A DNA stretch of 64,000 nt, taken from the UHGV virus genome UHGV-1558314. One strand, given 5' to 3'. Origin of the DNA: a virus. Below the pieces are notes generated by a model. The model saw only the letters and a list, made by a program, of their open reading frames with translations, did not search any database and was not told the DNA's origin. This document shows positions 1 through 64,000 of this stretch, piece after piece (within the stretch, counting starts at the first letter, position 1; the number at the start of each line of letters is the position of its first letter). Made by a program: the position numbers and the translations under genes.

Positions 1-643
1 TCCACTCCCATCTACCAAGGTCAAGATGCGCCTCGATGTATGTAAAGTGTTCAGACTTACGACATTTGCTGACTTTTGCATCATCATGTCGACCCATATT
101 GTCATACCAGCAAATTTCAAGTTTTTTGCCATCTTTTGCTGTGATGACTTTGAATGACTTAGACATCACATTGACAAGTGATGCACCAAGCCCATTAGTG
201 CCAGACAATGCGCCGCGGTCAGCAACAAAATTTGAACCAGACCTCAATGAGCCAAACACCATCTGCGGTATGTACTCATTGTACTCTGGATGCATCACTA
301 CAGGAATACCACCGTTGTCCCATACTGCAAGCTTGCCTGTTTTAGGATTGACTGTGACTGATATGCGATTGACTACTTCTTGTGCATGACTTTGAATGTT
401 ACGTTGACGCTCATCAAAACTGTTATTTATGCACTCATTAAACATTGTGTTCAAGCCAATTGACTGATATGTGTCATAGACACGTCGAATCGGTCTTTCA
501 GCATCTTCATATGGACGATACAACTCACATTCTTGTTCCGCAAGAAATTCAAGCGAACCTATGTACATGCCAGGCTTCAGTAGACAATGCTCGCGCGATG
601 AAAGTTTTTTGAATTTTTCTGTCAGATTGTTTATGTCAGACAT
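1..643 (-). CDS. Type II DNA topoisomerase ATPase subunit (GyrB / T4 gp39-like), 5' complete, 3' end beyond window
   Basis: Hand translation from ATG at 641-643 (minus) gives MSDINNLTEKFKKLSSREHCLLKPGMYIGS...; GHKL motifs seen: PGMYIGS, ECINNSFDE (N box), WDNGGIPV (G1), SGTNGLGASLVNVMS (G2); frame open to position 1; not in ORF track because it runs off the edge. Confidence 0.85.
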   Translation of the reverse strand, partial: MSDINNLTEKFKKLSSREHCLLKPGMYIGSLEFLAEQECELYRPYEDAERPIRRVYDTYQSIGLNTMFNECINNSFDERQRNIQSHAQEVVNRISVTVNPKTGKLAVWDNGGIPVVMHPEYNEYIPQMVFGSLRSGSNFVADRGALSGTNGLGASLVNVMSKSFKVITAKDGKKLEICWYDNMGRHDDAKVSKCRKSEHFTYIEAHLDLGRWEW

Positions 644-673
644 ATCTGTAAATTGAGATGTTTGTATATGTAT

Positions 674-702
674 ATTGTACAACAAGAATGCAAAACTTGC
701 AC
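674..702 (-). promoter_or_regulatory. Sigma70-like promoter (GTGCAA -35 / N17 / TACAAT -10 within GTTGTACAATAT)
   Basis: Plus-strand attgtacaac at 674-683 and ttgcac about 17 nt beyond; about 30 nt upstream of topoisomerase start. Confidence 0.5.
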
Positions 703-830
703 TGAAAATATACACATTTTCACATAACAGCAAGCATAATGCCAAGCACTACTGCAAGACATATCAAACCTATGCCAAGAACAATAAAGTCCAGTATAGA
801 ATACGTGTCATTAGACTGTTTCATAAGTAG

Positions 831-1757
831 TTATCGCAATTGATTCTTTGCAATGAATGCATTGATGTGCTCTGGCTTGCATACAGCACGATAGTAGAGT
901 TCAAATACTCGTTTAGCAGATGGCAATTTGCATGCAGTCAAATCTTTATCTTGCATTACAACACCAGTAATGTACTTAATGTCATGCAGCTCAATGTCTG
1001 AACAATGATGCTTTGCTGCAAACTCAAATGCTTGCTTAACAATTTTTGAGCATTCTGCTGTAGTACATTGCTGAAATGCTGCACAAAACTCTGCATAAGT
1101 GCTGCAGTCATTTTGCAGATGTAATGTAACAGATGATTTCAACATTGCTTCTGTTAAGTACTTTGGCAGCTTGCACAAAAATTTGACATATCTGCACTTG
1201 TCATCTGTCACATGCACATAGCCAGACACTGCAAGCATTCTAACATATCGAACAAGTTCTCTATGCTGTAGCACTGTGCGCAATATGACATTGTTTTGCA
1301 GCAAAATCTCATTGTCAACTGTGCAGTTAAGTGGCAATGTATTGTATGCTACTTTAAGATATGATAGCTTCGTTAATTGTTGTAAGCCATCATAGCCAAC
1401 AAAATCTGCTGGCACAATCAGTGGCAGACTGGCAACAACTTGTCGATTATTTCTGTCAACAATTGTGATTGCTGGGTTTTGCAAGTCAAGCACAGATTTT
1501 GAGCAAAACACTTGCATTGTGTCTTGAACTATGACAAATCCGAAGTTCTTGCACAATTGCATATTGCATGTACGAGCTTCTGCTGCGCTAATTGTTGCAA
1601 TGGGCAATCGTTTGTCGCTACACACATGCATTGGAGTTGGCCATATTGGGTCTGCTCTCAATACAAACACGTGTTTATTGCGGTCATATATTGCAGCAAA
1701 ATCTGCAAGATTGCTGATGTATCTTAAAGTAGTGTTACAAATCCCATTCATATGCAT
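831..1757 (-). CDS. Hypothetical Cys-rich protein (start uncertain; ORF track extends to 1973)
   Basis: Long minus ORF; first ATG compatible with upstream gene stop at 1735 is at 1755-1757 (MHMNGICN...); no recognised motif. Confidence 0.5.
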   Translation of the reverse strand: MHMNGICNTTLRYISNLADFAAIYDRNKHVFVLRADPIWPTPMHVCSDKRLPIATISAAEARTCNMQLCKNFGFVIVQDTMQVFCSKSVLDLQNPAITIVDRNNRQVVASLPLIVPADFVGYDGLQQLTKLSYLKVAYNTLPLNCTVDNEILLQNNVILRTVLQHRELVRYVRMLAVSGYVHVTDDKCRYVKFLCKLPKYLTEAMLKSSVTLHLQNDCSTYAEFCAAFQQCTTAECSKIVKQAFEFAAKHHCSDIELHDIKYITGVVMQDKDLTACKLPSAKRVFELYYRAVCKPEHINAFIAKNQLR

Positions 1758-2568
1758 TGTCTTGTACAGGTCCGCTAATTTGAACATCGAGGCCAAAGCG
1801 CTCAAGATAGCCATCGCAGAAATCAAGCCCATATTTGTTGCACTGTCTGAATGCATACTGGAACTTATCCAAGATTGCCCATAGATAAGGCTTTGAGCCT
1901 TCTGTGGGATATCCACCCTTTCTGTAATGCCACCAGCGCATGATATCATGAAACTCCCAATCTTCTGCTTCACATTCTACTGTAAAGCAGTCATGATATT
2001 TTGCCATCTGAGGCCAGAGTTCAGTATTGATGCGTTGACGAGTTGCTGCGCAGTCATCAAGCAACTCAAGAAACTCTTCAGGCGCATCAATCATGGGCAG
2101 ATTTGCTTCATTGACATCGATTTCTGCATCATTCGACAGCAGCTTTGTGATACGACCATTGTGCTCCGCGATGTCCTCGTAGACTTTTTTGCGTGTTGCA
2201 TCCATAGTCGCAGTCCACTTCGTGCCCTCTTCAATTTTCGGAAGTTGCTTGTCTTTGTTTTCGTTCCATTCAGGTGACTGGTCGAATATCGCCTTGCGAC
2301 GAATGTCTACAAGCTCCAAAAAGAAGGGCTTCGTCAACATAACAGCGTCACCCAGAATTTCTTTTGCTTGTTCAAAGCCCTCAATTTTGATTGAGTCTGC
2401 TGCAGCACAAATCTGCTCCTGAATTTTGTCTGCAGCTTCAAGAATGATGCGAGCTTTTGTTTTGATGTCATAAGATGCAGAATGTAAGCCAAGCTGCTCT
2501 GCGATTTCTACGGAATTTTGAAGACGAGCCTGCATGGCTTCTTCATTGTTCTTCTTTCCTCGTGCCAT
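1735..2568 (-). CDS. Hypothetical protein (277 aa)
   Basis: ORF track 1735..2568, ATG start MARGKKNNEE; acidic, Cys/His-containing C-terminal half; no recognised motif. Confidence 0.6.
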   Translation of the reverse strand: MARGKKNNEEAMQARLQNSVEIAEQLGLHSASYDIKTKARIILEAADKIQEQICAAADSIKIEGFEQAKEILGDAVMLTKPFFLELVDIRRKAIFDQSPEWNENKDKQLPKIEEGTKWTATMDATRKKVYEDIAEHNGRITKLLSNDAEIDVNEANLPMIDAPEEFLELLDDCAATRQRINTELWPQMAKYHDCFTVECEAEDWEFHDIMRWWHYRKGGYPTEGSKPYLWAILDKFQYAFRQCNKYGLDFCDGYLERFGLDVQISGPVQDNAYEWDL

Positions 2569-2843
2569 AATATTGTTGTTTTGCTATATGAGACTTGTTA
2601 TGACTTCAAGCACATGTTCTTTTGAATAGCACTTATCAAACTTATGCTTGAAGTCAATTAGTGACTCAAGCTTTGTTAAGTACCATTGATTGTCATACTT
2701 GAACCAGACTCGAGCATTTGCCGAACATATTGCATGCATTGCAGCATTCTGGTCTTCTTCAGGATTACGTCACTTAGACCCAAAGTAATATTGCAATGTA
2801 ATGCCACATTTATGAATTTCGTGCAATTTCATTTTTATGCTTA

Positions 2844-3098
2844 CTAAAATGTTAACTGTAATGACTTGATATTGACGCATTCAATTTTTAACATGACAAG
2901 CTTATCATGTGCAGCCATTGCGTCATATTTGATGTTTGCAATTTCAAGCTTCTGTGCAATTTTGTATGCAGAGACGCCATCAGTAGATATGCAGATACAG
3001 TTGCCAATGACTACATTTGCTGCATCTGTTATGTTAACTTTGCATGCATTATCATTGTTATCAATGACTTCTATGCATTTGATTGAGCTAAAGTCCAT
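2844..3098 (-). CDS. Hypothetical small protein (84 aa)
   Basis: ORF track only; no motif. Confidence 0.35.
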   Translation of the reverse strand: MDFSSIKCIEVIDNNDNACKVNITDAANVVIGNCICISTDGVSAYKIAQKLEIANIKYDAMAAHDKLVMLKIECVNIKSLQLTF

Positions 3099-3111
3099 AT
3101 TGCGAATGCTT

Positions 3112-3342
3112 TTATTGTGCTGATTTTGCTACATTTGCATATACCATGCCATGACAGCATGGGCATGTCCAATATGCTTCGGGTTCTTCATATGCAGGAC
3201 CTGGTATAGGATTGCCAAGCGTCATGTGTAAATCAGAAGCTTCGATTTCTATAATAGAATTGCACATATAGCAGACCTTTCTGCCAAGTCGTTTATCTAT
3301 TTGTTGCGTAGGTGCTTTGTAGTTGTTTTCAATGATTTTCAT
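3112..3342 (-). CDS. Small zinc-ribbon-like protein (76 aa)
   Basis: CYMC ... CPCCH four-Cys pattern; preceded by AT-rich late-type promoter and AACCTCTAC leader motif. Confidence 0.5.
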   Translation of the reverse strand: MKIIENNYKAPTQQIDKRLGRKVCYMCNSIIEIEASDLHMTLGNPIPGPAYEEPEAYWTCPCCHGMVYANVAKSAQ

Positions 3343-3420
3343 AGATGTAGAGGTTTAGTATATTTGATAGTATATTATTTATAGATATATAATACTACAC
3401 ACTTGCAGATTTTGCACTTA
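3343..3420 (-). promoter_or_regulatory. Late-type AT-rich promoter (TATAAATA-like) with AACCTCTAC leader element
   Basis: Gene-sense reads ...CTATAAATAATATACTATCAAATATACTAAACCTCTACATCT-ATG. Confidence 0.35.
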
Positions 3421-3574
3421 GTTGATAAATAATTTGTAAACATTTTCACAAACTTTTAACAGCTCTTTCGCTTATGAAAACTACTCAACTCTGGTTTGAA
3501 CGCCAGCAGTCAATCGCGGGTGGGCTCTTCGTGCTCCTATCACTACTATTGATGTCAGACTGTATGACTATGAT

Positions 3575-4225
3575 ATGCCGACAAAGGCATACACGACTGG
3601 GACTCATAGCATCGTAGTATACTATGATGGCGGAATTGTTGCAAATGGCAACACACAAAATGGGCGTTGGTACTCATCTCGACTTCAGCTTCAGCAATCA
3701 AAGGGCGCAGTTATCACTATAGCATTGCAAGATGCAAGCATTAGCGGCGTTGGTTGTGCTACTGTGTCATTTTACGCAGATGATGCAAAGATACAAAATG
3801 GCACTATGCATGTCAAACTATATTGTCGTACACAATATGAGTTTGTATGGCCACAAGCATACATGACTCAGTATGTGAATGATTTAATGTATGCTGTTTA
3901 TGTAGAGCCAAGTGACGTAAGATTTAATACAAGAGCTTTTGTCAATTGTTGCGGTTGTGGTCAAGCATTGACTGACAACTTTAATGGAGAACTCTGGGAT
4001 AATGGCTATTCAATTGAAGACACTGACATTATGCAAGCTGACGCAGACGAATGGTGGCCAATGATTAGTAATGCCTATGCAGAATTTCCATACACTGTCA
4101 TAGCATCAAACATTCCGGAAGAGTCTATGGCATCTGGACTTGCAGCTTTTCTGCAAAGTGCTGGTGTTGGCAGTGTTTTCTATGTACAAGCATTGCAGCT
4201 TGGTGAACTTGTAAGTTCATTTTAG
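3575..4225 (+). CDS. Hypothetical protein (216 aa), plus-strand island
   Basis: ORF track; followed by bidirectional terminator; short upstream ORF from ATG 3474 with hydrophobic segment overlaps its start in another frame. Confidence 0.5.
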   Translation: MPTKAYTTGTHSIVVYYDGGIVANGNTQNGRWYSSRLQLQQSKGAVITIALQDASISGVGCATVSFYADDAKIQNGTMHVKLYCRTQYEFVWPQAYMTQYVNDLMYAVYVEPSDVRFNTRAFVNCCGCGQALTDNFNGELWDNGYSIEDTDIMQADADEWWPMISNAYAEFPYTVIASNIPEESMASGLAAFLQSAGVGSVFYVQALQLGELVSSF

Positions 4226-4240
4226 ACTGTAGCATGATAC

Positions 4241-4282
4241 AAAAAGAAAGCCGAACTGAATTTCAGTTCGGCTTTCTTTTTT
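4241..4282. terminator. Bidirectional rho-independent terminator
   Basis: A5 - gaaagccgaactg / cagttcggctttc stem (13 bp) - T6 between convergent genes ending 4225 (+) and 4301 (-). Confidence 0.75.
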
Positions 4283-4300
4283 GCATACGCTTATGCTATG

Positions 4301-7300
4301 TTAGAACAGAGCAATGATGTTGTCAACAAACATAAAGCACTTTTGCAGCAATTCAGCTGTCGGCGTCATCTCATATGCTTTGCCATCATACATAAATCGC
4401 ACAGTGACAATGGGTGACACTTCGTCTTTGAATGCAAGCACAGGAACATCTACACCTGCAGTCAATTGCACTTCAACATCCTTGTCAGCTGCTACATCTT
4501 TAGCAATCACTGCAATATCTTGACAACGACCAGCAGCTACTGCATATCTAACGTTTGTCAATGTAGCAGACATGTCAGCAAGAGCTTGCATGATTTGCTG
4601 TTGAGTAAATTGCTCAACCGACTTCTTTGCAGCCTTGACAGCTTCGATATCTTGCGTATTTGCAAGAATCAATGCTACCACTGCAGGGTCAGAAGTAGTC
4701 CACCAACGACCATCAATTGCAAGCCACAGTCGATTGCCATTGACGTCAATTGCATATGCATATTGAGTGTTTGGCGCCAATGTGACTTTTCGAGTGTTCT
4801 TTAAGAACTCTGCTGCATCAGGTGCTGCAACAATGTTCTTGACAAATGACGGCAGCATTTCAGCTTCAAATGTTTGTGTAGCTTCAAAGACACCGCCACG
4901 TGCATCGTCATCAATTCTGCCTGCAAAGCGTTTGCAGATTTGAATGATTGTAGCCATGCCTACTGTTGGAACGACTTGACGTTTCATTGCAGGCATTTGC
5001 AGAGGCATTGTATCTTGCGCAATGTACAATGATGTCGCATCAACAGTGTCAAGTACTCGTGCAATGTCTGCAGTATCAACAATTACAAACCAGTCGCCAT
5101 CATGGCAGACAATGAGTTGCTTGCTGTCATTTGCATATGTCAGCAATACTGCAATGTCATTTTTGATTGAGATTGCAGGAATCCATGCTTGTTGCAGAGG
5201 TAAGTCAAGATTTGGTGTGCCGCATGGATAAAGCGCAGATGGCTGCATAATTGAGCGGCAATCAAAACCTATTGAACTTACAAGCTGCAGAACTTCGCCA
5301 CGAATGCAAGCATTACTTTGATTCTGTGTCATGTCATATGCAAGCCAACTGCAAATTGCTTTGATTGATGACACTGGAAATGCTACGCCAATTGTGCTGT
5401 ATGCAATCTTGCCGTCTGCTGACAATGACTCATCAACTGCAATGCCAGCATCATTGAACAATGACATATCAATTGAACAATGGAATTCGCCACCAGGCAT
5501 TGGACCTGCAGCAATGCCATAGCCATGACCAAGTGACAGCCATTCTTTCATTGCATCTGAATTGTATGACGAGAACTTGTACAGCACATATGACTTATGC
5601 GGGTCACTAACTGACTTGCGAATCTCCATCTTGGCGCCTGCTTTCTTTGCAATTGCTTTAATGTTATCGGCATGCTTTTTTGCCTCAGACTTGTCAAATT
5701 TGCCTTCATCAAGTTGAGCAATCTTGCCAAGCGCATAAGCAGTCCATGCAATTAACAATTGATTCAGTGCACCAACTTCTGACCACGACTTTTCTGCAAA
5801 CCATGAGCCAAGACCAGATTTGTCAAGGGTTTCTTTGCGTTCAGCTTTTGTTGTGCTGTCCCACCACTTGCCAGTCGCAGGCAATACAATGTCTTTGATT
5901 TGCTCCTTACGAAGCTCATTGACACCAATTTTGCCCTCATGAACATGCGCATTTGCATGATATGCTCTAAGAGCAGCCAACGCAGCATCATATGAGTCAT
6001 AGTCTTGCGGCCAGAATTCCCCATTCTTGCCAATGATGCCCCATACACCCTTTGACTTTTCTTGGATGACAGAGTCTTTGTCACCGGCAGCTTCATTGAC
6101 AAATGCCGTGTTAAGATATGCAATGACATGCTGAAGCTCTTTGTCGTCTGCAGACTCATTGACGTTCTTAGCGTAATCACCAAGAATTGATTCAACTTTG
6201 CCACGCAAATTGCTTGGCATATCATCAAGGTCAAGATTGCCGTACTTCGTAACTTCTGGTTGAGACAATCCAAGCAATTTCAACACCTTATCGCGGTACT
6301 TATTTGCAAGCTTCTTCCAAATCCAGCGGAATGTTACAGCGCCAATCAAGAATTTGATGAGGCCCTCATCAAGTACATGTTGTTCACGCAAATATGCTGT
6401 AATGCATGAACGTTGACCATCAGTCAAGTCAACCCACATTTTATCAAGCAATATTGAATCTGGGTTGCTTGCAATGCCAGCGCCGCTGCGGTTGTACACA
6501 TTCATTCTGTCAATTGCTGGTGTTGCGTCATTGTCCCACCAAGCTTGTGCATATGAACATCCAGCAGGATTTGAGATTGCTTCATTAATGTACATGACAT
6601 TGAAGATTTCGCAAAGACGCTTGCGACATTCAGGTGACATAACTTGCCATTGTGTTGCAATTTTGTCTTCTGACCACTGCAACAGCATGTCTGCAAATTC
6701 TTTACCTGCGCATTGCTCAACTGCACCATGTTTCGAACGCCAATAATTGTCAGGCTCAATTTGTGCAATTGCATGAACAAATGAAGTCAGATTGTATGAC
6801 GCAGATTCGCAAATGCAATGCTGTTCAATGTAGCTACGAACAGCAAGTGCAGTGTCTTCCGGCAAGTTGCTATATGGTGACTCATAGATGTTTGCTTGCT
6901 GATTGAGCATATGTGGAGCAACTTCTGCAATGATTTGTTTGCGAACATTCAATGGCCATGCATTCCATGAAGATTCTACAGATTCATCAAGATGCATGCC
7001 AATTGCATCCATAACTGCATCAGCATCTTTGCCCGACAGTTCGTCAAACAATTTGTCTACTACTGCATAATCATATCGCAAATTTGGCTGAGCCTTTGCA
7101 AGAGCGTCCATCATTGCTTTGCGTTCTTGTTTTGACGCATTATTCCATGTGCCAGCATACAATTCTGCTGTCGCGCTTTCACAGACAATATCTGCAGCAG
7201 CATATGCTTGCTTCATAATGTCCATGAAGATTGACTTCATTTTTGGATGCATCACATGATACTTTTCATTGTAGATGTCAAGTACGCCATAAACATCTTT

Positions 7301-7507
7301 CAATGGTCGAATGCTTTCTGATGAGCCGAATGATGGCTTCAAAATTGAATTGCATACACGTTCAACGGTGCCACGCATAAACTTGACATCACTTCGCTTG
7401 TCACTGATAGACATAAATGCATCAATGACAGACTTGATGTTGTCATCTGCAGCTTCATTGACAAAGCCTACTGGTCGACCGCCAAACTTGTTTGTTTGTG
7501 TTGTCAT
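4301..7507 (-). CDS. Large hypothetical protein (1068 aa) with FVNE motifs; possibly a protease-processed virion protein
   Basis: Long ORF, ATG start MTTQTNKF; contains RPVGFVNEAADD near N-terminus and TAFVNEAAGD internally; no catalytic motif recognised. Confidence 0.8.
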   Translation of the reverse strand: MTTQTNKFGGRPVGFVNEAADDNIKSVIDAFMSISDKRSDVKFMRGTVERVCNSILKPSFGSSESIRPLKDVYGVLDIYNEKYHVMHPKMKSIFMDIMKQAYAAADIVCESATAELYAGTWNNASKQERKAMMDALAKAQPNLRYDYAVVDKLFDELSGKDADAVMDAIGMHLDESVESSWNAWPLNVRKQIIAEVAPHMLNQQANIYESPYSNLPEDTALAVRSYIEQHCICESASYNLTSFVHAIAQIEPDNYWRSKHGAVEQCAGKEFADMLLQWSEDKIATQWQVMSPECRKRLCEIFNVMYINEAISNPAGCSYAQAWWDNDATPAIDRMNVYNRSGAGIASNPDSILLDKMWVDLTDGQRSCITAYLREQHVLDEGLIKFLIGAVTFRWIWKKLANKYRDKVLKLLGLSQPEVTKYGNLDLDDMPSNLRGKVESILGDYAKNVNESADDKELQHVIAYLNTAFVNEAAGDKDSVIQEKSKGVWGIIGKNGEFWPQDYDSYDAALAALRAYHANAHVHEGKIGVNELRKEQIKDIVLPATGKWWDSTTKAERKETLDKSGLGSWFAEKSWSEVGALNQLLIAWTAYALGKIAQLDEGKFDKSEAKKHADNIKAIAKKAGAKMEIRKSVSDPHKSYVLYKFSSYNSDAMKEWLSLGHGYGIAAGPMPGGEFHCSIDMSLFNDAGIAVDESLSADGKIAYSTIGVAFPVSSIKAICSWLAYDMTQNQSNACIRGEVLQLVSSIGFDCRSIMQPSALYPCGTPNLDLPLQQAWIPAISIKNDIAVLLTYANDSKQLIVCHDGDWFVIVDTADIARVLDTVDATSLYIAQDTMPLQMPAMKRQVVPTVGMATIIQICKRFAGRIDDDARGGVFEATQTFEAEMLPSFVKNIVAAPDAAEFLKNTRKVTLAPNTQYAYAIDVNGNRLWLAIDGRWWTTSDPAVVALILANTQDIEAVKAAKKSVEQFTQQQIMQALADMSATLTNVRYAVAAGRCQDIAVIAKDVAADKDVEVQLTAGVDVPVLAFKDEVSPIVTVRFMYDGKAYEMTPTAELLQKCFMFVDNIIALF

Positions 7508-7567
7508 ATATCAACTATTTTGATTGTCAATCAATTGATTTGTTTGTTATATGTATGCAACAATGCA

Positions 7568-7601
7568 AAATGAACCTGCAAATTTCTTCGCAGGTTCATT
7601 T
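7568..7601 (-). terminator. Hairpin terminator downstream of RNR gene
   Basis: aaatgaacctgc / gcaggttcattt 12-bp stem, 10-nt loop. Confidence 0.6.
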
Positions 7602-7619
7602 TGAGTGTGTCATGCAACA

Positions 7620-10600
7620 TCAATTGCATGCTGAATGTCCGCAGTTGGTGCATCGAACACAGCCGTCAAACTTGACCATGTCACCACCGCATTCAGGGCA
7701 CTTTGCATACATTTTTGAGCCATCTTGAATATGCAGTTTCAATGCACGACCAATTGCTTTGCAGAATGTTCCGACAGATGCAAAGCTTTTTGCAGTTTGG
7801 TCGACAATTTCGCCAAGGTCAATACCATTGCGAAGCATCGTTGAGTATAGTCGAGTAATTGTTTGTTGCTCATCTGAACCAAGACGTTCTGATATATTGT
7901 CATAGTGCTGCAAGAATGACAAATTGTCACCAAGCTTGTAGTGCTTCTTATCAGTCTTTGTGATTGTCGTTTGTTCAATGCCTTGCAACTTGTCGAATTC
8001 ATCTTTGTCAAGTTCAAATGCAAAGATTTCATAAGGTCGACCGTCATCACAGCCTACAAGAATACACCACTTGCGCTTATACACTGACACGCAATACACT
8101 GCAGCAGGCAATACTGGTTTTCGTTTTGAGCGATGACCAGATTGCAAGATGTGCGACTTGTCTTTTGACTGCTTGTCATCTTTTACGAGAACACCTGCAC
8201 GTGAGCCGTCTCGATAAATTGTGCAGCCCTTGCAGCCAGATTTCCATGCAGTCATATAAATTTCACGAACGAGTTCTTTTGTTGCAGAGTTTGGAATGTT
8301 GACCGTTACAGAAATTGACGAGTCAATGTATTTTTGCAATGCACCTTGCAGTTTCACCTTGCCAATCCAGTCAACATCTTCAGTAGTTGCCTTGTAGTAT
8401 GGTGATTGAACAAGCAACTCATCAATGACTGCTTGTGGAGCATTTGATAGCCAAGCTTTGATACGAGACATTTCTGCTTCTGACCATTCAATGCCAGTAT
8501 CTTTGACAAGAGTAAATTTGCCATCGCCAAGCTGCAATCGTTTACAAATCCACTGCATCAATGGGTAGTGAACTACAGCATATTCAATGAACTTGTCACC
8601 AGTAGTCTCATCAATGAAGTTGATGTCAGCTTCATTATCAACTGCAGTAGGCTTGCGACGACGTTTATGCAGCGGCATAAAGACAGGTTCAATGCCAGAC
8701 GTTGTCTGAGTCATCAAAGCTGTAGTGCCTGTTGGCGCAATTGTGGTCGTGTTAATGTTTCGACGGCCAAATTGCTGATAAGTTTTGATATGCTCATCAT
8801 CAATCGGTTCAGATAGCATACGCTGTACGAACTTTGACTGCACATCTGTGTCATAGTCGAATATTGCAAATGCGCCACGAATCTTTGCTAAGTCAATCGA
8901 TGCTTCATAAGTAGCCTTTACAAGCCATTGTTGCATAGTGACTGCGAAGTCAATTGACTCTTGTGAACCATAGCGCAAGCCAAGCATTGCCATTGCATCG
9001 CCAAGTGCAAGGAAGCCCATGCCATATCTACGAGTATTTGTCAATTTGTCATAGACTTTGTGCCACAAGTCAAGTTCAGTCTTTTTGATGTCAAAGTCTT
9101 CTTTGTCTGACTGTACCTTTGCAATGATTCGTTGCACTGCTTCAATTTCAAGCTGTACAAGGTCATCCATGATGACTGCACAATCATACGTGTCTTTATA
9201 GAATGTCTCAAAGTCAAATGACGCATCAGCAGTCCAAGGATTAAGCACGTATGCAGTCAAATTGCGATGTGACAAAATGCAGCTTGCATATGCTGCAAGA
9301 GGTTGTTCACCACAATTTAATGTATTGACTACTTGCTTGTCATTGACTGCAATAAAGAAATTGTGGAAGTCTTCTACTGTACCATTGTACACATCTGCTT
9401 TGTTCATGTGACGTGTTGCAACGACTTTGACAATTGTATCACCAGTAGTGTCAATGTCTGCATATTTGCTGCAGCCACCTAATGCTGCACAAGCTTCACA
9501 GCAATATGACTGTTCACGATTGTCATAAGAGATTTCGAATTCTTTACCACAGCACTCGCATTGTTTGATAACTGTATTTCGTTCTGTTTTTACAAGCTCA
9601 TCAGTCTTCAATGCAATTGATAGCTTATCTGCGCTTGGCATATCAATTGCCCACAACGTGTCATTTGTCGCAAGGTCAATTGCATACTTGAAATCACCAT
9701 TAGCAAGTCTGAACTCATGATTTGCTGTGCAATTGATGACATGACCATCATCAAGCACAATCTGAATGATTTGTGCATTGTGTGCAGTCAATCTTGGTCG
9801 ACGCATTGTACGCACAACAAGCTTGCCATTAGCGTCAAGACAATACACTGGAATGTCTTCGCCGTTATCAGCAAGCTCTTTGAATGTCTTCAAGCCTGAG
9901 CCATCAGCAACAAGCACTTTTGTGTCACCAGTGAAGCATGGATTTGTTGAGCGCTCTTCATACATTTTGCCGTATGCTTTCGAGTTCGACTCTTCCATAA
10001 TGCGGTCCCAAAAGAATACACCAGGTTCTGCAGATGCCCATACATTATCAACAATTTTGTCAAACAATGCTTTTGCATCTGATGTCTTATGCAGCTCTTG
10101 ACCATTAGAGCCACGCCAAACATGCTCAAACTGTTGTTCTGCAAGCACTGCACGCATAAATGCATCAGTAAGCTTGATGGAAATGTTTGCGCATGTGATT
10201 TTCGTCAAGTCCTTTTTTGCATCAATGAACTTATCTGCATCAGGATGCTCAATTGACAATGACAACATCAATGCGCCACGCCTGCCATTTTGTGCAACTT
10301 CTTTTGTCGATGTTGAAAAACGTTCCATAAATGACACTACACCAGACGTCGTAACAGCACTGTTATGCACTTCTACGCCTTCTGGACGAATATGTGACAA
10401 ATCATGGCCGACACCACCACGACGTTTCATCAACTGAACTTGTTCTTCATCTATTTTGAAGATGCCGCCATATGAGTCTGCATCATTGCCTATTACATAG
10501 CAATTTGACATTGATGTGTAACCGCCAAGACCAATACCAGCCATTGGAGAACCACCAAGTACAAATCGCTTAAATGGCTCAAGCAAATATGCAAGTCGCT

Positions 10601-10841
10601 CTTTTGACAATACACGTTTGCCTGTCTGTTCTTCAAATTGTGATTCTATACGGTCAAATTCATTGACCCAGCGTTCATGCATATCAGACAATGAGTGTTC
10701 ATACAGATTGTCTTTGTCATGATGCAAGTATTTTGACATGCATATGTCAGCAGCCATTGAGTCGCCTGTAAATTCATGTGTCAGTGTAGTGTGCACTTCA
10801 GCATATTCAGGCGACCCAATTTGAATAGGACGTTTTGTCAT
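7620..10841 (-). CDS. nrdJ: Class II (adenosylcobalamin-type) ribonucleotide reductase with mini-intein and C-terminal zinc ribbon
   Basis: Motif STNP-[insert]-CGEQPL reconstitutes the NPCGEQ active-site loop; C-terminal CPECGG...CVRCTNCGH; ORF-track start at 10901 is TTG inside the promoter, true ATG (MTKRPIQ) at 10839-10841. Confidence 0.9.
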   Translation of the reverse strand: MTKRPIQIGSPEYAEVHTTLTHEFTGDSMAADICMSKYLHHDKDNLYEHSLSDMHERWVNEFDRIESQFEEQTGKRVLSKERLAYLLEPFKRFVLGGSPMAGIGLGGYTSMSNCYVIGNDADSYGGIFKIDEEQVQLMKRRGGVGHDLSHIRPEGVEVHNSAVTTSGVVSFMERFSTSTKEVAQNGRRGALMLSLSIEHPDADKFIDAKKDLTKITCANISIKLTDAFMRAVLAEQQFEHVWRGSNGQELHKTSDAKALFDKIVDNVWASAEPGVFFWDRIMEESNSKAYGKMYEERSTNPCFTGDTKVLVADGSGLKTFKELADNGEDIPVYCLDANGKLVVRTMRRPRLTAHNAQIIQIVLDDGHVINCTANHEFRLANGDFKYAIDLATNDTLWAIDMPSADKLSIALKTDELVKTERNTVIKQCECCGKEFEISYDNREQSYCCEACAALGGCSKYADIDTTGDTIVKVVATRHMNKADVYNGTVEDFHNFFIAVNDKQVVNTLNCGEQPLAAYASCILSHRNLTAYVLNPWTADASFDFETFYKDTYDCAVIMDDLVQLEIEAVQRIIAKVQSDKEDFDIKKTELDLWHKVYDKLTNTRRYGMGFLALGDAMAMLGLRYGSQESIDFAVTMQQWLVKATYEASIDLAKIRGAFAIFDYDTDVQSKFVQRMLSEPIDDEHIKTYQQFGRRNINTTTIAPTGTTALMTQTTSGIEPVFMPLHKRRRKPTAVDNEADINFIDETTGDKFIEYAVVHYPLMQWICKRLQLGDGKFTLVKDTGIEWSEAEMSRIKAWLSNAPQAVIDELLVQSPYYKATTEDVDWIGKVKLQGALQKYIDSSISVTVNIPNSATKELVREIYMTAWKSGCKGCTIYRDGSRAGVLVKDDKQSKDKSHILQSGHRSKRKPVLPAAVYCVSVYKRKWCILVGCDDGRPYEIFAFELDKDEFDKLQGIEQTTITKTDKKHYKLGDNLSFLQHYDNISERLGSDEQQTITRLYSTMLRNGIDLGEIVDQTAKSFASVGTFCKAIGRALKLHIQDGSKMYAKCPECGGDMVKFDGCVRCTNCGHSACN
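9315..9938 (-). other. Mini-intein (about 208 aa) inserted at the RNR catalytic cysteine
   Basis: Starts CFTGDTKVL, block F-like VYNGTVEDFHNFFIAVN, ends ...VVNTLN followed by +1 Cys; Cys-rich insert KQCECCGKEFEISYDNREQSYCCEAC; no LAGLIDADG domain seen. Confidence 0.7.
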
Positions 10842-10882
10842 TGTAACAGTGCATTTAAGTGTTTTAACAGTTTTATGTATAA

Positions 10883-10911
10883 ATTGTACAACAATGGGCA
10901 AAATTTTGCAT
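10883..10911 (-). promoter_or_regulatory. Sigma70-like promoter (ATGCAA-N17-TACAAT) for RNR
   Basis: Plus attgtacaac at 10883-10892, ttgcat at 10906-10911. Confidence 0.5.
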
Positions 10912-10958
10912 CAACTCAAAACAGCCAAGCAATGAATTGCTTGGCTGTTTTGAGTTGA
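10911..10958. terminator. 48-bp perfect palindrome (22-bp stem, 4-nt loop); terminator or protein-binding site
   Basis: tcaactcaaaacagccaagcaa tgaa ttgcttggctgttttgagttga. Confidence 0.65.
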
Positions 10959-10969
10959 TGCGCACCTGC

Positions 10970-11128
10970 TATTTTACTTGAACAGCTTCTGCAAGAATGA
11001 AACTGCAATCTACTACATCATCTTCTTCGCATTTAGAATTGAAGTACTGCTGAGCATCCTTGGCATTGTCAAATGCTTCATACCATCGATGGTCAATGTA
11101 GTCTACTAATACAAGATAGTGTTTCATA
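10970..11128 (-). CDS. Hypothetical small protein (52 aa)
   Basis: Hand-translated MKHYLVLVDYIDHRWYEAFDNAKDAQQYFNSKCEEDDVVDAVFILAEAVQVK; below ORF-track size cutoff. Confidence 0.3.
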
Positions 11129-11149
11129 GTTAGTTGCAGTTAGTTGTAG

Positions 11150-11605
11150 TTATTGTGCTTTGCCAGTATAATAAGTGATTGCGTCAATGTAAGGCTGTTC
11201 TTTAGACATTAGCCAATCAATGCCAAATACTGTATCTTGGCGAAATCTTCGTTGTGCAATCATTTGAACTTCTATAGGCATATCTACGTCCTTGCCAAAT
11301 CTTATTGTATTTGCAAGTTCTGTGATTGCATATCTGAGAATTTTATCAGTGCTCATTGTTAATGTACTTTCCGGCAATTGCCAGTAGCGTTCTTGGAATG
11401 CTCGATTTGCTGAGTAAGTCCAAAGTTCAAGTCTTGCATTTCTGCAATCATATGAAACAATCAGACTTAATCCTTTTGTCCAGCAATGTGCTATCTTAAT
11501 GATAGGGTTGTTGTCATTGATTGATGACATTGCTTGCAGTTTTTCGAAATCTTTAACATATCTGTTATCATTCGAAAGCTGTTCCATTATTTCACCGTAA
11601 GTCAT
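11150..11605 (-). CDS. Hypothetical protein (151 aa), late-promoter class
   Basis: ORF track; AACCTCTACTACA immediately 5' of ATG. Confidence 0.6.
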   Translation of the reverse strand: MTYGEIMEQLSNDNRYVKDFEKLQAMSSINDNNPIIKIAHCWTKGLSLIVSYDCRNARLELWTYSANRAFQERYWQLPESTLTMSTDKILRYAITELANTIRFGKDVDMPIEVQMIAQRRFRQDTVFGIDWLMSKEQPYIDAITYYTGKAQ

Positions 11606-11780
11606 TGTAGTAGAGGTTAAAATATATTAATATATAATAATTATACTACAAAGTTGCCAGATTTGCACCAGAATGTATAACAAGTTCACACAAAATTACA
11701 AACAAAAACAAGCAGACTGCAATTACAGCCTGCTTGCACCAAAACAGAAAAAGATGATAACTTAACCCAAAAACCTAACT

Positions 11781-13322
11781 TTATCTACTTACAGAATCTC
11801 GCATTGAAATCATAACTTGCTCTTGAATTGACATAGGTATGATGTTGAAGTCTGACACTTCAGCAACGTCATCAACATCAAGTGCTCTTAATGTGTCTGT
11901 GTTACAGCAAGTCACTATGATTGACTTGCGAACATACTCATCAGCAACATTCCACAACAGCTGACAAATTGCTCGATTGTCAAGACAAATTTCATTGACT
12001 GTGCGGACAAGGCTGTACCATGCAGTCACATTATTGCGCTTCAGAGTTTCAAGCATATATCGTGCAAGCCCAAAACCTGCTACATATGACCCAGTCTGCT
12101 TATTGAATGACTCAATTGCGTATGCATCAAACAATGCTTCTGTCATCAAGGGCATTGCAGCGGTCATTCGGTAGTATCGATAGTCAACACATACAATCAA
12201 CCAGTTAACATATGAATTGACTGCGTATGCATGCGCTTTGAACCCAAGGTCATTCAAGATTTTGCAGATGGCATTGTAAGTCGATTCATCAGCATTGCCA
12301 AAGTTTGCAAGCAGCTTAACTTTAAGAATGTCTTCACCAATTGCATTTCTTGTAGCAGTGAATGATGGTATGCATGCAAAGCTTCTTTTGCAGATGTCTG
12401 TGATAAGTTGCTGTGCATCATTCACAAGCTGTCTTGCAGCCTCAGCACGCTTTTCAGACTGTGCTTGATATTTTGGCCGCAACTGTGATGAGCCAGTTGC
12501 AGCACCATATCGCATAGCAGCTTGCCAGTCCTTGAGATTATTTTGCAATTCACGAACATAGTCTGCAGCGACCATTGCAGATGGAGTTCTTTGCTGTTCG
12601 ATGAGTTTGTTGATGTTTGCAAGCACATCTGATGCAAACATATCTTTTGGTTTGACTTTCGCAATTTCAGCAAGCACTGCAGGTACACGAGCAATGCCAC
12701 GAGGCTCATTTGAAACTACTACTGCATAATCTACAAGTGCCTCACATACAAGCTGTTCATCGACAAAGTACTCAGGATTCTGCACAGCGTCTTCAACAAC
12801 TGCAATCAATGTTGCTATACGATTGCCGTCAGGCTTATTGCCAAACAGCTCAATGTACAACATATCTGCTTGTTGGTCTGTCATTGAACCTGCAATGTCA
12901 ATTGACTTTGCCAGCTTATTAAGCAGTTCAGCTTGCTTACTCGACAATCTGACTTTGTATGATGACTCTACAGCTTCTTTGACTGCTTTGAGTTTTCTAT
13001 CAATGTCAAGACTACTTTCATTGACATTCATACCAACAATGCCAGCAGCGTCAGTGTTAAATTGCTCAACAGTTTCTGCTGCAGTTATTGGCGATGACAC
13101 AATAGATTGTTTTGCATTTGCTGCAAGCTGATTGAGTCGAGTGACTGCTTCAGAATCTTGCGCAACTGCAAGATATCTTACGCACAGCTCATCAATCTGT
13201 GAAAGATAACTTTGGGTCATGTTTATCGAAAAATTGTTGTTTCTTGACGAATAGCTGTTGGATGCAATTTGCAGAAACACTTCGACATTTCTAAGTTCCG
13301 ATGATGACAACAATGTTTCCAT
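11781..13322 (-). CDS. Hypothetical protein (513 aa) with one VNE site; possible virion component
   Basis: ORF track; GMNVNESSLD motif. Confidence 0.7.
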   Translation of the reverse strand: METLLSSSELRNVEVFLQIASNSYSSRNNNFSINMTQSYLSQIDELCVRYLAVAQDSEAVTRLNQLAANAKQSIVSSPITAAETVEQFNTDAAGIVGMNVNESSLDIDRKLKAVKEAVESSYKVRLSSKQAELLNKLAKSIDIAGSMTDQQADMLYIELFGNKPDGNRIATLIAVVEDAVQNPEYFVDEQLVCEALVDYAVVVSNEPRGIARVPAVLAEIAKVKPKDMFASDVLANINKLIEQQRTPSAMVAADYVRELQNNLKDWQAAMRYGAATGSSQLRPKYQAQSEKRAEAARQLVNDAQQLITDICKRSFACIPSFTATRNAIGEDILKVKLLANFGNADESTYNAICKILNDLGFKAHAYAVNSYVNWLIVCVDYRYYRMTAAMPLMTEALFDAYAIESFNKQTGSYVAGFGLARYMLETLKRNNVTAWYSLVRTVNEICLDNRAICQLLWNVADEYVRKSIIVTCCNTDTLRALDVDDVAEVSDFNIIPMSIQEQVMISMRDSVSR

Positions 13323-13334
13323 GTGATATGTATT

Positions 13335-13850
13335 TTAGCCTGCAAACTCATTGATTTTTAGGTCATTTGTCGTAACTGCAAAGCAATCAATGTGCAGCCA
13401 TGTGACGTCTTTTTCTATACGACAACGATGCGGCAATTCATCTGCATGTTCTTTAATGAGCTTTCGCATTTCTGCAGCAGTCATATCTGCAGACTGACAA
13501 TCAATTGCTGCACCATTACAATGTGCACTCAAATAAAGCTTGTTTGCAAGTGTCTTGTCTTTTGGGATTTGACAGATATTGCATCGTAAGCCACGTTGAC
13601 TCATTGTGCCGCCTTTAGCCCAATTATTGACACATAACGGCACTTTCAGCACAAATTTGCGTAATGCAAGCAGCAAGTCAAGCAGTTCTCTGTCAAGAAA
13701 CTGCCAAGAATTATCGCCAAACTTGTCATAGCAATGTTTGCATACAAGTTCTTTTATGCTGAAATATTGCTTAAGCTCTGCAATGACAGAGTCTCTTGAA
13801 GCACTTGCAATATCTGCAATGTTAGCTATGCTGTTGTTGCTGTTGTTCAT
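13335..13850 (-). CDS. Peptidase M15-type endolysin (L-alanyl-D-glutamate peptidase-like)
   Basis: Zn-ligand motifs LSAHCNGAAIDC (SxHxxGxAxD) and TWLHIDC; start set at ATG 13848-13850, overlapping holin-like ORF by 29 nt. Confidence 0.7.
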   Translation of the reverse strand: MNNSNNSIANIADIASASRDSVIAELKQYFSIKELVCKHCYDKFGDNSWQFLDRELLDLLLALRKFVLKVPLCVNNWAKGGTMSQRGLRCNICQIPKDKTLANKLYLSAHCNGAAIDCQSADMTAAEMRKLIKEHADELPHRCRIEKDVTWLHIDCFAVTTNDLKINEFAG

Positions 13851-14133
13851 GTTGTCTATCAAGTTCTTTGCATTTGCACTCATTTCGTTCACCCATGACT
13901 TTTGTAATGCCCGCAGTTGCAAACATGCCTGCGACTGCGCCAATTATGCCTGCAACTGCGCCAAGTTGCTCAGTTGTTTTGCCAGTTGCTACGACTTCCC
14001 ATATGATAGCAAAACAAACAACGAGCAATATAAAGATGCCTATAAAAGTCACAGCTACAACAAAAAATGATTTGACTGACACACCAGTGTCATTCGTCAC
14101 TAAGTTGCGCATTGTAAATTTGTTGTTATTCAT
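13822..14133 (-). CDS. Holin-like small membrane protein (2 TM helices, charged C-terminus)
   Basis: FFVVAVTFIGIFILLVVCFAIIW and LGAVAGIIGAVAGMFATAGI hydrophobic segments; directly upstream of endolysin. Confidence 0.55.
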   Translation of the reverse strand: MNNNKFTMRNLVTNDTGVSVKSFFVVAVTFIGIFILLVVCFAIIWEVVATGKTTEQLGAVAGIIGAVAGMFATAGITKVMGERNECKCKELDRQHEQQQQQHS

Positions 14134-14146
14134 ATGGATGGCGAAC

Positions 14147-14173
14147 TGTACACATTGTACACATTGTACACAC
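14147..14173. repeat. Tandem 9-bp repeat TGTACACAT x3 (three -10-like TACAAT units on minus strand)
   Basis: tgtacacat tgtacacat tgtacacac, 14-40 nt upstream of holin-like start. Confidence 0.7.
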
Positions 14174-14234
14174 TTATATTGTATGTGTTTGTATATGTAT
14201 TTTAACAGGCATTAGCAAACAATACAAAAATGCA

Positions 14235-14276
14235 AAATGAAAGTGGCTCAGATGTATATCTGAGCCACTTTCATTT
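14235..14276 (-). terminator. Hairpin terminator (19-bp perfect stem)
   Basis: aaatgaaagtggctcagat gtat atctgagccactttcattt. Confidence 0.65.
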
Positions 14277-14293
14277 GTCATATGAGTTGTCTA

Positions 14294-15949
14294 TTATGCA
14301 AGCAATGTTTGCAGCATGTAGCAGCCTTTTGCATATGCGACAATTGCTTTTGCAGGATTGTTCTTGATGTATGCAGGCAACTTGAGCCAAATCAGTGCTA
14401 CAAGAACTTTCTGTCGCAGCGTTAAATCAAGTTCATCAATGTTGTAGCCAATGACTTTTGCTCTGACATCGCCATCAACATAATCGAATTGCTGATATGC
14501 TGACTGATTGAATGCATCATAGCCAGACAAGCCATATGCAAACTTTGCAATGTCATAATCGATGTCACCAGTCATCTTGACGTCACCAAAGTAGCCTCTT
14601 GGGTCAATGAACATGCATTTTGATGAATCTGCACTGAACATTGTATTTGACGTATTCGGGTCACCATGAATGAATGACCAATTTTCGCATGCATAGTCAA
14701 TTGAATCTTCTTGTGACAAGAAGAATCTTAACTTGCTCATCAGTTCATCGAATGGCATCAATGCAATACCATTGAATGATTTGATGCCTGCTACAAGTGA
14801 CTTGACTTCAGCATATCTTGCAATAGTAGTCTCAATGTACTCTTTGCGCATTGCGTCAATCATTTGCTGTCTGCTAACTGGCCAAATCTCGTCATTGTCA
14901 AGATTACTTGCATGCAATTCATTGATTGACTGTTTGAATGTTGTCATGCAGCCACGAGCAATTGCAGCATATCTACGCTCAATATCAACTTTGTTGAGGA
15001 ACTGATGTACAGTCACTCCGTTAATTTTCGACATTTTGATGAAGTCTTCACCAGTTTCAAATATCGATGGAATGACTGTCGATTCTGCATTCATAGCATG
15101 ACGATACCATTCTTGTTCTTTCTGAATGAGTGCCAAACCACGAGCATTTGTAGCAGATTTCGTAACAATATCGCCATCAATGCTAATGCTATTGAAATAC
15201 CGCACTTCATTATCACGTGCAGCCTTGACTGCTTCACTGACAAATGCTCCGCGTTCGCCATATGAATGACAGCCAGCAATTTCATATCTGTCTACAAATG
15301 TAACGTTGGTCATTAAATCAGCAAAATCAGCATTGTTATCATTATGCTGCATATCAATGACATTGTTATGAAACGCTGCAGGTACATAATATGCGCCAAC
15401 AATGCCACTATGATATGTAGACTCATACAAATGGTCGAGCACATATGCTTCTGCATCTGCATAAGACCCTACTTTGTAGAATGCATCAGTAGGAATGAGA
15501 TGCAGTCTGCAATCAATGTCATTTGACGTGCAACAAGTTATGCAGCCATTTTTGAATTCTGCAAACGGCAATTCAATATCGCCAAGCCACACATCAGACC
15601 AATGATAGAATACATTGCAATCACCAATGTTGTTAGCAACAAACATTGCTACATCTGCGCATGCTTTTGCTGAGCCATCAGCTTTGTCATGCACAATAGT
15701 TGATAACTTGATATCTGGTGCAAATGCTGCAGCATGTTCATGAATCATTGCTACATGAGTGTCATTTGCACATGCAACAATGACTTCATCAAACTGTCGA
15801 GCATAGGATGTCAAAATCTTTGCAAGCACTGTTTGTTTGCCTGCATTTACAAGAGTTTTAGGGATGTAATTGTTGCCGGTCATTGTTGACATGCGAGTGC
15901 CCAACCCACATGCAATGATTGCTAACACATTTGGATATTGATGAGACAT
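14294..15949 (-). CDS. Bifunctional sugar-phosphate nucleotidyltransferase / APH-family kinase
   Basis: N-terminal VLAIIACGLGTRMSTMTGNNYIPKTLVNAGKQ (NTP-transferase G-loop); C-terminal FIHGDPNTSN and CMFIDPRG (APH/choline-kinase Brenner motifs); ATG at 15947-15949. Confidence 0.8.
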   Translation of the reverse strand: MSHQYPNVLAIIACGLGTRMSTMTGNNYIPKTLVNAGKQTVLAKILTSYARQFDEVIVACANDTHVAMIHEHAAAFAPDIKLSTIVHDKADGSAKACADVAMFVANNIGDCNVFYHWSDVWLGDIELPFAEFKNGCITCCTSNDIDCRLHLIPTDAFYKVGSYADAEAYVLDHLYESTYHSGIVGAYYVPAAFHNNVIDMQHNDNNADFADLMTNVTFVDRYEIAGCHSYGERGAFVSEAVKAARDNEVRYFNSISIDGDIVTKSATNARGLALIQKEQEWYRHAMNAESTVIPSIFETGEDFIKMSKINGVTVHQFLNKVDIERRYAAIARGCMTTFKQSINELHASNLDNDEIWPVSRQQMIDAMRKEYIETTIARYAEVKSLVAGIKSFNGIALMPFDELMSKLRFFLSQEDSIDYACENWSFIHGDPNTSNTMFSADSSKCMFIDPRGYFGDVKMTGDIDYDIAKFAYGLSGYDAFNQSAYQQFDYVDGDVRAKVIGYNIDELDLTLRQKVLVALIWLKLPAYIKNNPAKAIVAYAKGCYMLQTLLA

Positions 15950-15971
15950 TGTGTAGTATTGTTTATATGAA

Positions 15972-16000
15972 TATTGTACAATATGCATTGCTATTTTGCA
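15972..16000 (-). promoter_or_regulatory. Sigma70-like promoter (TTGCAA-N17-TACAAT)
   Basis: Plus attgtacaat at 15972-15981, ttgcaa at 15995-16000. Confidence 0.55.
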
Positions 16001-16248
16001 AGATGACAATGCTTACGCCATACTGCAATTTCAACATCTGTAGCAAAATCAAAGTGCAAGCCATGCAATTGTTTCATGTCATATTGACGTCTTGCAATAT
16101 ACTTATTGCCAACTCGCTCAACAACAGAACCAATTTCTACTACATTTTTAGAATGTCGTGGCTCATGTAATGGCACTCTGAATATGTATCTGCCATCTAA
16201 TGTTGACATTATGTCACCATTGTCAATTATGCCTGTTTGCCTGCTCAT
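15991..16248 (-). CDS. Hypothetical small protein (85 aa)
   Basis: ORF track only. Confidence 0.4.
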   Translation of the reverse strand: MSRQTGIIDNGDIMSTLDGRYIFRVPLHEPRHSKNVVEIGSVVERVGNKYIARRQYDMKQLHGLHFDFATDVEIAVWRKHCHLAK

Positions 16249-16263
16249 TGTTAAAGCATCAAG

Positions 16264-16938
16264 TTATTTTTGAATGTCTACAAGTTCTGCTGCAATTCTA
16301 TCATATGCTAGCATGTGCTTAATTGCGTCATCAAGCAGCTTGTTAAATTCAAGATACTGCTGCAGCACTTTGTCATTCTGCAATGACTGCTCAAGCGCAG
16401 CATAATCACCTGCAAACGGGCGATTCATTGACAGGCCAAAGTTCTTCGCACATTTAGCATAAAATGCATTGTACTCTGCAGCATCAATTGGTGTCGCGTC
16501 ATGAGCTTTAAGCGCACTTTCACTGAGCAACGGGATGGTTTGCTTTCTGCAACGAGTAAACTCGTCTTTGTCAACATACAACACAGAACAACGAACGACA
16601 TTGTCTTCTGCATTCATACCACCTGTCAACAAATCCATTTCCCAATCGAAGCAAATGTTGTAGATGTACAGCATCACAGTTCGATGCTTGTTATCAACAA
16701 ACTTCCAATATCGAGACTTTTTGCAGATAGCTTTGATATGCTGCAAGTCATGCATAAACTTATCATGCGATATCGCATCAAAGCGAGGCAATGATTTGTT
16801 GTCAATGAATGTGTTTGCTGCATCTGCACAACGTTTGAATTCTGCTTGATGCATATTCAGCTCTTCTATGCGCTTTGCTACAAGCGCTTCATATTCTGCT
16901 TTTGCAAGAGCAAGTCTTGCTTCATACAAACTTTGCAT
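16264..16938 (-). CDS. Hypothetical protein (224 aa)
   Basis: ORF track; no motif. Confidence 0.6.
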   Translation of the reverse strand: MQSLYEARLALAKAEYEALVAKRIEELNMHQAEFKRCADAANTFIDNKSLPRFDAISHDKFMHDLQHIKAICKKSRYWKFVDNKHRTVMLYIYNICFDWEMDLLTGGMNAEDNVVRCSVLYVDKDEFTRCRKQTIPLLSESALKAHDATPIDAAEYNAFYAKCAKNFGLSMNRPFAGDYAALEQSLQNDKVLQQYLEFNKLLDDAIKHMLAYDRIAAELVDIQK

Positions 16939-16963
16939 ATTTGTGTATGTTTATGAGTTTCTG

Positions 16964-17420
16964 TTAAAATTTGCCATCTGCTACTTGAAAACATTGATAG
17001 CCAAGCTCTCGCCATTTAGCGACCATGGAATCGCGGTCTTCAAGCACAAATGCAATTTGTTGCAGTTCGTCTTCAGACAATGTTTCTACAAGCAATTCAG
17101 GTTTGACAAGCGTATCATGACGTTTATCACCATCTTTTCGCATAAGAATTTGCGGATTGACGATTCTGCCATCTGTATGCTGTGCAAGCCAAACTTCTGT
17201 CATCTGTCTGCAGCTTTCACGACGACCTGTGCAGAATATGATTCTGTAGCCAACTTGCTGCAAATCGCAAAGCAAGTCAAGCACAGTCATAATAGGCTTG
17301 TCTTCATAACAGTGTGCATAAAATGCATCCCCAATCTTTGTTTGATTGTTGAAGATATTTTAGACGGTCGCCAACTTTTGAAATTGTTCCGTCAATGTCG
17401 CATATGATGATATTTGCCAT
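16964..17420 (-). CDS. HAD-superfamily phosphatase interrupted by an apparent frameshift (two ORF fragments)
   Basis: N-fragment from ATG 17418-17420: MANIIICDIDGTISKVGDRLKYLQQSNKDWG... (DxDGT motif I); C-fragment 16964-17290 has IIFCTGRRE, RKDGDKR, EDRD; frames differ, shift localises to C4 run at 17329-17332. Confidence 0.6.
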
Positions 17421-17439
17421 GATATGTATGCTTATGAAA

Positions 17440-17463
17440 GGAAGAGCTCAATTGAGCTCTTCC
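17440..17463 (-). terminator. Palindromic hairpin ggaagagctcaattgagctcttcc
   Basis: 24-nt perfect palindrome downstream of gene 17495..18367. Confidence 0.5.
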
Positions 17464-17494
17464 TGATAGTCAACTTGATAAACCTCTACGAAAA

Positions 17495-18367
17495 TCAAGC
17501 CTGACTACTTTTGTTGATTACGAGATACTTGTATCGTTCTTTGATTGTGATGTTCTTTGATTTTGCTGCCTCGAGTTCTTTACGTTCCTTGGAGGAATAG
17601 TTGAACTTGATGTAGTCGGAGAACAATTCGGGCTTATCTGCTACTTCATTGTTCTTGACTTCTTTTACAAGAGTTTGCTGAAACTCATTGATTGTAGTGA
17701 AACCAAGGAATGACTGGAACTTGTTAAGCGGAAACAACTTATCTGTGTTGTCCTCGAATGTCGGGAATTCGTCGGAATACGTAATTTCGATTTGGTCTAC
17801 GAAATATCTAAGTTTTTCCCAAGGTTCCTTGCCAATGAGGAGAATGTTCTGATGGTCAAGTTTTTCCTCGAACATTTCCAGGAGGCATTCGTATGATTTT
17901 ACGAGACGAACTCCAGGATATGTAATTGATGCAATTGAACGAGGTTTGTGAGTTGTCTTGACTTCTTTATTGTACGTTTCCTCATCAATGCAATAGATGT
18001 ATCGCTTGACCTTGTCGTATTCTTTCGGAAGATAGTTGTTGTCAAGGAATTGCTTGTCAACTACAATGAAACTGAAAGGATAGAGTTCATTGAATCGTTG
18101 ACGAAGCTGTTCTGTTGCAAGGAAGAAATGCGAGCCATCTTTTGCTGCAAATTCCATATTTGAATTGCATCCTGCATATGCAATGTATCTGTTTCGCTTC
18201 CATTTAAGGAATCGACTTACCAGATTCTTTTCGAAGATATCCTTGTATTTGAAGTTAGTGTCCCAGTACTCCTTAACAATTCCATCTTGCATTTTTCTTG
18301 ACAATTTTGAATTGTCTACCGGCCTATCAGTAAAAACTGAAGGTTTGTTTGCATTGTATAATCCCAT
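17495..18367 (-). CDS. Hypothetical Lys-rich protein (290 aa), late-promoter class
   Basis: ATG at 18365-18367 (MGLYNANKPSVF) preceded by AACCTCTACTACA; ORF-track N-terminal extension crosses the promoter. Confidence 0.7.
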   Translation of the reverse strand: MGLYNANKPSVFTDRPVDNSKLSRKMQDGIVKEYWDTNFKYKDIFEKNLVSRFLKWKRNRYIAYAGCNSNMEFAAKDGSHFFLATEQLRQRFNELYPFSFIVVDKQFLDNNYLPKEYDKVKRYIYCIDEETYNKEVKTTHKPRSIASITYPGVRLVKSYECLLEMFEEKLDHQNILLIGKEPWEKLRYFVDQIEITYSDEFPTFEDNTDKLFPLNKFQSFLGFTTINEFQQTLVKEVKNNEVADKPELFSDYIKFNYSSKERKELEAAKSKNITIKERYKYLVINKSSQA

Positions 18368-18461
18368 TGTAGTAGAGGTTTTTGTTAAATTTATTATATA
18401 TGTATATATTACAACGACAGTGCAAAATTTGCACTGTCGTAGCATAAAAGTTTACACATTT

Positions 18462-18806
18462 TTACAAATATGAGTACAGTTTGTTCATAACTCGTTCAAT
18501 TGCAAATTCAACACCATATTGCAACAACTGTTCAGTGCTAAATGTCTTTGCTGCATGTGCATGCGCAACAATATGCTTTGTCTGTGCATATAATATCCAA
18601 GTATCAGTTGGCCTGTCATAAGTTACTGTCAGTCTACATGTTTGCAACACAAACTCTTGACTAAAGTATTCTCTTCGCCAAAACTCTGGTTCTGCAATAT
18701 GCAAATCAAGCCAAGCAAACTCAAACAGAATTTGTTTAAGTTGACGTTGATGCTTACGTTCAGCACGATATGAGTTGCTGAATAGCCATTTAATGATGTT
18801 CATCAT
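18462..18806 (-). CDS. Hypothetical protein (about 114 aa)
   Basis: ATGA start/stop overlap with upstream SIS gene. Confidence 0.5.
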   Translation of the reverse strand: MMNIIKWLFSNSYRAERKHQRQLKQILFEFAWLDLHIAEPEFWRREYFSQEFVLQTCRLTVTYDRPTDTWILYAQTKHIVAHAHAAKTFSTEQLLQYGVEFAIERVMNKLYSYL

Positions 18807-19519
18807 TTGCAATCATTATGCTGAGTATGAATTGCGTTGCCCTGTGAATCCAAGCGAATCGCAGTTTGCATTGCGACTTCAGATTGTGTTTGTTCTGCTT
18901 GACGAGCTCTTTGAAGTCCACCTCCAGGGTGACATGTGTAAAATCTATCAAAGTCAGTGCCAAGCTGTTCAGCAACAGACAACATGATGTTATCACCAAT
19001 GAGCTGAGATGCTAGCAGAGAATTCGTCGGAATTCGTGGATTGCGTGAGTCCTCGTCAATTGCTGGCAATGATACAAGCAAGTCTGCCCAAGCATTCATA
19101 TCAGTGACCTTGCCACCAGCAAAGTTAATGCCGATGATTTGGCAATTCGGTGCAAGCAATTCACGATGTTCACGAAGATATGTCATTGCAGTTGCAAGTT
19201 CAGATGTGTTGCCTGTTTTGCTGAATGCTACAATAACATCATTGTTTCGAATCATACCAAAGTCACCATGCATTGCATGTACTGCATCAAAGAACGCAGC
19301 ATCAAGTGAAATTGAATAGCATGTTGCAGCAAGTTTTTCACAGCAATGCACATTTTTGCCAATGCCAGTGAACAATACTTTGCCATCAGACTTCAATGCA
19401 TTTGCAATAATGTCTGCTGCAATGCCAAGAACATCATATTGCGCATCTGAAATGTTGTTGTGCCATGCTACAAGCGACTCGACTGATGCAGCAATGCCTT
19501 TGTGTACAAGTGTTTTCAT
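18803..19519 (-). CDS. SIS-domain sugar-phosphate isomerase (arabinose-5-phosphate isomerase KpsF/GutQ-like, no CBS domains)
   Basis: GKVLFTGIGKN...KLAATCYSISLDAAFFDAVHAMHGDFGMI...DVIVAFSKTGNTSEL matches the KpsF/KdsD SIS signature. Confidence 0.8.
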   Translation of the reverse strand: MKTLVHKGIAASVESLVAWHNNISDAQYDVLGIAADIIANALKSDGKVLFTGIGKNVHCCEKLAATCYSISLDAAFFDAVHAMHGDFGMIRNNDVIVAFSKTGNTSELATAMTYLREHRELLAPNCQIIGINFAGGKVTDMNAWADLLVSLPAIDEDSRNPRIPTNSLLASQLIGDNIMLSVAEQLGTDFDRFYTCHPGGGLQRARQAEQTQSEVAMQTAIRLDSQGNAIHTQHNDCK

Positions 19520-19537
19520 TTTGTGATGTTTGAAGGT

Positions 19538-20221
19538 TCAAAGAAACTTGAGTTTTGACAGCATTTCAGTGTCTTGTTCTGTGTTGATGCCAAGCTCTTG
19601 CATGACATCAAGCAACGCAGACCATAATTGCTCATATGATTGCCCACCCCCATTCATGACAACTGCATCAACGAACAACTCGTCGATGTGCTGCTCACTT
19701 GAATGATTGATGTTTTGCATGACATCATCATTAACAATCTTTATGAGTTTGAAGCCTCTTGAGCGCAATGCGGTCGCTTCATTTGGATATCGACAGTCAC
19801 CAACACAAATGAGAGCTTCATTATGACAGTTGTCAAGTCGATACAACAAACTATTGACAAAGAAGTCTTCACCATACAGTTTCTTGAGCACATCTGAAAC
19901 ATCAAGATGCACATTGCGAATCGATGAACCTGCAAACTCTACAAAGTGTTTTTGTTTGAATGCATTGTTATGCAAGTCTTGCAAATTGTAGCCCAGTGTA
20001 CTTGCAATAAATGCTTTCAGTGGCTTTGCAAAGCACTCATATGCAAGATTGCAGCCACATGACCAGTATGGATTTGCTTCAATTTGCTGCAAAGTTGATG
20101 TGTAAATGCTATCAATTACAGTGAACTTGCATTTAGTCATGACTCGAATCATCGCCCAAGCCAAATCTTTGCCTACGCCTGCATGACCAACAAGCGCAAT
20201 TTTTGTTATGTCATCATTCAT
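19538..20221 (-). CDS. P-loop kinase, deoxynucleoside monophosphate kinase-like
   Basis: Walker A-like IALVGHAGVGKD at N-terminus; size and position resemble T4 gp1-type dNMP kinases; function tentative. Confidence 0.6.
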   Translation of the reverse strand: MNDDITKIALVGHAGVGKDLAWAMIRVMTKCKFTVIDSIYTSTLQQIEANPYWSCGCNLAYECFAKPLKAFIASTLGYNLQDLHNNAFKQKHFVEFAGSSIRNVHLDVSDVLKKLYGEDFFVNSLLYRLDNCHNEALICVGDCRYPNEATALRSRGFKLIKIVNDDVMQNINHSSEQHIDELFVDAVVMNGGGQSYEQLWSALLDVMQELGINTEQDTEMLSKLKFL

Positions 20222-20603
20222 TGCACCACTGTTTAAGAGTCACAAAATTGTTGAAGTCTGCATAAAAGTCATCGCCACCGTTAAGCATTGCGACATTCTC
20301 AAGTTCATTGAGAATGATTTGCTTATCAATGACTATTGCAAGAGCGTCAAAGTCTTCTTTTGATTGCAAATCAAGTAGCACAGGATGACCTTTGAGTCTT
20401 GTAGTTAATGTTGTTGGCAGTCTATGCACAGACTTCTTTTTCTTTGACTGCGTAGGATGTTTTGAGCGCTTTCTTGTAGCAGTCAGCTGAATATCATAGT
20501 CAATTTCAAGCAAACCTGCATCTTGCATTACAAAGTTGAGATTGACATACACAGGATGCTTTTGCTGAATGTCTATGAATTCTTGTAATTTGTCGTTTAT
20601 CAT
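20214..20603 (-). CDS. Hypothetical protein (129 aa)
   Basis: ATG at 20601-20603 (MINDKLQEF) downstream of promoter; ORF-track start crosses hairpin and promoter. Confidence 0.5.
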   Translation of the reverse strand: MINDKLQEFIDIQQKHPVYVNLNFVMQDAGLLEIDYDIQLTATRKRSKHPTQSKKKKSVHRLPTTLTTRLKGHPVLLDLQSKEDFDALAIVIDKQIILNELENVAMLNGGDDFYADFNNFVTLKQWCNE

Positions 20604-20626
20604 TTGAAATGCATTTGTATATGATA

Positions 20627-20655
20627 ATTGTACCACGTATGCATCAACTTTGCAC
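20627..20655 (-). promoter_or_regulatory. Sigma70-like promoter (-10 TACAAT)
   Basis: Plus attgtacca at 20627 and tttgcac at 20649-20655. Confidence 0.45.
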
Positions 20656-20661
20656 ACAAAA

Positions 20662-20689
20662 CAAGACCAACTCAATTGAGCTGGTCTTG
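20662..20689 (-). terminator. Hairpin with GCTCAATTGAGC-like core
   Basis: caagacca actcaattgagc tggtcttg, one mismatch. Confidence 0.5.
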
Positions 20690-20707
20690 CGGTCATATGT
20701 AGACTTC

Positions 20708-21265
20708 TTAAAATTTGGATAGACTCGTAGTTGAATCAATGCGCAAAGAATCTGCTATAGGTGCGCAATCATCAATTGGGCGACTTGCAGGCTTAACTTT
20801 GAGCATGTACATTCTGCAGTTGCCAATATCTATAAGGGAACCAGAACGTGTCATATAATCACAACCCAAAATGCCAACAACTTCATGACCAAGTGCTTTG
20901 CTAAGCTGAACTAAAATAGGCGAAATGTCGTCAATAAACATGTCCAGCTGTACAGAACCATTTGCGATAGTAATGTCTGCATCTATTGCATGAGATACTT
21001 GAAGAGCTCCTGTGACATATGATAGTCGCTTAACTGAACGCTCTTTGCCAACCATGTCATGAGTTGCAACAAATGTGCTGTCAATCAATGACAATGATGC
21101 GCCAGTGTCAAGCAAAAGCCATGTGTCGACACCATTGACATTTGCATGCACAAATGGCAGGCTCTTCAAAACAATCGGTGACTGTGATTGCTGCAATGCT
21201 TCATTACACATTGTCAGCGTCATAATCGCAAGTAGCGATATAAGAAACAATTTGAATGTTTTCAT
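20708..21265 (-). CDS. Retropepsin-like aspartic protease with signal peptide / possible lipobox
   Basis: N-terminal MKTFKLFLISLLAIMTLTMC; active-site LLDTGAS; GILGCDYM downstream. Confidence 0.75.
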   Translation of the reverse strand: MKTFKLFLISLLAIMTLTMCNEALQQSQSPIVLKSLPFVHANVNGVDTWLLLDTGASLSLIDSTFVATHDMVGKERSVKRLSYVTGALQVSHAIDADITIANGSVQLDMFIDDISPILVQLSKALGHEVVGILGCDYMTRSGSLIDIGNCRMYMLKVKPASRPIDDCAPIADSLRIDSTTSLSKF

Positions 21266-21269
21266 AAGG

Positions 21270-23222
21270 CTACTCTGCTTTTGTTGCTTGCATCAGTTCA
21301 GCAAAGCTTACAGTGTAAGCATCTTCACCAACAGTCACATATGCTGCATCAACATTGGAGTCATTGCCTGTGTATGTAACCAAGGTGCCTGCAGGAATTT
21401 CTACACCGTCAATTGTTCGCATCGAATTGACAAGCTTATATGTCTTGTTGTCTTCGAAGTTCTCATTGACATATGCGGCAGCAATCATTGTTGAACGCTT
21501 ACGAGATGCAGACTCATTGACAAAGCTTGCGCCAACAAGTTCTGACAGCTTCTTCTTTGTTGCTGCAGAACACTTGTCATATGCAATGTCAATTGCAAGG
21601 TCTACATCGCCAAGTTCCTTTGCAATGAGTTCATCAATCTGAGACAGCTTCTTGTCATCTTTGACAGCGACAAAATTCATTGCAAACTTGCGAGCGTTGT
21701 CTGACAATGATTCATCAATGTTCCACTGTTTCATCAATGTCTGCTTCAGTACCTTGTCAAGTTCCGACCAGTCCTTATCTGCAAGAGTAGTTGCATCAAA
21801 GTCTTCATTGCTGAACTGCTTCAGCACTTTGACTTTGTCATCATGTGACAATGCTGACCACTTGTTTGCAGCGTCTTCAGCAGATTCAAGCAGAGGCTTG
21901 ATTGCATCTTTGAGTTCTTGCGGCCAAGTTTCAGGCGCTTTGAGCAGCATCTCAGATGAGTTGTACTTAAGCATGTCGGTCATGATTGCAAGCTTAACAT
22001 TGTTAGCTTTCTCCTCAGGTGACAGAGCTTTGAACTTTTCAGCCCAGTCTTCAGATTCAGTCACGATTGATACTGGCTTTGCAAAACCAGCGACAAAGAC
22101 AAGCTTATACATGATGTTCGTCATGAATGAACAAACTGCATCAATATCAGACTGAGTTGCTGCAGATTGAGCATCACGAATGTTAAGCAATGCTTGACGA
22201 AGAGACATAATGCCTACAACAGGGTCAGACCATGTCAATACAACTGAACTATCGATTGTGATGCCCTTGTCAAATCGCATATTTTCTGCAATGCGGTCAG
22301 CAAGTTCAGGCAGTTCAGTGTAGTACTGCTCAAGTGCTGCATGTGTAGCAGGAATAGAAACTTTTGCAGCATCAAATGGGTTATTGATGTGCATAACATG
22401 TGCAGTTTGAATTGACTGCATCAGCATCGACACTACTGCAGATTCTATTGCAACATCATCTGCAGCAGCTTCATCAAGATTTGCAATTTTTAGCAATGCC
22501 TTTTTGTCTGCATCTGACAATCGCAGCCAAATGTATTCCCATTGACTGTTTGCATCATAGCCACGGTCAGTAGCAAACTTGGTGAGTTCTGCAGATTTCT
22601 TTGCTGCGTCATCGTCATCAAGCCAATCCAAGAATGCTTTCAGTTTGTCGTCAAATGCTTCATTGACAAATGACGCCATCGCATTTTGCAACAAATATTG
22701 ATGGTCTCGTACTGGTGACTCAACAATTTCAAAGCCTTCAAGAGACTTTGGCGAGTCAGTTGCTGAACCAGCTTCAAGACACTTCTTTGATGCATTGTCA
22801 ATGACAAACCACATCTTTTGTGCTTTGAGTGCAATGTAAGTCTTGTCTTTTGATTGCTGAACAGTCATGTTGTCAAGAGCCAATGCACTGATTGGCAAAT
22901 TCTTGACTGCTGACTTGTCAAGTGCTTCATTGACTGCTACATTGTCATCACTCATTAACTGAGTATTTGCAGCAAATGTTGCAGAATCAATGCTAAGCTC
23001 TTTGCCATCGGGCATAGCGAACTTAACTGCATCTGCAACATCAAGCACTTGCACCATGGTGCCTGCTTCGACTTTGTCGTCACCAACAGCGAACTCAGTT
23101 ACAACCTGATATGCTTTGTTAGCTTCAACAGTCTCAACAGACTCCATAATGAACTTTGCTGTGCTGCAAGAGATTTTGTGCTTTTTCATGTTCATGTATG
23201 AATTTGAGTGTTTGTTGTTCAT
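21270..23222 (-). CDS. Acidic 650-aa protein with several xVNE sites; candidate scaffold/internal head protein
   Basis: ASFVNEAFDD, ASFVNESASR, AAYVNENFED, VAVNEALDK. Confidence 0.75.
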   Translation of the reverse strand: MNNKHSNSYMNMKKHKISCSTAKFIMESVETVEANKAYQVVTEFAVGDDKVEAGTMVQVLDVADAVKFAMPDGKELSIDSATFAANTQLMSDDNVAVNEALDKSAVKNLPISALALDNMTVQQSKDKTYIALKAQKMWFVIDNASKKCLEAGSATDSPKSLEGFEIVESPVRDHQYLLQNAMASFVNEAFDDKLKAFLDWLDDDDAAKKSAELTKFATDRGYDANSQWEYIWLRLSDADKKALLKIANLDEAAADDVAIESAVVSMLMQSIQTAHVMHINNPFDAAKVSIPATHAALEQYYTELPELADRIAENMRFDKGITIDSSVVLTWSDPVVGIMSLRQALLNIRDAQSAATQSDIDAVCSFMTNIMYKLVFVAGFAKPVSIVTESEDWAEKFKALSPEEKANNVKLAIMTDMLKYNSSEMLLKAPETWPQELKDAIKPLLESAEDAANKWSALSHDDKVKVLKQFSNEDFDATTLADKDWSELDKVLKQTLMKQWNIDESLSDNARKFAMNFVAVKDDKKLSQIDELIAKELGDVDLAIDIAYDKCSAATKKKLSELVGASFVNESASRKRSTMIAAAYVNENFEDNKTYKLVNSMRTIDGVEIPAGTLVTYTGNDSNVDAAYVTVGEDAYTVSFAELMQATKAE

Positions 23223-23268
23223 ATGATATGATATATATCAAGTGCAGCAATTGAACAGATTGCAAAAA

Positions 23269-23298
23269 CAATGCTCAGACTGTAAAGTCTGAGCATTG
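23269..23298 (-). terminator. Hairpin (12-bp stem)
   Basis: caatgctcagac tgtaaa gtctgagcattg. Confidence 0.55.
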
Positions 23299-23339
23299 AA
23301 CGACTAAATTGTGCATCTTCCACAATGATATAGAATCAT

Positions 23340-23470
23340 TGTTAATATTGTATTGATATTGTACAACATGCATTGCATATTTGCAATGATACAACATGCA
23401 AAATGCGCTTGCACTTTGATGCAAAGTGCTGCGTATACAACATGCATCGCGTATTCGCATTTGATGCAAT
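23340..23470 (-). repeat. Cluster of three tandem promoter-like repeat units (TTGCAN-N17-GTTGTA[CT]AAT variants)
   Basis: attgtacaacatgcattgcatatttgcaatg / atacaacatgcaaaatgcgcttgcac / gtatacaacatgcatcgcgtattcgcatttgatgc; related copies at 24515-24590 and 48250-48360. Confidence 0.55.
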
Positions 23471-23474
23471 GTCA

Positions 23475-24494
23475 CTATTGCTTATGCCAGCCATATGATG
23501 CCTGACCAGCATCATACACTTCTACAAAACCATGGTCGTACATAAAATCTTCATTACGAGTGCCCTTGCCCCCATTAGTACCAAGAATACGGTCTGCACC
23601 ATGCATAAGCAGCATATTATTTGTGATATGTTGCTTTGTCAGCATATTGAACCAATGTTTGCTATATGACAAGCCAAGACCATCAAAGCCCAGCTTTGTG
23701 TACACGCCACCATCAAACTTGCTCAAATCACAATACGACAACACAGATTCAGGGTCATATGTCTTGATAAAGTGCTTGAATATGCGTTCGGCGCCACCTA
23801 CGACTTTTGTTGCTGCACAAAGACGCAGTAGTTCATACTGATATCGCTTATTGTATCGTGGACGACCAAATGTCATAAGCTGATGTATGACATAGCCGCC
23901 AAGCAATTCAAGTGGATGGCCTTCAATCAACGCAAGATTGATAAAATTGCCTGAGCACTTGCCTTGCAAATGATGTTCAATCAAAAATTGATTTGCAGTA
24001 TACTTGTCAATTTCAACAACTTTAAGCTTGCGAGCATATACAATCTTTGATTTGTCTACGATTTGATGCTTGATGTGATTGATAACTTTCTTGGCGTCAT
24101 CCCAATCCCACACATGAATGCAATGAAAGCCTGCAGCTTTTGCAATGTCTGTTTTCTTTGCATGAATATCACAAGGCAAATGCGAATCTTTTGCAGCATG
24201 CATAAATAGATGCTCAAATGAATGCGTGCTATTATGTGAAAATGTGGGATTGATGTTGATGACGATGTTGTCATGTCTAAAATCGAAGACTTCATCACCA
24301 ATAACAAAGTTGCGCTCAAAATCTATACCGACATGTTTGAGTAATACTTGATGCCACACATCTTTATAGGCTGATTCAAGATTGCTTAGCTCATCACAGT
24401 TTGCAATATTTTTGTAACGTTGAATAGCAGCATCAAAGTCAAGATTGACTTCAGCGTAGTCTGCATTTTTATCGTAGTGAAATTTTGAGCTCAT
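23475..24494 (-). CDS. Homing-endonuclease-like protein, family paralog 1 (Vsr/DUF559-like nuclease motif)
   Basis: IVININPTFSHNSTHSF ... GFHCIHVWDWDD and C-terminal VEVYDAGQ shared with paralogs; ATG at 24492-24494. Confidence 0.75.
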   Translation of the reverse strand: MSSKFHYDKNADYAEVNLDFDAAIQRYKNIANCDELSNLESAYKDVWHQVLLKHVGIDFERNFVIGDEVFDFRHDNIVININPTFSHNSTHSFEHLFMHAAKDSHLPCDIHAKKTDIAKAAGFHCIHVWDWDDAKKVINHIKHQIVDKSKIVYARKLKVVEIDKYTANQFLIEHHLQGKCSGNFINLALIEGHPLELLGGYVIHQLMTFGRPRYNKRYQYELLRLCAATKVVGGAERIFKHFIKTYDPESVLSYCDLSKFDGGVYTKLGFDGLGLSYSKHWFNMLTKQHITNNMLLMHGADRILGTNGGKGTRNEDFMYDHGFVEVYDAGQASYGWHKQ

Positions 24495-24515
24495 GTGTAT
24501 AATTTGTATGAGATT

Positions 24516-24544
24516 ATTGTACAACATGCAAATGCATGTTGCAT
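24516..24544 (-). promoter_or_regulatory. Sigma70-like promoter (ATGCAA-N17-TACAAT)
   Basis: Plus attgtacaac at 24516-24525, ttgcat at 24539-24544. Confidence 0.5.
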
Positions 24545-24598
24545 TTGATGCAAAGTACTGCGTACACAACATAAAGTACAAGTTTGCTTTTGACAGAC

Positions 24599-25621
24599 TT
24601 ACTTTGTATTGCTACGCGTCATTGTTAAATGACCGCAATCATACACATCAACTTCTGTTTTGCCAAGCATGCATGTATGACAATTTATTTTGAAATCTAC
24701 TGCAGTGTAGTCAGGATAGTTTAGCGGAGATTCTTTTGACAAATCAATTTCAATTGTGTCAGTAGTTTTAAGTTGTTCAGTGCCTGCAATGATATCTGCA
24801 ATGAGATTGATAACATCTTCTTGTGAATCCCAGTCAAACACAGTTATGCAACGATAGCCTGCATCAAGCGCAAGTTTTGTTTTGTTGTAATGGTATTGCG
24901 CATCAAGTGGCTCATTTTTGTCAGACAATTTTGTTGCATATCGAAACCCAAGCGTGCTGTTATGCGATACGGTAGGATTGATTTCTACAAGCAATTTATG
25001 TGTGCCATCAATATCATATGACAAATCATATGAATAACGTTGAATTCTAACTGCGTCAAGCTGCATGTCAATGTGTAAATGACGCAATATTATTGCATGC
25101 CAATGCTTGTTGATGCCCGATATTATATTTGCAGCTTCCATGCATTTTGGATGCATTACAAAATACGGCACGCCAAAGCGTTCTTGTATTGTTTTGTATG
25201 CTTTTGCATTAGAATCTTTACCATAAATGCTGCCATAACGCTTAAGCTTTGTAGCAATCAACTTGTCTATGTCACCCATAGCATTGCCAAAGCGCTCAAT
25301 CTTATGCTGTTTAATGGCATCTTTGTCGCCAAACATATGACCATATCGAGACATCTTTGTTGCTTTGACTGCATTGATGTTGCAACCTGCACCATATCGA
25401 GCATGCATAGTTTGCATGCGTTTAGCAATGTGCTCTTGTGATTGCTTAATTTGTTCGGTGCCAAATTTGCGCAAATTATTGATACGCTTAGTAACATCTT
25501 GTTTAATGACTGAATGCGTGGTTGTTCGCTTGCCAAGTCTTACACATTCTGTAGTTTTGAGCAATGTATCTCGTTCAAACTCAATTTGTGCAATTCGTGC
25601 AACAATTTCTTTAGATGTCAT
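24599..25621 (-). CDS. Homing-endonuclease-like protein, paralog 2 (tandem K/R-Y/F-G repeats + Vsr-like nuclease motif)
   Basis: Repeats ...MSRYGHMFGD...IERFGNAMGD...LKRYGSIYGKD...; LLVEINPTVSHNSTLGF ... GYRCITVFDWD ... VDVYDCGH; ATG at 25619-25621. Confidence 0.75.
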   Translation of the reverse strand: MTSKEIVARIAQIEFERDTLLKTTECVRLGKRTTTHSVIKQDVTKRINNLRKFGTEQIKQSQEHIAKRMQTMHARYGAGCNINAVKATKMSRYGHMFGDKDAIKQHKIERFGNAMGDIDKLIATKLKRYGSIYGKDSNAKAYKTIQERFGVPYFVMHPKCMEAANIISGINKHWHAIILRHLHIDMQLDAVRIQRYSYDLSYDIDGTHKLLVEINPTVSHNSTLGFRYATKLSDKNEPLDAQYHYNKTKLALDAGYRCITVFDWDSQEDVINLIADIIAGTEQLKTTDTIEIDLSKESPLNYPDYTAVDFKINCHTCMLGKTEVDVYDCGHLTMTRSNTK

Positions 25622-25640
25622 TTTTAATAGCATATTGATA

Positions 25641-25670
25641 ATTATACAACATACAAATGAGTTTTGCATT
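25641..25670 (-). promoter_or_regulatory. Sigma70-like promoter (-10 TATAAT variant)
   Basis: Plus attatacaac at 25641-25650, ttgcat at 25665-25670. Confidence 0.4.
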
Positions 25671-25700
25671 TTTGATGTAGCAATTGCTTGCACAGTTTGC

Positions 25701-25737
25701 AAAAAAGAACCGCTTGCAATCTAATTGCAAGCGGTTC
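25701..25737 (-). terminator. Rho-independent terminator (14-bp stem + U tract on minus strand)
   Basis: aaaaaa gaaccgcttgcaat cta attgcaagcggttc. Confidence 0.7.
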
Positions 25738-25966
25738 AATGAATACGTTTGTCAGAAACTGTCAATGGTGCAATCGCTTGAAGAGTTAACTGAACAACTT
25801 GTTGATGCGATTGCTGCATTGGTGACTACCAAGCAGCCCATTGAACATTGGATTCGACATCAACGTCTTTGTGGTTGTTGTTGAACTCCCCAAGCCAGCA
25901 AGTATCATTTAGCAAGTTTCCAAACTTAACGTACTTGTCGTTCCCCGGCTTGGGTGGTGCAGGTTG

Positions 25967-27682
25967 TCAAATCCAGCCGTAGTCGCTGTGGATAGCGAAG
26001 GTGAGGTAAGCCAACTCGGGATACATACCCGTCTCCGCGAGAGCGTAATCCGACTCAATCAGCAACTTTGGCGCTGCTGTTCCTTCGGCTGTTAATTCCA
26101 CACTTGATGCAAGGTCATATGGCATGAATACACATCCCTGGTTGACATTCTCTACGTCAACACCGTCAGCAGTCTTGTTCGTACGAAGAACGAGAACAGT
26201 GTTGTCGTTCAGCGGCTGCTTAGGATTGCAATAGATTTTAATGCCAGCAAGGTCACCTGCGTAATACAGGTTTTTGTTGTCCTGTACCAGCGTATTGTCA
26301 AGAGCTGCAACAAAGTTTTTCTGAGCCTTAATTGCAACCAAGGCAATCGTATTGACCACAGCAGCATCACCAGCACCGAAACGCGACAGGTTGCCAATGA
26401 TTGCCGAAGCAGCCAGGATACGCGTTGCGATACGAGCCTGACGGGTAATCTGGTTCTCAGCCGAGCTGTTCGATTCAGCGTTCGGAACCATGCCGAATTC
26501 AGCCGTACGGTCTACACCCATCTTGTCGACAAATGCAGGAGCTTGGAATTCCGAGAATGCCTTGGCAGTCGAACCAGCGTAGCCAATGTACAAGTTCAGG
26601 TTGTAGCCCTGAGCAGCCAACAGCTGAGCATGTGTCGTAACACCAAGTGCACGCATGCGCTTCAGACCATTGTCATTGATTGACTGCGTGATTTCATTCT
26701 GCATTGCATTCTTGATGATTGCAACTGCATCCAAACCGCGAGCACGGAGGTCCTTAACCTGGCGACGAGTCAGAGCGCCCCAAGTCTGGTACGTCTTAAC
26801 TTCGATAGCCTTTGAGAAGGTGCGGAGCTCCAGCATGTTCGGGTTGCCAGCCTCAGCCTCAGAACGAGACATTGGGTTGCCGTCAAGGTCATCCATTGCA
26901 GCGAAGCCGTGGATGTGTTCGTCACCAGCCGAAACCAGGTCGAACATAACCTCAGTCATACCAGTCAGCAAGTCAGTTACAGCACCTGCAGCGTCAACCG
27001 AGTAGATTTTCGATGCAGCCATTGCAACATCAGCCAACGACTTGTCAGGAGCAACAGTCATTGCGCCACCTGCGCCTACAGTGTACACGCCCTCATTGCG
27101 AACTACGAGGTAGCCTGCAACACGCGATACCTGTACAAACGTTACTTTGGCAGCAAGCTCACCAGCAGCTGAACCGCCGATGTACAGAACTTGACCCTTC
27201 TTGAGGCCACGAACCATTGTCTGCGAAGCAACATTGTACAGTTCCTTCCACTTGATGAGGAAGTAGCGAGGACCCTTGGCAACATTCAGCTTGCCGCCAC
27301 CATACACGTAGTCTACATAGTCCAGCTGAACCAGCGGGCTGTAAACAGGAATGGTCGGGAGCAGGTCGAACAGAATCGTGTTGGCTGCGATGTTCATGTT
27401 CAGAGCCAGAACATTGGCAGCTACATCGATTGAACCACGCTTACGCGACGGGTCATGGAACTGTGCTTGCGTGCCTGGGTCAGCAGGGAAAGCGACCGGA
27501 CCTACGCCATTGAGATTCTGCGAATACGTCGACTCAAACGACTCGTTCATATACTGAACGTTCTGAGCGATTGATGCGAGCAGATACTTCTTAGCGGGCG
27601 AGAGCTTGGAGTCAAACGACTCATCAAGAACAGGGCCCCACTTTTTCAGCAATGCATCAATCTGTGTACGTTTTGCGTTCAT
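25967..27682 (-). CDS. Putative major capsid protein (571 aa) with N-terminal propeptide cleavage motif
   Basis: Markedly GC-richer codon usage than neighbours; N-terminal ...NVQYMNE/SFEST matches the recurrent xNE motif; late-type promoter upstream; family assignment not verified. Confidence 0.7.
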   Translation of the reverse strand: MNAKRTQIDALLKKWGPVLDESFDSKLSPAKKYLLASIAQNVQYMNESFESTYSQNLNGVGPVAFPADPGTQAQFHDPSRKRGSIDVAANVLALNMNIAANTILFDLLPTIPVYSPLVQLDYVDYVYGGGKLNVAKGPRYFLIKWKELYNVASQTMVRGLKKGQVLYIGGSAAGELAAKVTFVQVSRVAGYLVVRNEGVYTVGAGGAMTVAPDKSLADVAMAASKIYSVDAAGAVTDLLTGMTEVMFDLVSAGDEHIHGFAAMDDLDGNPMSRSEAEAGNPNMLELRTFSKAIEVKTYQTWGALTRRQVKDLRARGLDAVAIIKNAMQNEITQSINDNGLKRMRALGVTTHAQLLAAQGYNLNLYIGYAGSTAKAFSEFQAPAFVDKMGVDRTAEFGMVPNAESNSSAENQITRQARIATRILAASAIIGNLSRFGAGDAAVVNTIALVAIKAQKNFVAALDNTLVQDNKNLYYAGDLAGIKIYCNPKQPLNDNTVLVLRTNKTADGVDVENVNQGCVFMPYDLASSVELTAEGTAAPKLLIESDYALAETGMYPELAYLTFAIHSDYGWI

Positions 27683-27770
27683 GATTGAATTTGTTTGTTA
27701 TTGAAAGTGAAACATATATTTCTGTATAATATGTATAGAACTACTGATATTGATTGAATTGTGAAAATGG

Positions 27771-29060
27771 TCATTTTTCAATCTTTTTGAGCAATGCATG
27801 ACCGCAATCATAGACTTCGACGAAGCCTGAAGCAATCAATGAGTCAACATCTATAGAAGACGTTCGTATAATATGTTCGTGTGTCTTGATATTGTATAGA
27901 TGACACTGAACCCATGTTTTGACGACTTCATAATTTGGATACAATCGAGGGTCTTCTTTTGACAAATCAAGTTCTATGACATCATCAGTTTTGAGCTGCT
28001 CAGTTTTGTTTATGACATCTCTAATGTGCAGCAACATATCATATCTACAATCCCAGTCAAATATTGTTATACATCGATAGCCATTGCGTGCTGCAACATC
28101 TGTTTTGAATTTGTGAGCATACGCAGGTTTGGCGTCATTATCAACAGAATGCCCAGTTATGTAACCAAAGCCCTTTGTTGCATTGTGTGTAACAGTTGGA
28201 TTGATTTCAATTACAACAGCATCTTTTCGCAAATCATATAACAAGTTCTCAATAGGATGCTCAGTAACAAAATCAAGATTGCAAGAATGTTTCAAATCCC
28301 ATTGCCACGACATATTGATGTTTGATGTCAACCTTGCAGATGCTTGCGGCAATTGCAATGCATGTTCTACACCATAGCGTTCACGTAATGTTGCATGAGC
28401 CCTTTGCATATTTTGCATTGCGGGACCCCAATGCTCAAATTTTGTAGCATTTATCTTTGCAATTTTGTCTGGTAGCTTATTTGTACTATCTACACCATAT
28501 TTAATAAGACAACTGATGCGAATATTGTATTGTCGTTTTATTCGAGAATGTGACGTAGCACATCTACTAAATCGTTCAAATGGTGTTGATGCAATCAATG
28601 CATCTCGTTCTGACTCAAGAGCTTTGACATGTTCAAGCACTTCTGCTGGTACATTATCATAGTCAATCACATATTGCTGACGTGGTTGCGTTACATGAGT
28701 TTTGCCGTGTGTCTTAAGCTTATTGATTTGTATGCTATACTTTCTGCGTATATGTGGATGTCTTGATGCATCAGATTGCGCAATTTCATGCTCTCGTTGC
28801 TCTTCAAGTTTAGCTATTTGCTCAACAATAGCTGGTTCAATGTCTGGTTTGTCTGATATGACTATGTTTTTAAGCTCATCAAGACGCTTGTTGAGATATT
28901 TGACACGTCTTGTATATGTTATCTTTGCAACTTGATGGTTTGTATGATGCTTGCCTACTTGCTGTTCTGGTTGATTCAGCGTGTCATCAAGGCGTTGCTT
29001 AGCGAGCTCAAATTCATTATCAAGCCATGCTTTATGCGCATCAAATTCATCTTGTGTCAT
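27771..29060 (-). CDS. Homing-endonuclease-like protein, paralog 3
   Basis: VVIEINPTVTHNATKGFGY ... GYRCITIFDWDCRYD ... VEVYDCGHALL. Confidence 0.75.
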   Translation of the reverse strand: MTQDEFDAHKAWLDNEFELAKQRLDDTLNQPEQQVGKHHTNHQVAKITYTRRVKYLNKRLDELKNIVISDKPDIEPAIVEQIAKLEEQREHEIAQSDASRHPHIRRKYSIQINKLKTHGKTHVTQPRQQYVIDYDNVPAEVLEHVKALESERDALIASTPFERFSRCATSHSRIKRQYNIRISCLIKYGVDSTNKLPDKIAKINATKFEHWGPAMQNMQRAHATLRERYGVEHALQLPQASARLTSNINMSWQWDLKHSCNLDFVTEHPIENLLYDLRKDAVVIEINPTVTHNATKGFGYITGHSVDNDAKPAYAHKFKTDVAARNGYRCITIFDWDCRYDMLLHIRDVINKTEQLKTDDVIELDLSKEDPRLYPNYEVVKTWVQCHLYNIKTHEHIIRTSSIDVDSLIASGFVEVYDCGHALLKKIEK

Positions 29061-29125
29061 ATGTGTGTGTAGTGCTTGTTAATCATGTTATATATCATAT
29101 GACAAATTACTACTTTGCATATAAC

Positions 29126-29159
29126 AAAAAAGAAGCCAAGTCGTTTTGACTTGGCTTCA
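29126..29159 (-). terminator. Rho-independent terminator
   Basis: aaaaaa gaagccaagt cgttttg acttggcttc. Confidence 0.6.
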
Positions 29160-29189
29160 AATTATTCTAACTTATTGATAGTTAATAAG

Positions 29190-29765
29190 TTAAAATTGAG
29201 AACCTACGACACGTGGCACTGCAAGTTCGCTGGTAAGAACGGCTTGACAAGTGTAAATGTCGTCACTATTCTTGTCATGTGAATCGACTGCGCTGATAGG
29301 ACCCTTAGGGAATCCATTCTTGTACGACGTTACTCTCCAGGCTGTTCCAACCTGATTATTTTCAACGAGAATCCAAGAACCCACATAGTTTTTCTTGAGA
29401 CCCATGGCTCCCGTGAGAGGATTCCTGCGTTTCGCATTCCAACTTTGGAATGCATTGTAAATCACAGGGTCATTGGTGTCTGGTCCATGCAAGTTCAGAT
29501 TCATTGTGATAGTCAGGTTGTGAATGTTGCTGACTGTCAATGCTGAGAACTGACGAGACTGATTTTGCGCAACTTTTTGTGAAACCACATCAGGCGCATT
29601 GTCAAGTGTGCCCAAACCTGAAATTGACTGAATTTGCTCATCAATTGTATCTGGAATCACAACGCCTGCAGGTGGCATAAGTGTGAGCTCGAACAATGAA
29701 CTGAACACGGGTTCAGCATATTCGGCAGTCACTTCGCTGTTTTTGATATGCGGTAACTTCGGCAT
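29190..29765 (-). CDS. Hypothetical protein (191 aa); possible tail tube protein
   Basis: Size and position near sheath-like gene; weak FELTLMPPAGVV resemblance to gp19-type tubes; tentative. Confidence 0.55.
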   Translation of the reverse strand: MPKLPHIKNSEVTAEYAEPVFSSLFELTLMPPAGVVIPDTIDEQIQSISGLGTLDNAPDVVSQKVAQNQSRQFSALTVSNIHNLTITMNLNLHGPDTNDPVIYNAFQSWNAKRRNPLTGAMGLKKNYVGSWILVENNQVGTAWRVTSYKNGFPKGPISAVDSHDKNSDDIYTCQAVLTSELAVPRVVGSQF

Positions 29766-29806
29766 GATTGTAATGTGTTATTAAATTGTTCTTGTTTTGT
29801 TATGCG

Positions 29807-30556
29807 TCATCGTACAGTGAATGACTTATCATCATCTTCTGTAGTAGTCGGGTCATCAATTACATCGTGGCCAATGCCTGACTCTGGTTCTGGTTCTGGT
29901 TCCGGTTCCGGTTCCGGTTCTGGTTCTGGTTCCGGTTCTGGTTCCGGTTCTGGTTCCGGTTCTGGTTCCGGTTCTGGTTCCGGTTCTGGTTCAGGTTCTG
30001 GTTCCGGTTCCGGTTCTGGTTCTGGTTCCGGTTCTGGTTCCGGCTTGGGCTCTGGCTTGGGCTCTGGCTTGGGCTTCGATGAATAATCAAACATCTTATG
30101 AATCCATTTGCACCACCATTTGCGACATACATGTGTGCCATCATGATAATACGCTTGCAGCTCCATTGGAATTGCATGATATGCTTTGTCATGTGACATA
30201 CCTTTGAATACTCGCAAGTACACATAGCACAAGCAATATGCAATGTAGTACATAAGCGGTGATGCAAGCAGCCACCACCAGCTAAGCACATTGCATGCTG
30301 CAAGCACAATAAGTACAAGCAACGTCGCAAGTGTTACGAAGATGAATTGCTTTGCATGCACAGCTTCATGCTTCAATGTCTCAGAATATCTACTAAGTGT
30401 GTCATCATATGACTTATCACTTCTTATGAAGCACATTGCACACAACGACATTGCATAATAATGTGAAAATGGAATGTATGGCTGGTCGATGACAAGCATT
30501 GGTCCAGCAAACCACAGTCGCCACTGAGATTTCTTTGGCAGTGTTGCAGTTTTCAT
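29807..30556 (-). CDS. HExxH-motif membrane protein with C-terminal (KPEP)/(PE)n repeat tract
   Basis: [10 protein letters not shown] followed by hydrophobic helices; C-terminal about 60-aa PE repeat encoded by the hexanucleotide SSR. Confidence 0.7.
29884..30074. repeat. Hexanucleotide microsatellite (GGTTCY)n about 30 units plus (GGCTTGGGCTCT)n
   Basis: Direct reading of ggttctggttccggttcc...; encodes (PE)n on minus strand. Confidence 0.9.
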
Positions 30557-30619
30557 AAAATGATGTTTATTGTTGATGATGAAGACTGAAGAGCTTTGGC
30601 TCTTCAGTCTATCAATTTG

Positions 30620-33457
30620 CTACTCTGCAGATGCGCCTTGCAGTGACAATGTTGTACGATGTACACCAATTCGAATGCCTTGAGCATTGATAATTTCAGT
30701 GTCAAGTACAATGAATCCGCGAGCAATCGTTTCATCATCATTGTTGCTGCTATCACAGACATTCGTGTACGAAACTGCGCCACCGGCTGCAACGATGCCA
30801 TCCATGAAATTGTCTGCTTTAGTCTTAACCTGCAAACGAACATTTGCAGTGTTTCGCTTGTACTGGGCAGACTTCAAGTATGGCTCGATGTTGTCAGCGA
30901 CGTAGATGAGCAACTCGAGATTTTCGATGTAGCTGAATGCGCTGGTGTAAGCTACTTGTGCAGAACGAGATGTCAGCATTGTGATGACGCCTTGGTCTGA
31001 ACGAGCAAGCATATTCCAACCTGCAGGTTCAAGGTCATCCATATCAGACCCTTCACCTTGTGAGACAATCATGTCAATGTCGGTTACGCCAACACCAGAC
31101 AGTGGCCACTCATCACCAGCAACGACGTCAAAGACATGCTTGCCTGCTTCTATATGCTTTCTCATGAAGACATTCGACAAGATACCTGTTGCAGGAATCG
31201 TCATATCATCAATGCCATCATTGTAGCGAACATTGGCTACATATGTGATGAACGGTGCGCCATCAGTTTGACCTGCGAAGCTGAACAACTTGCTGTATGG
31301 TTTATCGGTGTTACCACCTGCAGCACAGTACTTAGACTCAATTGGGTCACCTGCATTGTCCTTGAAGTACGGGTCAGTTGAGCGGAACAAGTCATACTTG
31401 GTTGGCAGAGCAGAGAATGCGATTGCACGTTTTGAATCATTGCAAATCTTTGCAAACTCGTACTTTTGATTTGCTGCAATGTATGTCTTGAATGGGTCAA
31501 CTACGTAACGCCATTGACATTGATTGTGGTCCATCAAGCTACGATAAACGCCGCCTGAAATGAGAGCTTGCAGTACTTCTGTCTGACGTGCAGATGTGCC
31601 ATCAACAAATTGAGTTGCACGAAGAGCTACGCCATGCAGATATGCGCCCTTGAAGAACTTAACTTGGTCAACAAGCTTCGTCAATGACCAAACAGACGCC
31701 TGCGAGGCGTACTTCATCATTGAGCCATCTGCAAGTTCAAATTCGCCTTCAGCACCCGCAGCTTTGTATGCCAATGCACCAGTGAATTGATATTCAATCA
31801 ACACTTTGTTTTCTGCAAATGCATCGTAGACATTCTTCTTCTCAAGTGGCGACAAATCAGCTTCAGTGATTGTGATTGGCATGCCACCATACTTGAGCGG
31901 CTTATCCAACGGCAGACCATTAGAATCATATTCAACAAGGTCACCACCATATGAAATTGTCTCACCTGCAGCTCTTGCTTTACGAGCTTTCGTTGATGAA
32001 GTTTCTACATCTGCAGACTCTTCGCCGCCAATTGTGACTGTTGAGCCTTGCGGATAGATGAAGTTGCCCTTTGCATCCTGAGGGAATGCAACCTTTGCAC
32101 CTGATTCGTCAATGTACATTGGAATGCCGTCTTCCTTGCCAATGACAGGAACTGCGCGATATTCAGCTACAACTGCGCGACTTGTGCAGCGTACTGGTGA
32201 ACCATCAGCGCCAATGAAGATGTCGCCAAGTGAAATTGGCAACACTGGTGCAACAAATGAAGTCTTTGAAGCTTCACCTGGCTGCACAAATGGAACCATC
32301 ACATTAACAAACTCAGATGACACGAAGTCCTTGAGCTGTTCTTTTGTGATTGCGACATCTGTTGCTGTTGGCGTGCAGTCAATCTTTTCAGGATTGATGT
32401 CAGTTGACGGACGAGCCATGCCAAGATATTGATGTGTAGCATCATCAGCAAACAATGGACCCGCAGCTTCATCTACAGAAATGTAGTTCGAACCAAAGAT
32501 GTCCACTGCACGTTGGAAACGAGCGTCTTCAATGTCATTTGAATTGTAGAACTCGTCAACCTTGTCAGGGTCAATCTTACACATGATACCTGTCGTGTCT
32601 GACACTGCATTCACAGCAGTTTCCAATGACAGTTTGTTGCCATTGATATCAAGCAAGTCAGGAATCAATGAGCCAGATACACGACCCATGTAGCCAGATG
32701 CTGCAAGCTTTGACAGTGCCTCAGGACCATACATGCCATCAACTTGTGCACGGATGCCATCCTTTGTGAAGTACTTGCCATATACAGTCGAACCTGCAAG
32801 TGATTCATAGTTCGTCAGTTTTTCAGAGAAAAACCAAACATCAACCATATAGTCTGACACAAGGTCATTGCAGTTCACGCCGGGTACATACATTGATGGG
32901 AAGCGGTCTTGAACTGACTTGATGTCATAATCATAGCCAGTCAATGTTGTCGGCGTAATGAAGATTGTTGCAGACTTGTTTGTAAGTGTTGAGAAGTTGA
33001 GCAGCTGTACGGGGTCAGCGCCAACAGCATTGAGCAGATTCAATGGCTCAGCTTTCCAGAAGTTTGATGTATCATAGACATCCTTAAATGGAACGTCTAC
33101 AGGTGAGCCATCTTCTCCTGAGCTGTTTGCAGCAAAAGTCACTCGTGACAACACATCGCTATCATTGAATGAGCGCAAGTTCAACACAAGAATTGGGCTT
33201 GTTGCAAGCATTTGCTCTGCAATGAGACCAGCGAAACAGCCGGCACGCTCCAAACGCTTGTCACGTTGACCGAAAATTTCATGCAGCTGGTCTGCATCTT
33301 CAACAAGCACGGCGCGATTGACCGGACCGTTCTTCCACTGGCCTGGCAGCAATCGAAGTGTTTGAGCGGGCAGTGAGTCAAGGTGACTTGCGTCAATGAA
33401 CAGACGATATGTCCCGACTGACTTGAACCGTTCAAATAAAGAAGTGTTATTTGCCAT
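30620..33457 (-). CDS. Putative tail sheath protein (946 aa)
   Basis: N-terminal GQWKNGPVNRAVLVEDADQLHEIFG resembles sheath motif; ATG at 33455-33457 (MANNTSLF); late-type promoter; tentative. Confidence 0.65.
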   Translation of the reverse strand: MANNTSLFERFKSVGTYRLFIDASHLDSLPAQTLRLLPGQWKNGPVNRAVLVEDADQLHEIFGQRDKRLERAGCFAGLIAEQMLATSPILVLNLRSFNDSDVLSRVTFAANSSGEDGSPVDVPFKDVYDTSNFWKAEPLNLLNAVGADPVQLLNFSTLTNKSATIFITPTTLTGYDYDIKSVQDRFPSMYVPGVNCNDLVSDYMVDVWFFSEKLTNYESLAGSTVYGKYFTKDGIRAQVDGMYGPEALSKLAASGYMGRVSGSLIPDLLDINGNKLSLETAVNAVSDTTGIMCKIDPDKVDEFYNSNDIEDARFQRAVDIFGSNYISVDEAAGPLFADDATHQYLGMARPSTDINPEKIDCTPTATDVAITKEQLKDFVSSEFVNVMVPFVQPGEASKTSFVAPVLPISLGDIFIGADGSPVRCTSRAVVAEYRAVPVIGKEDGIPMYIDESGAKVAFPQDAKGNFIYPQGSTVTIGGEESADVETSSTKARKARAAGETISYGGDLVEYDSNGLPLDKPLKYGGMPITITEADLSPLEKKNVYDAFAENKVLIEYQFTGALAYKAAGAEGEFELADGSMMKYASQASVWSLTKLVDQVKFFKGAYLHGVALRATQFVDGTSARQTEVLQALISGGVYRSLMDHNQCQWRYVVDPFKTYIAANQKYEFAKICNDSKRAIAFSALPTKYDLFRSTDPYFKDNAGDPIESKYCAAGGNTDKPYSKLFSFAGQTDGAPFITYVANVRYNDGIDDMTIPATGILSNVFMRKHIEAGKHVFDVVAGDEWPLSGVGVTDIDMIVSQGEGSDMDDLEPAGWNMLARSDQGVITMLTSRSAQVAYTSAFSYIENLELLIYVADNIEPYLKSAQYKRNTANVRLQVKTKADNFMDGIVAAGGAVSYTNVCDSSNNDDETIARGFIVLDTEIINAQGIRIGVHRTTLSLQGASAE

Positions 33458-33560
33458 GTTCGTTATCGTATTTGTAAATTGTGAAATGTTGCTTTGTTTG
33501 ATTATAACTTGATATATGTATGTATATGATGACATCAAACATGTTGTTGACCAAAATCAA

Positions 33561-33588
33561 AAAGACCAGCTCAATTGAGCTGGTCTTT
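33561..33588 (-). terminator. Palindromic hairpin aaagaccagctcaattgagctggtcttt
   Basis: 28-nt perfect palindrome with GCTCAATTGAGC core. Confidence 0.6.
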
Positions 33589-33611
33589 CAAATGCTGTTT
33601 AACTATCATCA

Positions 33612-36600
33612 TTAGCCACGAATCAAGTCAACCAAGCGTTGCTGTTCAGGAGTCAATGACGACTTTCCACTGCCATCAACGTTTTCGTTAACGAAACCGA
33701 CTGGCTGCTTAGTCGAATATGACTTGATTGCAGCCCAGTTACGTGAACGATAGAATGCTGCGACATCTGACTCATTTACGAAAGTGCGAACTGCTGCCTG
33801 AGTAGCAATCAATGACTTCTGTTCAGGAGTCAAGCTTTCATAAATGTACTTGTATGCTGTTGGCATGTGCTTCAGATACAATGGCGTATGGTCAATTGGC
33901 TGCAGATTCTCATCCAAGACTGCCACACCTGCAGCATCATAGCGAGTTGCAAGCTGCTTTGTTTGACGACGCAATGCAGCAATTTCATGCTTGATGTTTG
34001 TCAAGCATTCATCTGTTGCTTGCGCGCCAAGATATGTGCGAAGCATATCAGACAGCATCTTCTGATTTGCGTCAGTCAAATCACCTGCGACTTCGATGCC
34101 AGTCAGCTGGTCATCCTTACTGATGACTACAGAAATTGTAGAGCCATCACGCTCAACTGTGCGGAAGTCAAAGTCATCATATGACTTATCCTTAAGAACA
34201 GCTTCACGAATATTGTCATCTACGCCTTCATTGACCATGCTCATGCATTCCTCAACATCTACGTCAAGTCCAAGCTCTTCTGCAGTTTCAGCAATCTTTT
34301 CTGCAAGTTGAGCTTTGTTTTCAACTTTGTCGAGGTCTGCTGCATCTGATACAGCATCGACAAGTTCATCTGCCTGTGCACGAGTAATCGTTGAAGCATC
34401 AACAAGGCCATCAATGATTTGCTCTACATCTGCAGGCGTCGGCTTATTGTCTTCTGTAGCTTCATTGATAAACTTAGCAGTCTTTGGCTTGTAGCTAAGC
34501 TTGCCCTCATTAACCATCTCATCCTGCAATTGTGCAGCGATGTATGCAATCAGCAATGACTTGTTGGCTTCAAGTTCATCGACTGCTTCAGCAGACTTTT
34601 GAGCTTTGATGAGTTCATCGTAAGCTGCTGCAACTTTGTCATCCATCGTAGACTTGTCAGGGTCAATGTTTTTGATGCATGTCTTGACAATGTCATCCTG
34701 ATAGAACTTGTCAATGATTGACTTGTCAGTGTCAGAGTACGTTGCATACAGCTTGTCAGCAACAATTGACTCATTGACAATCTTGCCAGGCTCAGATGCA
34801 GGAACAAGAGTCCACTTACCATCAACTTCTGCAACAATGCCTGATGTCGATTCACCATAAGTGACTGTCAGACGAGTACCAGCTTCATTGTTATCAATTG
34901 TGTTGACGACTGCTTCGAATTCATTGCCATCTGCATCATAGATTTTGATGTTGTCACCGACAGCAGCTTCATCTACTGGTGCTTCGAAGAACTCTTTGAC
35001 AAAGTTCTGAACATCAACGGGCAGACTGTCATATGGCTGTGATGCATAGTACTCTGAGTCAGCGTCAAGGTAGTTCTTTGACAGCAGCCAAGTTTTTCGA
35101 GCAGCAACATCTGCAGCATTCCAAGCATCGACTGACTCATCGCAGTCATCAACAAGTGCAAGATACTCAGGGTCTTTCTTGTCATCAAAACGAAGAGTAA
35201 ACTTTTGCTCGGGCTTGCCAGCAGGCCAAACTTCGACTTCAATTTTTGTAGTGCCTGCAACATTTTTGACTGCGCCTACAACAATCTTGTCGCCTTTGTT
35301 GATGCCATTAGACATGTCGTATGGTGCTTCAATAGATTCATCTGTCGACTGTGCTCGAATTGCAGCTGCAATAGCGTTACGAGATTCATTGTCAAACATC
35401 TCCCATGTAGCATTTGCAGCATCTTCTACGCCAATCTTGTCTTTGCCAATCTGCTCAATTAACTGATTGCGGTCAGCTACTGAAGCATTGTACCACCAGT
35501 CTGCTGCAGGGTCAGAAGCTTCATCAAGCGCTTTGACAGTTTCATATCGACCGTCATACAGCATGTACTTATCACCTTCTTTGATGGCTACAGACTCCTT
35601 GCCATTGTACTTGAATGACACTTTGTCTTCATTGAAGCCAGTCAATTCAGCTGTGATTTTGTCACCGTTCTTGTCATAAACTTCGACAGTTTGTGCTTCA
35701 TCAATGTTCAAGTGCTTCTTGAGTGCATCTACAAGTTCTTTGCCAAGTGCATCTTCATTGTCATGAGCATGTTGGAAGCAATCTTCATCTGACTTATCAG
35801 GCTGAACAGCTTTCAATGCTGTGGCACGATTGAGCATTGACATTGTGCCCCAGATTGATACGAAGCTTTTGCCCTCATTGTCTTGTGCTTTGGCTTCGTC
35901 AATTGCATCAATGTCTTTCTCAAGCATTGCATGATGAGCAATGTCGATGCCAGCCCATTTCGTCTTTGCATTATATGGCAAACCAATATGCTTCGACAAA
36001 ATTGACTGACGCTGGTCATCTGTGAATGAATCCCAAGCTTCGCCAAGTGTTGCATGCTTTGCTTCATCAGCAGCAAATTCAGCTTCAATCTTGAGTTTGT
36101 GGTCCTTGTCAATCAGTTGCCACTTGGCATTTGGACGATAAAACTCAGACAATGACAGCTTGTCAAGAATGACTTTGCGTTCGTCATCTGACAATTCGTC
36201 CCACTTGTTGTCAGCAGATTCATCGATGTTGACGAGTTCTTTCTCAATGAGATTCTTGTCAAGCATTGCATCAATGATTGGCTGCTGGGCTTCTGCTGGA
36301 ATGTCTTTGAACGACTTAATTGCAATGACAGCGTCTTTGTCATCAACTTTAGCAGCTTCAACAATTTCTGTCTTCACTTCATCAGTCAAAGCGCCCCAAG
36401 CAGCATCGAGATAATCAAAGTTGAGAGCTTCATCACATTCAACAATGCCATACTGCTTTGCAATGTCATTGTGCTTGTCAAGATTGCTGTCGAGTTCAGC
36501 TTCAATTGCTGCTTTGATGTCATCAATTGACTTATCTTCAACTTCAAACTCAAGAGCTTTTGCAAATTCAGTCAATGCTGCATCATCAAGCTTGCTAATG

Positions 36601-37562
36601 TCATAAGGCTTAGCATCTTCATTTGTGAAGTCAATGCCAAGCAAAGACATTGCTTGTTTTTTGTTTTCTTCTGAGAGTGCATCGAATGCAGTTGCAAGAC
36701 CGACATCGGTATAGTCACACCCAACTTCGTCAAGCAATGCTTCGACTTTCTGGATGTTTTCTACACCAACTTCATTAGCATCAGCATTGTTGTATGCCTC
36801 AATAAAACGTGATTGGTTTGTCATGGTAGTGAAATCTTCTATTGATTCGTTTATGAGTTGCTGTTTGAGTGCATCCAATGATGCTGAGCCAATCAATGCA
36901 TCAGGGAATAGCTTCTGCAACATGCCTGTACGTGCAAGCTCAATCAATTGGAGCATCAATGAGTTTGGCGAGTCTTCGTCATCTACAGATTCACAAATGA
37001 GAGTGTCTTTTGATTCATTAACTGAACCGACAAGATTGAACTCTGCTTCAGGAAATGACGGCTCGCATACTAAATCGTATGTAATCAACTTTAGTAGAGT
37101 CGTTGCACCTGTAGTAGGATTAACTATACCAAGAGCTCGACTTGATACAAACAATGGTGAGCCTGCAGCCACAACTGCCCATGCAATACGACCTGCTGGC
37201 GTATCAAGAATAGTAATCCAGCCTTCAAATCGTTGCTTATCAGGATTCCATTCAATACTGTCAATGCGGTGTGATACATTCCCATACTTCACAGTACGTC
37301 GCTTAACATGCTCAAGCTCGCCAAATAGACGCTTAGCTTTGATTGCTGATTGCAATGTTTGTACTTGCGCAAAATAATTTTCGAAATTGTATGTTCGACC
37401 ATTACGATTACGCTCGCCAATAGTTGCATATGTACCGAACAATCTACCAAGCGCGCCACTTGGCACATGTTCATCTACAGCTTCAGCAACAAATTGACAA
37501 TCCTGGCGGCTTTCTATAATAAGCTGCGCAGGCTTGCCTTTGTATGTTATTGGTTTTGCCAT
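33612..37562 (-). CDS. Prohead protease (T4 gp21 / S77-like) fused to a long acidic scaffold/internal-protein-like region (1316 aa)
   Basis: N-terminal NGRTYNFENY ... LFGELEHVKRR ... SHRIDSIEW ... ILDTPAGRIAWAVVAAGSPLFVSSRALG ... YDLVCEPSFP; downstream GSVNE, LINESIED, MSMVNEG, KFINEA, KIVNES, TFVNES, GFVNEN. Confidence 0.8.
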   Translation of the reverse strand: MAKPITYKGKPAQLIIESRQDCQFVAEAVDEHVPSGALGRLFGTYATIGERNRNGRTYNFENYFAQVQTLQSAIKAKRLFGELEHVKRRTVKYGNVSHRIDSIEWNPDKQRFEGWITILDTPAGRIAWAVVAAGSPLFVSSRALGIVNPTTGATTLLKLITYDLVCEPSFPEAEFNLVGSVNESKDTLICESVDDEDSPNSLMLQLIELARTGMLQKLFPDALIGSASLDALKQQLINESIEDFTTMTNQSRFIEAYNNADANEVGVENIQKVEALLDEVGCDYTDVGLATAFDALSEENKKQAMSLLGIDFTNEDAKPYDISKLDDAALTEFAKALEFEVEDKSIDDIKAAIEAELDSNLDKHNDIAKQYGIVECDEALNFDYLDAAWGALTDEVKTEIVEAAKVDDKDAVIAIKSFKDIPAEAQQPIIDAMLDKNLIEKELVNIDESADNKWDELSDDERKVILDKLSLSEFYRPNAKWQLIDKDHKLKIEAEFAADEAKHATLGEAWDSFTDDQRQSILSKHIGLPYNAKTKWAGIDIAHHAMLEKDIDAIDEAKAQDNEGKSFVSIWGTMSMLNRATALKAVQPDKSDEDCFQHAHDNEDALGKELVDALKKHLNIDEAQTVEVYDKNGDKITAELTGFNEDKVSFKYNGKESVAIKEGDKYMLYDGRYETVKALDEASDPAADWWYNASVADRNQLIEQIGKDKIGVEDAANATWEMFDNESRNAIAAAIRAQSTDESIEAPYDMSNGINKGDKIVVGAVKNVAGTTKIEVEVWPAGKPEQKFTLRFDDKKDPEYLALVDDCDESVDAWNAADVAARKTWLLSKNYLDADSEYYASQPYDSLPVDVQNFVKEFFEAPVDEAAVGDNIKIYDADGNEFEAVVNTIDNNEAGTRLTVTYGESTSGIVAEVDGKWTLVPASEPGKIVNESIVADKLYATYSDTDKSIIDKFYQDDIVKTCIKNIDPDKSTMDDKVAAAYDELIKAQKSAEAVDELEANKSLLIAYIAAQLQDEMVNEGKLSYKPKTAKFINEATEDNKPTPADVEQIIDGLVDASTITRAQADELVDAVSDAADLDKVENKAQLAEKIAETAEELGLDVDVEECMSMVNEGVDDNIREAVLKDKSYDDFDFRTVERDGSTISVVISKDDQLTGIEVAGDLTDANQKMLSDMLRTYLGAQATDECLTNIKHEIAALRRQTKQLATRYDAAGVAVLDENLQPIDHTPLYLKHMPTAYKYIYESLTPEQKSLIATQAAVRTFVNESDVAAFYRSRNWAAIKSYSTKQPVGFVNENVDGSGKSSLTPEQQRLVDLIRG

Positions 37563-37707
37563 ATTGTTAAATGTGTTATTTGAAAGTTTGCAACATTTTT
37601 GTTGTTATTGATTATATATGCAAGGCAGACTTGTGTGTTGAAAAATTGCAAATTTTCAGTAATTTGTACATACATAAAATACAAAACCATCCAAATCAAT
37701 TCATTGT
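37563..37707. promoter_or_regulatory. Divergent promoter region between minus protease gene and plus RuvC-like gene
   Basis: AT-rich, contains atatatgcaagg (late-like, minus) and taatttgtacatacataaaat (plus). Confidence 0.35.
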
Positions 37708-38376
37708 ATGTCAACAAACAATCATGGCAAGCTCAGATTACTTGAGCTCAAAGAAGCACAGCCATATGATACACTCAAAATTGGCATCGACGTATCAGTA
37801 GATGCTACTGGCATGTGCATGATATTTGGCAAGACTGTCGCATTGTTCAAATTTACACCACATTTGCCGCCAGAAGATGACAGTTCAGATGATGTGAACT
37901 TTGTGCAGTTCAACAAAATCTATCTGCAAACATCATCTTCTGCAAGAGAACGCTCAAAAATGCATACTCGACATACGCTTGCAAATAAGATTGTTGATGC
38001 TATTGACATGTTCATGCAGGAAATCTGGCCGAACAGTCCAGCAAACATTCAAATTGTCACAGAAGGGTCTGCATATGGCTATGCTGCGCATAACTCTAAC
38101 AGCTTAGTTGAACTTGCTGAATTTAGAAGCGTGATTTTAGAAAGAGTCTATCATCGTTGGCCTCTTGGTACACATCTAAGTCTTGATGTCATTGCGCCAA
38201 AATCATTGAAGAAACACGCGACTGGTGATGGCAAAGCAGACAAACTAAAGATGATTGAAGCTGCAATCGCTAAGTTGACACGCATTCATTGGGCAGGCAA
38301 AATTGACGATGAATGTGACGCATTGCATCTTTGTATGTATGAGCCATTAAGCAATCCTGAACCACGACTTTGGTGA
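37708..38376 (+). CDS. RuvC-like Holliday junction resolvase
   Basis: LKIGIDVSVDATGM (first Asp), VTEGSAYGY (Glu), DDECDALHLCMYE (Asp/His). Confidence 0.8.
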   Translation: MSTNNHGKLRLLELKEAQPYDTLKIGIDVSVDATGMCMIFGKTVALFKFTPHLPPEDDSSDDVNFVQFNKIYLQTSSSARERSKMHTRHTLANKIVDAIDMFMQEIWPNSPANIQIVTEGSAYGYAAHNSNSLVELAEFRSVILERVYHRWPLGTHLSLDVIAPKSLKKHATGDGKADKLKMIEAAIAKLTRIHWAGKIDDECDALHLCMYEPLSNPEPRLW

Positions 38377-38497
38377 CATTACATCATACAACATAAGTTT
38401 CATTTCAAAAACTCAATTCATATGCAAATCCCTCGTAACTGGGGGAGGGGCACAACAAGCCCTCCAAAGCAAGTCAAAGATTCTTGCAAAAGTTGAC

Positions 38498-38773
38498 GTG
38501 TATTTAATGCCAAGCGCAAACATTGACACGCTTATCAAACAAGGCTTTAAGTACATTGTGTATCGCAACACTAATACAATGTCAGCGTATCAATACACGA
38601 ATAGAATGTTTGCTGATTCGTCAACAATGGCAATGCTAACATTGACAGACGTTGAAATTGGCGACATGCATTCGTTTGGCTTGCATAACACAACAAATAA
38701 TACAACAAAGCCTATGCAAATGCGTCAAGTAACAATTACACCAACCTCCACTGTTGTAACTGTGCAATGGTGA
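38498..38773 (+). CDS. Hypothetical small protein (91 aa)
   Basis: ORF track; followed by hairpin terminator. Confidence 0.4.
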   Translation: MYLMPSANIDTLIKQGFKYIVYRNTNTMSAYQYTNRMFADSSTMAMLTLTDVEIGDMHSFGLHNTTNNTTKPMQMRQVTITPTSTVVTVQW

Positions 38774-38794
38774 GCGCTCATTAGCATATGCATC

Positions 38795-38829
38795 AAAAAA
38801 ACTCCGACAGAATTGTTCTGTCGGAGTTT
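38795..38829 (+). terminator. Hairpin terminator ending the plus-strand island
   Basis: aaactccgacag aattgtt ctgtcggagttt. Confidence 0.6.
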
Positions 38830-39111
38830 GCTGTTGTTATAAACAGTTATCTTAACAACACTGTTATCTCAAAATGTTTTGCAATCTACTGCATGATTCA
38901 ATTTTGTGTGGCACTGTCATCAGATGTTGCAAAGTCAACTTCACCAGTAGACTTTACTGCAGACTTAAATGCATTCAAGCCGCATGTAACAATGCAGATA
39001 ACTACAATTTTTAATGCCAAACAGCTTATAAACTGTTACGACACCATTGTCAATCTTGCGGTTATACGTAATTATTTTCTTAAAAAGTGCATGCTTCGTT
39101 TTCATATGTCA

Positions 39112-40908
39112 TTAGCTTTGTGATGTTTTGGCAGGTTCATCATCAATAGGCTCATCATCAACTGACTCATCATCACCTGTATCAATGCCAGAAGCCGCAG
39201 CAAGTGAAACATCATTAGCGACGCCTTGCTGTTCAAGTTGTTGTTGAGCTTGTTTTGTTTGAATTGCGACAAGTCTTGCAGCTTCCATTGCAAGCTTAAG
39301 ATTCTCTTGAAGTTCGATATCAAGCTGTTCAGCATTAGCTTGCATGTCTTCTTTGCTTAAGCCAAGGTACTTGTTGATAAGCCAATTGCTCGAGAAGAAC
39401 GGGCGTTCAGTGTCAGACATGTTAAGTGAACGAACAAGTGAACTGCGAATATCTTCGATTGTATGTATACGCTTCTGAAGCAATGTGAGCTCCATTTGCG
39501 TTTGGAAGTGATTGTATCGATTGAACTTAAGTTTTAGTGCATTCAACACATCATTGTCACCAATGTAGTTATTGTTTTTGATGCACATCAAAACATACAC
39601 AGGCTTCAATATGATTGCAACGCCAAATCTACGCATCAAAGCTGAAATGAAGATAGCAAAGCGCCGCTCATCACGTTGAATTGACTCTTCAGAAACATTC
39701 CACATGCCACCGCCGTCATCGAATCTGCTTAGAGGCAGCTTTGACAAGCGTTGCAAGTTATTGCGGAAATATGTGACTGCTGAAGTGTCAGATAAGTCAG
39801 GCATGCCTGTGCCAATTGTTTGAATGTTGGGTTTGCCTGCATTAGTATCAGCCAGCCAAAATTCGCTATTGAAGGGCACAGATGCTTCACCGTTAACTTG
39901 GAGTTCGCCGGTTTGATTGTCGAATTCAATTTTTTCGTGGTACTTATTCATTGCTTTACGCAATGTTTCCTGTGCAGCAGCTTTCAGTTTACCGCCAGTA
40001 GGAATTGTGATAAGTGAACGAAAACGAGCAGCTGTCGTAGCATATGCAATGCGGCTTCGCTCCAAAATTCTAAGTAAGTTAAACGCACGAACAAGACGCT
40101 CAAAGTATGACATAGACCCAACCATGTCATCATTCCACTGCAAATATGCTACTTGCGAATCAAGCAAGTTGATTTTTTCTGAATTATTAGACACAAATGC
40201 TGGTGCTTTAACATCAAACATTGTATGTGTCTTAAACATATCTTGTTGAGACTTATCATACTGCCAGAAGAACATGTCGCCCTTCTTCATAGGTGTCAAT
40301 GCAAACGCGTTCAACTTTCTGATGCCAACAACATCAGTTGGCTCATCTGCATTATCAAACACAATCTCATAGCCAAGTCTACCTCGTACAAGATATTCAC
40401 GCAACAATGCTTTGACATCTTGTTTACGAGGTTCTGAGTTCAACCCATTGAATGCATACATCAAATAGACTTGCTTGAATGCATCCATAAAGTCATCTTT
40501 GATTGTCTGCTTTGTTGCGTCATCTATCTCAAGTTTATCGATGTCGCAAAAATCAGGCTCGCAAAAGAAATTGCTATCAGAATTGAACACGATGCACTCA
40601 TCAATCATGCGGTCAAGAATGTCATCGAGTTCCGGTTCTGCACTTAAGATGTCATATTTTTTGGCTCGAAGATAACTTGTCAATCCAAAAAGATTCTTTT
40701 TAGGTGACTCTTTCTGATTGAACACGTCATCAGTAGACAACACAACAACTTCTTGGTCATTGATGTTATGCTCACCTGTATATGCTGCTTTCTCCAAATC
40801 TGCATCAGACCCAGACTTGTGCACGTTCAATTGCTGCAATGGGCTGTCTTTTGGAATTGAGCGCAATGCATCAGTCCCCAGATATGTTCGTTTGGTCTTT
40901 TTAGCCAT
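39112..40908 (-). CDS. Hypothetical protein (598 aa) with acidic C-terminus; possible portal protein
   Basis: Size and acidic C-terminal tail DDESVDDEPIDDEP; no Walker A, so not terminase; function tentative. Confidence 0.65.
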   Translation of the reverse strand: MAKKTKRTYLGTDALRSIPKDSPLQQLNVHKSGSDADLEKAAYTGEHNINDQEVVVLSTDDVFNQKESPKKNLFGLTSYLRAKKYDILSAEPELDDILDRMIDECIVFNSDSNFFCEPDFCDIDKLEIDDATKQTIKDDFMDAFKQVYLMYAFNGLNSEPRKQDVKALLREYLVRGRLGYEIVFDNADEPTDVVGIRKLNAFALTPMKKGDMFFWQYDKSQQDMFKTHTMFDVKAPAFVSNNSEKINLLDSQVAYLQWNDDMVGSMSYFERLVRAFNLLRILERSRIAYATTAARFRSLITIPTGGKLKAAAQETLRKAMNKYHEKIEFDNQTGELQVNGEASVPFNSEFWLADTNAGKPNIQTIGTGMPDLSDTSAVTYFRNNLQRLSKLPLSRFDDGGGMWNVSEESIQRDERRFAIFISALMRRFGVAIILKPVYVLMCIKNNNYIGDNDVLNALKLKFNRYNHFQTQMELTLLQKRIHTIEDIRSSLVRSLNMSDTERPFFSSNWLINKYLGLSKEDMQANAEQLDIELQENLKLAMEAARLVAIQTKQAQQQLEQQGVANDVSLAAASGIDTGDDESVDDEPIDDEPAKTSQS

Positions 40909-41053
40909 TTTTGTATTGCTTTGAATATCTATACACGTCTTGTCAATTTGACATGACCGCAGTCATCTGCAATTATTTAGTAGTGTGTATATGCGTAATT
41001 TGCGTTGCAATTTGTAGTCAAATCACGAACTTCATATGTTGTAGCAGACTCAT

Positions 41054-42172
41054 TCATAGTAATGATGCTTGTAAAATGTCTATAATGTGCTCATCAGTTT
41101 CACATAAATCTGTATCACTTATTATGCAATATGCAGACAATTCAGTAGATGCATTAACATATGCAGTCATTGCAGCAGCTTTTGCTATGACTATATCATC
41201 ATGCAGCCATTTAGCAGGCTTTATTTCAACAACAATTTGCGCGTTATTAAAATGCACAACAAAATCCGCGATATATACATGTGTAGCACTATTGAACACA
41301 TACTTACACCTTGCAGTTTCTATTGAATAGTGTAACTTATTGCGTTCACAAAAGTGTATAAATTTGCGTTCATTGTTTGAACGAAACGACGCTTTAGCTG
41401 ATAAACAGTATTTTGCAGTTTGAACATAGCCTCTCATGCAGTTCATAAATGGCTGCAATGACATTATGTCTCGACCATTTAACAATGCTCTATGCTGTGC
41501 TTCTGCACGTCTACGTTTAACTTCTGGTTTAGCATCTGTAATTTTGCGAGTAGCACGTATACGTTCTTTAACACCAGGTCGAGCCATGATTGCTTTTGCA
41601 GAAGCACTTCGATGCGCATGTGTTTCAGGCCTTGCGTTAGCAATTAGCATCCCATGCAATTGAGTGTCTTTAACTTCTTGACGCTGCATTGCTATTCGAG
41701 TGCTCTGTGAAATCTTTTGCCTAACTGCAGGATTTGACATTGCACGTTTTGCGCGTTCTGACGCCTTTACACGTAGTTCTGTATTATTTGCATACATGGC
41801 ACGTTGAGTATTACTAATTTTGGTGCCAATGCGTTGTTTATATTCTGCATCTGCAAAGTATTTTGCATTTCTGCATGCATGACTGCAAACATCGCCGTCA
41901 CCATAGCCACGTGTTACACACCACCATGTTAATTGCTTGCCACATATAGAACATGTTGGGATATCTGAGTCATCTTTAATTTCACATAGATATTTGTCAT
42001 ACCATTGCTTCAATGAATAGCCTACAATAGGTTCAGCCTTTCTACTAAAATACGTGCTAAATATCCATGTATCAAGTTCAGGCACGTATAACTGAAACTT
42101 TGTACGTGTTATTTGCTTAACAAATTTGTCCCAATTCTTAGCGGCATTGCGCTTAGCGTCTTCAGCAGTCAT
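41054..42172 (-). CDS. Zinc-finger / tandem-repeat DNA-binding protein with C-terminal PD-(D/E)xK nuclease domain (homing-endonuclease-like)
   Basis: CSICGK...CSHAC; four to five about 17-aa repeats (KISNTQRAM, KASERAKRAM, KISQSTRIAM, SASAKAIMA); YIADFVV...QIVVEIKP. Confidence 0.7.
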   Translation of the reverse strand: MTAEDAKRNAAKNWDKFVKQITRTKFQLYVPELDTWIFSTYFSRKAEPIVGYSLKQWYDKYLCEIKDDSDIPTCSICGKQLTWWCVTRGYGDGDVCSHACRNAKYFADAEYKQRIGTKISNTQRAMYANNTELRVKASERAKRAMSNPAVRQKISQSTRIAMQRQEVKDTQLHGMLIANARPETHAHRSASAKAIMARPGVKERIRATRKITDAKPEVKRRRAEAQHRALLNGRDIMSLQPFMNCMRGYVQTAKYCLSAKASFRSNNERKFIHFCERNKLHYSIETARCKYVFNSATHVYIADFVVHFNNAQIVVEIKPAKWLHDDIVIAKAAAMTAYVNASTELSAYCIISDTDLCETDEHIIDILQASLL

Positions 42173-42179
42173 TAGAGCA

Positions 42180-42926
42180 TCAAATCATTCTGTTATCACT
42201 AACTGCAAAGTTGATATTGTTGTCTTTCAGATATTGCATGTACATTGCAAATACTTGTTCTGCTGTCATTTTGTTGTACTTTGATGATGGTATGAAAATT
42301 GCTTTCGACCAGTTCTCATAAGTTATTTCAATCAAACCTGTAATGCGTTCTGGAATGTATTCACGAAATGCAAACGCGCCGCCATATGGCTGTACAATTG
42401 GCGCGATTTTGTGCCAATCAACAAACACAGGTGTTTGTTCTGTTCTATAAAGCTCGCCTTTATATTTTGATGCAAATGCTCTAAAAATTGCTTCTGCAAT
42501 CACAAAGCGAACTTCAAGTGGCACAAAGTGTAAGCTTAAGCCAACAGAACGCCATTCACCAGATTGTGTGTAAAAGCCGCCCATACAAAAACATAGGGGC
42601 GTTTCGTCCCACACTGCAAGCCAATCTTTTGTTTTAGGGTCACTGTATACAAACATATACAGCTTCCCAGGCTCCATGTACTTTCTGCGAATCTGCACAT
42701 CAGGATTCGTAGCATATGATTTGAACCATGCAGCAGCTTCTCTACCACCGTTTGGCATTTTGTACCACGGATTGCTTCGAATTTCTTTGCCAAGGTCATA
42801 TTGACCAGACTTTACCAAACGATTGAATAATCGTTGTGCTGCAGTCAATATTGAACGTCCTACTGACTTCGCTTTGTCAATAAAAGACGTTTTTGCTTGT
42901 GTATCTAATGAATTAAACTTTGCCAT
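42180..42926 (-). CDS. Hypothetical protein (248 aa)
   Basis: ORF track; no motif. Confidence 0.65.
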   Translation of the reverse strand: MAKFNSLDTQAKTSFIDKAKSVGRSILTAAQRLFNRLVKSGQYDLGKEIRSNPWYKMPNGGREAAAWFKSYATNPDVQIRRKYMEPGKLYMFVYSDPKTKDWLAVWDETPLCFCMGGFYTQSGEWRSVGLSLHFVPLEVRFVIAEAIFRAFASKYKGELYRTEQTPVFVDWHKIAPIVQPYGGAFAFREYIPERITGLIEITYENWSKAIFIPSSKYNKMTAEQVFAMYMQYLKDNNINFAVSDNRMI

Positions 42927-43073
42927 ATCATCATCGTTTCGGCTTTGTGACTACGTGCCAAGCATTGCATTCTTGACACCACACAGCTCTCTTTGTTTGT
43001 TTAGCATTTAGCACTGCTTGCTTAGCTACTTCTGCATTTGCAGCAATCTTATCATAGCATTTCTTTGTGCAAC

Positions 43074-43523
43074 TCATTTGAAGAATCGTTCAGTTATGAT
43101 TTTGAACTTAACATTTTGTTGTTTGCAATATGCAATTGCGGCATTCCACTTTGCGACATTTTTGCAATATGTTTCTTTCGCATAATTTGACGCAGACCGA
43201 CTTGGGCATTGCGTTTCATGCCATGGTTTCACCTCAACGACATATGTAGAATCTGCGGTTTTGAACAAAAAGTCGGGCCAATATGTGTGCGTTACGCCAT
43301 CAAGCTCATATGCAATTGGCAGTGTCTCAGATGACCAAGCAAGAACCTTTGAACTCATATCGCAAAGCTTGCAAAATCTGAATTCAAGTGAACTGCGGTA
43401 TATGATTGTCTTGTCTGTCGCGTCTTTGCCTTTGTACTTATCTGGGTTCATGCATCTGTAGTAGCCTTGCTTGTAGGGCCCTGATTTGTTTGGCTTAAGT
43501 TGCTTAATGTTCATTGCAGTCAC
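43074..43523 (-). CDS. PD-(D/E)xK-family nuclease (149 aa)
   Basis: YWPDFLF ... YVVEVKP (PD ... ExK) core. Confidence 0.7.
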   Translation of the reverse strand: MTAMNIKQLKPNKSGPYKQGYYRCMNPDKYKGKDATDKTIIYRSSLEFRFCKLCDMSSKVLAWSSETLPIAYELDGVTHTYWPDFLFKTADSTYVVEVKPWHETQCPSRSASNYAKETYCKNVAKWNAAIAYCKQQNVKFKIITERFFK

Positions 43524-43765
43524 TCATTGTCAGGTTTGACGTCTTTGCAGCCAAACTTATGCACAGCGTATTCAAGACCAAGTTGTTGCAATTCTGCAAA
43601 TGTCTTATCTTGCACATATTCTTTTGGAAATCTGCCATGCCATTTACCTATCATAGGCGCACATTCTGAACACATTCGAGGCATATTCTGTAAACGTGCA
43701 GACCAATAATAGCCAAGCGCAGTGTTTTCAATTGCGCCACACTTTTCACATACAAATAAAGGCAT
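43520..43765 (-). CDS. Small zinc-ribbon protein
   Basis: CEKCG ... CSECAP; ATG at 43763-43765 just downstream of upstream gene stop. Confidence 0.5.
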   Translation of the reverse strand: MPLFVCEKCGAIENTALGYYWSARLQNMPRMCSECAPMIGKWHGRFPKEYVQDKTFAELQQLGLEYAVHKFGCKDVKPDNE

Positions 43766-43769
43766 AATA

Positions 43770-45149
43770 TTAGCTATTAACTTCCCACATATTGTCAATA
43801 TCAAGTACAGGCCACATTCTACGTTGAAGCTCAACTGTTTGTGACAGTTTGCCTGACTTTGTGTAGTTCCATTTCAATGCAGTGCTTATGTATTTGCCGC
43901 TCAATCGCAAATTCTTTGCATTTTGAGATACACTTGGCTGTCGCTTTGGCGAATCTGTAGCCTTTTCATCAGGTTTTGTTGGCTCTTCAAGCTTGTTCTT
44001 GATTGACCATATCTCAACGTTTAGTGTTTTGAATGCATATAGCTGGTTCAGTGTTCGTTGTAATGTGCATGACAAAATTACTCTATCAAGCATGCCTTGA
44101 GACCAATCATACATTGCAGCAGCTTCATAAAAATGCTCATGCACATTTGAGTGGTCTGGGTCTCGTTTAGCAAGTTGAATTGCAGTTTGCTCTGTATAAT
44201 CTGCAAAAGTGTCCCAAATCTTATCTGTAGATTCTTGTTTGATGACAGGCTGAGACGTCTGCACATTTATGCTTTGTTCACCCAAATTATGCTGCATTGA
44301 CACAACATTGACTGCCGATGGCCTACGCATAGACGCTGAATTGTATGTCATGCCATATTTTGTGAATCTTGACATCCAATTTTCACCATTGACATTGTTA
44401 TTCAAGATGAGCTTTTGCGGCTTTGGCAATTCTTTGCCATCAATGTTGTCAATTGTTATTGTGTCATCAAGCGGAGTCTCTTCCATTTCTGCAAACACAT
44501 CAACAATCGTCAAACGATACCAAGGGTCAATGAATGCTTTGACAACTTTGTTTTTGCCAAGCCACATATGTCGTAATACATGACGCCTAATGAAGCTTAG
44601 ATATGTTTCATTGCATTGCAGCCATGTCATTTTGTCATCTGTGCCATCGATATTTGTGACAAGGCCAAGACCTGTATCTTCGCAAATCTTCTTGATGACA
44701 TCAATGCTTGTCATGTCATCAAATGATTGAACCATTGTTTGCTTCAATGCATCATCAACAAACAAATGCGCAGAAATTCGAATGTTGCCATTGTCTTGTT
44801 CTGCATTATCAATCAAAAAGTCAGCTTTGATGACCTTGAATTCTGTGTCAGCAGTATTGCCAATGTAAAGTGTTGCAATGTCGTGTACAAGTGGAAAGTC
44901 ATTGAACATAAAGTTTGCATTGTCATTAAATGACAACTCAAATTGTGGCAAAAAGTCCTTGCCATATGACAGCTCAAAGTACTGAATTGACCCAAAGGGC
45001 ACATTCGTGTTGCACACATACACAAGTGGCACAAGTTTACCTGCAGACTTCAGCACAGATTTTGTCGAGTCTTCATTGACAGGGTCATAATTGACCATTA
45101 TGTCTCGCACTTCATCAATCAAAGTGCCCTTCAGAACTTCTTTGAGCAT
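43770..45149 (-). CDS. Hypothetical protein (459 aa), possibly structural
   Basis: ORF track; no motif. Confidence 0.7.
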   Translation of the reverse strand: MLKEVLKGTLIDEVRDIMVNYDPVNEDSTKSVLKSAGKLVPLVYVCNTNVPFGSIQYFELSYGKDFLPQFELSFNDNANFMFNDFPLVHDIATLYIGNTADTEFKVIKADFLIDNAEQDNGNIRISAHLFVDDALKQTMVQSFDDMTSIDVIKKICEDTGLGLVTNIDGTDDKMTWLQCNETYLSFIRRHVLRHMWLGKNKVVKAFIDPWYRLTIVDVFAEMEETPLDDTITIDNIDGKELPKPQKLILNNNVNGENWMSRFTKYGMTYNSASMRRPSAVNVVSMQHNLGEQSINVQTSQPVIKQESTDKIWDTFADYTEQTAIQLAKRDPDHSNVHEHFYEAAAMYDWSQGMLDRVILSCTLQRTLNQLYAFKTLNVEIWSIKNKLEEPTKPDEKATDSPKRQPSVSQNAKNLRLSGKYISTALKWNYTKSGKLSQTVELQRRMWPVLDIDNMWEVNS

Positions 45150-45150
45150 A

Positions 45151-45639
45151 TCAAAAGATGATTTTGCCTGCTTGCTGATTGATAATTACATGTGATGTGC
45201 TTCGCCTGTTTGCAACAATTGATGCATTTGACGCTTGTGCTTCAACTTTATCAGTTGTAGTTTTGTTGACTGTTTGCGGAACCGTTTTTGCATCTGCATT
45301 CTGCTTGTATGTCAGCACTGTTATGGCATCATATACAGAAGTCTCAGGCACAAGTAAGATGTCATCAGGCTCAAAATCAAAGGGCGATTTGCGATTATTG
45401 AATGTCATCAATTGCTCAATGCCACGTTTATGCGCATACACATATTCAGATAAGCCAATGGGATTTGCTGCATACACAGGATGCACAAGAGCAACGCCAC
45501 CAACGCCTACTGTGTCAAATTGTCTTGATTGTGTAGCTGTTATGCGTTCATCTGAGTGCAATGTAACATTGTCAAGCAATGGCATTGCAATATCATCATA
45601 ATTATCTGTGACCATTGTTGTGATGATGTTTATGTTCAA
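45151..45639 (-). CDS. Hypothetical protein (about 150-162 aa; start uncertain)
   Basis: ORF track; N-terminus overlaps lipoprotein gene end. Confidence 0.55.
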   Translation of the reverse strand: MNINIITTMVTDNYDDIAMPLLDNVTLHSDERITATQSRQFDTVGVGGVALVHPVYAANPIGLSEYVYAHKRGIEQLMTFNNRKSPFDFEPDDILLVPETSVYDAITVLTYKQNADAKTVPQTVNKTTTDKVEAQASNASIVANRRSTSHVIINQQAGKIIF

Positions 45640-45850
45640 TCAAAATGAGTGTGCCTGCTTGCAATTTGAACAACTCTTGCATAACATGCATTTGCAAACC
45701 ATATTGAGTATGATGTTGTCTGTTTGCTTCAATGTCTTTTGCAAGCCATGCTTCTGATTCAGAACTTGTTGTCAAGTAGCATGACAGCGTCATTGTACTG
45801 CAGCCAATGCAACATAGTACACACATAAATGCAACAATGAGCTTTGCCAT
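45602..45850 (-). CDS. Small putative lipoprotein (82 aa)
   Basis: MAKLIVAFMCVLCCIGCS signal/lipobox-like N-terminus; His-rich C-terminus. Confidence 0.5.
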   Translation of the reverse strand: MAKLIVAFMCVLCCIGCSTMTLSCYLTTSSESEAWLAKDIEANRQHHTQYGLQMHVMQELFKLQAGTLILIEHKHHHNNGHR

Positions 45851-45856
45851 GACAAT

Positions 45857-46480
45857 TTACGCTTTGTTGATTTCAGATGGCATTCTGAACTTGATGTCAT
45901 TGTACACAAATGTCAATGTGAATGTCATCACGTTCTGGTCTACACGAGTTTTGTCATATGTGAGTTCAGAAATTGCAGAAAACACGACATCAATGAAGTC
46001 GATGCCAAACAATGGTTTCTTTGCACCACCATATGTTGCTACAAATCTGCAAGGCTGAAAGTAGATAGTTTCACGTTTATCATTAGCGTACACAAACAGC
46101 GACTCCAAGCAACAAAAATAATTGAGCCCACCATTCGTCAATCTGCATGTCACTTGGATTCGCTTATCAAGTGCTTGATGAATTGTTTTGCTGCCCTTAT
46201 GAAACTGTGTAATCGACTTCTTCATGCCGCTGTCATCAAGAACTTTATTGACATTTTGAGTGACAATGGGCATTGATATGCCCATCAATGACACAGACTG
46301 AATTGAATCATGCAACAAGTCATTGATGTCATAAATGATTTGTGTTGGTTGTTGCACAAACACTTTATTGTATGTCTCAGCAATGTCTTGCGGAATCAAA
46401 TCAATTGGCAAGTCAAAGCGAAACTGGTCAGAACGTGTATCGAGAATGAGCATATTTTTGATAATTTGTTTATGTACCAT
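45857..46480 (-). CDS. Hypothetical protein (207 aa)
   Basis: ORF track; no motif. Confidence 0.65.
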   Translation of the reverse strand: MVHKQIIKNMLILDTRSDQFRFDLPIDLIPQDIAETYNKVFVQQPTQIIYDINDLLHDSIQSVSLMGISMPIVTQNVNKVLDDSGMKKSITQFHKGSKTIHQALDKRIQVTCRLTNGGLNYFCCLESLFVYANDKRETIYFQPCRFVATYGGAKKPLFGIDFIDVVFSAISELTYDKTRVDQNVMTFTLTFVYNDIKFRMPSEINKA

Positions 46481-47736
46481 TAACTGTCATACGACCAGTG
46501 ACCACAGTCATACACTGGCACAAATCCAGTGTCAAGCATTTCTTGCTCATTAAAGTCATCATCAAGCAAGTGTTCACCCGATTTTGTATTAACCCAGTGC
46601 TTCTTAATTGTGCATTCATCAACCGCAAAGGGATTAAGTACATTGTCAGTACAGTCAATGAACGCATCATTCAAATGCGCTTCAATGATATGAAGCACAA
46701 TTTCTTGGTCGTGCCAATCAAATATCATGAGTGGCGTGTAGCCACATGCAATTGCAAGTTGTTGCTTCCACCAATGATAGTTTGGCTATTTTGCTTCTGC
46801 AGCATTTCGTTTAAAGCCATACACGCTATTATGAGTATGCGTCGGGTTAACGTCAATTAGCAGATTGCCATAATACAGGTCATATGACGTTATGCCAACA
46901 CCATGTTCAAACTCAAAATGCACACCAAGATGTTCTTCAATGTATGATTGCCACCATCTGTTTGGCGCAGATATGATTTGCCCATTTGCTTGCATACATT
47001 TATTTGTCATGCAAAACCATGGCACACCGTAACGTTCCATACAGGTTTTTGAAATTGCAGCAAGCCATTCATCTTTGTCTCTATGCGGCCATGCATAACC
47101 ATAACGCAGACGGCATGTTTGTTGAGCTTTAGCAACGATTGGCGCTAAACGTTCACCGTATATTTCACGTTTAGTTGCGATGGCTTTGCGTGGATTAGTC
47201 CATCCAGCATCACCCCATCGCTCAAGCTTCGTTTGCTGAGATTTTTCAACAATCAGTTCAAGATTCTCACCATATTTTTGACGACGAGTTTGCATTGCTG
47301 CAACATAATCTGTAATGCATCTATGGCCATACAAACGTTCTTTTGTCGCACATTGAACATCTACTGGACCTTGTGGATAGCCATAGCGTTCCATATTCGT
47401 TTGACGAATATGTGCTTTATCGCCATATGAACTGCCGTAGCGTGCAACTTTAGTGGCAATTGTTTGCTTGATGTTGCCTGCTTTAGAACCATAACGAGCT
47501 TCTTTAGTTGCTACGCATTTTTGTTTGACTTCTGCTCTGTTCCAATTATGCTCAACGCCATGTTTACGAAGATGGCCAATTTTCATGTTGTACACGTTTT
47601 TGATATGACCATGAGATGTCTTACGTGGTGCATATCGTACAAATGGTGTTTCTGCAAGCAACTTATCTCGTTCAGCTTCAAGCTCTTTAATTCGAGCTTC
47701 AAGAGCTTCACCAGTCAAAGGCTCTACATGTTTCAT
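46480..47736 (-). pseudogene. Homing-endonuclease-like paralog 4 interrupted by a single in-frame TAG (46786-46788)
   Basis: ORFs 46786..47736 and 46480..46728 are in the same frame; intervening codons read *PNYHWWKQQLAIACGYTPLMIFDW and align with intact paralogs. Confidence 0.7.
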
Positions 47737-48233
47737 TCGTGTTTGCCAGTTTGAAATAACGAATCAATTGGGATGTGAATACCAGGTTTGGATTGAATGT
47801 TCCATCCGCGCGCCAAACCATTAAGTACGCAGCTCGTAAGGTAAGAAAACGCGTTTTGAGTTACTGTTGGGTCAAACATTTGCCACTTTGACGCCAAAAT
47901 TAGCATGGCTTCTGCTGCGACATCTGCTTGCAAGTCTTTGTCTCTGTAGTATAAACGTCTCTGCACATGTTTGATAAGCAACTCAAACATGTGTATAAGT
48001 TTATCTGACAGCTGCCCAGATACTTTGCATGCGCATATTTCTGCACAAAGTTCTTTGTTGTTAATGTAATAGTTTGATGGCTGACCACGTTTCTTTGTGT
48101 TTGCTGCTTCTTCACGAAGTTGGTCTTCAAGCTGTGTCAACATGTCATCATCTGACACATATTGAATATGCTTATCTTCTGGCAGTTTAGATTCTATTGG
48201 TTGTAAGTTTTGCAGTGGCATAACAGTGAGCAT
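47733..48233 (-). CDS. Late-transcription sigma factor, T4 gp55-like
   Basis: PSNYYINNKEL matches T4 gp55 N-terminal KYNYVNNKEL; QNAFSYLTSCVLNGLARG region similar; ATG at 48231-48233. Confidence 0.7.
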   Translation of the reverse strand: MLTVMPLQNLQPIESKLPEDKHIQYVSDDDMLTQLEDQLREEAANTKKRGQPSNYYINNKELCAEICACKVSGQLSDKLIHMFELLIKHVQRRLYYRDKDLQADVAAEAMLILASKWQMFDPTVTQNAFSYLTSCVLNGLARGWNIQSKPGIHIPIDSLFQTGKHE

Positions 48234-48249
48234 TAAAATTCCTATATAA

Positions 48250-48360
48250 ATTGTACAACATGCAAAATGTTTTTGCACCATTTTGATACAACATGCATTG
48301 CATATTTGCAATGATGCAAAGTACGATGTACACAACATGCATTGCATATTTGCAATCATA
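48250..48360 (-). repeat. Three tandem promoter-like repeat units (about 35-40 bp each)
   Basis: attgtacaacatgcaaaatgtttttgcacc / gatacaacatgcattgcatatttgcaatg / gtacacaacatgcattgcatatttgcaatc. Confidence 0.55.
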
Positions 48361-48390
48361 AAAAAGCTCAGCCAATTACGGCTGAGCTTT
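48357..48390 (-). terminator. Rho-independent terminator
   Basis: aaaaa agctcagcc aattac ggctgagcttt. Confidence 0.6.
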
Positions 48391-48437
48391 CATTGAGATG
48401 CAACTTTTACGTTGACAGCAAACCTAACTATGTTCGG

Positions 48438-49727
48438 TTATTCTTTTGGCAGAAGTTCAGCAATGCGTGACTGCAATTGCTCTTTCTGCTTCAAATAGCT
48501 GTCAAGAATTTGCTGATGAGCTGCATAGCCCTCTGATGTTGGGTCCATACTCTGCATTGTGACTTGAACTGCAGCAATGTCTGATTCGACATTGTTGAGC
48601 ACTGTCTGATATGCGTCGACTTGTGCAGATGCACGAATTGCAGCTTTCATTGCAGTGTCATAATGTTCGCGCCACATTGACTTGATGCATTCGATTTCTG
48701 GTGTGCTTACAGAAATTGACTGCAATGCTGCAATGAGTGCAACAATGCCGCCGTATACTGTAATGACGCCAGACTGAGTGTCAAGCATGTTGAAGTGATT
48801 GCCATCAACTGCGTATACAATGATAGGCGCAGATTGCAGCTTGACTGAATTGTCGAGAACTGCAAGCTTTGTGAACTGCTGCGCTACTGTAATGACTGCA
48901 TTGCAAATTGCCTCTGCAGTCTCAAATTCGCCTGCAACTTGCATGCTAACTTGATTGAGTTGCATATAAGTCTTGACTTTCTCAGCGAATTCAAGTGCAG
49001 TCATAACTTGCGAATCAAGCTCAACTGCATCTTGGCCAACAATGCGAACATGGCCGACAATTGTGTCAGCAAAGAATGCTTCAGTCTTTGGACAATACTG
49101 AACAAGAGACATCGCATCCATCAATGCAACAGATTCTGCAGATGGCTCAGATGCTGTAGCATACAGCAAATTACCATCAGATACAGTGAACCACTTGCCA
49201 ACTACAGGCAGACCCATGATGTCGCCTTCAATAATTGCAAGCACATGCTGGCAATCACCTGTAGCAATGATGTGCTCAGGATTTGCTGCATAGTAGATGT
49301 CTTTTGCCTGCTTAATGAGCGACTTCACCTCAGGGTACATGTCATAATTGTCAAGCACGCCATCAACTGCAATTGCTCGAATGATTGGCTCATCAGTTGA
49401 TGCAACATCTACTGCATCTTCGATTGCTGACGCAGCCCTTTGCATATTTGCAGAGCCATCACTCATCAAATCTTCCATGACAAGTGACGCCTTGAAACCA
49501 AAGCCATCTGCGCCAATTGCTGCTTTCTGTGATTTTGCAAATGCGCGTACAGCAGCATCTTTGCTATTTGCAGCGCTTTCCAAAATCATTGCAGCTTTTC
49601 GAAGAGTCAGACCAGACTTTTTGATTTGTGCAAGTGACTCATTGACAAAGTTTGCACCGCCAAAAGTCAATGCTTTGATGCCTTTGATACCTTGAACAAA
49701 TGCATCAACGTTTACAGTATGTTTCAT
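48438..49727 (-). CDS. Hypothetical protein (429 aa) with N-terminal FVNE site; candidate processed virion protein
   Basis: GGANFVNESLAQ about 27 aa from N-terminus. Confidence 0.75.
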   Translation of the reverse strand: MKHTVNVDAFVQGIKGIKALTFGGANFVNESLAQIKKSGLTLRKAAMILESAANSKDAAVRAFAKSQKAAIGADGFGFKASLVMEDLMSDGSANMQRAASAIEDAVDVASTDEPIIRAIAVDGVLDNYDMYPEVKSLIKQAKDIYYAANPEHIIATGDCQHVLAIIEGDIMGLPVVGKWFTVSDGNLLYATASEPSAESVALMDAMSLVQYCPKTEAFFADTIVGHVRIVGQDAVELDSQVMTALEFAEKVKTYMQLNQVSMQVAGEFETAEAICNAVITVAQQFTKLAVLDNSVKLQSAPIIVYAVDGNHFNMLDTQSGVITVYGGIVALIAALQSISVSTPEIECIKSMWREHYDTAMKAAIRASAQVDAYQTVLNNVESDIAAVQVTMQSMDPTSEGYAAHQQILDSYLKQKEQLQSRIAELLPKE

Positions 49728-49734
49728 AGTCTAC

Positions 49735-51225
49735 TTATGCCTTTTTAGATTTACGCTTTGCAGCAACTACGACTTCTGCTACGATAGCTTCTACAGTAGC
49801 TTCAGTTACAACAGACTTGTCTGCAACTTTTACAAGAGCTGCATGCAACTTGTAGTTGCCGACTTTGCTGAAAATGCACTTGAATTCTGTTGTTGCATTG
49901 TATTCTGCAGGTACTGCAAAACCACTGTCAGGACCCCATACACCACTATCTTCGAATGTCCAAGGCTGACCCTGTGAATCTGTTGCAGTGAATGTCACAT
50001 GACCATCTTCAGGTGCTTCTACAATTTCATATTGCAGCTGAACGCCATCAACACCAGCTGTGCCAACTACTTCAGTTGCAAGTGTTGCATTGATTGCAAC
50101 TTCTGTTGCAGGCTGAATGCTTGCAGGGACATCTACAGAAATCTTGTATTCTGATACTTCAGGCTGAACTGGCTCAGCAACAACTACTGTAGACTCTGTT
50201 TCAACAACTACACTGTCATCAGCAACCTTGGCAAGAACTGCATGCAATTTGTATGTGCCTGCCTTGCTAAAGATTACAGTGAACTTTGTAGTTGCATTGT
50301 ATTCTGCTGGAATGTCAAAGCCTACTGCAGGACCCCATGTGCCATTGTCGACAAACGTGTATTCCTCGCCAGTTGTGTCAGTAGCCTTGAATGTCACATG
50401 GCCATCTTCAGGTGCTTCGTCTACACCATAGCGGAACTGAACTTTGTCAACACCGACATCACCAACAGTCTTCGTTTTGAATGTTGCATCAAGCTCAACT
50501 TCAGTGTTTTCGATGATTGTTTCAGGCGCAGACATTTCAAACTCATACTCAGATACTGTTTGCACAGCTTGTTCAAGTTTGATGTTCTTTGTCTTGTTTG
50601 AAATCATAGTTTCACGACCAGCCTGGCTAACGTAGCCCTCTTTAGACACTTCCCAGACAATTTCTTCGCCTGACAAAACAGTCAACGAATTGCGAACTTC
50701 ACCATTCATCTTGACAACTGCATCTGCAGGTTCTACATTGATTGTCAGTGTAGCTTTGCTGAGCTCAACAAGCTCCACTACTTGAATGACATCATGGTTT
50801 GTGAGCGTGATTGTGCCCTCCTGAGATTCATAGCCCTCTTTCGACACTTCCCACTTAATTGGAATGCCTGCAGGCACATTCTCAAGCATCTTTGTAGCCT
50901 CACCATTGATTTCTACGTGAGCATCTTCAGGCACAGGCTGAATTGTGATGCTGAACTTATCTTTGCCAGGTTCAGGGTCTGGTCCTGGTCCTGGGTCATC
51001 ACCAGTAATTGCAGGGATGATAGTGTTTTCGATGACTTTCTGAGCTTCTGCAGTTGTGCCATAGAATTTGAGCGTTTTCTTGGCTTCTTCTACAGACATT
51101 TTCTCAAGATTGTCTGCAAGATATGTCAGACCAGTGACTGCAGCAATTTTCTGCCGCATTTCTGGGCTAATGACTACACCAGTAGATTTGACTACTGGAG
51201 CAGCTTGTTTTTGTTTCTTTGCCAT
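49735..51225 (-). CDS. Ig-like-repeat protein (about 496 aa); possible capsid decoration protein
   Basis: Two about 110-aa repeats (VSEYEFEMSAPETI...YKLHAVLAKVAD and VSEYKISVDVPASI...YKLHAALVKVAD) plus two shorter repeats; ATG at 51223-51225 (MAKKQKQ). Confidence 0.7.
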   Translation of the reverse strand: MAKKQKQAAPVVKSTGVVISPEMRQKIAAVTGLTYLADNLEKMSVEEAKKTLKFYGTTAEAQKVIENTIIPAITGDDPGPGPDPEPGKDKFSITIQPVPEDAHVEINGEATKMLENVPAGIPIKWEVSKEGYESQEGTITLTNHDVIQVVELVELSKATLTINVEPADAVVKMNGEVRNSLTVLSGEEIVWEVSKEGYVSQAGRETMISNKTKNIKLEQAVQTVSEYEFEMSAPETIIENTEVELDATFKTKTVGDVGVDKVQFRYGVDEAPEDGHVTFKATDTTGEEYTFVDNGTWGPAVGFDIPAEYNATTKFTVIFSKAGTYKLHAVLAKVADDSVVVETESTVVVAEPVQPEVSEYKISVDVPASIQPATEVAINATLATEVVGTAGVDGVQLQYEIVEAPEDGHVTFTATDSQGQPWTFEDSGVWGPDSGFAVPAEYNATTEFKCIFSKVGNYKLHAALVKVADKSVVTEATVEAIVAEVVVAAKRKSKKA

Positions 51226-51315
51226 AAGATATTGTGAATTTGGTTGTTTATTCTTAACAAAATATGTACATACAGATGCAACAGATGATATGTCAGATAC
51301 ACAAAGCTGCATAAA

Positions 51316-51355
51316 ATGACCAGACTTGCAAATAAATTTAAGCAAGTCTGGTCAT
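51316..51355 (-). terminator. Hairpin terminator downstream of polymerase C-part
   Basis: atgaccagacttgc aaataaatttaa gcaagtctggtcat. Confidence 0.6.
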
Positions 51356-51369
51356 CAGTTTTGATTGCA

Positions 51370-52662
51370 CTACAACAATGACGGCACTCGTTGAGTTTCA
51401 AGTGGGTCGCTGACATTGATGCCTGTGTATGCAACAAGTCGTTGTATTGGGCCAAGTACGAGTTTTTCGAACATGAGTCGTTTGTTCATTGGCGGCACAT
51501 CTGGCATATACTTCGGTGTCGGCATTTCGCCTGGTGCAAAGCCAAATGCATCGCAATATTGACGAGAGCCAATTGGGATATTTGACAAATCTGACTTTGC
51601 TCTGTCAACAAAGTAGTAGAACACTCGACCGCCTTCAATCAATGGGTATCGTGTTTCCAATCCATGAGCTTTTACAAGACGATTATGCCAACAACATGCC
51701 CTGTACTGAGGCAGTACACCTTTTGCTAACTGCCATTCGCCATCATAGCTTAACACATAGTCATGATACTTGTTTGCATTGACATATGCACAAAGTTTTT
51801 CCAAGTCTTGCTCAGCTTCAAAGCGTTTCCATAATTTCTGTATGAGCTTTGGATATGTCGCAGAAGTCAATTCACCTCTGAACATTTTTTTGAATGCATA
51901 ATCAAGCATTTGCCTAACAAGCATTGATGAGCCTGTTTGAATAAGTTCGATGCCCTTACCTTGAATATGCTCAGTAGGGTCTTCAAATACTCGACCATCT
52001 ACATATATTTGAGACTTCAAATACTTTTTCTTTTGGGCAAATAATGCAGTATCAGAAATCGTCTCAAGGTCGAACATTAGCACAGAATCTCCATGACGCT
52101 TTGCAAGGTCATTTGCATATGACCTATTGAACAGTTCTTCCATACGATATTTGAATATCGCAAGAATCAAGTCATACCAATTTTTGCCTGTGTAACCAAT
52201 TGACTTAACTGTCGGCTCAAAGTGAATGTACAAAGAGTCTGTGTCAATATACAGCACTTTGTCTTCATAGGGTTCTTGCTTTGGCGACACAGACAAATCA
52301 AAATTGCCTTTCAATTTGGGGTCATTGCGCAGCTTTTCATGCAATTCATAATCACACCACCATTTATTGTTGAGATAGTCATTTGCTACTCGTTCGCCAA
52401 AGTGAATGAAGTTACGCCCTTCTGCAGTAATTGATTCTGCAACTGCCATATTGAAGAAGTGATAGAATCGATTACTTGTCGCACCATAAATACTGTTCCT
52501 TAGTGTTTTGAACGTCACCTGCAATGACGCATGTTTAAGCGACTCTTGTATTGCAAAGCCACGTAATTCAAATAGACGCTCAGTAGACAACTGACTCAAA
52601 TCGCCAGTTAAATCTACTCCATCTATTTCAATTTTTGACATGTCTATCTGAGCTTCTGCCAT
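51370..52662 (-). CDS. Family-B DNA polymerase, C-terminal part (motifs B and C)
   Basis: FKTLRNSIYGA (KxxxNSxYG) and LYIDTDSLYI (DTDS). Confidence 0.9.
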   Translation of the reverse strand: MAEAQIDMSKIEIDGVDLTGDLSQLSTERLFELRGFAIQESLKHASLQVTFKTLRNSIYGATSNRFYHFFNMAVAESITAEGRNFIHFGERVANDYLNNKWWCDYELHEKLRNDPKLKGNFDLSVSPKQEPYEDKVLYIDTDSLYIHFEPTVKSIGYTGKNWYDLILAIFKYRMEELFNRSYANDLAKRHGDSVLMFDLETISDTALFAQKKKYLKSQIYVDGRVFEDPTEHIQGKGIELIQTGSSMLVRQMLDYAFKKMFRGELTSATYPKLIQKLWKRFEAEQDLEKLCAYVNANKYHDYVLSYDGEWQLAKGVLPQYRACCWHNRLVKAHGLETRYPLIEGGRVFYYFVDRAKSDLSNIPIGSRQYCDAFGFAPGEMPTPKYMPDVPPMNKRLMFEKLVLGPIQRLVAYTGINVSDPLETQRVPSLL

Positions 52663-52683
52663 AAGGTATCTTATTTAATTATT

Positions 52684-52712
52684 ATTGTACAACACACATT
52701 GCAATTTTGCAA
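52684..52712 (-). promoter_or_regulatory. Sigma70-like promoter (TTGCAA-N17-TACAAT)
   Basis: Plus attgtacaac at 52684-52693, ttgcaa at 52707-52712. Confidence 0.55.
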
Positions 52713-52726
52713 TATGTGTGTTAAAC

Positions 52727-52762
52727 AAAAATGCAGCAGCAGAACATCTGCTGCTGCATCGG
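52727..52762 (-). terminator. Rho-independent terminator
   Basis: aaacaaaa atgcagcagcag aacat ctgctgctgcat. Confidence 0.6.
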
Positions 52763-52801
52763 CAGGTATCTTCACATGTATTTGAGTTGATTACGATGTG
52801 A

Positions 52802-53629
52802 TTAGAATGGCAGGTCACCATCGTCACCTGCAGCGCCAAATTCAGCTGCAATGTCATATACCAACGTCATTGCGATTCGCAAATCGCGCTTCTTAGACTT
52901 CAGGCGCATGATATCATGACCAGAATTGTTTGTGATGACTGAACATTCAAACTCTTCATTGCCATCAATAAATGACAACATTGATTTGTGAATTGTGATT
53001 GGCGATAAATCAGATGGGTAATTTGCATCAATCACATATTCAAAGTTGTTGTTCTTGGCAATTAGTCCTCGTTCAGTCGTACGAATCTCAATGCCGGGCA
53101 ATTCCTTATCACCAGTATTCAATGAGCCATACGATGACATGATGCCAAAGTGATTTGACGTCAAATCGAGTTTTCTTAGATTTGTTGTGCTGTCAAACAA
53201 CATTGACATATCATTGTCAGACAGCTCAAAGTAGCCAAGTGATGGCATTGAACAAACCTGATTGATTTTGAGCTGATTGTTTGAGATTACAATGAGCTCT
53301 GCAATTGTATCTGTGCCAATTTGTTTGACATAGATTTCAATCATTGCAGATGAGCCAAATGCAGCAAGTACTCGATTGTTAAACTGTGTGCCGTTGTAAA
53401 TGAGCGCCTTGACTGTGACATCTTTGAGCGTCGACTCATAATGCTCACAAATATCAAGAACATTGAGCGTCTGTGATTTTACAAAGCTGCTGTTGCCAGC
53501 ATCAGTTCTGATTCGCTGGTCATTAAGTGAAAAGCTAAGCTTGCCATCGCACTTTAATGATGATGCAAACAATGCTCGCAGCATATCAATGTTTGCATTG
53601 CGTAACGTAATTTTGTTCAAAGTTTCCAT
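52802..53629 (-). CDS. Hypothetical protein (275 aa) with SSB-like acidic C-terminal tail
   Basis: C-terminus ...GAAGDDGDLPF resembles the DDDIPF SSB tail; body not recognisably OB-fold; function unknown. Confidence 0.65.
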   Translation of the reverse strand: METLNKITLRNANIDMLRALFASSLKCDGKLSFSLNDQRIRTDAGNSSFVKSQTLNVLDICEHYESTLKDVTVKALIYNGTQFNNRVLAAFGSSAMIEIYVKQIGTDTIAELIVISNNQLKINQVCSMPSLGYFELSDNDMSMLFDSTTNLRKLDLTSNHFGIMSSYGSLNTGDKELPGIEIRTTERGLIAKNNNFEYVIDANYPSDLSPITIHKSMLSFIDGNEEFECSVITNNSGHDIMRLKSKKRDLRIAMTLVYDIAAEFGAAGDDGDLPF

Positions 53630-53697
53630 CTTGTATCTATGTTGTTGATTTTCAATTTAATATATTGAACAACATTTGTTGACATTTTGCAACATTG

Positions 53698-54072
53698 TCA
53701 TCGATTGTCGCCTGACCCATGCAGTACGCCTCGTAATTTTCGAGACTGTAGTTTCTGAATGTTAAGCTGACAAATGTCAGTTAAGCTGTAGCCCAAATCA
53801 TGTGCAAGAGTTGCAGCATACCACATGACATCGCTAAGCTCTTTTGCGATTTCCTTGCGAATGTCTTCATTGTCAAAATCACCATTCTTGTCTCGAATGA
53901 CTTTTTTGACTTTGTCTGCAACTTCGCCTGCTTCACCCGTCAAGCCAAGCGTTGGATAGACAATTGCAGCTGATTTAGGATACACTGCGCTATCAAGTGC
54001 AGCAGTCTGATATTCATCAATGGTTGAAATACAAGTGTGGTCAATTACACCATGTTCATCTCGTTTAAGCAT
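53698..54072 (-). CDS. mazG: MazG-like nucleotide pyrophosphohydrolase
   Basis: LTGEAGEVADKVKK ... KELSDVMWYAATLAHDLGYSL. Confidence 0.75.
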   Translation of the reverse strand: MLKRDEHGVIDHTCISTIDEYQTAALDSAVYPKSAAIVYPTLGLTGEAGEVADKVKKVIRDKNGDFDNEDIRKEIAKELSDVMWYAATLAHDLGYSLTDICQLNIQKLQSRKLRGVLHGSGDNR

Positions 54073-54073
54073 A

Positions 54074-54565
54074 TCATTTACGTTTTTGTTTGACTCTTAA
54101 TCGTTTTTGCATAAATGCTCTTGTAGCTTCACCAAAAGCCATCTCGTCTCGTTCGCCACCACAAAGCTTTGCAAGCTTATTGAATGTGTCTTGGTCAATC
54201 ATTGTGTACGTTGAGTTGTTGACCACATGCAATGCAAACTGAATCAGCGGTGCGCCTGGCTGCAAGCAGAACGGCTCTTTGCCCGCATTGTACACTGCAA
54301 GATGAATCTCGCCATGATAGTCTGAATCTACAAACTCACTTGTTTTGATGATAAGATGATTTCGTGAAATGCCCGACTTATTGTAGGCAATCAATGCATG
54401 ACAGGCAGGCACAAGTGCTTTGATGCCAGATGGAATTGCAATGCCCTCACCAGGTTGCAGCATTGTTTGCACAAAATCATTGGGTATGCAAAAGTCCCAT
54501 GCGCCAGATTCTGCTGTTGACTTAAAAGGACTTTCTACATTTCTGCATTTTGCAAAGAATAACAT
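54074..54565 (-). CDS. dUTPase / dCTP deaminase superfamily protein
   Basis: GAWDFC (motif 1-like), IAIPSGIKAL, VDSDYHGEI (motif 3), PGAPLIQFAL (motif 4-like). Confidence 0.75.
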   Translation of the reverse strand: MLFFAKCRNVESPFKSTAESGAWDFCIPNDFVQTMLQPGEGIAIPSGIKALVPACHALIAYNKSGISRNHLIIKTSEFVDSDYHGEIHLAVYNAGKEPFCLQPGAPLIQFALHVVNNSTYTMIDQDTFNKLAKLCGGERDEMAFGEATRAFMQKRLRVKQKRK

Positions 54566-54588
54566 ATTAAGTATGTGTTTGTATGTTG

Positions 54589-54939
54589 TTAGTACATTTC
54601 TCGTTTAACAAGAGCTTTGCGTTTTGAGCGTAACCCTGCCCTATTACGTAATTCTACTGACCAATCACGAATCATTTGCCATGCAATCCCACCACGTTGA
54701 ATACCACCGTGCTTGAACATTTCATTGCAAATACCTTGAATAAACACCGCATCAGACTTTGTCAATGCGTCAACAATTTGACCATGGTTGTCTTCTGTCT
54801 TGACATCATTACAGAGCTTAAGTTCATCTACTGAAAGTTCGCCAAGCAGCTCATAGTAGTATATGAGAGCTTTGCGTGCGGCAATTGCTTTTCTTGAATT
54901 GCCAGAATAAGACAAAGTTACATGTTTGCTCATATTCAA
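54589..54939 (-). CDS. Hypothetical protein (116 aa)
   Basis: ORF track; no motif. Confidence 0.55.
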   Translation of the reverse strand: MNMSKHVTLSYSGNSRKAIAARKALIYYYELLGELSVDELKLCNDVKTEDNHGQIVDALTKSDAVFIQGICNEMFKHGGIQRGGIAWQMIRDWSVELRNRAGLRSKRKALVKREMY

Positions 54940-54959
54940 TTATTGTTATTATATGTTGA

Positions 54960-54988
54960 TATTGTACAACATGTGTTAACTTTTTGCA
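54960..54988 (-). promoter_or_regulatory. Sigma70-like promoter (ATGCAA-N17-TACAAT)
   Basis: Plus attgtacaac at 54960-54969, ttgcat at 54983-54988. Confidence 0.5.
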
Positions 54989-56175
54989 TGACCACAATCA
55001 TACACCGCAACATAGCCAGCATCAATCATCTCTTGCTCATCTTGTCCGCAATCTTCAATATGTTCTTTTGTCTTCAAATGACACCAGTGTTTGCGAATTG
55101 TTGACTTGTCATCTGACAATTGCGGATTGAGTGCGAAGTCAGTTGAGTCTACTGGTTCACCTGCAAGATGCTTTCTAATGACATCAATGACAACATCAAA
55201 TGGCATCCAGTCAAACACTGTAATGCAAGTGTAGCTGTGTTTGATAGCAAGTTGTGTTTTGTTAAAATGGTTGTCATATGGTCGTTGCCAATTATGATTT
55301 GCATTGAACACAATATTTGCAAAACTACGCGTGCTATTATGAGAAATAGTTGGGTTAAGTTCAATTAGCAACTTATGCGATTTGCAAACAATGTCATATG
55401 ACAATGACGTGTTCTCAAATGTAAATTCTTGCTCAAAATGCACATCAAGGTTATCAAATAGCATGTTAAGCCTTGTGCATATTTTTGTATTGTGTGCAGA
55501 CTTTGCTTTAGATTTTGCTCTGCATTGAGGCAATTGGCATGGCCACACTACACCATGACGTGACAATGTTGTTGCACGAATTGCGTCAAGATTCGTTGAT
55601 GGATTGCCATATCGAGCTATTCGAGTTTGCCTTGCTTTGTCTATATTGCCTGGGCCTGCATTGCCCCATCGCTGCAACTTTGTTTGTCGAGCTTGTTCAT
55701 GATTGCTGTAATATGGGTCTCCATATCGTTCAAGCTTTGTTTGCTTTAACTTACTCATGTCGCCAAGCCCATTGCCATACTTAGCACGCTTTGTTTCTAT
55801 GCCTTTCTTTAGATTGCCTCGTTTGTTGCCATATTTTGCAATGTTGTGTGCATTACGTTTTTCAATGTCACCAAACCCATTGCCATATCGTGCAAATTTT
55901 GTTGCTTGCGCTTTTTCAAAATTGACTGCTAATGTGCCATAACGAGCATACTTAGTTGCTTTGCCCTTATCAACGACTTCTTTACGATGCAATGCAGCTT
56001 CAACACCATATTTTCGCAAATTTGTAATTTTTGCATTGTATCGTCGTCTAATTGTTGCATGAGTGTTGTTACGAGACCCTGTTCTGACATATTCAGTTGC
56101 AGCAAGTTCAGCATCACGTAACTGCTCAAGTTCTGCAATTCGTTGTTCAAGTTCAGCGCCTACAAGTGGTTTCAT
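54976..56175 (-). CDS. Homing-endonuclease-like protein, paralog 5, between the two polymerase ORFs
   Basis: Seven about 17-aa repeats with (K/R)YG core; LLIELNPTISHNSTRSF ... SYTCITVFDW ... VAVYDCGH. Confidence 0.75.
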   Translation of the reverse strand: MKPLVGAELEQRIAELEQLRDAELAATEYVRTGSRNNTHATIRRRYNAKITNLRKYGVEAALHRKEVVDKGKATKYARYGTLAVNFEKAQATKFARYGNGFGDIEKRNAHNIAKYGNKRGNLKKGIETKRAKYGNGLGDMSKLKQTKLERYGDPYYSNHEQARQTKLQRWGNAGPGNIDKARQTRIARYGNPSTNLDAIRATTLSRHGVVWPCQLPQCRAKSKAKSAHNTKICTRLNMLFDNLDVHFEQEFTFENTSLSYDIVCKSHKLLIELNPTISHNSTRSFANIVFNANHNWQRPYDNHFNKTQLAIKHSYTCITVFDWMPFDVVIDVIRKHLAGEPVDSTDFALNPQLSDDKSTIRKHWCHLKTKEHIEDCGQDEQEMIDAGYVAVYDCGHAKS

Positions 56176-56183
56176 GTGTTGTT

Positions 56184-57689
56184 TTACAATTTGATTGCGC
56201 CTCTACGAGCAAGCTCTTCTTCAATCAATCGAACATGATTGTTAGAATACCAGAACTGAATTTTTTTGTGATAATTACGCTTGTCTCCAAGTTCTTCCTG
56301 TACTGCTTTGTACATGCTTTTTTCATGATTGTCATACAAGCAGTCATTAACGGACACAAAGTACTCTGGCAATGACTTGTAATGCGCAATTTCATCAGGA
56401 TTTGTCAGACGTCTGATAAAGTTATCCGGTGATACATTGCATGATTTCATTGAACTTGGATAGAGTGAATTTGCATCAACACAAACAACTTTATGAGCCC
56501 AATGGTTAAATGGTTGCTTCACAAAGCCACCTTCAAATGCATGCACAACATTTTCTGGACCGCCTTGAGCACATACGACTTTGCCACCATATTTGTTGTA
56601 CAAATATGTCATCATGACGCCCTCAGATTGCTTAACTGGGCCTTGACAGTGGTTCATATCAATGTTTGACACATTTGACAAGCCCATCACATTTGATATC
56701 AAGTCAGTTTTTGCAGCAATCATCGCATTGACCATCGTATCGACAGCATTATATGCAATGAACGTGCATGGATGATACAAATACAGCTCTTTAAGTGTAC
56801 AATCATAGGGCAGCTTACCTACACCGAACATACGATGTGCAATATAGTCAAGTCGCAATGACTCTTTTTGCCACACTGAATAGTCGTATGTGTCCATGAG
56901 CTGCATGTAGTCATCAATGTACTTGTGATATGGCATACCATTGCCCCAGACAGTTCTGCCAACTGGAGATGCCAATGCTAAATCAATATTGTGCATTGCG
57001 CATCGATTTTTGACATAGATGTTGTCGAAGCCATTGATGTTCCAGCCTGTCAATGCAGGAATGTTTTTGAAGAGCTTAGTCACCCAAAAATGCAACAATT
57101 CATGCTCATTTGCATGTTGAAAGATTTTGACAGTTGGATGTTCTTTCAAATACGCAGCAAAGCAATGTTGACCCATGTACTCTTGAATGATGCCATTGAC
57201 AAACTCAAATGCATCATCCAGTGTTGGGTTTTGTTTGCCACAGCTTTTGCGCAAATCATCATCATTCAACAAGTCAACAGTAGTCTGAATGACACAATTG
57301 CATTGTTCATCGCATGTACTTATTGCATTAATGGGCATTTCAGCTTTGTCAGGCTTTGGAAAGCCATTGCCAATTTCAGTCTCAATATCGTAAAAGTATA
57401 ACTTTGGTCTACGATAAGCAAACAATTCAACTTTGTCAGCTTCAGGCAATTCAAATAAGAATTGCAGCAAGTCAAATTGATTGAATCGTTTTGCTGTGAC
57501 TCGAGTCACAGGCAATTTGCGCCAATCTTGAATATCTGCATATTGCGGCTCTACATGGTCTGATATTTGCCATACTGGAAATTGATATGGCTGTTCACAG
57601 ACTGGGTATGTTTTGATGTCAATGCCACCTTGCTCATTAACGTATGAAACTTCAATGCCATGTGACAAATATGCTACGTCGACAATCAT
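56184..57689 (-). CDS. Family-B DNA polymerase, N-terminal part (3'-5' exonuclease motifs + polymerase motif A)
   Basis: LYFYDIETE (Exo I), NINGFDNIYV (Exo II), YNAVDTMV (Exo III), VCVDANSLYPSS (motif A); ATG at 57687-57689. Confidence 0.9.
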   Translation of the reverse strand: MIVDVAYLSHGIEVSYVNEQGGIDIKTYPVCEQPYQFPVWQISDHVEPQYADIQDWRKLPVTRVTAKRFNQFDLLQFLFELPEADKVELFAYRRPKLYFYDIETEIGNGFPKPDKAEMPINAISTCDEQCNCVIQTTVDLLNDDDLRKSCGKQNPTLDDAFEFVNGIIQEYMGQHCFAAYLKEHPTVKIFQHANEHELLHFWVTKLFKNIPALTGWNINGFDNIYVKNRCAMHNIDLALASPVGRTVWGNGMPYHKYIDDYMQLMDTYDYSVWQKESLRLDYIAHRMFGVGKLPYDCTLKELYLYHPCTFIAYNAVDTMVNAMIAAKTDLISNVMGLSNVSNIDMNHCQGPVKQSEGVMMTYLYNKYGGKVVCAQGGPENVVHAFEGGFVKQPFNHWAHKVVCVDANSLYPSSMKSCNVSPDNFIRRLTNPDEIAHYKSLPEYFVSVNDCLYDNHEKSMYKAVQEELGDKRNYHKKIQFWYSNNHVRLIEEELARRGAIKL

Positions 57690-57700
57690 ATTATTATCTT

Positions 57701-58111
57701 TTAGAATAGAGATATTGTACAACAATTTGATTCAGGTTGCCATTCTACAATATGCGCATCAAAGTGTTTGTTAAGCCAATGTGCAAGTATGTGTCTATGA
57801 CAAAATGCAGATGGTCTGCACCAACATAACAATACAATGTCTCGTTCGCCTGCAAAAATCTTTATGCGATGCAGCATCAAACTTATCTGTGACAATGCAG
57901 CGTCAAGTTTTGCTGCATATTGCTCTGCATATTGTGCATTGTCAAGCAAGCCTGCTTTATGCAAACGAACAAGTGACATGTAATCAGGCATGACGTCAGT
58001 CCATGTAAAATCTGCTATGAAGCCCTTAGGCTTTGTTGCAGACACTTGAACAAGAAATGCGTTATCAGGCAGATGCCTGCATGCATAATATGAAGTCAAG
58101 ATTCTTGTCAT
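57701..58111 (-). CDS. Hypothetical protein (136 aa), DUF488-like
   Basis: DIVLLCWCRPSAFCHRHILAHWL resembles the conserved DUF488 core; tentative. Confidence 0.55.
   Translation of the reverse strand: MTRILTSYYACRHLPDNAFLVQVSATKPKGFIADFTWTDVMPDYMSLVRLHKAGLLDNAQYAEQYAAKLDAALSQISLMLHRIKIFAGERDIVLLCWCRPSAFCHRHILAHWLNKHFDAHIVEWQPESNCCTISLF
57714..57742 (-). promoter_or_regulatory. Sigma70-like promoter (-10 TACAAT) for polymerase N-part
   Basis: Plus attgtacaac at 57714-57723; -35-like ttgcca at 57737-57742. Confidence 0.45.
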
Positions 58112-59031
58112 TCTACAGTAATTGTTGCAAGTTTGTTAATTGGCTGTATGAACACATCAAAGCTTTTAACAGTGCCAAACGCATTTCGTTTAACTGCATA
58201 TAACATTGTAGTGTTCACATCATGCTTTGCATAGCGAGTTTCAATGACTTGACTGATGTAGCCTTTTGAATCTCGAATGTATTCTATGCTTGTAGCAATT
58301 TTGTTTGCTTTGATAGAGTTTACTGTAATCAATGCGCCATTCTGACCATATGCATATTGCATTGTTGCTGTAGATGGCTTTGCAGCATTCACACTTAACT
58401 GCTGAATGACTTGCATTTTGCGACCATGCGAATCATAGTAATATGTGAATGTGCATGGAAACTTGCCAACCAAACTGTTCAAATGACGCAACTGCTCATA
58501 ATGATAGCTGAACTGCACTACACTACTATTAGATTCACAAATGCTGCTTGGTCTGTAGTAGCCATTGAAGCACCCATACTGAATTGTGTATGTTTCAAAA
58601 TGACCTCTACGATACAAACTAAGCAAACTAAGCATAGTCGTAGCCTCATCAACATGCAAGAACTTAATGTCTGCGCATGCATTGCTCTTGGCATAATCAG
58701 CTGCATTCCACTTATCAACGACTTTCCAAGAGTAGCATTTGATGCTTTGATTGCGCTCATTGACAAAGTGTATGCCATTTGACTGCACCTTTACAATGTC
58801 ATAGCAATTCAAATGACCATTACTGTCAATGAATTTTTGCAGCCAGTTTAAGGCCATAATATTTGTTGCAAATGTCTGTGCAAATGCAATTTGACCATCT
58901 GCAAATGCTGCTGTGTATGTCTTGTTCTTATCGTAGATTGGCAATGTTGCATCTGCATATGATGCTGCTACAAACGCATAGCCAATCACATTATTCTCAG
59001 AACTTAAATTAGAATGTCTCAACTGTTCCAT
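58108..59031 (-). CDS. Hypothetical protein (307 aa)
   Basis: ORF track; no motif. Confidence 0.65.
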   Translation of the reverse strand: MEQLRHSNLSSENNVIGYAFVAASYADATLPIYDKNKTYTAAFADGQIAFAQTFATNIMALNWLQKFIDSNGHLNCYDIVKVQSNGIHFVNERNQSIKCYSWKVVDKWNAADYAKSNACADIKFLHVDEATTMLSLLSLYRRGHFETYTIQYGCFNGYYRPSSICESNSSVVQFSYHYEQLRHLNSLVGKFPCTFTYYYDSHGRKMQVIQQLSVNAAKPSTATMQYAYGQNGALITVNSIKANKIATSIEYIRDSKGYISQVIETRYAKHDVNTTMLYAVKRNAFGTVKSFDVFIQPINKLATITVE

Positions 59032-59240
59032 GTGCCATTACGCTTACGACGTTCAATTTCTGCCTCAACGTCATCAATGTCATGATTTATTTGAGCAAGA
59101 CGAATGTCATTGTCATACTCTTTAAGTAGCTGTTCAAACAAATCTTCTTTGAACTGCTTCAAACGTTCATTTGAAAATGCTCTTACGTTCATATCAAAGT
59201 CTACATTCTTTTTCAAGTTTCTTGTCATTGATGACAACAT
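59019..59240 (-). CDS. Hypothetical small protein (73 aa)
   Basis: ORF track only. Confidence 0.4.
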   Translation of the reverse strand: MLSSMTRNLKKNVDFDMNVRAFSNERLKQFKEDLFEQLLKEYDNDIRLAQINHDIDDVEAEIERRKRNGTWNS

Positions 59241-59763
59241 TCAACAAATAGTTGACATGTTTGCATGAATGACGATACATAAAGCCTGGGCAATCACAAT
59301 ACGCTTGCATTGATTCAGGATATAACACAAGTACATGTGAATTGCCTCGTGAGCCAAAGACTTTGTACTTGACCGGTACTGTCGGCAAGCCAATCAAATT
59401 ATTGACGTCTTGTGAATGTCTGATGTTATGCAGCTGTTTAAGTGAAACCCAGTGTTCTGCGGCTTCAGTAGCAGACATCAAATTAATGCCAAATGCTTGT
59501 TTATATTGCTGTTTGCAAAACAACTGCCATTTGTGTGCATATACAGAGTTCTTTTGCAGTATCTCTTTATGCAACAAATACTCTTCAATATATCTTGGTT
59601 GCCAACGAGTCGACCATGACGCAAATTCAGGCACAAACTGAATGTCTTCAAGAGTTGTGCCTGCTGGTACAGAATGCCAAGCATCACCTGTACATGCATA
59701 AGTGCCTGTTGTTGTTACAATTATTGCCGGATTACATTTGCCAATGATTTGAATCTTGTCCAT
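59194..59763 (-). CDS. SWIM zinc-finger protein (189 aa)
   Basis: CDCPGFMYRHSCKHV (CxC...CxH). Confidence 0.65.
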   Translation of the reverse strand: MDKIQIIGKCNPAIIVTTTGTYACTGDAWHSVPAGTTLEDIQFVPEFASWSTRWQPRYIEEYLLHKEILQKNSVYAHKWQLFCKQQYKQAFGINLMSATEAAEHWVSLKQLHNIRHSQDVNNLIGLPTVPVKYKVFGSRGNSHVLVLYPESMQAYCDCPGFMYRHSCKHVNYLLNVVINDKKLEKECRL

Positions 59764-59806
59764 CTTATTTATGATTTGATGTCTTGTATTTATATTATAT
59801 GTTGAT

Positions 59807-59834
59807 ATTGTACAACGCTAAGTGTCATTTTGCA
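59807..59834 (-). promoter_or_regulatory. Sigma70-like promoter (GTGCAA-N16-TACAAT)
   Basis: Plus attgtacaac at 59807-59816, ttgcac at 59829-59834. Confidence 0.5.
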
Positions 59835-59975
59835 CTGTCGTCACCAATTGTTATTGATGGTGTTGCAAACAATGCAAGCAAACACCAACCACTTTTAGTA
59901 ACTGCACAAGCAACTGCTATTGCAGCAAAGAAGCTTGCATAAATGATTGCTGCAGCAAGCCAACTTGTTTTATCG

Positions 59976-60266
59976 CTATATTTGTTGTTCGATGAGTTCT
60001 CCATTGATAATGTCTTTTCTGATGTAAACGCCCTTTAATGTTGGATGCTGCTGTACAAACGTCATGTGACCAATAACATGCACTTTGTGATTTTTAGGCA
60101 GTACAATGCCATGCTCAAATATAGCATGAGTATCTGTAAATTGCAACAGTTTCACCGGTGCTGTAATACAATTGACAAAGTACAACTTGCCAACTTGCGC
60201 ATCTGCTGCTTTGATTTTGTCTTTCATTGTTATGCAATTTGAGTACTGGCGTATTTTACAAGCCAT
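59976..60266 (-). CDS. Hypothetical protein (96 aa)
   Basis: ORF track. Confidence 0.5.
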   Translation of the reverse strand: MACKIRQYSNCITMKDKIKAADAQVGKLYFVNCITAPVKLLQFTDTHAIFEHGIVLPKNHKVHVIGHMTFVQQHPTLKGVYIRKDIINGELIEQQI

Positions 60267-60508
60267 GCATACACATCATAGTGAAAAATCTTCACATAAT
60301 GCGGCATGCTAAAGCATTCACCACAACTGCAATGCGCATCAATGTTGCCTGTAATAACGTTGTATGTTAGCCGAACAATTTCATATGACTCAGAGCCCAT
60401 TTGACAATGCTGCTTAATGTCAATTGTTCTGCCAAATCGTTTGCGAAACCATATAACAAGTTGTGCATACAAATCATCAATGTTTGATGTCATTGAGCAG
60501 TCTTTCAT
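60230..60508 (-). CDS. Hypothetical protein (92 aa), Cys/His-containing
   Basis: ORF track; HCSCGEC motif. Confidence 0.45.
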   Translation of the reverse strand: MKDCSMTSNIDDLYAQLVIWFRKRFGRTIDIKQHCQMGSESYEIVRLTYNVITGNIDAHCSCGECFSMPHYVKIFHYDVYAWLVKYASTQIA

Positions 60509-60532
60509 ATGCGTAAGGATAGTCGGGATTTG

Positions 60533-60979
60533 TCAGCAAACGCTTAATAAACTGTTGAGCTCAAATTTGCTGTCAAATGATTGAACTGCAGGCCTGCCAA
60601 CAAATTTGAGATATTTGATTGCTTCTTTAGCAAATTTGCCTGCAGAATTACTGTCAAGCATTATGTATGATGTCAAAGTGTCAATCATAAAAATGCTTCG
60701 CCAACTTGGTGCGCCACAAATGACTTCTACTGCATTCCTGTTAGGAATGCGTCGTACACGTACATTAAGAATGGTCATCAAGTCATTCCAAGATGCGTCT
60801 CTGCATGTACATGGCTGCAAATTCCACTGACGTGTCATATGACACCAATATAGAATTGTGTTTGCAGGCAATTCTGCTCGTTCAGCTTTGCTAAGCTTAT
60901 GGCCATCTGCTGCATAGACAGCTTGTCTGCTAATCTGAACAGAGCTAAGCTTGCCTCGTTTGTGTGTAACTGCTACCAT
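60533..60979 (-). CDS. Hypothetical protein (148 aa)
   Basis: ORF track. Confidence 0.55.
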   Translation of the reverse strand: MVAVTHKRGKLSSVQISRQAVYAADGHKLSKAERAELPANTILYWCHMTRQWNLQPCTCRDASWNDLMTILNVRVRRIPNRNAVEVICGAPSWRSIFMIDTLTSYIMLDSNSAGKFAKEAIKYLKFVGRPAVQSFDSKFELNSLLSVC

Positions 60980-61371
60980 GTCTTTGCATAGTTAATGAGC
61001 TGCTTAACATCAAAGAATGCAGGATTGTCGTACGTAGACTTGCTGTAGTCAAAGATGACACAAATGTTGTTGCCAAGCAATCTGCAGTTGCCATAGATTT
61101 TTGCAATCTTTGTGTTACGTTTCTTGTCAACGCAAATATTGATTGCTTGTACTTTCATGACATCAAGCCACTGACCAGTGTATTCATTCTGAACTGCAGA
61201 TGGTTCACAAGTTGGCAATGCAAGCACATATGTCTTACCACTGTCAAGTCGTTCAATGACTTCACCATGATATTGAGGTTCAAGAATGTTGACGCCATTG
61301 ACATCAGGATTTGCTGTTCGTAATGCAACTTTCAATTCTTCTGTAGTTGCGTTGTAATTTATTCTGTACAT
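60973..61371 (-). CDS. Hypothetical protein (about 132 aa)
   Basis: ATG at 61369-61371 (MYRINYNATTEELK); ORF-track extension overlaps upstream membrane protein gene. Confidence 0.5.
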   Translation of the reverse strand: MYRINYNATTEELKVALRTANPDVNGVNILEPQYHGEVIERLDSGKTYVLALPTCEPSAVQNEYTGQWLDVMKVQAINICVDKKRNTKIAKIYGNCRLLGNNICVIFDYSKSTYDNPAFFDVKQLINYAKTW

Positions 61372-61387
61372 ATCTATTGATATTTTG

Positions 61388-61618
61388 TTATTCGAAATCC
61401 GTGTCATCTGCATTTTCATTAGGGTCATAGATAAGCCATACAAATGCTGCACAGCCAAGTATGAATAAGCCTCCGCCAATGATTGTAGTGAAGATTGAGC
61501 CAATGTAGTGTTTTACAATATCGCCAAGCGGATTCAGTGTTTCGTAACCCATCATAAATGCGACAAATACAACTATTATTGCTGCTATTGCTTTGTTTGT
61601 CGTGTTTCGTTTTATCAT
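61388..61618 (-). CDS. Small membrane protein (2 TM helices)
   Basis: AIAAIIVVFVAFMMG and IIGGGLFILGCAAFVWLI; ATG at 61616-61618 preceded by AAAACCTCTACAA. Confidence 0.5.
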   Translation of the reverse strand: MIKRNTTNKAIAAIIVVFVAFMMGYETLNPLGDIVKHYIGSIFTTIIGGGLFILGCAAFVWLIYDPNENADDTDFE

Positions 61619-61741
61619 TATTGTAGAGGTTTTAGTGTTCTGTATATTATGTTCGAATATATGGGGGCATATATTATATATAGATATATTACAACACACA
61701 AATCATTTTTGCACACTTTTATAAACCAAAATTTCACAAAA

Positions 61742-62050
61742 ATGCAAACACAAGAAGTTTTAACGGATGTCATTGACATGTCACAATCAGCTCGCAATTA
61801 TGCGCTTGGCACTGTATGTGACGCAGAAGAGCATGAAGATGCTGTTGACGCAGTTATCGAAGATTACATGCAAGGCGCAAGAGAAATGTACGTCAAGTTG
61901 ACTACATTTGTCAATGTCAATGATGCAGTGCCTACAAATAACTACCCAGTCATTGCAAAGCTTGCAAATGATTCATATGCAATTGCAACATTTGAAAATG
62001 ACATGTGGTCAGTTGACCATATTGTTGCGTGGCGCAAGTTGCACATTTAA
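61742..62050 (+). CDS. Hypothetical acidic protein (102 aa), plus-strand island
   Basis: ATG at 61742 (MQTQEVLTDVIDMSQ); followed by bidirectional terminator. Confidence 0.45.
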   Translation: MQTQEVLTDVIDMSQSARNYALGTVCDAEEHEDAVDAVIEDYMQGAREMYVKLTTFVNVNDAVPTNNYPVIAKLANDSYAIATFENDMWSVDHIVAWRKLHI

Positions 62051-62064
62051 GATTACAGCACAAC

Positions 62065-62095
62065 AAAAAAGTCCGAGCAATGCTCGGACTTTTTT
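62065..62095. terminator. Bidirectional rho-independent terminator
   Basis: aaaaaagtccgagc aat gctcggactttttt. Confidence 0.75.
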
Positions 62096-62111
62096 GTTGT
62101 GCACTGATTGT

Positions 62112-63995
62112 CTATCGAACAATCGATGTAATTGATGCTACTGGTATCGTACCAATGATTGATGTAGTTGAGCGGAAGTCTGCATAGACTTTAATGTCAA
62201 ATGTGAACTCCTTGCCACCAATGTAGCATATGAAATTCATTGTTTTTGTGTATGACAACTTGTTTTGTTGAGTATTGCTGTCAATGTCAGATGAACCAAC
62301 TGCATCAGTCATACGAGCCTGGAACAACAATGGTATCAGCAATGCATTGTTTTCACCAGGCTTAACTACATAAGCTGCAGAATCAGTACTATTCGAAACT
62401 TGCATTTGATTGACTGTTGTCGGATTCAACAGCAAGAATGCGCCACGACTATTTGCGCCGACTGCATAGACGTCGTTGTCTGTGAATGCGCATTTAGGTG
62501 CGTTTTCTGCAGTAAGTTCAAGTGGCAGAATCTGCTGATACTTTGACTTAATAACAGAATTGAACTTAGCAAGTTCTGCAAATGCAGCAGTCAATGCTGC
62601 TTTTGTTTGTTCATTCTTATTTGCTGAGTATGCAATCCATGCAGGATGCTGAACAGACAGCAGATTATATGCGTCTGGTGATACTGTCGACTTCAATGCA
62701 ATCGCTTCATAATCATCGTCATTCTTATGAACAAATTTGCGATTTGCTGCTTGTGCAGAAGTGTCAATGTTTTGTGTTTCTACAGTAGACGATGATGGTG
62801 TTTCTGCAGCAATGTACAGCTTTTCTGTGCCTGTTACGTTTTTCAAACCAGCATACAATGCTTGTCCCATGTATTGACGAGTGCCATACGGCGCCAAGAT
62901 GTCATTGCTGTCATATGCATCGCTGTTAAGCACTACAGGCACATCATAGACATCTGCAAAATCTTGTAGCTTGTCTGTAATATGCTGTGACAAGTCACCA
63001 TGATATCGTGGGTACAATGAAATGTTTTCTGCACCAATGTTGTAGAACTTCAGCCAATATTGTCGAGTAAGCACTTTACCATAGTTGTCTGCTGAAGTGA
63101 TGTCAAACTTATCTGCATAAGTGCCAGCAAACAAAACATTGCTTGAGCCATTCAGAATTTCTGTTTGATTGCCTTCGTCATCTATGATTGCAACTCGAAG
63201 CATCGAGCCTTGATTCAGAATGATGTCTTTGAGCTGCGCGACTTCATTGCTAAGTGACAACAGTTTTTCGTATGTCGTCACTTTTGCAAGCTCTGATGTA
63301 AAGAAGCCTGATGCGATGTTTTGAGCATTGTGAGCATAGTAGATGTTGTTTTCTGAGAATGCATCTGCAATATGCTTGATAAGACCTTTGTTCTCAAGCA
63401 TATTTTCAAGAGCTACATTTTGCTTATCAATTGCAAGTTCATCTTTAAGTGTGACAAACATTGCAGAAGCTGCAAGACTTTCTGGGAATTGAATGCTAAC
63501 AATATTCGACCACTCAGATTCATTGAGTACATTTGGATAGCCTGCTTCGCCAATCGCTTTAACACGGAACTGAACAATCTCATTAGCAGAAATTGGAATT
63601 TCAAGCTGATTGCATGAGATTGCATCAATGGATTCTGAATTGATTGGTTCCCATTGAATGCTACCATCGACAATGATTTTGCGACGAAGTGGCGTAAATA
63701 CTTCATTCCATGTGCTAAATGCTGCTGTCGTAATTGTGCCTGCTGCGTTTTCGATGTCAAATGTGTCTGCCTTTGCTACTGTGCCATTCAATGATGCATA
63801 TCTGTACTGCACCTTGAATTGCACAATGTTTTGTGCTGCAGTAAACCTACTGATTGCAGGGTCTTGTACCGGTAAGAAGCCTCGAACTCTGAACTTTGGA
63901 TTGTACAATGCGTCATATGCAGCACCATTGATATTCAGCATCTCATCAATGATATTTGTGAGTGTTTGCAGTCGTTCTGCTCTTTGCTGAGTCAA
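62112..63995 (-). CDS. Hypothetical large protein (627 aa), probably structural
   Basis: Long ORF with ATG start MTQQRAERLQ; no catalytic motif; NVLNESEW motif. Confidence 0.8.
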   Translation of the reverse strand: MTQQRAERLQTLTNIIDEMLNINGAAYDALYNPKFRVRGFLPVQDPAISRFTAAQNIVQFKVQYRYASLNGTVAKADTFDIENAAGTITTAAFSTWNEVFTPLRRKIIVDGSIQWEPINSESIDAISCNQLEIPISANEIVQFRVKAIGEAGYPNVLNESEWSNIVSIQFPESLAASAMFVTLKDELAIDKQNVALENMLENKGLIKHIADAFSENNIYYAHNAQNIASGFFTSELAKVTTYEKLLSLSNEVAQLKDIILNQGSMLRVAIIDDEGNQTEILNGSSNVLFAGTYADKFDITSADNYGKVLTRQYWLKFYNIGAENISLYPRYHGDLSQHITDKLQDFADVYDVPVVLNSDAYDSNDILAPYGTRQYMGQALYAGLKNVTGTEKLYIAAETPSSSTVETQNIDTSAQAANRKFVHKNDDDYEAIALKSTVSPDAYNLLSVQHPAWIAYSANKNEQTKAALTAAFAELAKFNSVIKSKYQQILPLELTAENAPKCAFTDNDVYAVGANSRGAFLLLNPTTVNQMQVSNSTDSAAYVVKPGENNALLIPLLFQARMTDAVGSSDIDSNTQQNKLSYTKTMNFICYIGGKEFTFDIKVYADFRSTTSIIGTIPVASITSIVR

Positions 63996-64000
63996 TGTAA

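What the first reader, a model, noticed from the sequence alone, without database searches (positions are those of the whole stretch)
37563..38829. Plus-strand islands bounded by terminators; one carries a RuvC-like resolvase
Only three regions are plus-coded (3474..4282, 37708..38829, 61742..62095), each ending at a bidirectional hairpin. A RuvC-type resolvase placed between the protease/scaffold gene and the portal-like gene, instead of with replication genes, is atypical and may reflect insertion as a moron cassette.
Basis: seen in the sequence. Interest (0 to 1): 0.4.

Follow-up and report, generated by a model that had tools for sequence, protein, structure and literature searches.

The report
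Relocated, inverted phage RuvC resolvase gene
The plus-strand gene between the head protease and portal genes is this phage group's own RuvC-type DNA-junction resolvase, moved out of the replication module and flipped, which is ordinary phage genome shuffling in a nuclease-rich hotspot rather than a foreign add-on.

Summary
ORF 37708..38376 (+) lies between a protease/scaffold fusion (33612..37562, -) and a T4-type portal gene (39112..40908, -). Each of the three plus-strand islands ends at a strong hairpin.

The protein is a RuvC-family resolvase:
- PHROG 159 match, E 1.9e-13.
- The AF2 model's best PDB matches are bacterial RuvC.
- D28/E119/D201/D204 are invariant.
- dN/dS is 0.01-0.02.

The gene order is not conserved. 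Five related lineages (portal 55-59% identical) have an empty portal|protease junction. Their RuvC orthologues sit beside gp32 and a helicase, once on the same 153.7-kb contig as an empty junction.

A closer clade (L012/L013) has RuvC at the portal junction but co-oriented, 23 nt after the portal stop. The window clade has it inverted. In the closest 174.6-kb relative the old gp32-side slot holds a Hef-like homing-endonuclease gene.

RuvC divergence tracks the backbone and its composition is native. It is therefore a relocated core gene, not a foreign moron.

The 38498..38773 ORF is a strain-variable ORFan.

The locus is a hotspot for homing-endonuclease-like genes. Interest is low to moderate.

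The parts
33612..37562 (-). Prohead protease / scaffold fusion gene (1316 aa); left flank of the island.
   Evidence: Pfam Peptidase_S77 and phrog_207 (E 7.1e-34). Colinear with L012 and L003.
37563..37707 (.). Divergent intergenic region. 37563-37656 is the conserved protease upstream region. It holds the TATATAAT-N17-TTGCAAAC motif on the minus strand (37618-37588) and a GAAAAATTGCAAAT element. About 45 nt upstream of the RuvC ATG are conserved within the window clade. The RuvC promoter was not identified.
   Evidence: blastn homology to the L012 protease upstream region ends at 37656. Motif scan. Inverted repeat 37581-37598 / 37641-37658. Alignment.
37708..38376 (+). RuvC-family Holliday-junction resolvase gene (222 aa). 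It is inverted relative to its flanks and relative to the orthologue in L012/L013.
   Evidence: Family matches. Invariant acidic residues. AF2 model pLDDT 83.5. Foldseek matches. D201/D204 alignment. dN/dS. Inversion.
38377..38497 (+). Spacer holding ATG 38422 and a G-rich tract (about 38441-38450). The tract sits in a GC hairpin, GGAGGGGC..GCCCTCC.
   Evidence: GGGGGAGGGG in the window, GGGGGTGGGG in L001, and 12 G in L022/L025. In L022/L025 the ATG is in frame and gives a 117-aa ORF.
38498..38773 (+). Small ORFan (91 aa from GTG 38498, or 88 aa from ATG 38507). It is strain-variable and of unknown function.
   Evidence: No Pfam or PHROG match. HMMER against 1.84 billion representatives finds only its own cluster, P0067. 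The segment 38417-38790 is absent from L021/L023. L001 has a divergent allele sharing only the FGLHN..TTTP motif. dN/dS is 0.4 on 10 changes.
38799..38829 (.). 14-bp perfect hairpin between the convergent RuvC unit and the portal operon. It is the terminator for the portal side and probably also stops RuvC transcription.
   Evidence: The loop is flipped (TTG vs CAA) between strains.
38898..39105 (-). Remnant of a 62-63-aa minus-strand ORF that follows the portal gene in L021/L023. In the window it is split into 46-aa and 40-aa pieces.
   Evidence: T-run length differences.
39112..40908 (-). T4 gp20-type portal gene; right flank of the island.
   Evidence: Pfam Portal_T4 E 1.9e-59 and phrog_213.
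41054..42172 (-). 372-aa Zn-finger plus TnsA/endonuclease-I-like nuclease gene at the gp2|portal junction. It is a candidate free-standing homing endonuclease and is variable between strains.
   Evidence: The site is empty in L003, L013, L029 and L039. In L021/L023 it holds a Hef-like 392-aa gene.
3474..4281 (+). Plus-strand island 1: ORFs 3474..3617 and 3575..4225, followed by the bidirectional hairpin 4241-4281.
   Evidence: N-terminal module shared with L012_244.
61742..62102 (+). Plus-strand island 3: ORF 61742..62050 (102 aa, no family), followed by the bidirectional hairpin 62058-62102.

Best explanation
**What it is.** The island is a self-contained, opposite-strand transcription unit. 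It carries the phage group's own RuvC-family structure-specific endonuclease.

**Likely function (inferred).** The protein most likely works as a dimeric, Mg-dependent resolvase. It would cut Holliday junctions and other branches in the replicated, recombining concatemer so that the T4-type portal/terminase machine can package DNA without stalling. T4 endonuclease VII (gp49), which binds the portal gp20, does this job in T4.

**Evolutionary history.**
- Shown: in relatives the gene sits in the replication/recombination module, between a roughly 250-290-aa gene and gp32/helicase.
- Inferred from parsimony: the gene was relocated to the portal|protease junction in the common ancestor of the window clade and the L012 clade.
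- Shown as a state: the CDS is inverted between these two clades. In L012/L013 it follows the portal stop by 23 nt, co-directionally, with its own terminator. In the window clade it points against both neighbours.
- Inferred: in the window clade it needs its own promoter, which has not been identified.
- Inferred: the 14-bp hairpin at 38799-38829 then separates the convergent RuvC and portal transcripts.
- Shown: in the closest large relative the vacated gp32-side slot holds a Hef-like homing-endonuclease gene.
- Shown: the portal region is a hotspot where such nuclease genes and small ORFans come and go.
For: **Identity as a RuvC-family resolvase**
- PHROG 159 at E 1.9e-13, and Pfam RuvC at its cutoff.
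- AF2 model with pLDDT 83.5 and pTM 0.84.
- Best PDB matches are RuvC of P. aeruginosa, E. coli, T. thermophilus and D. radiodurans (E 3e-6 to 2.5e-5, prob 1.0), then Ydc2.
- Best viral matches are annotated phage RuvC / Holliday junction resolvases, E down to 1.3e-11.
- D28, E119, D201 and D204 are invariant in 12 homologues.
- hhalign places D201 and D204 on E. coli D138 and D141.

**Functional gene**
- dN/dS is 0.011-0.024 against near relatives (37-41 synonymous vs 2-4 non-synonymous changes) and 0.12 against L012.

**Relocation**
- The portal|protease junction is empty in L003/L017/L018/L020, L026/L027, L029, L037/L038 and L039.
- tblastn finds no RuvC remnant in those loci.
- Orthologues 51-62% identical lie between a 250-287-aa gene and gp32/helicase/thioredoxin in L004-L011, L014, L015, L032 and L035.
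- One contig, scaffold_76 (153,672 bp), shows both an empty junction (L029) and RuvC beside gp32 (L032).
- Sample ERZ14235894 gives the same pairing on two contigs of similar coverage (L004 and L037).
- A midpoint-rooted NJ tree nests window+L012 inside the gp32-slot lineages.
- The cultured distant relatives MA9V-2 and PTm1 have gp4-gp2-portal-[small unrelated ORF]-protease.

**Inversion**
- L012/L013 are colinear with the window on the opposite strand, except for the RuvC CDS, which matches in direct orientation.

**Vacated slot**
- L028 comes from the 174.6-kb UViG whose RuvC is 99% identical to the window's. It reads: 274-aa homologue, then a 388-aa Hef-like gene, then gp32, then helicase, with no RuvC.

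**Native origin**
- GC is 0.39-0.40, as elsewhere in the window.
- RuvC and portal diverge in step.

**Functional rationale**
- T4 gp49 resolvase is portal-bound and releases packaging stalled on branched DNA (PMC9958956).
Against: - No biochemical or expression data exist.
- The Pfam hit sits exactly at threshold and covers only the C-terminal half.
- A profile search of PDB sequences found no RuvC, and hhalign probability to E. coli RuvC is only 16%. Family assignment therefore leans on the predicted fold and the PHROG profile.
- D28 and E119 are assigned by motif and position, not by a scored alignment.
- No RuvC promoter was found. Sigma-70-like hits are at chance level.
- The hairpin lacks a good U-tract on the RuvC side.
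- The polarity of the relocation rests on midpoint rooting without bootstrap, and on outgroups that are very distant.
- The replication module was seen in a close relative (89-95% nt identity, L028), not in the window's own genome. A second RuvC copy elsewhere in that genome is not excluded.
- Which orientation at the portal junction came first cannot be decided.
Confidence: 0.75

Rival explanations
1. Moron reading. The RuvC unit is a foreign, accessory promoter-gene-terminator cassette acquired horizontally and inserted between portal and protease.
For: - The unit is absent from this junction in five related lineages.
- It lies on the opposite strand and ends at a hairpin.
- tblastn against GenBank phage records finds no match.
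Against: - Every relative examined carries an orthologue elsewhere in its genome.
- RuvC divergence equals backbone divergence: 80% vs 77% for L012, and 53% vs 55% for scaffold_76.
- Composition is native.
- Strong purifying selection.
- The gp32-side slot lacks RuvC in the closest relative. This is therefore the genome's only visible resolvase of this type.
Confidence: 0.08
2. Selfish or hitch-hiking gene reading. The RuvC gene is itself mobile (a RuvC-fold free-standing homing nuclease), or it is carried around by the neighbouring Hef-like or TnsA-like homing endonucleases. Either would explain two genomic sites and two orientations.
For: - It occupies intergenic sites between conserved genes, at two locations and in both orientations.
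- It is directly adjacent to candidate homing endonuclease genes in L009-L011 (TnsA-like 360 aa) and in L022/L024/L025 (Hef-like 401 aa).
- A Hef-like gene fills its old slot.
- Nuclease genes are reported to mark recombination boundaries in phages (PMC10448857).
Against: - There is no presence/absence polymorphism within clades. All seven window-clade contigs and both L012-clade contigs carry it in a fixed orientation.
- By contrast, the Hef-like and TnsA-like genes are polymorphic among contigs about 94% identical.
- One copy per genome where testable.
- No extra DNA-binding domain.
- Sequence homology between the clades stops at the CDS ends.
Confidence: 0.1
3. Reversed polarity reading. 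The portal-adjacent position is ancestral for the group, and the gp32-adjacent position is derived in the other lineages.
For: - The tree is only midpoint-rooted.
- A portal-linked resolvase makes functional sense (PMC9958956).
Against: - Six sampled RuvC lineages on both sides of the midpoint root share the gp32 slot, with the same upstream and downstream neighbours.
- Cultured outgroups have no RuvC next to the portal.
- This reading needs a root on the window+L012 branch or several parallel moves.
Confidence: 0.07
4. Programmed invertible switch reading. The segment flips by site-specific recombination to turn RuvC or neighbouring genes on and off.
For: - The two orientations exist in related phages.
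- The terminator hairpin loop is found in both orientations.
Against: - No flanking inverted repeats beyond chance-level 70%-complementary matches.
- No invertase gene is seen in the neighbouring ORFs.
- Orientation is fixed within each clade.
- The flanks differ between the two arrangements.
Confidence: 0.02

Closest known systems
Phage RuvC-like resolvases (PHROG 159; e.g. Lactococcus phage bIL67 RuvC, PMC3864405). The closest predicted structures are RuvC of Phage sp. ctL4h4 and the Holliday junction resolvase of Tenacibaculum phage pT24.
   Same: - RNase-H-like RuvC fold.
- D-E-D-D acidic tetrad.
- Small single-domain protein encoded by a lytic phage.
- Expected to cut Holliday junctions and other branched DNA.
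   Different: - Only about 23% identity to the nearest modelled viral protein, and no tblastn hit in 50,697 GenBank phage records.
- About 60 residues longer than bacterial RuvC, with an N-terminal extension, an acidic insertion at about residues 51-76, and an invariant C-terminal EPRLW tail.
- The gene lies in the head-morphogenesis module on the opposite strand.
T4 endonuclease VII (gp49) and T7 endonuclease I (gp3)
   Same: Proposed role: debranching replicated DNA for packaging. T4 gp49 binds the gp20 portal and releases stalled Y/X DNA (PMC9958956). Here the resolvase gene sits next to a gp20-type portal gene.
   Different: The folds are unrelated (His-Me finger for gp49, PD-(D/E)xK for gp3). 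This is a functional analogy only. Any portal interaction is untested here.
Morons of lambdoid and other phages
   Same: An opposite-strand or autonomous unit lying between two genes that are adjacent in relatives, and ending at a terminator.
   Different: The gene is a native core function that was relocated. It is not a foreign accessory gene, and it shows no compositional contrast.
Free-standing homing endonuclease genes of T4-like phages (Hef, Seg, Mob; PMC2988022, PMC10448857)
   Same: The same locus shows their typical behaviour. Hef-like (phrog_3339) and TnsA-like nuclease genes are present, absent or swapped at intergenic sites among contigs about 94% identical.
   Different: The RuvC gene itself does not show this polymorphism, and it belongs to no known homing endonuclease family.

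Membership tests
RuvC-family Holliday junction resolvase (Pfam PF02075 / PHROG 159) | Significant match to the family sequence profiles. | tested here: met
   PHROG 159 at E 1.9e-13 over residues 25-210. Pfam RuvC at 22.2 bits, equal to the gathering cutoff, over residues 125-208 only. A profile search of PDB sequences gave no RuvC hit.
RuvC-family Holliday junction resolvase (Pfam PF02075 / PHROG 159) | RNase-H-like fold with RuvC topology. | tested here: met
   AF2 model with pLDDT 83.5 and pTM 0.84. The top seven PDB matches are all bacterial RuvC (E 2.7e-6 to 2.5e-5, TM relative to target 0.56-0.70), followed by Ydc2. Forty-five viral matches have E <= 1e-3, and the top-ranked ones that carry a name are annotated RuvC / Holliday junction resolvases. 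This is a predicted structure, not a solved one.
RuvC-family Holliday junction resolvase (Pfam PF02075 / PHROG 159) | Catalytic acidic tetrad (E. coli D7, E66, D138, D141). | tested here: met
   D28 (GIDVS), E119 (TEG), D201 and D204 (DDECDA) are invariant in 12 homologues. D28 and E119 are assigned by motif and strand position.
RuvC-family Holliday junction resolvase (Pfam PF02075 / PHROG 159) | Homodimer that makes symmetric nicks in four-way junctions. | not testable with these tools
   Needs purified protein and synthetic junctions.
Moron (autonomous accessory cassette) | Inserted between two genes that are adjacent in related phages. | tested here: met
   Portal is directly followed by protease in five lineages.
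Moron (autonomous accessory cassette) | Own promoter and own terminator. | tested here: inconclusive
   The hairpin 38799-38829 is present, but its U-tract is on the other strand. No promoter was identified; sigma-70-like hits are at chance level.
Moron (autonomous accessory cassette) | Foreign origin: a gene not otherwise part of the phage group's core, often with deviant composition. | tested here: not met
   Orthologues occur in all sampled relatives at another site. Divergence tracks the portal. GC is 0.39-0.40, like the rest of the window.
Free-standing homing endonuclease gene | Sporadic presence or absence at a fixed intergenic site among close relatives. | tested here: not met
   RuvC is present, in a fixed orientation, in all 7 window-clade and both L012-clade contigs. 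The neighbouring Hef-like and TnsA-like genes do show this behaviour.
Free-standing homing endonuclease gene | Nuclease of a known homing family, plus a DNA-recognition extension. | tested here: not met
   Single RuvC-fold domain. No NUMOD, HTH or Zn-finger module in the model or in the profile searches.
Invertase-driven invertible DNA segment | Flanking inverted repeats, a nearby recombinase gene, and both orientations within one population. | tested here: not met
   No significant flanking inverted repeats. No recombinase gene among the neighbours. Orientation is fixed per clade.

The most novel reading that the evidence does not exclude
The RuvC gene may have been moved next to the portal gene because the protein docks on the gp20-type portal, perhaps through its invariant C-terminal EPRLW tail. 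That would make it a RuvC-fold analogue of portal-bound T4 endonuclease VII. The move itself may have been driven by homing-endonuclease-induced breaks: a Hef-like gene now fills the old slot, and Hef-like or TnsA-like genes flank the new one. This would be a concrete case of selfish nucleases transplanting a core gene between genome modules.
Probability: 0.12. Interest if true: 0.6.

Novelty: new member of a known kind. Interest (0 to 1): 0.3.

Why it matters
- It shows that an 'out-of-place', opposite-strand gene in a phage structural module need not be foreign. Here a core recombination enzyme was transplanted from the replication module to the portal gene and then inverted.
- This is a caution against calling morons from strand and position alone.
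- It gives a clean natural series for studying module rearrangement: empty site, co-oriented gene, inverted gene, and an old slot filled by a homing-endonuclease gene.
- The placement beside a gp20-type portal fits the T4 precedent of a portal-bound resolvase. It suggests a testable resolvase-portal coupling in an uncultured group of large phages, some of whose contigs come from human-gut metagenomes.

Tried and rejected
**Searches that gave nothing**
- Megablast of 36500-40500, and tblastn of RuvC, against 50,697 GenBank phage records: no match.
- tRNA scan and Rfam at gathering thresholds over the whole window: nothing. No known RNA family was detected at gathering threshold in the 735-bp spacer.
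- A degenerate-pattern scan for gp32 relatives in IMG/VR found none. The helicase alignment succeeded instead.
- A profile search of PDB sequences gave only chance Elp4 hits.
- The terminator scanner missed the island 1 and island 3 hairpins. Direct folding showed them.

**Ideas tested and dropped**
- Flanking inverted repeats that could drive inversion: only 70-84% complementary short pairs, judged to be chance.
- Sequence similarity between the window and L012 just outside the RuvC CDS that might mark inversion breakpoints: homology stops at the CDS (read by eye).
- A HMMER scan of 1.84 billion representatives with the 91-aa ORF gave only its own cluster plus low-complexity N/T-rich hits.
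- PTm1 ORF-299 and MA9V-2 gp208, which sit between portal and protease in cultured relatives, are unrelated to RuvC.
Full report
**1. What is in the sequence**

The window is almost wholly minus-coded. Non-overlapping minus-strand ORFs cover 87% of it.

- ORF 37708..38376 (+, 222 aa) lies between a 1316-aa protease/scaffold fusion and a T4 gp20-type portal gene.
  - The fusion is at 33612..37562 (-), with Peptidase_S77 and phrog_207 at 7e-34.
  - The portal gene is at 39112..40908 (-), with Portal_T4 at 1.9e-59.
- Further along the minus strand lie three more genes:
  - a 372-aa Zn-finger/TnsA-like nuclease gene (41054..42172);
  - a gp2-like DNA end protector (42180..42926);
  - a gp4-like head-completion nuclease (43074..43523).
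Each ends at a hairpin far more stable than shuffled sequence:
  - 38799-38829, z -6.9;
  - 4241-4281, z -8.6 and -11.5;
  - 62058-62102, z -11.3 and -8.8.
- The hairpins of islands 1 and 3 have A-runs and T-runs on both sides.
- The RuvC-island hairpin has a U7 tail only for the portal (minus) transcript. On the RuvC side it reads UUUGCUGUUGUU.
- GC of the island (0.39-0.40) equals that of the window. AT skew changes sign there, as expected for a coding-strand switch.

**2. What the protein is**

- Pfam RuvC matches at exactly its gathering score, over the C-terminal half only. PHROG 159 ('RuvC-like Holliday junction resolvase') matches at 1.9e-13 over residues 25-210.
- Twelve homologues (45-81% identity) keep D28, E119, D200/D201, D204 and a C-terminal RLW invariant.
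- An AF2 model built on that alignment is confident (pLDDT 83.5, pTM 0.84).
- Its seven best PDB matches are all bacterial RuvC (6lw3, 1hjr, 6s16, 4ep4, 4ep5, 7xhj, 7w8d; E 3e-6 to 2.5e-5). Mitochondrial Ydc2 comes next. IS621, Cas12f and IscB RuvC domains appear only at E > 1e-3.
- In the viral structure library the best matches are annotated phage RuvC or Holliday junction resolvases: Phage sp. ctL4h4 at 1.3e-11 and Tenacibaculum phage pT24 at 1e-10.
- hhalign puts D201 and D204 on E. coli D138 and D141.
- The gene is under strong purifying selection. It shows 37-41 synonymous against 2-4 non-synonymous differences to near relatives, giving dN/dS 0.01-0.02, and 0.12 to the 80%-identical L012 orthologue.
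- I therefore file it as a RuvC-family resolvase. Dimerisation and junction cleavage are untested.

**3. Relatives and the gene order**

There is no DNA match, and no RuvC protein match, in GenBank phage records. The portal is about 32% identical to those of Chryseobacterium phage MA9V-2, Sphingomonas phage PAU and Tenacibaculum phage PTm1.

The nearest large record is IMG/VR UViG 3300045988_152288 (174.6 kb). Its RuvC is 99% identical and its portal 97%. Some related contigs come from human-gut metagenomes.

The portal|protease junction exists in three states.

- **State (a), empty.** Portal stop is followed by 70-266 bp of non-coding DNA and then the protease gene.
  - This is seen in five lineages with portals 55-59% identical: L003/L017/L018/L020, L026/L027, L029, L037/L038 and L039.
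  - No RuvC remnant is found in them.
- **State (b), co-oriented.** RuvC follows the portal stop by 23 nt, is followed by its own hairpin plus T6, and then by the protease promoter region.
  - This is seen in L012/L013, where RuvC is 80% and portal 77% identical.
- **State (c), inverted.** RuvC points against both neighbours in the window and in six other contigs of its clade.

blastn makes the inversion explicit. L012 and L013 are colinear with the window on the opposite strand, except for the RuvC CDS, which matches in direct orientation. The conserved protease upstream region ends at window 37656.

**4. Where RuvC lives in the lineages with an empty junction**

- All more distant orthologues (51-62% identity) lie co-directionally between a 250-287-aa gene and gp32, a ResIII/DEAD helicase and a thioredoxin. 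These are L004-L011, L014, L015, L032-L036.
- The link is direct for one genome. Contig scaffold_76 (153,672 bp) has the empty junction at 144.7-146.7 kb (L029) and RuvC beside gp32 at 91.5 kb (L032).
- Sample ERZ14235894 gives the same pairing on two contigs of similar coverage (L004 and L037).
- The same replication module exists in the window's closest relative (L028, from the 174.6-kb UViG). The 274-aa homologue (57% identical), gp32 (65%) and the helicase (53%) are all present.
- In L028 the RuvC slot holds a 388-aa gene instead, and tblastn finds no RuvC.
- A midpoint-rooted NJ tree of the 12 RuvC proteins nests (window + L012) among gp32-slot lineages.
- The cultured distant relatives MA9V-2 and PTm1 have gp4-gp2-portal-[small unrelated ORF]-protease-MCP.
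- Parsimony therefore makes the gp32-side slot ancestral and the portal-side position derived. Which of the two portal-side orientations came first cannot be decided.
- RuvC divergence parallels backbone divergence (80% vs 77%, and 53% vs 55%). The gene is therefore a vertically inherited core gene that changed address, not an import.

**5. The locus is a nuclease-gene hotspot**

- The 388-aa gene in the old slot belongs to a family of ERYG-repeat proteins that also contains:
  - a 401-aa gene inserted between protease and RuvC in L022/L024/L025, which is absent from the window at 37646/37681 and split into 283 + 116 aa in L021;
  - a 392-aa gene at the gp2|portal junction of L021/L023;
  - a 508-aa Mom-domain fusion in L029.
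- The family matches phrog_3339 'homing endonuclease' (4e-48 for L029, 2.7e-9 for L028). It also matches the PTm1 'putative Hef-like homing endonuclease' at 30% identity.
- The window's own 372-aa gene at the gp2|portal junction belongs to a second family, Zn-finger plus TnsA/endonuclease-I-like.
  - In L009-L011 this second family sits right after RuvC.
  - The junction it occupies in the window is empty in L003, L013, L029 and L039.
- These genes are present, absent or swapped among contigs about 94% identical. That is the behaviour of free-standing homing endonuclease genes in T4-like phages (PMC2988022) and of nuclease genes at recombination boundaries (PMC10448857).
- RuvC shows no such polymorphism.

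**6. The rest of the island**

- **Small ORF.** There the RuvC stop is followed almost at once by the hairpin.
  - In L022/L025 the ORF is 117 aa from the ATG that corresponds to window 38422, because a 12-G run keeps the frame.
  - The window and L001 have GGGGG(A/T)GGGG, which puts that ATG out of frame. That leaves a GTG (38498) or ATG (38507) start.
  - L001 carries a strongly divergent allele sharing only the FGLHN..TTTP motif.
  - The ORF has no Pfam or PHROG family. In 1.84 billion representatives it matches only its own cluster. dN/dS is 0.4 on ten changes.
  - It is a strain-variable ORFan and may or may not be expressed.
- **ORF after the portal.** A 62-63-aa minus-strand ORF follows the portal in L021/L023. 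In the window it is broken in two (38898..39105).
- **Hairpin loop.** The loop of the hairpin is TTG in the window, L001 and L023, and CAA in L021 and L022. This is a flip of the palindrome.

**7. How it most likely works**

Shown:
- an intact, selected RuvC-fold nuclease gene;
- its position beside the portal gene;
- convergent arrangement with a strong hairpin.

Inferred:
- The enzyme removes Holliday junctions and other branches from replicated DNA so that headful packaging is not blocked. Phage RuvC enzymes are promiscuous on branched DNA (PMC3864405).
- In T4 the non-homologous resolvase gp49 is portal-bound and releases packaging motors stalled on Y/X DNA (PMC9958956).
- In the L012 clade the gene would be read as part of the late portal transcript.
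- In the window clade inversion uncoupled it, so it must have its own promoter. About 45 nt upstream are conserved in the clade, but no promoter could be recognised.
- The hairpin keeps the two converging transcripts apart.

**8. Verdict**

The position is atypical, derived and not conserved. The 'moron' label does not fit: the gene is a relocated and inverted core gene in a hotspot of homing-endonuclease-like genes.
- This is a new, divergent member of a known enzyme family, shown in an instructive but ordinary example of phage mosaicism.
- The more interesting reading, portal-coupled resolvase and nuclease-driven transplantation of a core gene, is not excluded and remains unsupported.

Noticed in passing
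window 41054..42172 (-); L021 12240-13418; L023 3031-4209: The gp2|portal junction holds different nuclease genes in near-identical phages. The window has a 372-aa Zn-finger/TnsA-like gene. L021/L023 have a 392-aa Hef-like gene. L003, L013, L029 and L039 have nothing there. This looks like competing free-standing homing endonucleases at one site.
   Followed up: partly
window 37646/37681; L022 7216-8421; L021 8190-9333: A 401-aa Hef-like gene sits between protease and RuvC in L022/L024/L025. In L021 it is split into 283 + 116 aa, so it is probably decaying. It is absent from the window. Another member of the same family (388 aa) fills the RuvC slot beside gp32 in L028.
   Followed up: partly
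window 38813-38815 (loop of hairpin 38799-38829): The hairpin loop is TTG in the window, L001 and L023 but CAA in L021 and L022, while the stems are identical. This is a flip-flop inversion of the palindrome between strains.
   Followed up: no
window about 38441-38450: The G-tract is polymorphic: GGGGGAGGGG in the window, GGGGGTGGGG in L001, and 12 G in L022/L025. The length decides whether ATG 38422 is in frame with the small ORF (117 aa vs 91 aa). This could be slippage, phase variation or an assembly artefact.
   Followed up: partly
window 3444..3520 and L012 8598-8663: Island 1 starts MKTTQLWFERQQ. These 16 residues, plus about 30 nt upstream, match the start of an otherwise unrelated 244-aa opposite-strand gene located between protease and sheath in L012. 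From memory, the motif resembles the T4 internal-protein capsid-targeting sequence MKTYQEFIAE. The island 3 ORF starts MQTQEVLTD. These islands may encode hypervariable capsid-targeted proteins.
   Followed up: partly
window 3474..3617 / 3575..4225; 38898..39105; 16964..17290: Several small genes read as frameshifted or truncated compared with relatives. Island 1 is in two frames. The 62-aa ORF after the portal is split at T-runs. A PNKP phosphatase-domain ORF covers only profile positions 35-143. These may be homopolymer errors in the assembly or real decay.
   Followed up: no
window 3386-3417 (+), 61685-61714 (+), 37618-37588 (-); also 11633, 18403, 23232, 48243 (+): A recurrent motif, TATAT(A/T)..-N12-22-T(T/G)GCA(C/A), lies upstream of plus-strand islands 1 and 3 and of the protease gene. 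It also occurs in several intergenic gaps. It may be a phage promoter; the strand assignment is unclear.
   Followed up: partly
L029 11786-12050; L003 7874-8072; window 37581-37598 / 37641-37658: The protease upstream region carries repeated GAAAAATTG(A)CAA(T)TT-type elements across the group. They appear as three tandem copies in L029, as direct repeats in L003, and as an 18-nt inverted pair in the window. This is probably a regulator or promoter element for the protease operon.
   Followed up: no
window 38353..38373 (RuvC residues 216-222): R220, L221 and W222 at the C-terminus of RuvC are invariant in all 12 homologues, and the preceding E-P (residues 218-219) are conserved in nearly all, despite 45-81% overall identity. 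This tail (EPRLW in the window) is a candidate docking motif for a partner protein.
   Followed up: no
window 33612..37562 and orthologues in L012, L021, L022, L026, L029, L039: The protease/scaffold fusion varies from 1316 to 1658 aa among relatives. blastn homology is patchy and there are internal indels, so the acidic scaffold part is hypervariable.
   Followed up: no

What the first reader, a model, noticed from the sequence alone, without database searches (positions are those of the whole stretch)
41054..43523. Two further nuclease genes with different architecture
41054..42172 combines a CxxC zinc finger, four to five about 17-aa repeats and a PD-(D/E)xK domain; 43074..43523 is a compact PD-(D/E)xK nuclease with the PDF...EVK core. 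Together with the five-member family this makes at least seven putative selfish or repair nucleases in 64 kb.
Basis: partly seen in the sequence, partly recalled or inferred. Interest (0 to 1): 0.4.

Follow-up and report, generated by a model that had tools for sequence, protein, structure and literature searches.

The report
Mobile endonuclease beside core gp4 nuclease
One gene is the phage's ordinary head-completion nuclease (the T4 gp4 orthologue). The other is most likely a selfish homing-endonuclease gene inserted between two conserved virion genes, built from a gp4-like cutting domain and a seven-unit helical array that probably binds DNA.

Summary
Both ORFs are real, and both carry an intact PD-(D/E)xK nuclease core.

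**ORF B (43074..43523, minus strand)** is the orthologue of T4 gp4, the head-completion nuclease.
- It is 33% identical to T4 gp4 (E 1e-17) and almost the same length (149 vs 150 aa).
- It lies just upstream of the gp2 DNA-end protector, as in T4.
- Relatives occur in 2563 phage records.
- It is a core morphogenesis gene, not a selfish or repair gene.

**ORF A (41054..42172, minus strand)** has four parts: an N-terminal domain, a Cys4 zinc knuckle, seven (not four to five) 17-aa helical NUMOD3-like repeats, and a nuclease domain homologous to gp4 (hhalign 99.65%). The two genes therefore share one catalytic module.
- In a near-identical phage (flanks 95-98% identical), ORF A is absent as a gene-sized 1116-bp indel. 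An unrelated Hef-like endonuclease gene sits about 70 bp further on.
- The window keeps only the two ends of that Hef-like gene, as a deletion scar.
- In 28 of 31 related loci, gp2 abuts the portal gene directly.
- Relatives of ORF A split the terminase gene gp17, or sit beside a DNA polymerase fragment, in other phages.

ORF A is therefore best read as a free-standing homing endonuclease gene of an uncharacterised family. Cleavage was not tested. Overall the finding is ordinary and of moderate interest.

The parts
41054..42172 (-). ORF A, 372 aa: putative free-standing homing endonuclease (N-terminal domain, zinc knuckle, seven helical repeats, gp4/TnsA-like PD-(D/E)xK nuclease)
   Evidence: ORF. 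Domain hits. Family alignment. Structure model with mean pLDDT 82.5. Absent from the syntenic slot in relatives.
41987..42121 (-). ORF A N-terminal domain (aa 18-62), three strands then two helices, with the conserved 'YYxPExDxW...QxYYD' signature. Function unknown; presumed DNA binding.
   Evidence: Conserved in 15 homologues; W36 invariant. pLDDT 87-93.
41873..41953 (-). ORF A zinc knuckle (aa 74-100): C74-x2-C77 ... C96-x3-C100
   Evidence: C74, C77 and C96 invariant in alignment A1. Regex match.
41477..41848 (-). ORF A array of seven ~17-aa helical repeats (aa 109-232), NUMOD3-like, consensus P-E-V-K-x-R-x-S-x-x-x-K
   Evidence: Periodicity z = 6.2, 0 of 20,000 shuffles. Seven helices in the model. 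The equivalent region hits Pfam NUMOD3 in 2 of 15 homologues. The repeats are shared with GIY-YIG and T5orf172 proteins.
41057..41419 (-). ORF A nuclease domain (aa 252-372), gp4/TnsA-like PD-(D/E)xK; predicted catalytic residues E268, D303, E316, K318
   Evidence: hhalign against the gp4 family: 99.65%, E 4.6e-25. Foldseek hits are PD-(D/E)xK nucleases only. Invariant residues.
41061..42176 (-). The 1116-bp segment present in the window and absent from the near-identical phage L005. It is essentially the ORF A coding sequence; the last sense codon and the stop lie in the conserved flank.
   Evidence: blastn break points. Junction sequences read directly.
42180..42926 (-). gp2 DNA-end protector homologue, immediately upstream of ORF A (7-nt spacer)
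   Evidence: phrog_429 at 1e-29. PF26869 Phage_T4_gp2. 28% identity to T4 gp2, E 5e-15.
42243..42665 (-). Mosaic patch inside gp2. About 60% DNA identity to L005, between flanks that are 97-100% identical. It ends 66 nt before the ORF A insertion point.
   Evidence: gp2 aa 1-94 are 99% identical, aa 95-248 are 58% identical.
43074..43523 (-). ORF B, 149 aa: orthologue of T4 gp4, the head-completion nuclease
   Evidence: Tn7_TnsA-like_N at 2e-18. phrog_218 'head closure' at 1e-36. 2563 phage records. 33% identity to T4 gp4, E 1e-17. Order gp4 then gp2, as in T4.
40929..41005 (-). Deletion scar of a Hef-like (DUF7487) endonuclease gene. It keeps the first ~18 nt (ATG mutated to ACG) and the last 44 nt (encoding ADDCGHVKLTRRV*) of the 412-aa gene that is intact in L005.
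39112..40908 (-). gp20 portal gene, the downstream neighbour that bounds the variable slot
   Evidence: Pfam Portal_T4 at 1.9e-59.

Best explanation
The window comes from an uncultured T4-like myovirus in which gp4, gp2 and gp20 (portal) form a conserved co-directional block.

ORF B is the gp4 orthologue. In T4, gp4 is a small, non-specific PD-(D/E)xK DNase needed for head completion and head-tail joining. By homology ORF B does the same job and is a core gene.

ORF A is a free-standing homing endonuclease gene inserted as a promoter-less cassette 7 nt after the gp2 stop codon. The inferred mechanism has these steps:
1. The N-terminal domain, the zinc knuckle and the seven NUMOD3-like helices bind a long DNA site.
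2. The C-terminal gp4-like domain (E268, D303, E316, K318) cuts the DNA.
3. When a related phage lacking ORF A co-infects the same cell, that phage's gp2-gp20 region is cut.
4. The break is repaired from the ORF A-carrying genome, which copies ORF A and neighbouring sequence across.

Shown here: domain composition, intact catalytic residues, homology to gp4, the gene-sized presence/absence difference, and occupation of the same slot by another endonuclease family.

Inferred: site-specific cleavage, the position of the target, and active mobility.
For: ORF B:
- Pfam, PHROG and tblastn all point to the gp4 family.
- The pairwise match to T4 gp4 and the T4-like gene order support orthology.
- It is 97% and 58% identical in the two closest relatives, at the same position.
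- The published gp4 nuclease role is cited in PMC7824862.

ORF A:
- Fifteen full-length homologues share the architecture, and all hit the TnsA-like N domain. The catalytic residues are invariant.
- The model has pLDDT 82.5, and Foldseek returns only PD-(D/E)xK nucleases.
- hhalign to gp4 gives 99.65%.
- The L005 phage is 95-98% identical in the flanks but lacks exactly 1116 bp, which equals ORF A.
- The same intergenic region in L005 holds a Hef-like gene, of which the window keeps only the two ends.
- gp2 abuts the portal gene (28-134 bp) in 28 of 31 related loci.
- A ~420-bp patch of about 60% identity lies in gp2, 66 nt from the insertion. This fits exchange around a break.
- Relatives of ORF A split gp17 in Tegunavirus, Krischvirus and Shewanella phage Thanatos-2.
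- Another relative sits directly after the exo half of a DNA polymerase, where the window has a Hef-like gene instead.
- The repeats are shared with GIY-YIG and T5orf172 proteins.
- These are the features described for free-standing homing endonucleases in PMC2988022 and PMC10448857.
Against: - No cleavage data exist for ORF A or for any member of its family that I could find.
- ORF A was seen in only one phage (3 contigs carrying the same protein sequence). Spread between lineages has therefore not been observed.
- The divergent gp2 patch is separated from ORF A by 66 identical nucleotides. It could be an unrelated recombination event, and which of the two phages is the recombinant is unknown.
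- ORF A itself does not reach Pfam's NUMOD3 or TnsA-like cut-offs.
- The relative arrangement of domains in the model is uncertain (pTM 0.38).
- Its position inside a packaging and head-completion gene block would also fit a co-opted function.
Confidence: 0.68

Rival explanations
1. ORF A is a co-opted, sequence-targeted paralogue of gp4 that works with gp2, gp4 and the portal in DNA end processing or packaging. It would not be a mobile element.
For: It sits between gp2 and gp20 in the same orientation, 7 nt after gp2. Its nuclease domain is homologous to gp4.
Against: A phage with 97-99% identical gp4, portal and baseplate proteins lacks it entirely, as do 30 other relatives. It therefore cannot be needed for morphogenesis. 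Its relatives occupy unrelated slots (gp17, DNA polymerase) in other phages.
Confidence: 0.08
2. ORF A is a nuclease used against competitors or the host, for example to exclude co-infecting phages or degrade host DNA, without copying itself into the cut genome.
For: It has an intact nuclease core plus a long DNA-binding array. Marker exclusion by phage endonucleases is documented (PMC2988022).
Against: There is no match to any PADLOC defence model. The gene-sized indel and the replacement by another endonuclease gene in the same slot are the signature of homing cassettes. In practice this rival overlaps with homing, because exclusion is a consequence of the same cut.
Confidence: 0.1
3. ORF A is a decaying, catalytically dead remnant, or a DNA-binding regulator derived from a homing endonuclease.
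For: Homing endonuclease genes commonly degenerate. The same intergenic region holds a deletion scar of another one. The paralogue at 46786..47736 is truncated relative to L005.
Against: The ORF is full length compared with its homologues. All residues that are invariant or nearly invariant across the family are present: S265, E268, D303, E316, K318, K331.
Confidence: 0.08
4. ORF A is a structure-specific resolvase or repair nuclease of the T7 endonuclease I or archaeal Hjc type.
For: There is a weak Pfam Phage_endo_I hit (E 0.0016, 18.6 bits). Foldseek also returns Hjc and RecU.
Against: The Pfam hit is below the 29.1-bit cut-off. The best profile relationship is to gp4. The window already has a RuvC-like resolvase at 37708..38376. 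Resolvases do not carry long sequence-reading arrays and are not presence/absence polymorphic between near-identical phages.
Confidence: 0.03
5. ORF B is also a selfish or repair nuclease.
For: It has a PD-(D/E)xK core of the TnsA type.
Against: Relatives occur in 2563 phage records, annotated as head completion protein in the records listed. It is found at the same place in all relatives examined. Its length and gene order match T4 gp4. It has no DNA-binding extension.
Confidence: 0.03

Closest known systems
T4 gp4 head-completion nuclease (Pfam Tn7_TnsA-like_N; phrog_218)
   Same: ORF B matches it in length (149 vs 150 aa), sequence (33% identity, E 1e-17), catalytic residues S-x-x-E, D and E-x-K, and position directly upstream of gp2. 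ORF A's C-terminal domain belongs to the same domain family.
   Different: A 48-aa zinc-ribbon-like ORF lies between ORF B and gp2. ORF A adds about 250 N-terminal residues of DNA-binding modules and is not conserved in position.
Free-standing homing endonucleases of T-even phages (seg genes, GIY-YIG; mob genes, HNH), reviewed in PMC2988022
   Same: Intergenic insertion between conserved essential genes. Promoter-less cassette in an existing transcription unit. Two-part design with a nuclease and a modular DNA-binding region. Presence/absence between close relatives, and replacement by a different endonuclease gene in the same slot, as segH and hef replace mobC and mobE.
   Different: The catalytic domain is a gp4/TnsA-like PD-(D/E)xK, not GIY-YIG or HNH. 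It is C-terminal rather than N-terminal as in GIY-YIG enzymes. No activity data exist.
Endonuclease ORFs that split the terminase gene gp17 (Yersinia phage phiR1-RT g167; Krischvirus phiS gp173; Shewanella phage Thanatos-2 TH2_002)
   Same: Best phage matches of ORF A (33-43% identity in the nuclease domain). They have zinc-finger motifs, a NUMOD3-like unit and the motif YITDF...YEIKP.
   Different: They have one repeat unit instead of seven and lack ORF A's N-terminal domain. They sit inside gp17 rather than between gp2 and gp20.
[quoted passage not shown]
   Same: Short helical units of about 17 residues with a P/S-E-x-basic-x-K-x-S pattern. Two of 15 ORF A homologues hit PF07460 in the equivalent region. 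The same repeats occur in GIY-YIG and T5orf172 proteins.
   Different: ORF A's own repeats do not hit PF07460 at E <= 1. A home-made NUMOD3 profile scores only 7.2 bits, against at most 4.0 bits for 500 shuffles.
Hef-like endonucleases (F-LimIII of Dickeya phage LIMEstone1; Pfam DUF7487; phrog_3339)
   Same: They occupy the same slots as ORF A-family genes: between gp2 and gp20 in L005, and after the DNA polymerase exo half in the window.
   Different: There is no sequence similarity to ORF A. F-LimIII matches the window's five-member family, not ORF A.
I-Ssp6803I and the Vsr-like/EDxHD enzymes (I-Bth0305I), the known homing endonucleases with a restriction-enzyme fold (PMC2677866, PMC3239194)
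   Same: A restriction-endonuclease-like fold used by a homing element. The Vsr-like family also fractures phage genes.
   Different: Neither appeared in any sequence or fold search with ORF A, although I made no direct comparison. ORF A keeps the canonical E...D...E-x-K site of the TnsA/gp4 branch and uses a repeat array for binding.
Tn7 TnsA transposase subunit
   Same: The N-terminal catalytic domain of TnsA is the Pfam family hit by both ORFs. TnsA (PDB 1t0f) is among the top Foldseek matches.
   Different: The immediate neighbours are virion genes, not a TnsB partner or other transposon genes, and neither ORF has a TnsA C-terminal domain.

Membership tests
T4 gp4 head-completion nuclease family (ORF B) | Significant full-length sequence similarity to T4 gp4 and its family profile | tested here: met
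   BLASTP to T4 gp4: 33% over 138 aa, E 1e-17. phrog_218 at 1.1e-36 over 132 aa. PF08722 at 67.1 bits against a cut-off of 26.5.
T4 gp4 head-completion nuclease family (ORF B) | Conserved catalytic residues of the PD-(D/E)xK core | tested here: met
   S44, E47, D84, E97 and K99 are invariant in 14 gp4 homologues including T4.
T4 gp4 head-completion nuclease family (ORF B) | Conserved position next to gp2, and presence in all relatives | tested here: met
   Order gp4 then gp2, as in T4. The order gp4-gp2-portal holds in 31 related loci. 2563 phage records carry a relative.
T4 gp4 head-completion nuclease family (ORF B) | DNase activity required for head completion and head-tail joining | not testable with these tools
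   Known for T4 gp4 from Benler et al. 2020, as cited in PMC7824862. Inferred here by homology only.
PD-(D/E)xK nuclease superfamily, TnsA/gp4 branch (ORF A C-terminal domain) | Alpha-beta-beta-beta-alpha-beta core fold with the E...D...E-x-K active site | tested here: met
   Model secondary structure for residues 266-371. Foldseek top hits are Bax1, TnsA, MGME1, Cas4, RecU and Hjc, with probability up to 0.98. E268, D303, E316 and K318 are conserved. hhalign to gp4: 99.65%.
PD-(D/E)xK nuclease superfamily, TnsA/gp4 branch (ORF A C-terminal domain) | Pfam PF08722 gathering score | tested here: inconclusive
   ORF A scores 23.4 bits against a cut-off of 26.5. All 15 family members hit the model at E <= 0.01; best E 6.2e-14.
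Free-standing homing endonuclease gene (ORF A) | Located between genes that are conserved and adjacent in related genomes | tested here: met
   gp2 and the portal gene are 28-134 bp apart in 28 of 31 related loci. In the window they are 1271 bp apart, and ORF A fills the gap.
Free-standing homing endonuclease gene (ORF A) | Presence/absence polymorphism between closely related genomes with clean gene-sized boundaries | tested here: met
   L005 has flanks 95-98% identical but lacks window 41061..42176.
Free-standing homing endonuclease gene (ORF A) | Two-part protein: a nuclease domain plus a separate modular DNA-binding region | tested here: met
   The DNA-binding role of the N-terminal 232 residues is inferred, not shown.
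Free-standing homing endonuclease gene (ORF A) | Site-specific double-strand cleavage of the endonuclease-less allele, with resistance of its own genome | not testable with these tools
   Needs purified protein, or co-infection crosses.
Free-standing homing endonuclease gene (ORF A) | Co-conversion of flanking sequence | tested here: inconclusive
   A ~420-bp patch of about 60% identity lies in gp2, 66 nt from ORF A, between flanks of 97-100% identity. This is compatible with co-conversion, but direction and cause are unknown.
NUMOD3 motif (ORF A repeats) | Match to Pfam PF07460 | tested here: inconclusive
   ORF A gives no hit at E <= 1. Two of 15 homologues hit PF07460 in the aligned region, best E 1.6e-7. 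A home-made profile gives 7.2 bits with four in-register hits, against at most 4.0 bits in 500 shuffles.
Hef-like endonucleases / DUF7487 (ORF A) | Sequence similarity to Hef-like proteins | tested here: not met
   F-LimIII gives no BLAST hit to ORF A but does hit the five-member family. ORF A against L005's 412-aa gene gives E 0.023 over 42 aa only.
Tn7-type TnsA transposase (both ORFs) | Partner TnsB/TnsC genes and transposon context | tested here: not met
   The neighbours are gp2, the portal and baseplate-region genes. No transposase family appears among the called genes of the 16-kb locus.
T7 endonuclease I junction resolvase (both ORFs) | Pfam PF05367 gathering score | tested here: not met
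   18.6 and 17.1 bits against a cut-off of 29.1. PDB endonuclease I chains match ORF B only at E 0.15-0.44.

The most novel reading that the evidence does not exclude
ORF A and its roughly 240 relatives (clusters at 50% identity) may be a separate, experimentally untouched class of homing endonuclease. Its cutting module would share ancestry with the phage's own head-completion nuclease gp4, either recruited from gp4 or as gp4's ancestor. Its target would be read by a variable-length array of 17-residue helices, from one unit in the gp17-splitting genes to seven in ORF A. In that case target length, and perhaps specificity, would scale with the number of repeats.
Probability: 0.25. Interest if true: 0.55.

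Novelty: new member of a known kind. Interest (0 to 1): 0.3.

Why it matters
The result corrects the count of selfish nucleases in this genome, because gp4 is a core gene.

It also gives a clean natural example of turnover of mobile endonuclease genes at one phage locus:
- one gene has been gained;
- a second, unrelated gene has been lost, leaving a recognisable scar;
- a mosaic patch lies in the neighbouring essential gene.

If ORF A's family does cut DNA site-specifically, it would add a gp4/TnsA-like PD-(D/E)xK type to the homing endonuclease families. It would also link a core virion-assembly nuclease with a selfish element. The variable repeat array could interest people who engineer DNA-targeting proteins. 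None of this is surprising in kind for a T4-like phage.

Tried and rejected
- **Megablast of the region against 50,697 phage records:** no match. The phage is far from cultured ones; the portal is at most 33% identical.
- **Word-indexed protein search with ORF A:** returned only ORF A itself. The exhaustive HMMER search was needed to find the family.
- **The search for related loci with the family alignment:** failed because no stretch was conserved enough.
- **PDB sequence search:** nothing significant for ORF A, and only marginal endonuclease I and TnsA hits for ORF B.
- **NCBIfam:** only sub-threshold hits.
- **PADLOC:** no hits, so a defence-system reading has no support.
- **Promoter and terminator scans:** no more sites than in shuffled sequence. 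The T4 late-promoter motif TATAAATA is not enriched and is absent near these genes.
- **Test of whether ORF A is Hef-like:** it is not; the five-member family is.
- **The original Hef paper (PMC1275590):** not held.
- **Literature search for 'homing endonuclease' with TnsA and NUMOD3:** no paper describes this combination. The library covers open-access papers only.
- **Transposase and junction-resolvase readings:** considered and rejected; see the membership tests.
Full report
**Observation**

Both ORFs are present on the minus strand at the stated coordinates. ORF A is 41054..42172 (372 aa, ATG start) and ORF B is 43074..43523 (149 aa, GTG start). All genes in this stretch point the same way. 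In order of transcription they are:

- a 459-aa gene at 43770..45149
- a 104-aa (or 81-aa) ORF
- ORF B
- a 48-aa ORF at 42931..43077
- gp2 at 42180..42926
- ORF A
- the gp20 portal gene at 39112..40908

- There is a zinc knuckle at C74-x2-C77...C96-x3-C100. C74, C77 and C96 are invariant in homologues.
- There is a 17-residue periodicity over residues about 109-232, far beyond chance: z = 6.2, and 0 of 20,000 shuffles reach it.
- There is a C-terminal PD-(D/E)xK core.
- The repeat count is seven rather than four to five. The first unit carries a short insertion, and the AlphaFold model has seven consecutive helices, one per unit.
- The core motif in ORF A reads ADF...VEIKP.

**ORF B is the T4 gp4 orthologue**

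- It hits Pfam Tn7_TnsA-like_N at 2e-18 (67 bits against a cut-off of 26.5).
- It hits PHROG 218 ('head closure', the gp4 family) at 1e-36 over almost its whole length.
- tblastn finds relatives in 2563 phage records, 2488 of them covering at least 80% of the protein. The records listed annotate the match as head completion protein.
- Against T4 gp4 itself it is 33% identical over 138 residues (E 1e-17), and the lengths are 149 and 150 aa.
- In T4, gene 4 is directly followed by gene 2. Here the order is the same, with gp2 recognised by phrog_429 (1e-29), PF26869, and a direct match to T4 gp2.
- The catalytic residues S44, E47, D84, E97 and K99 are invariant in 14 gp4 homologues.
- T4 gp4 is reported to be a non-specific DNase required for morphogenesis (Benler et al. 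2020, as cited in PMC7824862).

ORF B is therefore a nuclease, but a core virion-assembly one, not a selfish or repair gene.

**What ORF A is made of**

At full length ORF A has no close relatives. The word-indexed search of 5.8 billion proteins returned only ORF A itself. The exhaustive HMMER search found 244 cluster representatives at E <= 0.001. About ten of these align end to end at 21-31% identity and are 320-390 aa long. The family alignment shows a shared plan:

- an N-terminal domain with the signature YYxPExDxW...QxYYD
- the zinc knuckle
- a variable number of P-E-V-R-x-K-x-S-x-x-x-K units
- a C-terminal nuclease domain with S265, E268, D303, K318 and K331 invariant and E316 nearly so

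All 15 aligned members hit Pfam Tn7_TnsA-like_N. Two hit NUMOD3 in the repeat region. ORF A's own repeats do not reach Pfam NUMOD3. A small profile I built from classical units in the homologues scores ORF A only slightly above shuffles, with four in-register hits. 'NUMOD3-like' is therefore a resemblance supported through homologues, not a direct match.

The same repeats occur in proteins with GIY-YIG or T5orf172 catalytic domains. That is the kind of module sharing described for homing endonucleases (PMC2677866; PMC10448857).

The structure evidence agrees:

- The model has mean pLDDT 82.5. The pTM of 0.38 reflects flexible domain arrangement.
- Against the PDB the model matches only PD-(D/E)xK nucleases: Bax1, TnsA, MGME1, Cas4, RecU and Hjc. 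E-values are near 0.01 with probability up to 0.98.
- Against viral models it matches 47 proteins at E <= 0.001. These include full-length look-alikes in Bacillus phage SP-15 and Campylobacter phage CP20, proteins named 'Nuclease associated modular domain 3', and a gp4 'Head completion nuclease'.

**The two genes share one catalytic module**

BLASTP between ORF A and ORF B gives 34% identity over 59 residues (E about 1e-6). A profile-profile comparison of the ORF A-family C-terminal domain with a gp4 alignment gives 99.65% probability, E 4.6e-25, over 106 columns. This covers the whole gp4 core. So 'different architecture' means a gp4-like nuclease with about 250 residues of added modules.

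The closest relative is L005, a 174.6-kb IMG/VR contig. Its portal is 97% identical at the protein level, its gp4 97% and its 459-aa protein 99%.

At the DNA level the two phages align continuously up to 3 nt past the gp2 stop codon. The window then has 1116 bp (41061..42176) with no counterpart, and the alignment resumes immediately. In L005 the two flanks, GATTTGATGC and CTATGAATGAG, are separated by just 'GA'. The extra segment is essentially the ORF A coding sequence. Its last sense codon and its stop codon lie in the conserved flank.

About 70 bp further on, L005 carries a different 412-aa gene. It belongs to the DUF7487 family and is 39% identical to window 54976..56175. The window keeps only the ends of that gene: the first ~18 nt, with ATG changed to ACG, and the last 44 nt, still encoding ADDCGHVKLTRRV*. 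This is a deletion scar.

A more distant relative, L006 (portal 60% identical), has gp2 and the portal gene 128 bp apart with no gene between them. Among 31 viral loci where gp4, gp2 and the portal could all be located:

- 28 have an estimated gp2-portal gap of 28-134 bp
- only L005 (1319 bp) and L077 (about 783 bp) are larger

ORF A is therefore an insertion into an ancestrally tight gp2-gp20 junction. The junction has been occupied by two unrelated endonuclease families. gp4 is present in all of these loci.

**Mosaic patch in gp2**

Between the window and L005, gp2 residues 1-94 are 99% identical. Residues 95-248 are only 58% identical, as far apart as either is from L006. At the DNA level the divergent patch runs from 42665 to 42243. 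It is followed by 66 identical nucleotides, and then by the ORF A insertion point.

Exchange of sequence next to an endonuclease gene is what break repair after homing produces (PMC2988022; PMC10448857). The patch is not contiguous with ORF A, however, and its direction is unknown. I count it as compatible rather than demonstrative.

**Behaviour of relatives elsewhere**

- The best matches of ORF A among cultured phages are endonuclease ORFs that split the large terminase gene gp17 into two pieces. This occurs in Tegunavirus (phiR1-RT g167), Krischvirus (phiS) and Shewanella phage Thanatos-2.
- These proteins have zinc-finger motifs, a single NUMOD3-like unit and the motif YITDF...YEIKP.
- A full-length family member, P0003, lies directly after a 507-aa DNA polymerase exonuclease fragment that is 55% identical to window 56184..57725. 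In the window that same slot holds a DUF7487-family gene.

ORF A-family genes and DUF7487-family genes thus replace each other in at least two slots next to essential genes.

It matches PHROG 'homing endonuclease' profiles and the Hef-like F-LimIII of phage LIMEstone1. ORF A does not.

**Mechanism**

I conclude that ORF A is a free-standing homing endonuclease gene carried as a promoter-less cassette. Only 7 nt separate it from the gp2 stop codon, and no promoter or terminator signal rises above background. The inferred mechanism is:

1. The N-terminal modules bind a long site.
2. The gp4-like domain cuts the DNA.
3. In mixed infections, repair copies ORF A into phages that lack it.

Shown here are the modules, the intact active site, the homology to gp4, the gene-sized indel, the turnover at the slot, and the gene-splitting relatives. 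Not shown are cleavage, the target, and present-day mobility. ORF A was seen in one phage only.

Rival readings are less likely because near-identical phages do without the gene and because there is no support from the defence or resolvase profiles. These rivals are an auxiliary packaging nuclease, a pure exclusion nuclease, a dead remnant, a junction resolvase, and a TnsA-type transposase.

**Comparison with what is known, and novelty**

ORF B is already known. ORF A is a new and very divergent member of a family that already exists in databases. Entries are labelled 'endonuclease', 'TnsA endonuclease N-terminal domain-containing protein', phrog_15427 or phrog_22215.

I found no functional study of this family. 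A full-text search for homing endonuclease with TnsA and NUMOD3 found no paper describing the combination, although only open-access papers are covered. In kind it is a free-standing phage homing endonuclease, so I file it as a new member of a known kind.

The family-level point may be worth a bench test: a gp4/TnsA-like catalytic module joined to a variable helical array.

**Verdict**

Interest is modest (0.3).

Noticed in passing
window 40929..41005 (minus strand): The spacer between ORF A and the portal gene keeps the first ~18 nt (ATG changed to ACG) and the last 44 nt (100% identical, encoding ADDCGHVKLTRRV*) of a 412-aa Hef-like gene that is intact in L005. This is a clean deletion scar of a second mobile endonuclease gene.
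   Followed up: yes
window 42243..42665 (inside gp2): A patch of about 60% DNA identity to L005 lies between flanks that are 97-100% identical. At the protein level gp2 is 99% identical before the patch and 58% after it. This indicates recombinational mosaicism in an essential gene next to the endonuclease slot.
   Followed up: partly
It matches Pfam DUF7487, PHROG 'homing endonuclease' profiles, and the Hef-like F-LimIII of phage LIMEstone1. It is unrelated to ORF A.
   Followed up: partly
window 46786..47736 vs L005 1423..2622: The window copy is 316 aa and 93% identical to the first ~297 residues of the 399-aa L005 orthologue. The window copy appears C-terminally truncated and may be a decaying endonuclease gene.
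   Followed up: no
window 56184..57725 and 51370..52662 (minus strand): The family B DNA polymerase appears to be in two pieces. The 513-aa piece is 55% identical to a fragment carrying DNA_pol_B_exo1, and the 430-aa piece carries DNA_pol_B. They are about 3.5 kb apart, separated by a Hef-like gene and four small ORFs. In locus L007 an ORF A-family gene sits right after the exo piece.
   Followed up: partly
window 42931..43077 (minus strand): A 48-aa ORF with a C-x3-C...C-x2-C pattern lies between gp4 and gp2. It was called as a gene in the Logan contig. The DNA here is 93-97% identical to L005. T4 has no gene between genes 4 and 2.
   Followed up: no
L005 7960..8045: The 412-aa Hef-like gene of L005 ends in a threefold tandem repeat, DCGHVKLLAD. 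The window scar keeps one copy. The repeat may have mediated the deletion.
   Followed up: no
L006 4201..4677 and 4755..5240: The more distant relative has two extra ORFs (158 and 161 aa, no Pfam hit) between gp4 and gp2. That junction is therefore variable too.
   Followed up: no
L002 (phiR1-RT), L003 (phiS), L004 (Thanatos-2): In three lineages of Straboviridae the large terminase gene gp17 is annotated in two pieces. A gp4/TnsA-like endonuclease lies between them, or is fused to the first piece.
   Followed up: partly
window 37708..38376 (plus strand): A RuvC-like Holliday junction resolvase (phrog_159 at 1.9e-13; Pfam RuvC exactly at its cut-off). It is one of the few plus-strand genes in this region.
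   Followed up: no
whole window: The phage is far from any cultured phage. The best portal matches are 27-33% identical (Chryseobacterium phage MA9V-2, Sphingomonas phage PAU, Tenacibaculum phage PTm1). There is no megablast match to 50,697 phage records. The T4 late-promoter motif TATAAATA is not enriched.
   Followed up: partly

What the first reader, a model, noticed from the sequence alone, without database searches (positions are those of the whole stretch)
46786..46788. Single in-frame TAG interrupting homing-endonuclease-like paralog 4
ORFs 46786..47736 and 46480..46728 are in one frame and separated only by a TAG; the bridging codons align with intact paralogs. This is either a decaying selfish gene or amber read-through/suppression. 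TAA and TGA are the stops I saw at other gene ends.
Basis: seen in the sequence. Interest (0 to 1): 0.5.

Follow-up and report, generated by a model that had tools for sequence, protein, structure and literature searches.

The report
Fresh amber mutation in phage homing-endonuclease gene
One copy of a selfish "homing endonuclease" gene in a T4-like gut phage has just been knocked out by a single C-to-T change that turned a glutamine codon into a TAG stop, which is ordinary gene decay and not a change in the genetic code.

Summary
On the minus strand, a 316-codon ORF (47736..46789) ends at TAG (46788..46786). The same frame then runs 101 more conserved codons to TAA at 46480.

All 16 close relatives examined have Gln at this position, and six related contigs read CAG there. 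The nearest intact allele (L017) differs from the window gene at only 4 of 1257 nt, one being this C>T. The TAG is therefore a very recent point mutation.

The protein is a free-standing Hef-like / EDxHD (Vsr-fold) homing endonuclease:
- Paralog 5 matches phage genes annotated "Hef-like homing endonuclease".

The TAG falls in a loop inside the nuclease core. The truncated product loses helix alpha2, strand beta4, invariant H321 and W341 (D340 is invariant among the window paralogs), and the C-terminal domain.

Code change or suppression is not supported:
- Nine other ORFs in the window end in TAG, including tail sheath and the PolB C-part.
- No other gene carries an in-frame TAG.
- The phage tRNA cluster just outside the window has no CUA-anticodon tRNA.

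Verdict: ordinary early decay of a selfish gene, low interest. Side note: recombination breakpoints in three other alleles cluster at this same codon.

The parts
46786..47736 (-). Truncated N-terminal ORF of the homing-endonuclease gene (316 codons plus TAG). It encodes a conserved N-terminal coiled coil, helical RYG repeats (DUF7487, presumed DNA-binding) and the first half of the Vsr-like nuclease core (alpha1, beta1-beta3, with D286, N297, H302). Its ATG overlaps the TGA of the upstream gp55-like late sigma gene (ATGA).
46786..46788 (-). The amber codon (codon 317). It is derived from CAG (Gln) by one C>T transition at window position 46788.
   Evidence: CAG in L003, L004, L005, L006, L008 and L017. 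Gln in all 16 related proteins read.
46480..46785 (-). In-frame remainder of the gene (101 sense codons plus TAA). It encodes helix alpha2 (H321, K324), strand beta4 and FDW (D340, W341) of the nuclease core, plus the C-terminal beta domain (KHW...VYDCGH). It is still free of stops and frameshifts. Its TAA overlaps the ATG of the next gene (TAATG).
46640..46640 (-). The only other change specific to this lineage in the gene. It is a C>T giving A364V, downstream of the TAG. All 18 related protein sequences read that cover this residue have Ala here.
54976..56175 (-). Intact paralog (399 aa), lying between the two halves of the split PolB gene.
27771..29060 (-). Intact paralog (429 aa), upstream of the major head protein gene.
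24599..25702 (-). Paralog (367 aa), downstream of the major head protein gene. It has a shortened C-terminal region.
23475..24581 (-). Distant paralog (368 aa) without the RYG repeats. It links the family to annotated Hef-like homing endonucleases, and it ends in a genuine TAG.

Best explanation
A free-standing Hef-like (EDxHD, Vsr-fold) homing-endonuclease gene in a roughly 175-kb T4-like phage has very recently acquired a nonsense mutation, CAG(Gln317) to TAG. The sample names suggest a human-gut metagenome. The phage uses the standard code, so translation stops at codon 317. The 316-residue product keeps the N-terminal repeat (DNA-binding) region and three strands of the nuclease core. It lacks helix alpha2, strand beta4, several family-conserved residues and the C-terminal domain, so it is most likely catalytically dead.

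This is the first step of the degeneration phase of the homing-endonuclease life cycle. The rest of the frame is still intact only because too little time has passed.

Shown: the stop, its derivation from CAG, the fold, and the use of TAG as a terminator elsewhere. Inferred: loss of activity, and a possible loss of translational coupling to the downstream gene, whose ATG overlaps the original TAA.
For: 1. The stop is derived. Fourteen of the 23 members of the 90% protein cluster (P0001, P0030-P0042) and the two 396-aa alleles P0003/P0044 were read, and all have Q at this position. All are intact: twelve are 418 aa, two are 399 and 415 aa, and two are 396 aa.

2. The DNA of six related contigs reads CAG where the window reads TAG.

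3. The event is recent. The intact allele on L017 differs from the window gene at 4 of 1257 nt: 47082, 46888, 46788 (C>T, Q317*) and 46640 (C>T, A364V).

4. The stop is reproducible. The Logan ERR1136818 contig and the ENA ERZ27260853 contig (175,395 bp) are 100% identical to the window over 5.6-7 kb, TAG included.

5. Identity of the gene:
   - AlphaFold2 model of the intact ortholog: alpha-beta-beta-beta, a loop at 300-315 with pLDDT below 50, then alpha-beta-alpha.
   - Foldseek top hit 3R3P (I-Bth0305I catalytic domain), probability 1.0, TM 0.71.
   - PHROG 3339 'homing endonuclease'.
   - Paralog 5 hits GenBank genes annotated 'Hef-like homing endonuclease'.
   - PMC3239194 places phage Hef-type enzymes in the EDxHD family.

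6. The code is standard. TAG ends 10 of 67 ORFs. The tail sheath ends at PHROG profile position 951/962 and is followed by a 12-bp hairpin. The PolB C-part ends at 372/382, and its TAG is conserved in relative L006. ORFs of 972 to 1316 codons contain no TAG.

7. Selfish-element behaviour. There are five paralogs in 64 kb. Homologs sit in unrelated contexts. In L017 the endonuclease gene and the upstream sigma gene are nearly identical to the window, with 6 mismatches in about 1.8 kb. Divergence further downstream is patchy, reaching up to about 8% per 200 nt.
Against: The 101 codons after the TAG show no further damage, which is also what a tolerated or read-through stop would look like. With only 4 substitutions separating this allele from an intact one, there is no power to detect relaxed selection.

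Read-level support could not be examined. The three assemblies carrying TAG may derive from the same reads.

Only about 77 kb of the roughly 175-kb genome was scanned for tRNAs.

Loss of nuclease activity is inferred from a model, not measured.
Confidence: 0.85

Rival explanations
1. Amber suppression or TAG reassignment. The phage or its host decodes TAG as Gln through a suppressor tRNA or a code-15-like recoding, and the gene is expressed full length.
For: The ancestral residue is Gln, the amino acid most often assigned to TAG in recoded phages (own knowledge). The downstream frame is intact. The phage carries its own tRNA-Gln(UUG).
Against: Nine other ORFs terminate at TAG, and those with family matches end at their homologs' ends: sheath, PolB C-part and PHROG 29329. 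The sheath TAG is followed by a terminator-like hairpin.

There is no other in-frame TAG in roughly 60 kb of coding sequence that includes late structural genes.

No tRNA-CUA was found among the 7 tRNAs seen, nor in the 77 kb scanned. All orthologs carry CAG, not TAG.
Confidence: 0.03
2. Sequencing or assembly error, or a minority variant. The true or majority base is C, and the gene is intact in the population.
For: The TAG allele was found only in contigs that are 99.99-100% identical to each other. All of them may come from one sample, since the ERR1136818 contigs and the ERZ27260853 contig are essentially the same sequence. Every other sample has CAG.
Against: Three separate assemblies agree on T: Logan, an ENA MEGAHIT-style contig, and the window's own source of 175,564 bp. 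A consensus substitution error at one base in a well-assembled 175-kb contig is unusual. A second private C>T (A364V) in the same gene shows that this lineage does carry real private substitutions.
Confidence: 0.06
3. The truncated allele is retained because it is useful. The 316-residue DNA-binding fragment might act as a site-specific binder (immunity or repressor function). Alternatively, the amber codon throttles a toxic nuclease to trace levels through near-cognate reading of UAG by tRNA-Gln, which would restore the wild-type residue.
For: The N-terminal repeat domain is complete. The phage encodes tRNA-Gln(UUG). A near-cognate Gln insertion would regenerate the ancestral protein exactly (inference). 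A second allele (L002) is interrupted at the same spot.
Against: The TAG allele is a singleton among 23 cluster members, with no sign of spread or conservation. The L002 interruption is a frameshift giving TAA, so it cannot be rescued by amber read-through. There is no notable RNA structure downstream (z -1.75), and CAG alleles share the same sequence there.
Confidence: 0.05

Closest known systems
I-Bth0305I (EDxHD homing endonuclease family; PDB 3R3P; PMC3239194)
   Different: I-Bth0305I is encoded inside a group I intron in recA. This gene is free-standing, between a late sigma factor gene and structural genes. The N-terminal region here is a coiled coil plus about nine helical RYG repeats (Pfam DUF7487), not NUMOD/HTH motifs. 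It also has an extra C-terminal beta domain (KHW...VYDCGH). There is no detectable sequence similarity to any PDB chain.
Hef and Hef-like free-standing homing endonucleases of T4-related, Vibrio and Campylobacter phages (Sandegren et al. 2005, cited in PMC2988022)
   Same: Both are free-standing genes present in multiple copies per phage genome. Paralog 5 of the window matches genes annotated 'Hef-like homing endonuclease', 'Hef34' and 'homing endonuclease' at E 1e-19 to 4e-25. PHROG 3339 and 559 also match.
   Different: The interrupted paralog itself gives no tblastn hit in 50,697 GenBank phage records. It is connected only through paralogy (E 2e-10) and fold. No activity or target site is known.
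Defunct homing endonuclease genes, e.g. I-TevIII in the T4 nrdB intron (PMC2790892, PMC2988022), and the homing-degeneration-loss cycle
   Same: It is a selfish nuclease gene inactivated by mutation while intact copies persist in sister phages.
   Different: This is the earliest possible stage, with a single nonsense codon and everything else intact, rather than a deletion derivative.
TAG-recoded phages (amber read as Gln, with a phage suppressor tRNA)
   Same: The TAG stands where relatives have Gln.
   Different: There is one TAG instead of many. TAG is used as a real terminator in the same genome. No suppressor tRNA was found.

Membership tests
EDxHD / Hef-like homing endonucleases | Vsr-like (PD-(D/E)xK-derived) catalytic fold | tested here: met
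EDxHD / Hef-like homing endonucleases | Conserved active-site residues (E, D, N/H, H, D of the composite EDxHD motif) | tested here: inconclusive
   D286 and H302 are invariant and N297 is nearly invariant across 26 homologs, with I-Bth0305I-like spacing. The first E and the last D could not be assigned without a residue-level structural alignment. D340 is a candidate and lies after the TAG.
EDxHD / Hef-like homing endonucleases | Sequence homology to proteins already filed as Hef-like | tested here: met
   The link is indirect. Paralog 5 matches annotated Hef-like genes and PHROG 3339 at E 7e-42. The interrupted paralog matches paralog 5 at E 2e-10 and PHROG 3339 at E 7e-5. Its direct search against the phage records found nothing.
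EDxHD / Hef-like homing endonucleases | Behaves as a mobile gene: variable presence or position, and transfer between genomes | tested here: met
   Five paralogs are inserted between core genes. A homolog sits in an unrelated neighbourhood. Three different allele types occupy the same locus. The endonuclease gene is near-identical in L017 while flanks further downstream diverge in patches. A copy-free allele of this locus was not looked for.
EDxHD / Hef-like homing endonucleases | Site-specific DNA cleavage that promotes homing | not testable with these tools
   This needs biochemistry or phage crosses.
TAG-reassigned (amber-recoded) phage genomes | Many in-frame TAG codons in conserved genes | tested here: not met
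   This is the only long ORF pair joined by a TAG within one homologous gene. ORFs of 972-1316 codons contain none.
TAG-reassigned (amber-recoded) phage genomes | TAG not used as a terminator | tested here: not met
   Nine other ORFs end in TAG. The sheath, the PolB C-part and the PHROG 29329 protein end at the ends of their family profiles. The PolB TAG is conserved in L006.
TAG-reassigned (amber-recoded) phage genomes | Phage-encoded suppressor tRNA (anticodon CUA) | tested here: not met
   There are no tRNAs in the window. The cluster 4-5 kb beyond the left end has Gly-UCC, Thr-UGU, Glu-UUC, Ser-UGA, Leu-CAA, Pro-UGG and Gln-UUG only. About 100 kb of the genome could not be read.
Programmed stop-codon read-through | The stop codon is conserved among orthologs | tested here: not met
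   All intact orthologs carry CAG/Gln.
Programmed stop-codon read-through | Stimulatory RNA structure or context downstream | tested here: not met
   The 121 nt around and after the TAG fold at -30.1 kcal/mol, z -1.75, with 9 of 200 shuffles folding as well. The same downstream sequence is present in CAG alleles.

The most novel reading that the evidence does not exclude
The amber codon may not be pure decay. It could act as an expression throttle, with rare near-cognate decoding of UAG by the phage's own tRNA-Gln(UUG) re-inserting the ancestral Gln. That would yield trace amounts of wild-type endonuclease plus an excess of a DNA-binding fragment. Separately, codon 317 may mark a recombination hotspot that shuffles N-terminal specificity modules onto a shared C-terminal half-nuclease module.
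Probability: 0.04. Interest if true: 0.5.

Novelty: new member of a known kind. Interest (0 to 1): 0.1.

Why it matters
It matters little beyond annotation.

- The two ORFs 47736..46786 and 46728..46480 should be annotated as one pseudogene of a Hef-like homing endonuclease.
- The genome should be translated with the standard code.
- The case is a clean snapshot of the very first step of homing-endonuclease decay: one transition, with the intact allele differing by four bases in another sample.
- It shows that the DUF7487 repeat proteins of uncultivated T4-like gut phages carry an EDxHD/Vsr-fold nuclease.
- The clustering of allele breakpoints at the same codon might interest people who study modular evolution of homing endonucleases.

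Tried and rejected
Searches that returned nothing useful:
- Megablast of the locus, tblastn of the full read-through protein, and tblastn of its nuclease half against 50,697 phage records all gave no match. The phage has no close cultured relative. A neighbouring protein hits only Chryseobacterium jumbo phages at 34-35% identity.
- PDB sequence searches with the family profile and with the nuclease domain gave only chance hits.
- NCBIfam gave nothing.
- Rfam at gathering threshold on the window gave nothing.
- An exact 43-mer with C or T at the mutated base found nothing in JGI metagenome contigs. In IMG/VR a similar pattern found only the CAG relative.
- The search for related loci with the sigma factor recovered only that same IMG/VR contig.
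Its contig was reached instead through the downstream gene.

Ideas considered and dropped:
- The 972-codon sheath ORF and the next ORF share a frame across a TAG. This was rejected as read-through because the sheath matches its profile to the end and is followed by a 12-bp hairpin and a separate ATG. Same-frame neighbours also occur across TGA and TAA.
- A dN/dS test for relaxed selection downstream of the TAG was dropped. Only one substitution separates the window from its nearest intact allele there. Comparison with L003 reflects divergence that predates the mutation.

Full report
**What is in the sequence**

The feature lies on the minus strand.
- An ATG at 47736, overlapping the TGA of the upstream gene as ATGA, opens 316 sense codons.
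- These end at TAG, window 46788..46786.
- The same frame continues for 101 sense codons to TAA at 46482..46480. That TAA overlaps the ATG of the next gene (TAATG).

**The continuation is real coding sequence**

tblastn of the read-through product against the window aligns it end to end, across the TAG, with three full-length paralogs and partially with a fourth:

| Paralog | Residues aligned | E-value |
|---|---|---|
| 54976-56175 | 2-413 | 1e-73 |
| 24599-25702 | 7-415 | 5e-35 |
| 27771-29060 | 5-413 | 4e-19 |
| 23475-24581 | 256-357 | 2e-10 |

In the five-paralog alignment, positions invariant among the paralogs lie after the TAG: H321, K324, A328, D340, W341, H380, V406, V408, Y409, D410 and G412. 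Across 26 homologs, W341 stays invariant and H321, A328, H380, V408, Y409, D410 and G412 are at least 90% conserved.

**Where the TAG came from**

The 316-aa product belongs to a 90%-identity cluster of 23 proteins.
- I read 14 members of that cluster (P0001, P0030-P0042) and the two 396-aa alleles P0003 and P0044.
- All are intact: twelve are 418 aa, two are 399 and 415 aa, and two are 396 aa.
- All 16 have Gln at position 317, in the context ...AEAKQPNYHWWKQQ....
- At the DNA level, six related contigs read CAG where the window reads TAG: L003, L004, L005, L006 (an IMG/VR contig of 174.6 kb), L008 and L017.

The nearest intact allele is on L017 (ENA ERZ28658566, record name ZEEV15-1_SAMEA3664528). 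It differs from the window gene at only 4 of 1257 nt:

| Window position | Change | Note |
|---|---|---|
| 47082 | A in window, G in L017 | L017-specific Gly |
| 46888 | G in window, A in L017 | not examined further |
| 46788 | C>T | CAG to TAG (Q317*) |
| 46640 | C>T | Ala364 to Val; the other 18 relatives read that cover this residue have Ala |

The amber codon is therefore a single, very recent transition in an otherwise intact gene.

The TAG is reproducible. The Logan assembly of ERR1136818 and the 175,395-bp ENA contig ERZ27260853:k119_42272 are 100% identical to the window over 5.6-7 kb, including the TAG. The window's own source is a 175,564-bp contig. Whether these assemblies rest on independent reads cannot be told here.

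**What the gene is**

Sequence libraries say little.
- Pfam gives only DUF7487, which covers the RYG helical repeats.
- PHROGs gives family 3339, 'homing endonuclease'.
- NCBIfam and PDB sequence searches give nothing.

The AlphaFold2 model of the intact ortholog P0001, built with 26 aligned homologs (mean pLDDT 72), shows four parts:
- an N-terminal coiled coil;
- about nine helical hairpin repeats;
- a compact domain: alpha 257-270, beta 275-280, beta 283-289, beta 292-296, a disordered loop 300-315, alpha 320-330, beta 334-338, alpha 344-355;
- a small C-terminal beta domain.

Structure searches place the compact domain clearly:

| Search | Hit | Score |
|---|---|---|
| Foldseek | 3R3P, I-Bth0305I catalytic domain | probability 1.0, TM 0.71 |

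The paper describing I-Bth0305I (PMC3239194) defines the EDxHD family of Vsr-like homing endonucleases and explicitly includes phage Hef-type enzymes. Consistently, the most divergent paralog in the window (23475-24581) matches GenBank phage genes annotated 'Hef-like homing endonuclease', 'Hef34' or 'homing endonuclease'. These occur in Vibrio and Campylobacter phages, which carry 9-11 copies per genome.

The gene is therefore a free-standing Hef-like/EDxHD homing endonuclease with an unusual DUF7487 repeat domain.

**Consequence of the stop**

Codon 317 sits at the end of the loop between beta3 and alpha2 of the nuclease core.
- The 316-residue product retains D286, N297 and H302.
- It loses alpha2 (H321, K324), beta4 with the FDW motif (D340, W341), and the whole C-terminal domain.
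- I infer that it cannot fold into an active nuclease. This is not measured.
- Because the original TAA overlaps the next gene's ATG, the premature stop may also uncouple translation of the downstream 207-aa gene. This too is inference.

**Is TAG read as a sense codon here? No.**

- *Stop usage.* Among 67 non-overlapping ORFs in the window, stops are TAA 30, TGA 27 and TAG 10.
- *TAG ends real genes at the right place.*
  - The tail sheath (30620-33538) matches PHROG 34521 up to position 951 of 962.
  - The C-terminal part of PolB (51370-52662) matches PHROG 1918 up to position 372 of 382.
  - The ORF at 62112-63995 matches PHROG 29329 up to position 1076 of 1092.
- *Supporting details.* The sheath TAG is followed by a perfect 12-bp hairpin. 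The PolB TAG is conserved in the relative L006.
- *No other in-frame TAG.* ORFs of 972, 1068, 1093 and 1316 codons contain none, and no other gene is split by a TAG.
- *tRNAs.* The window has none. The flank obtained through a neighbouring gene (L012) holds the phage tRNA cluster 4-5 kb beyond the left end. It contains Gly-UCC, Thr-UGU, Glu-UUC, Leu-CAA, Pro-UGG and Gln-UUG, plus a long-arm tRNA with anticodon UGA (Ser) seen only by Rfam. None has anticodon CUA.
- *Coverage.* About 77 of roughly 175 kb were covered in all.
- *RNA context.* The RNA downstream of the TAG is unremarkable (z -1.75) and is shared with CAG alleles.

Recoding, a suppressor tRNA and programmed read-through are thus unsupported.

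**Selfish-element context**

The window is from a T4-like myovirus. It encodes a T4-type portal, a prohead protease, a sheath, gp2-like and gp13-like proteins, and a gp55-like late sigma factor. It is crowded with mobile nucleases:
- five Hef-like paralogs;
- two TnsA-N-like ORFs;
- an intein-like insertion in the ribonucleotide reductase gene;
- a PolB gene split into two ORFs with a paralog between them.

In L017, the endonuclease gene plus the sigma gene (about 1.8 kb) differ from the window at 6 positions. Divergence further downstream is patchy, reaching up to about 8% per 200 nt. That is the pattern expected after recent transfer of the element. Reviews of T4-type phages describe defunct endonuclease genes such as I-TevIII, and the homing-degeneration-loss cycle (PMC2988022, PMC2790892). 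A fresh nonsense allele fits that cycle and needs no new mechanism.

**An unexplained side observation**

Three other alleles change their relationship to the window allele within about 40 nt of codon 317.
- L002 is 55% identical in 46828-46784 and 100% identical in 46783-46739.
- L008 goes from 49% to 98% over the same two bins.
- L006 has 3 differences between 47000 and 46800, besides the TAG site itself, and then many from 46748 onward.

L002 is itself broken at this spot: a 1-nt frame change produces a TAA overlapping the same site. Distinct N-terminal modules are therefore joined to one shared C-terminal module of about 100 codons, at a loop-coding position. This looks like a recombination junction or hotspot. 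It does not explain the window's TAG, because L017 carries the same two halves with CAG.

**Verdict**

This is a genuine in-frame amber codon produced by one recent C>T change in a Hef-like homing-endonuclease gene, read with the standard code. It is an ordinary pseudogenisation event.
- Confidence about 0.85.
- Remaining uncertainty is mainly read support (about 0.06) and marginal functional readings (about 0.05).
- Interest is low, 0.1.

Noticed in passing
window 46740-46800 (codon 317 region); L002 1800-1870; L008 about 2290-2330; L006 about 5790-5840: Recombination breakpoints of three other alleles (L002, L008, L006) against the window allele fall within about 40 nt of the TAG codon. Different N-terminal/middle modules are joined to one shared C-terminal module of about 100 codons, at a loop-coding position inside the nuclease domain. 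It may be a recombination hotspot or module joint.
   Followed up: partly
L002 1820-1855 (Logan SRR20627582_95630): A second, independent disruption of the same gene at the same spot. A mosaic allele with a 1-nt frame change ends in TAA overlapping the position of the window's TAG. It is followed by the same 82-codon leftover ORF.
   Followed up: partly
window 46200-48030 vs L017: The endonuclease gene plus the late sigma factor gene are nearly identical between two phages (6 differences in about 1.8 kb). Divergence further downstream is patchy, up to about 8% per 200 nt. This looks like a recent homing or co-conversion tract.
   Followed up: partly
window 51370-57725 (-): The family-B DNA polymerase is split into two ORFs: 56184-57725 (exonuclease/N part) and 51370-52662 (C part). 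They are separated by about 3.5 kb carrying a Hef-like paralog (54976-56175), a dUTPase-like ORF, a MazG-like ORF and two unknown ORFs.
   Followed up: partly
window 23475-29060 (-): The major head protein gene (25967-27682) is flanked by homing-endonuclease paralogs on both sides: 27771-29060 upstream, and a tandem pair 24599-25702 plus 23475-24581 downstream.
   Followed up: no
window 7620-10901 (-): The ribonucleotide reductase large-subunit gene carries an intein-like insertion. Pfam Intein_splicing matches at residues 318-497, below the curated cut-off.
   Followed up: no
window 43074-43523 and 41054-42172 (-): Two ORFs have a TnsA-like endonuclease N-terminal domain (PF08722), next to gp2-like and portal genes. 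They are further candidate mobile nucleases.
   Followed up: no
L012 986-2372 (4-5 kb beyond the window's left end; ena:ERZ27260853:k119_42272): The phage tRNA cluster has 6 tRNAs called by ARAGORN, plus a long-variable-arm tRNA (anticodon UGA, L012 1757-1839) that only Rfam detects. A weak, sub-threshold permuted-tmRNA-like match lies at L012 986-1136 (E 0.04).
   Followed up: partly
window 30556-30622 (-): The tail sheath gene ends in TAG and shares a frame with the next ORF (29807-30556). A perfect 12-bp hairpin (AGACTGAAGAGC...GCTCTTCAGTCT) lies between them, so this is an ordinary gene boundary.
   Followed up: yes
window 46788 and 46640: Both substitutions private to this lineage in the gene are C>T on the coding strand. 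This resembles a deamination-type signature, but n = 2.
   Followed up: no
family alignment A3, residues 1-30 of the endonuclease: The first 30 or so residues (LTGxALEARIKELExERDxLLAxTP, predicted coiled coil) are much better conserved across the family (mostly 60-93% identity) than the rest of the protein (about 30-50%), even between paralogs at different loci.
   Followed up: no
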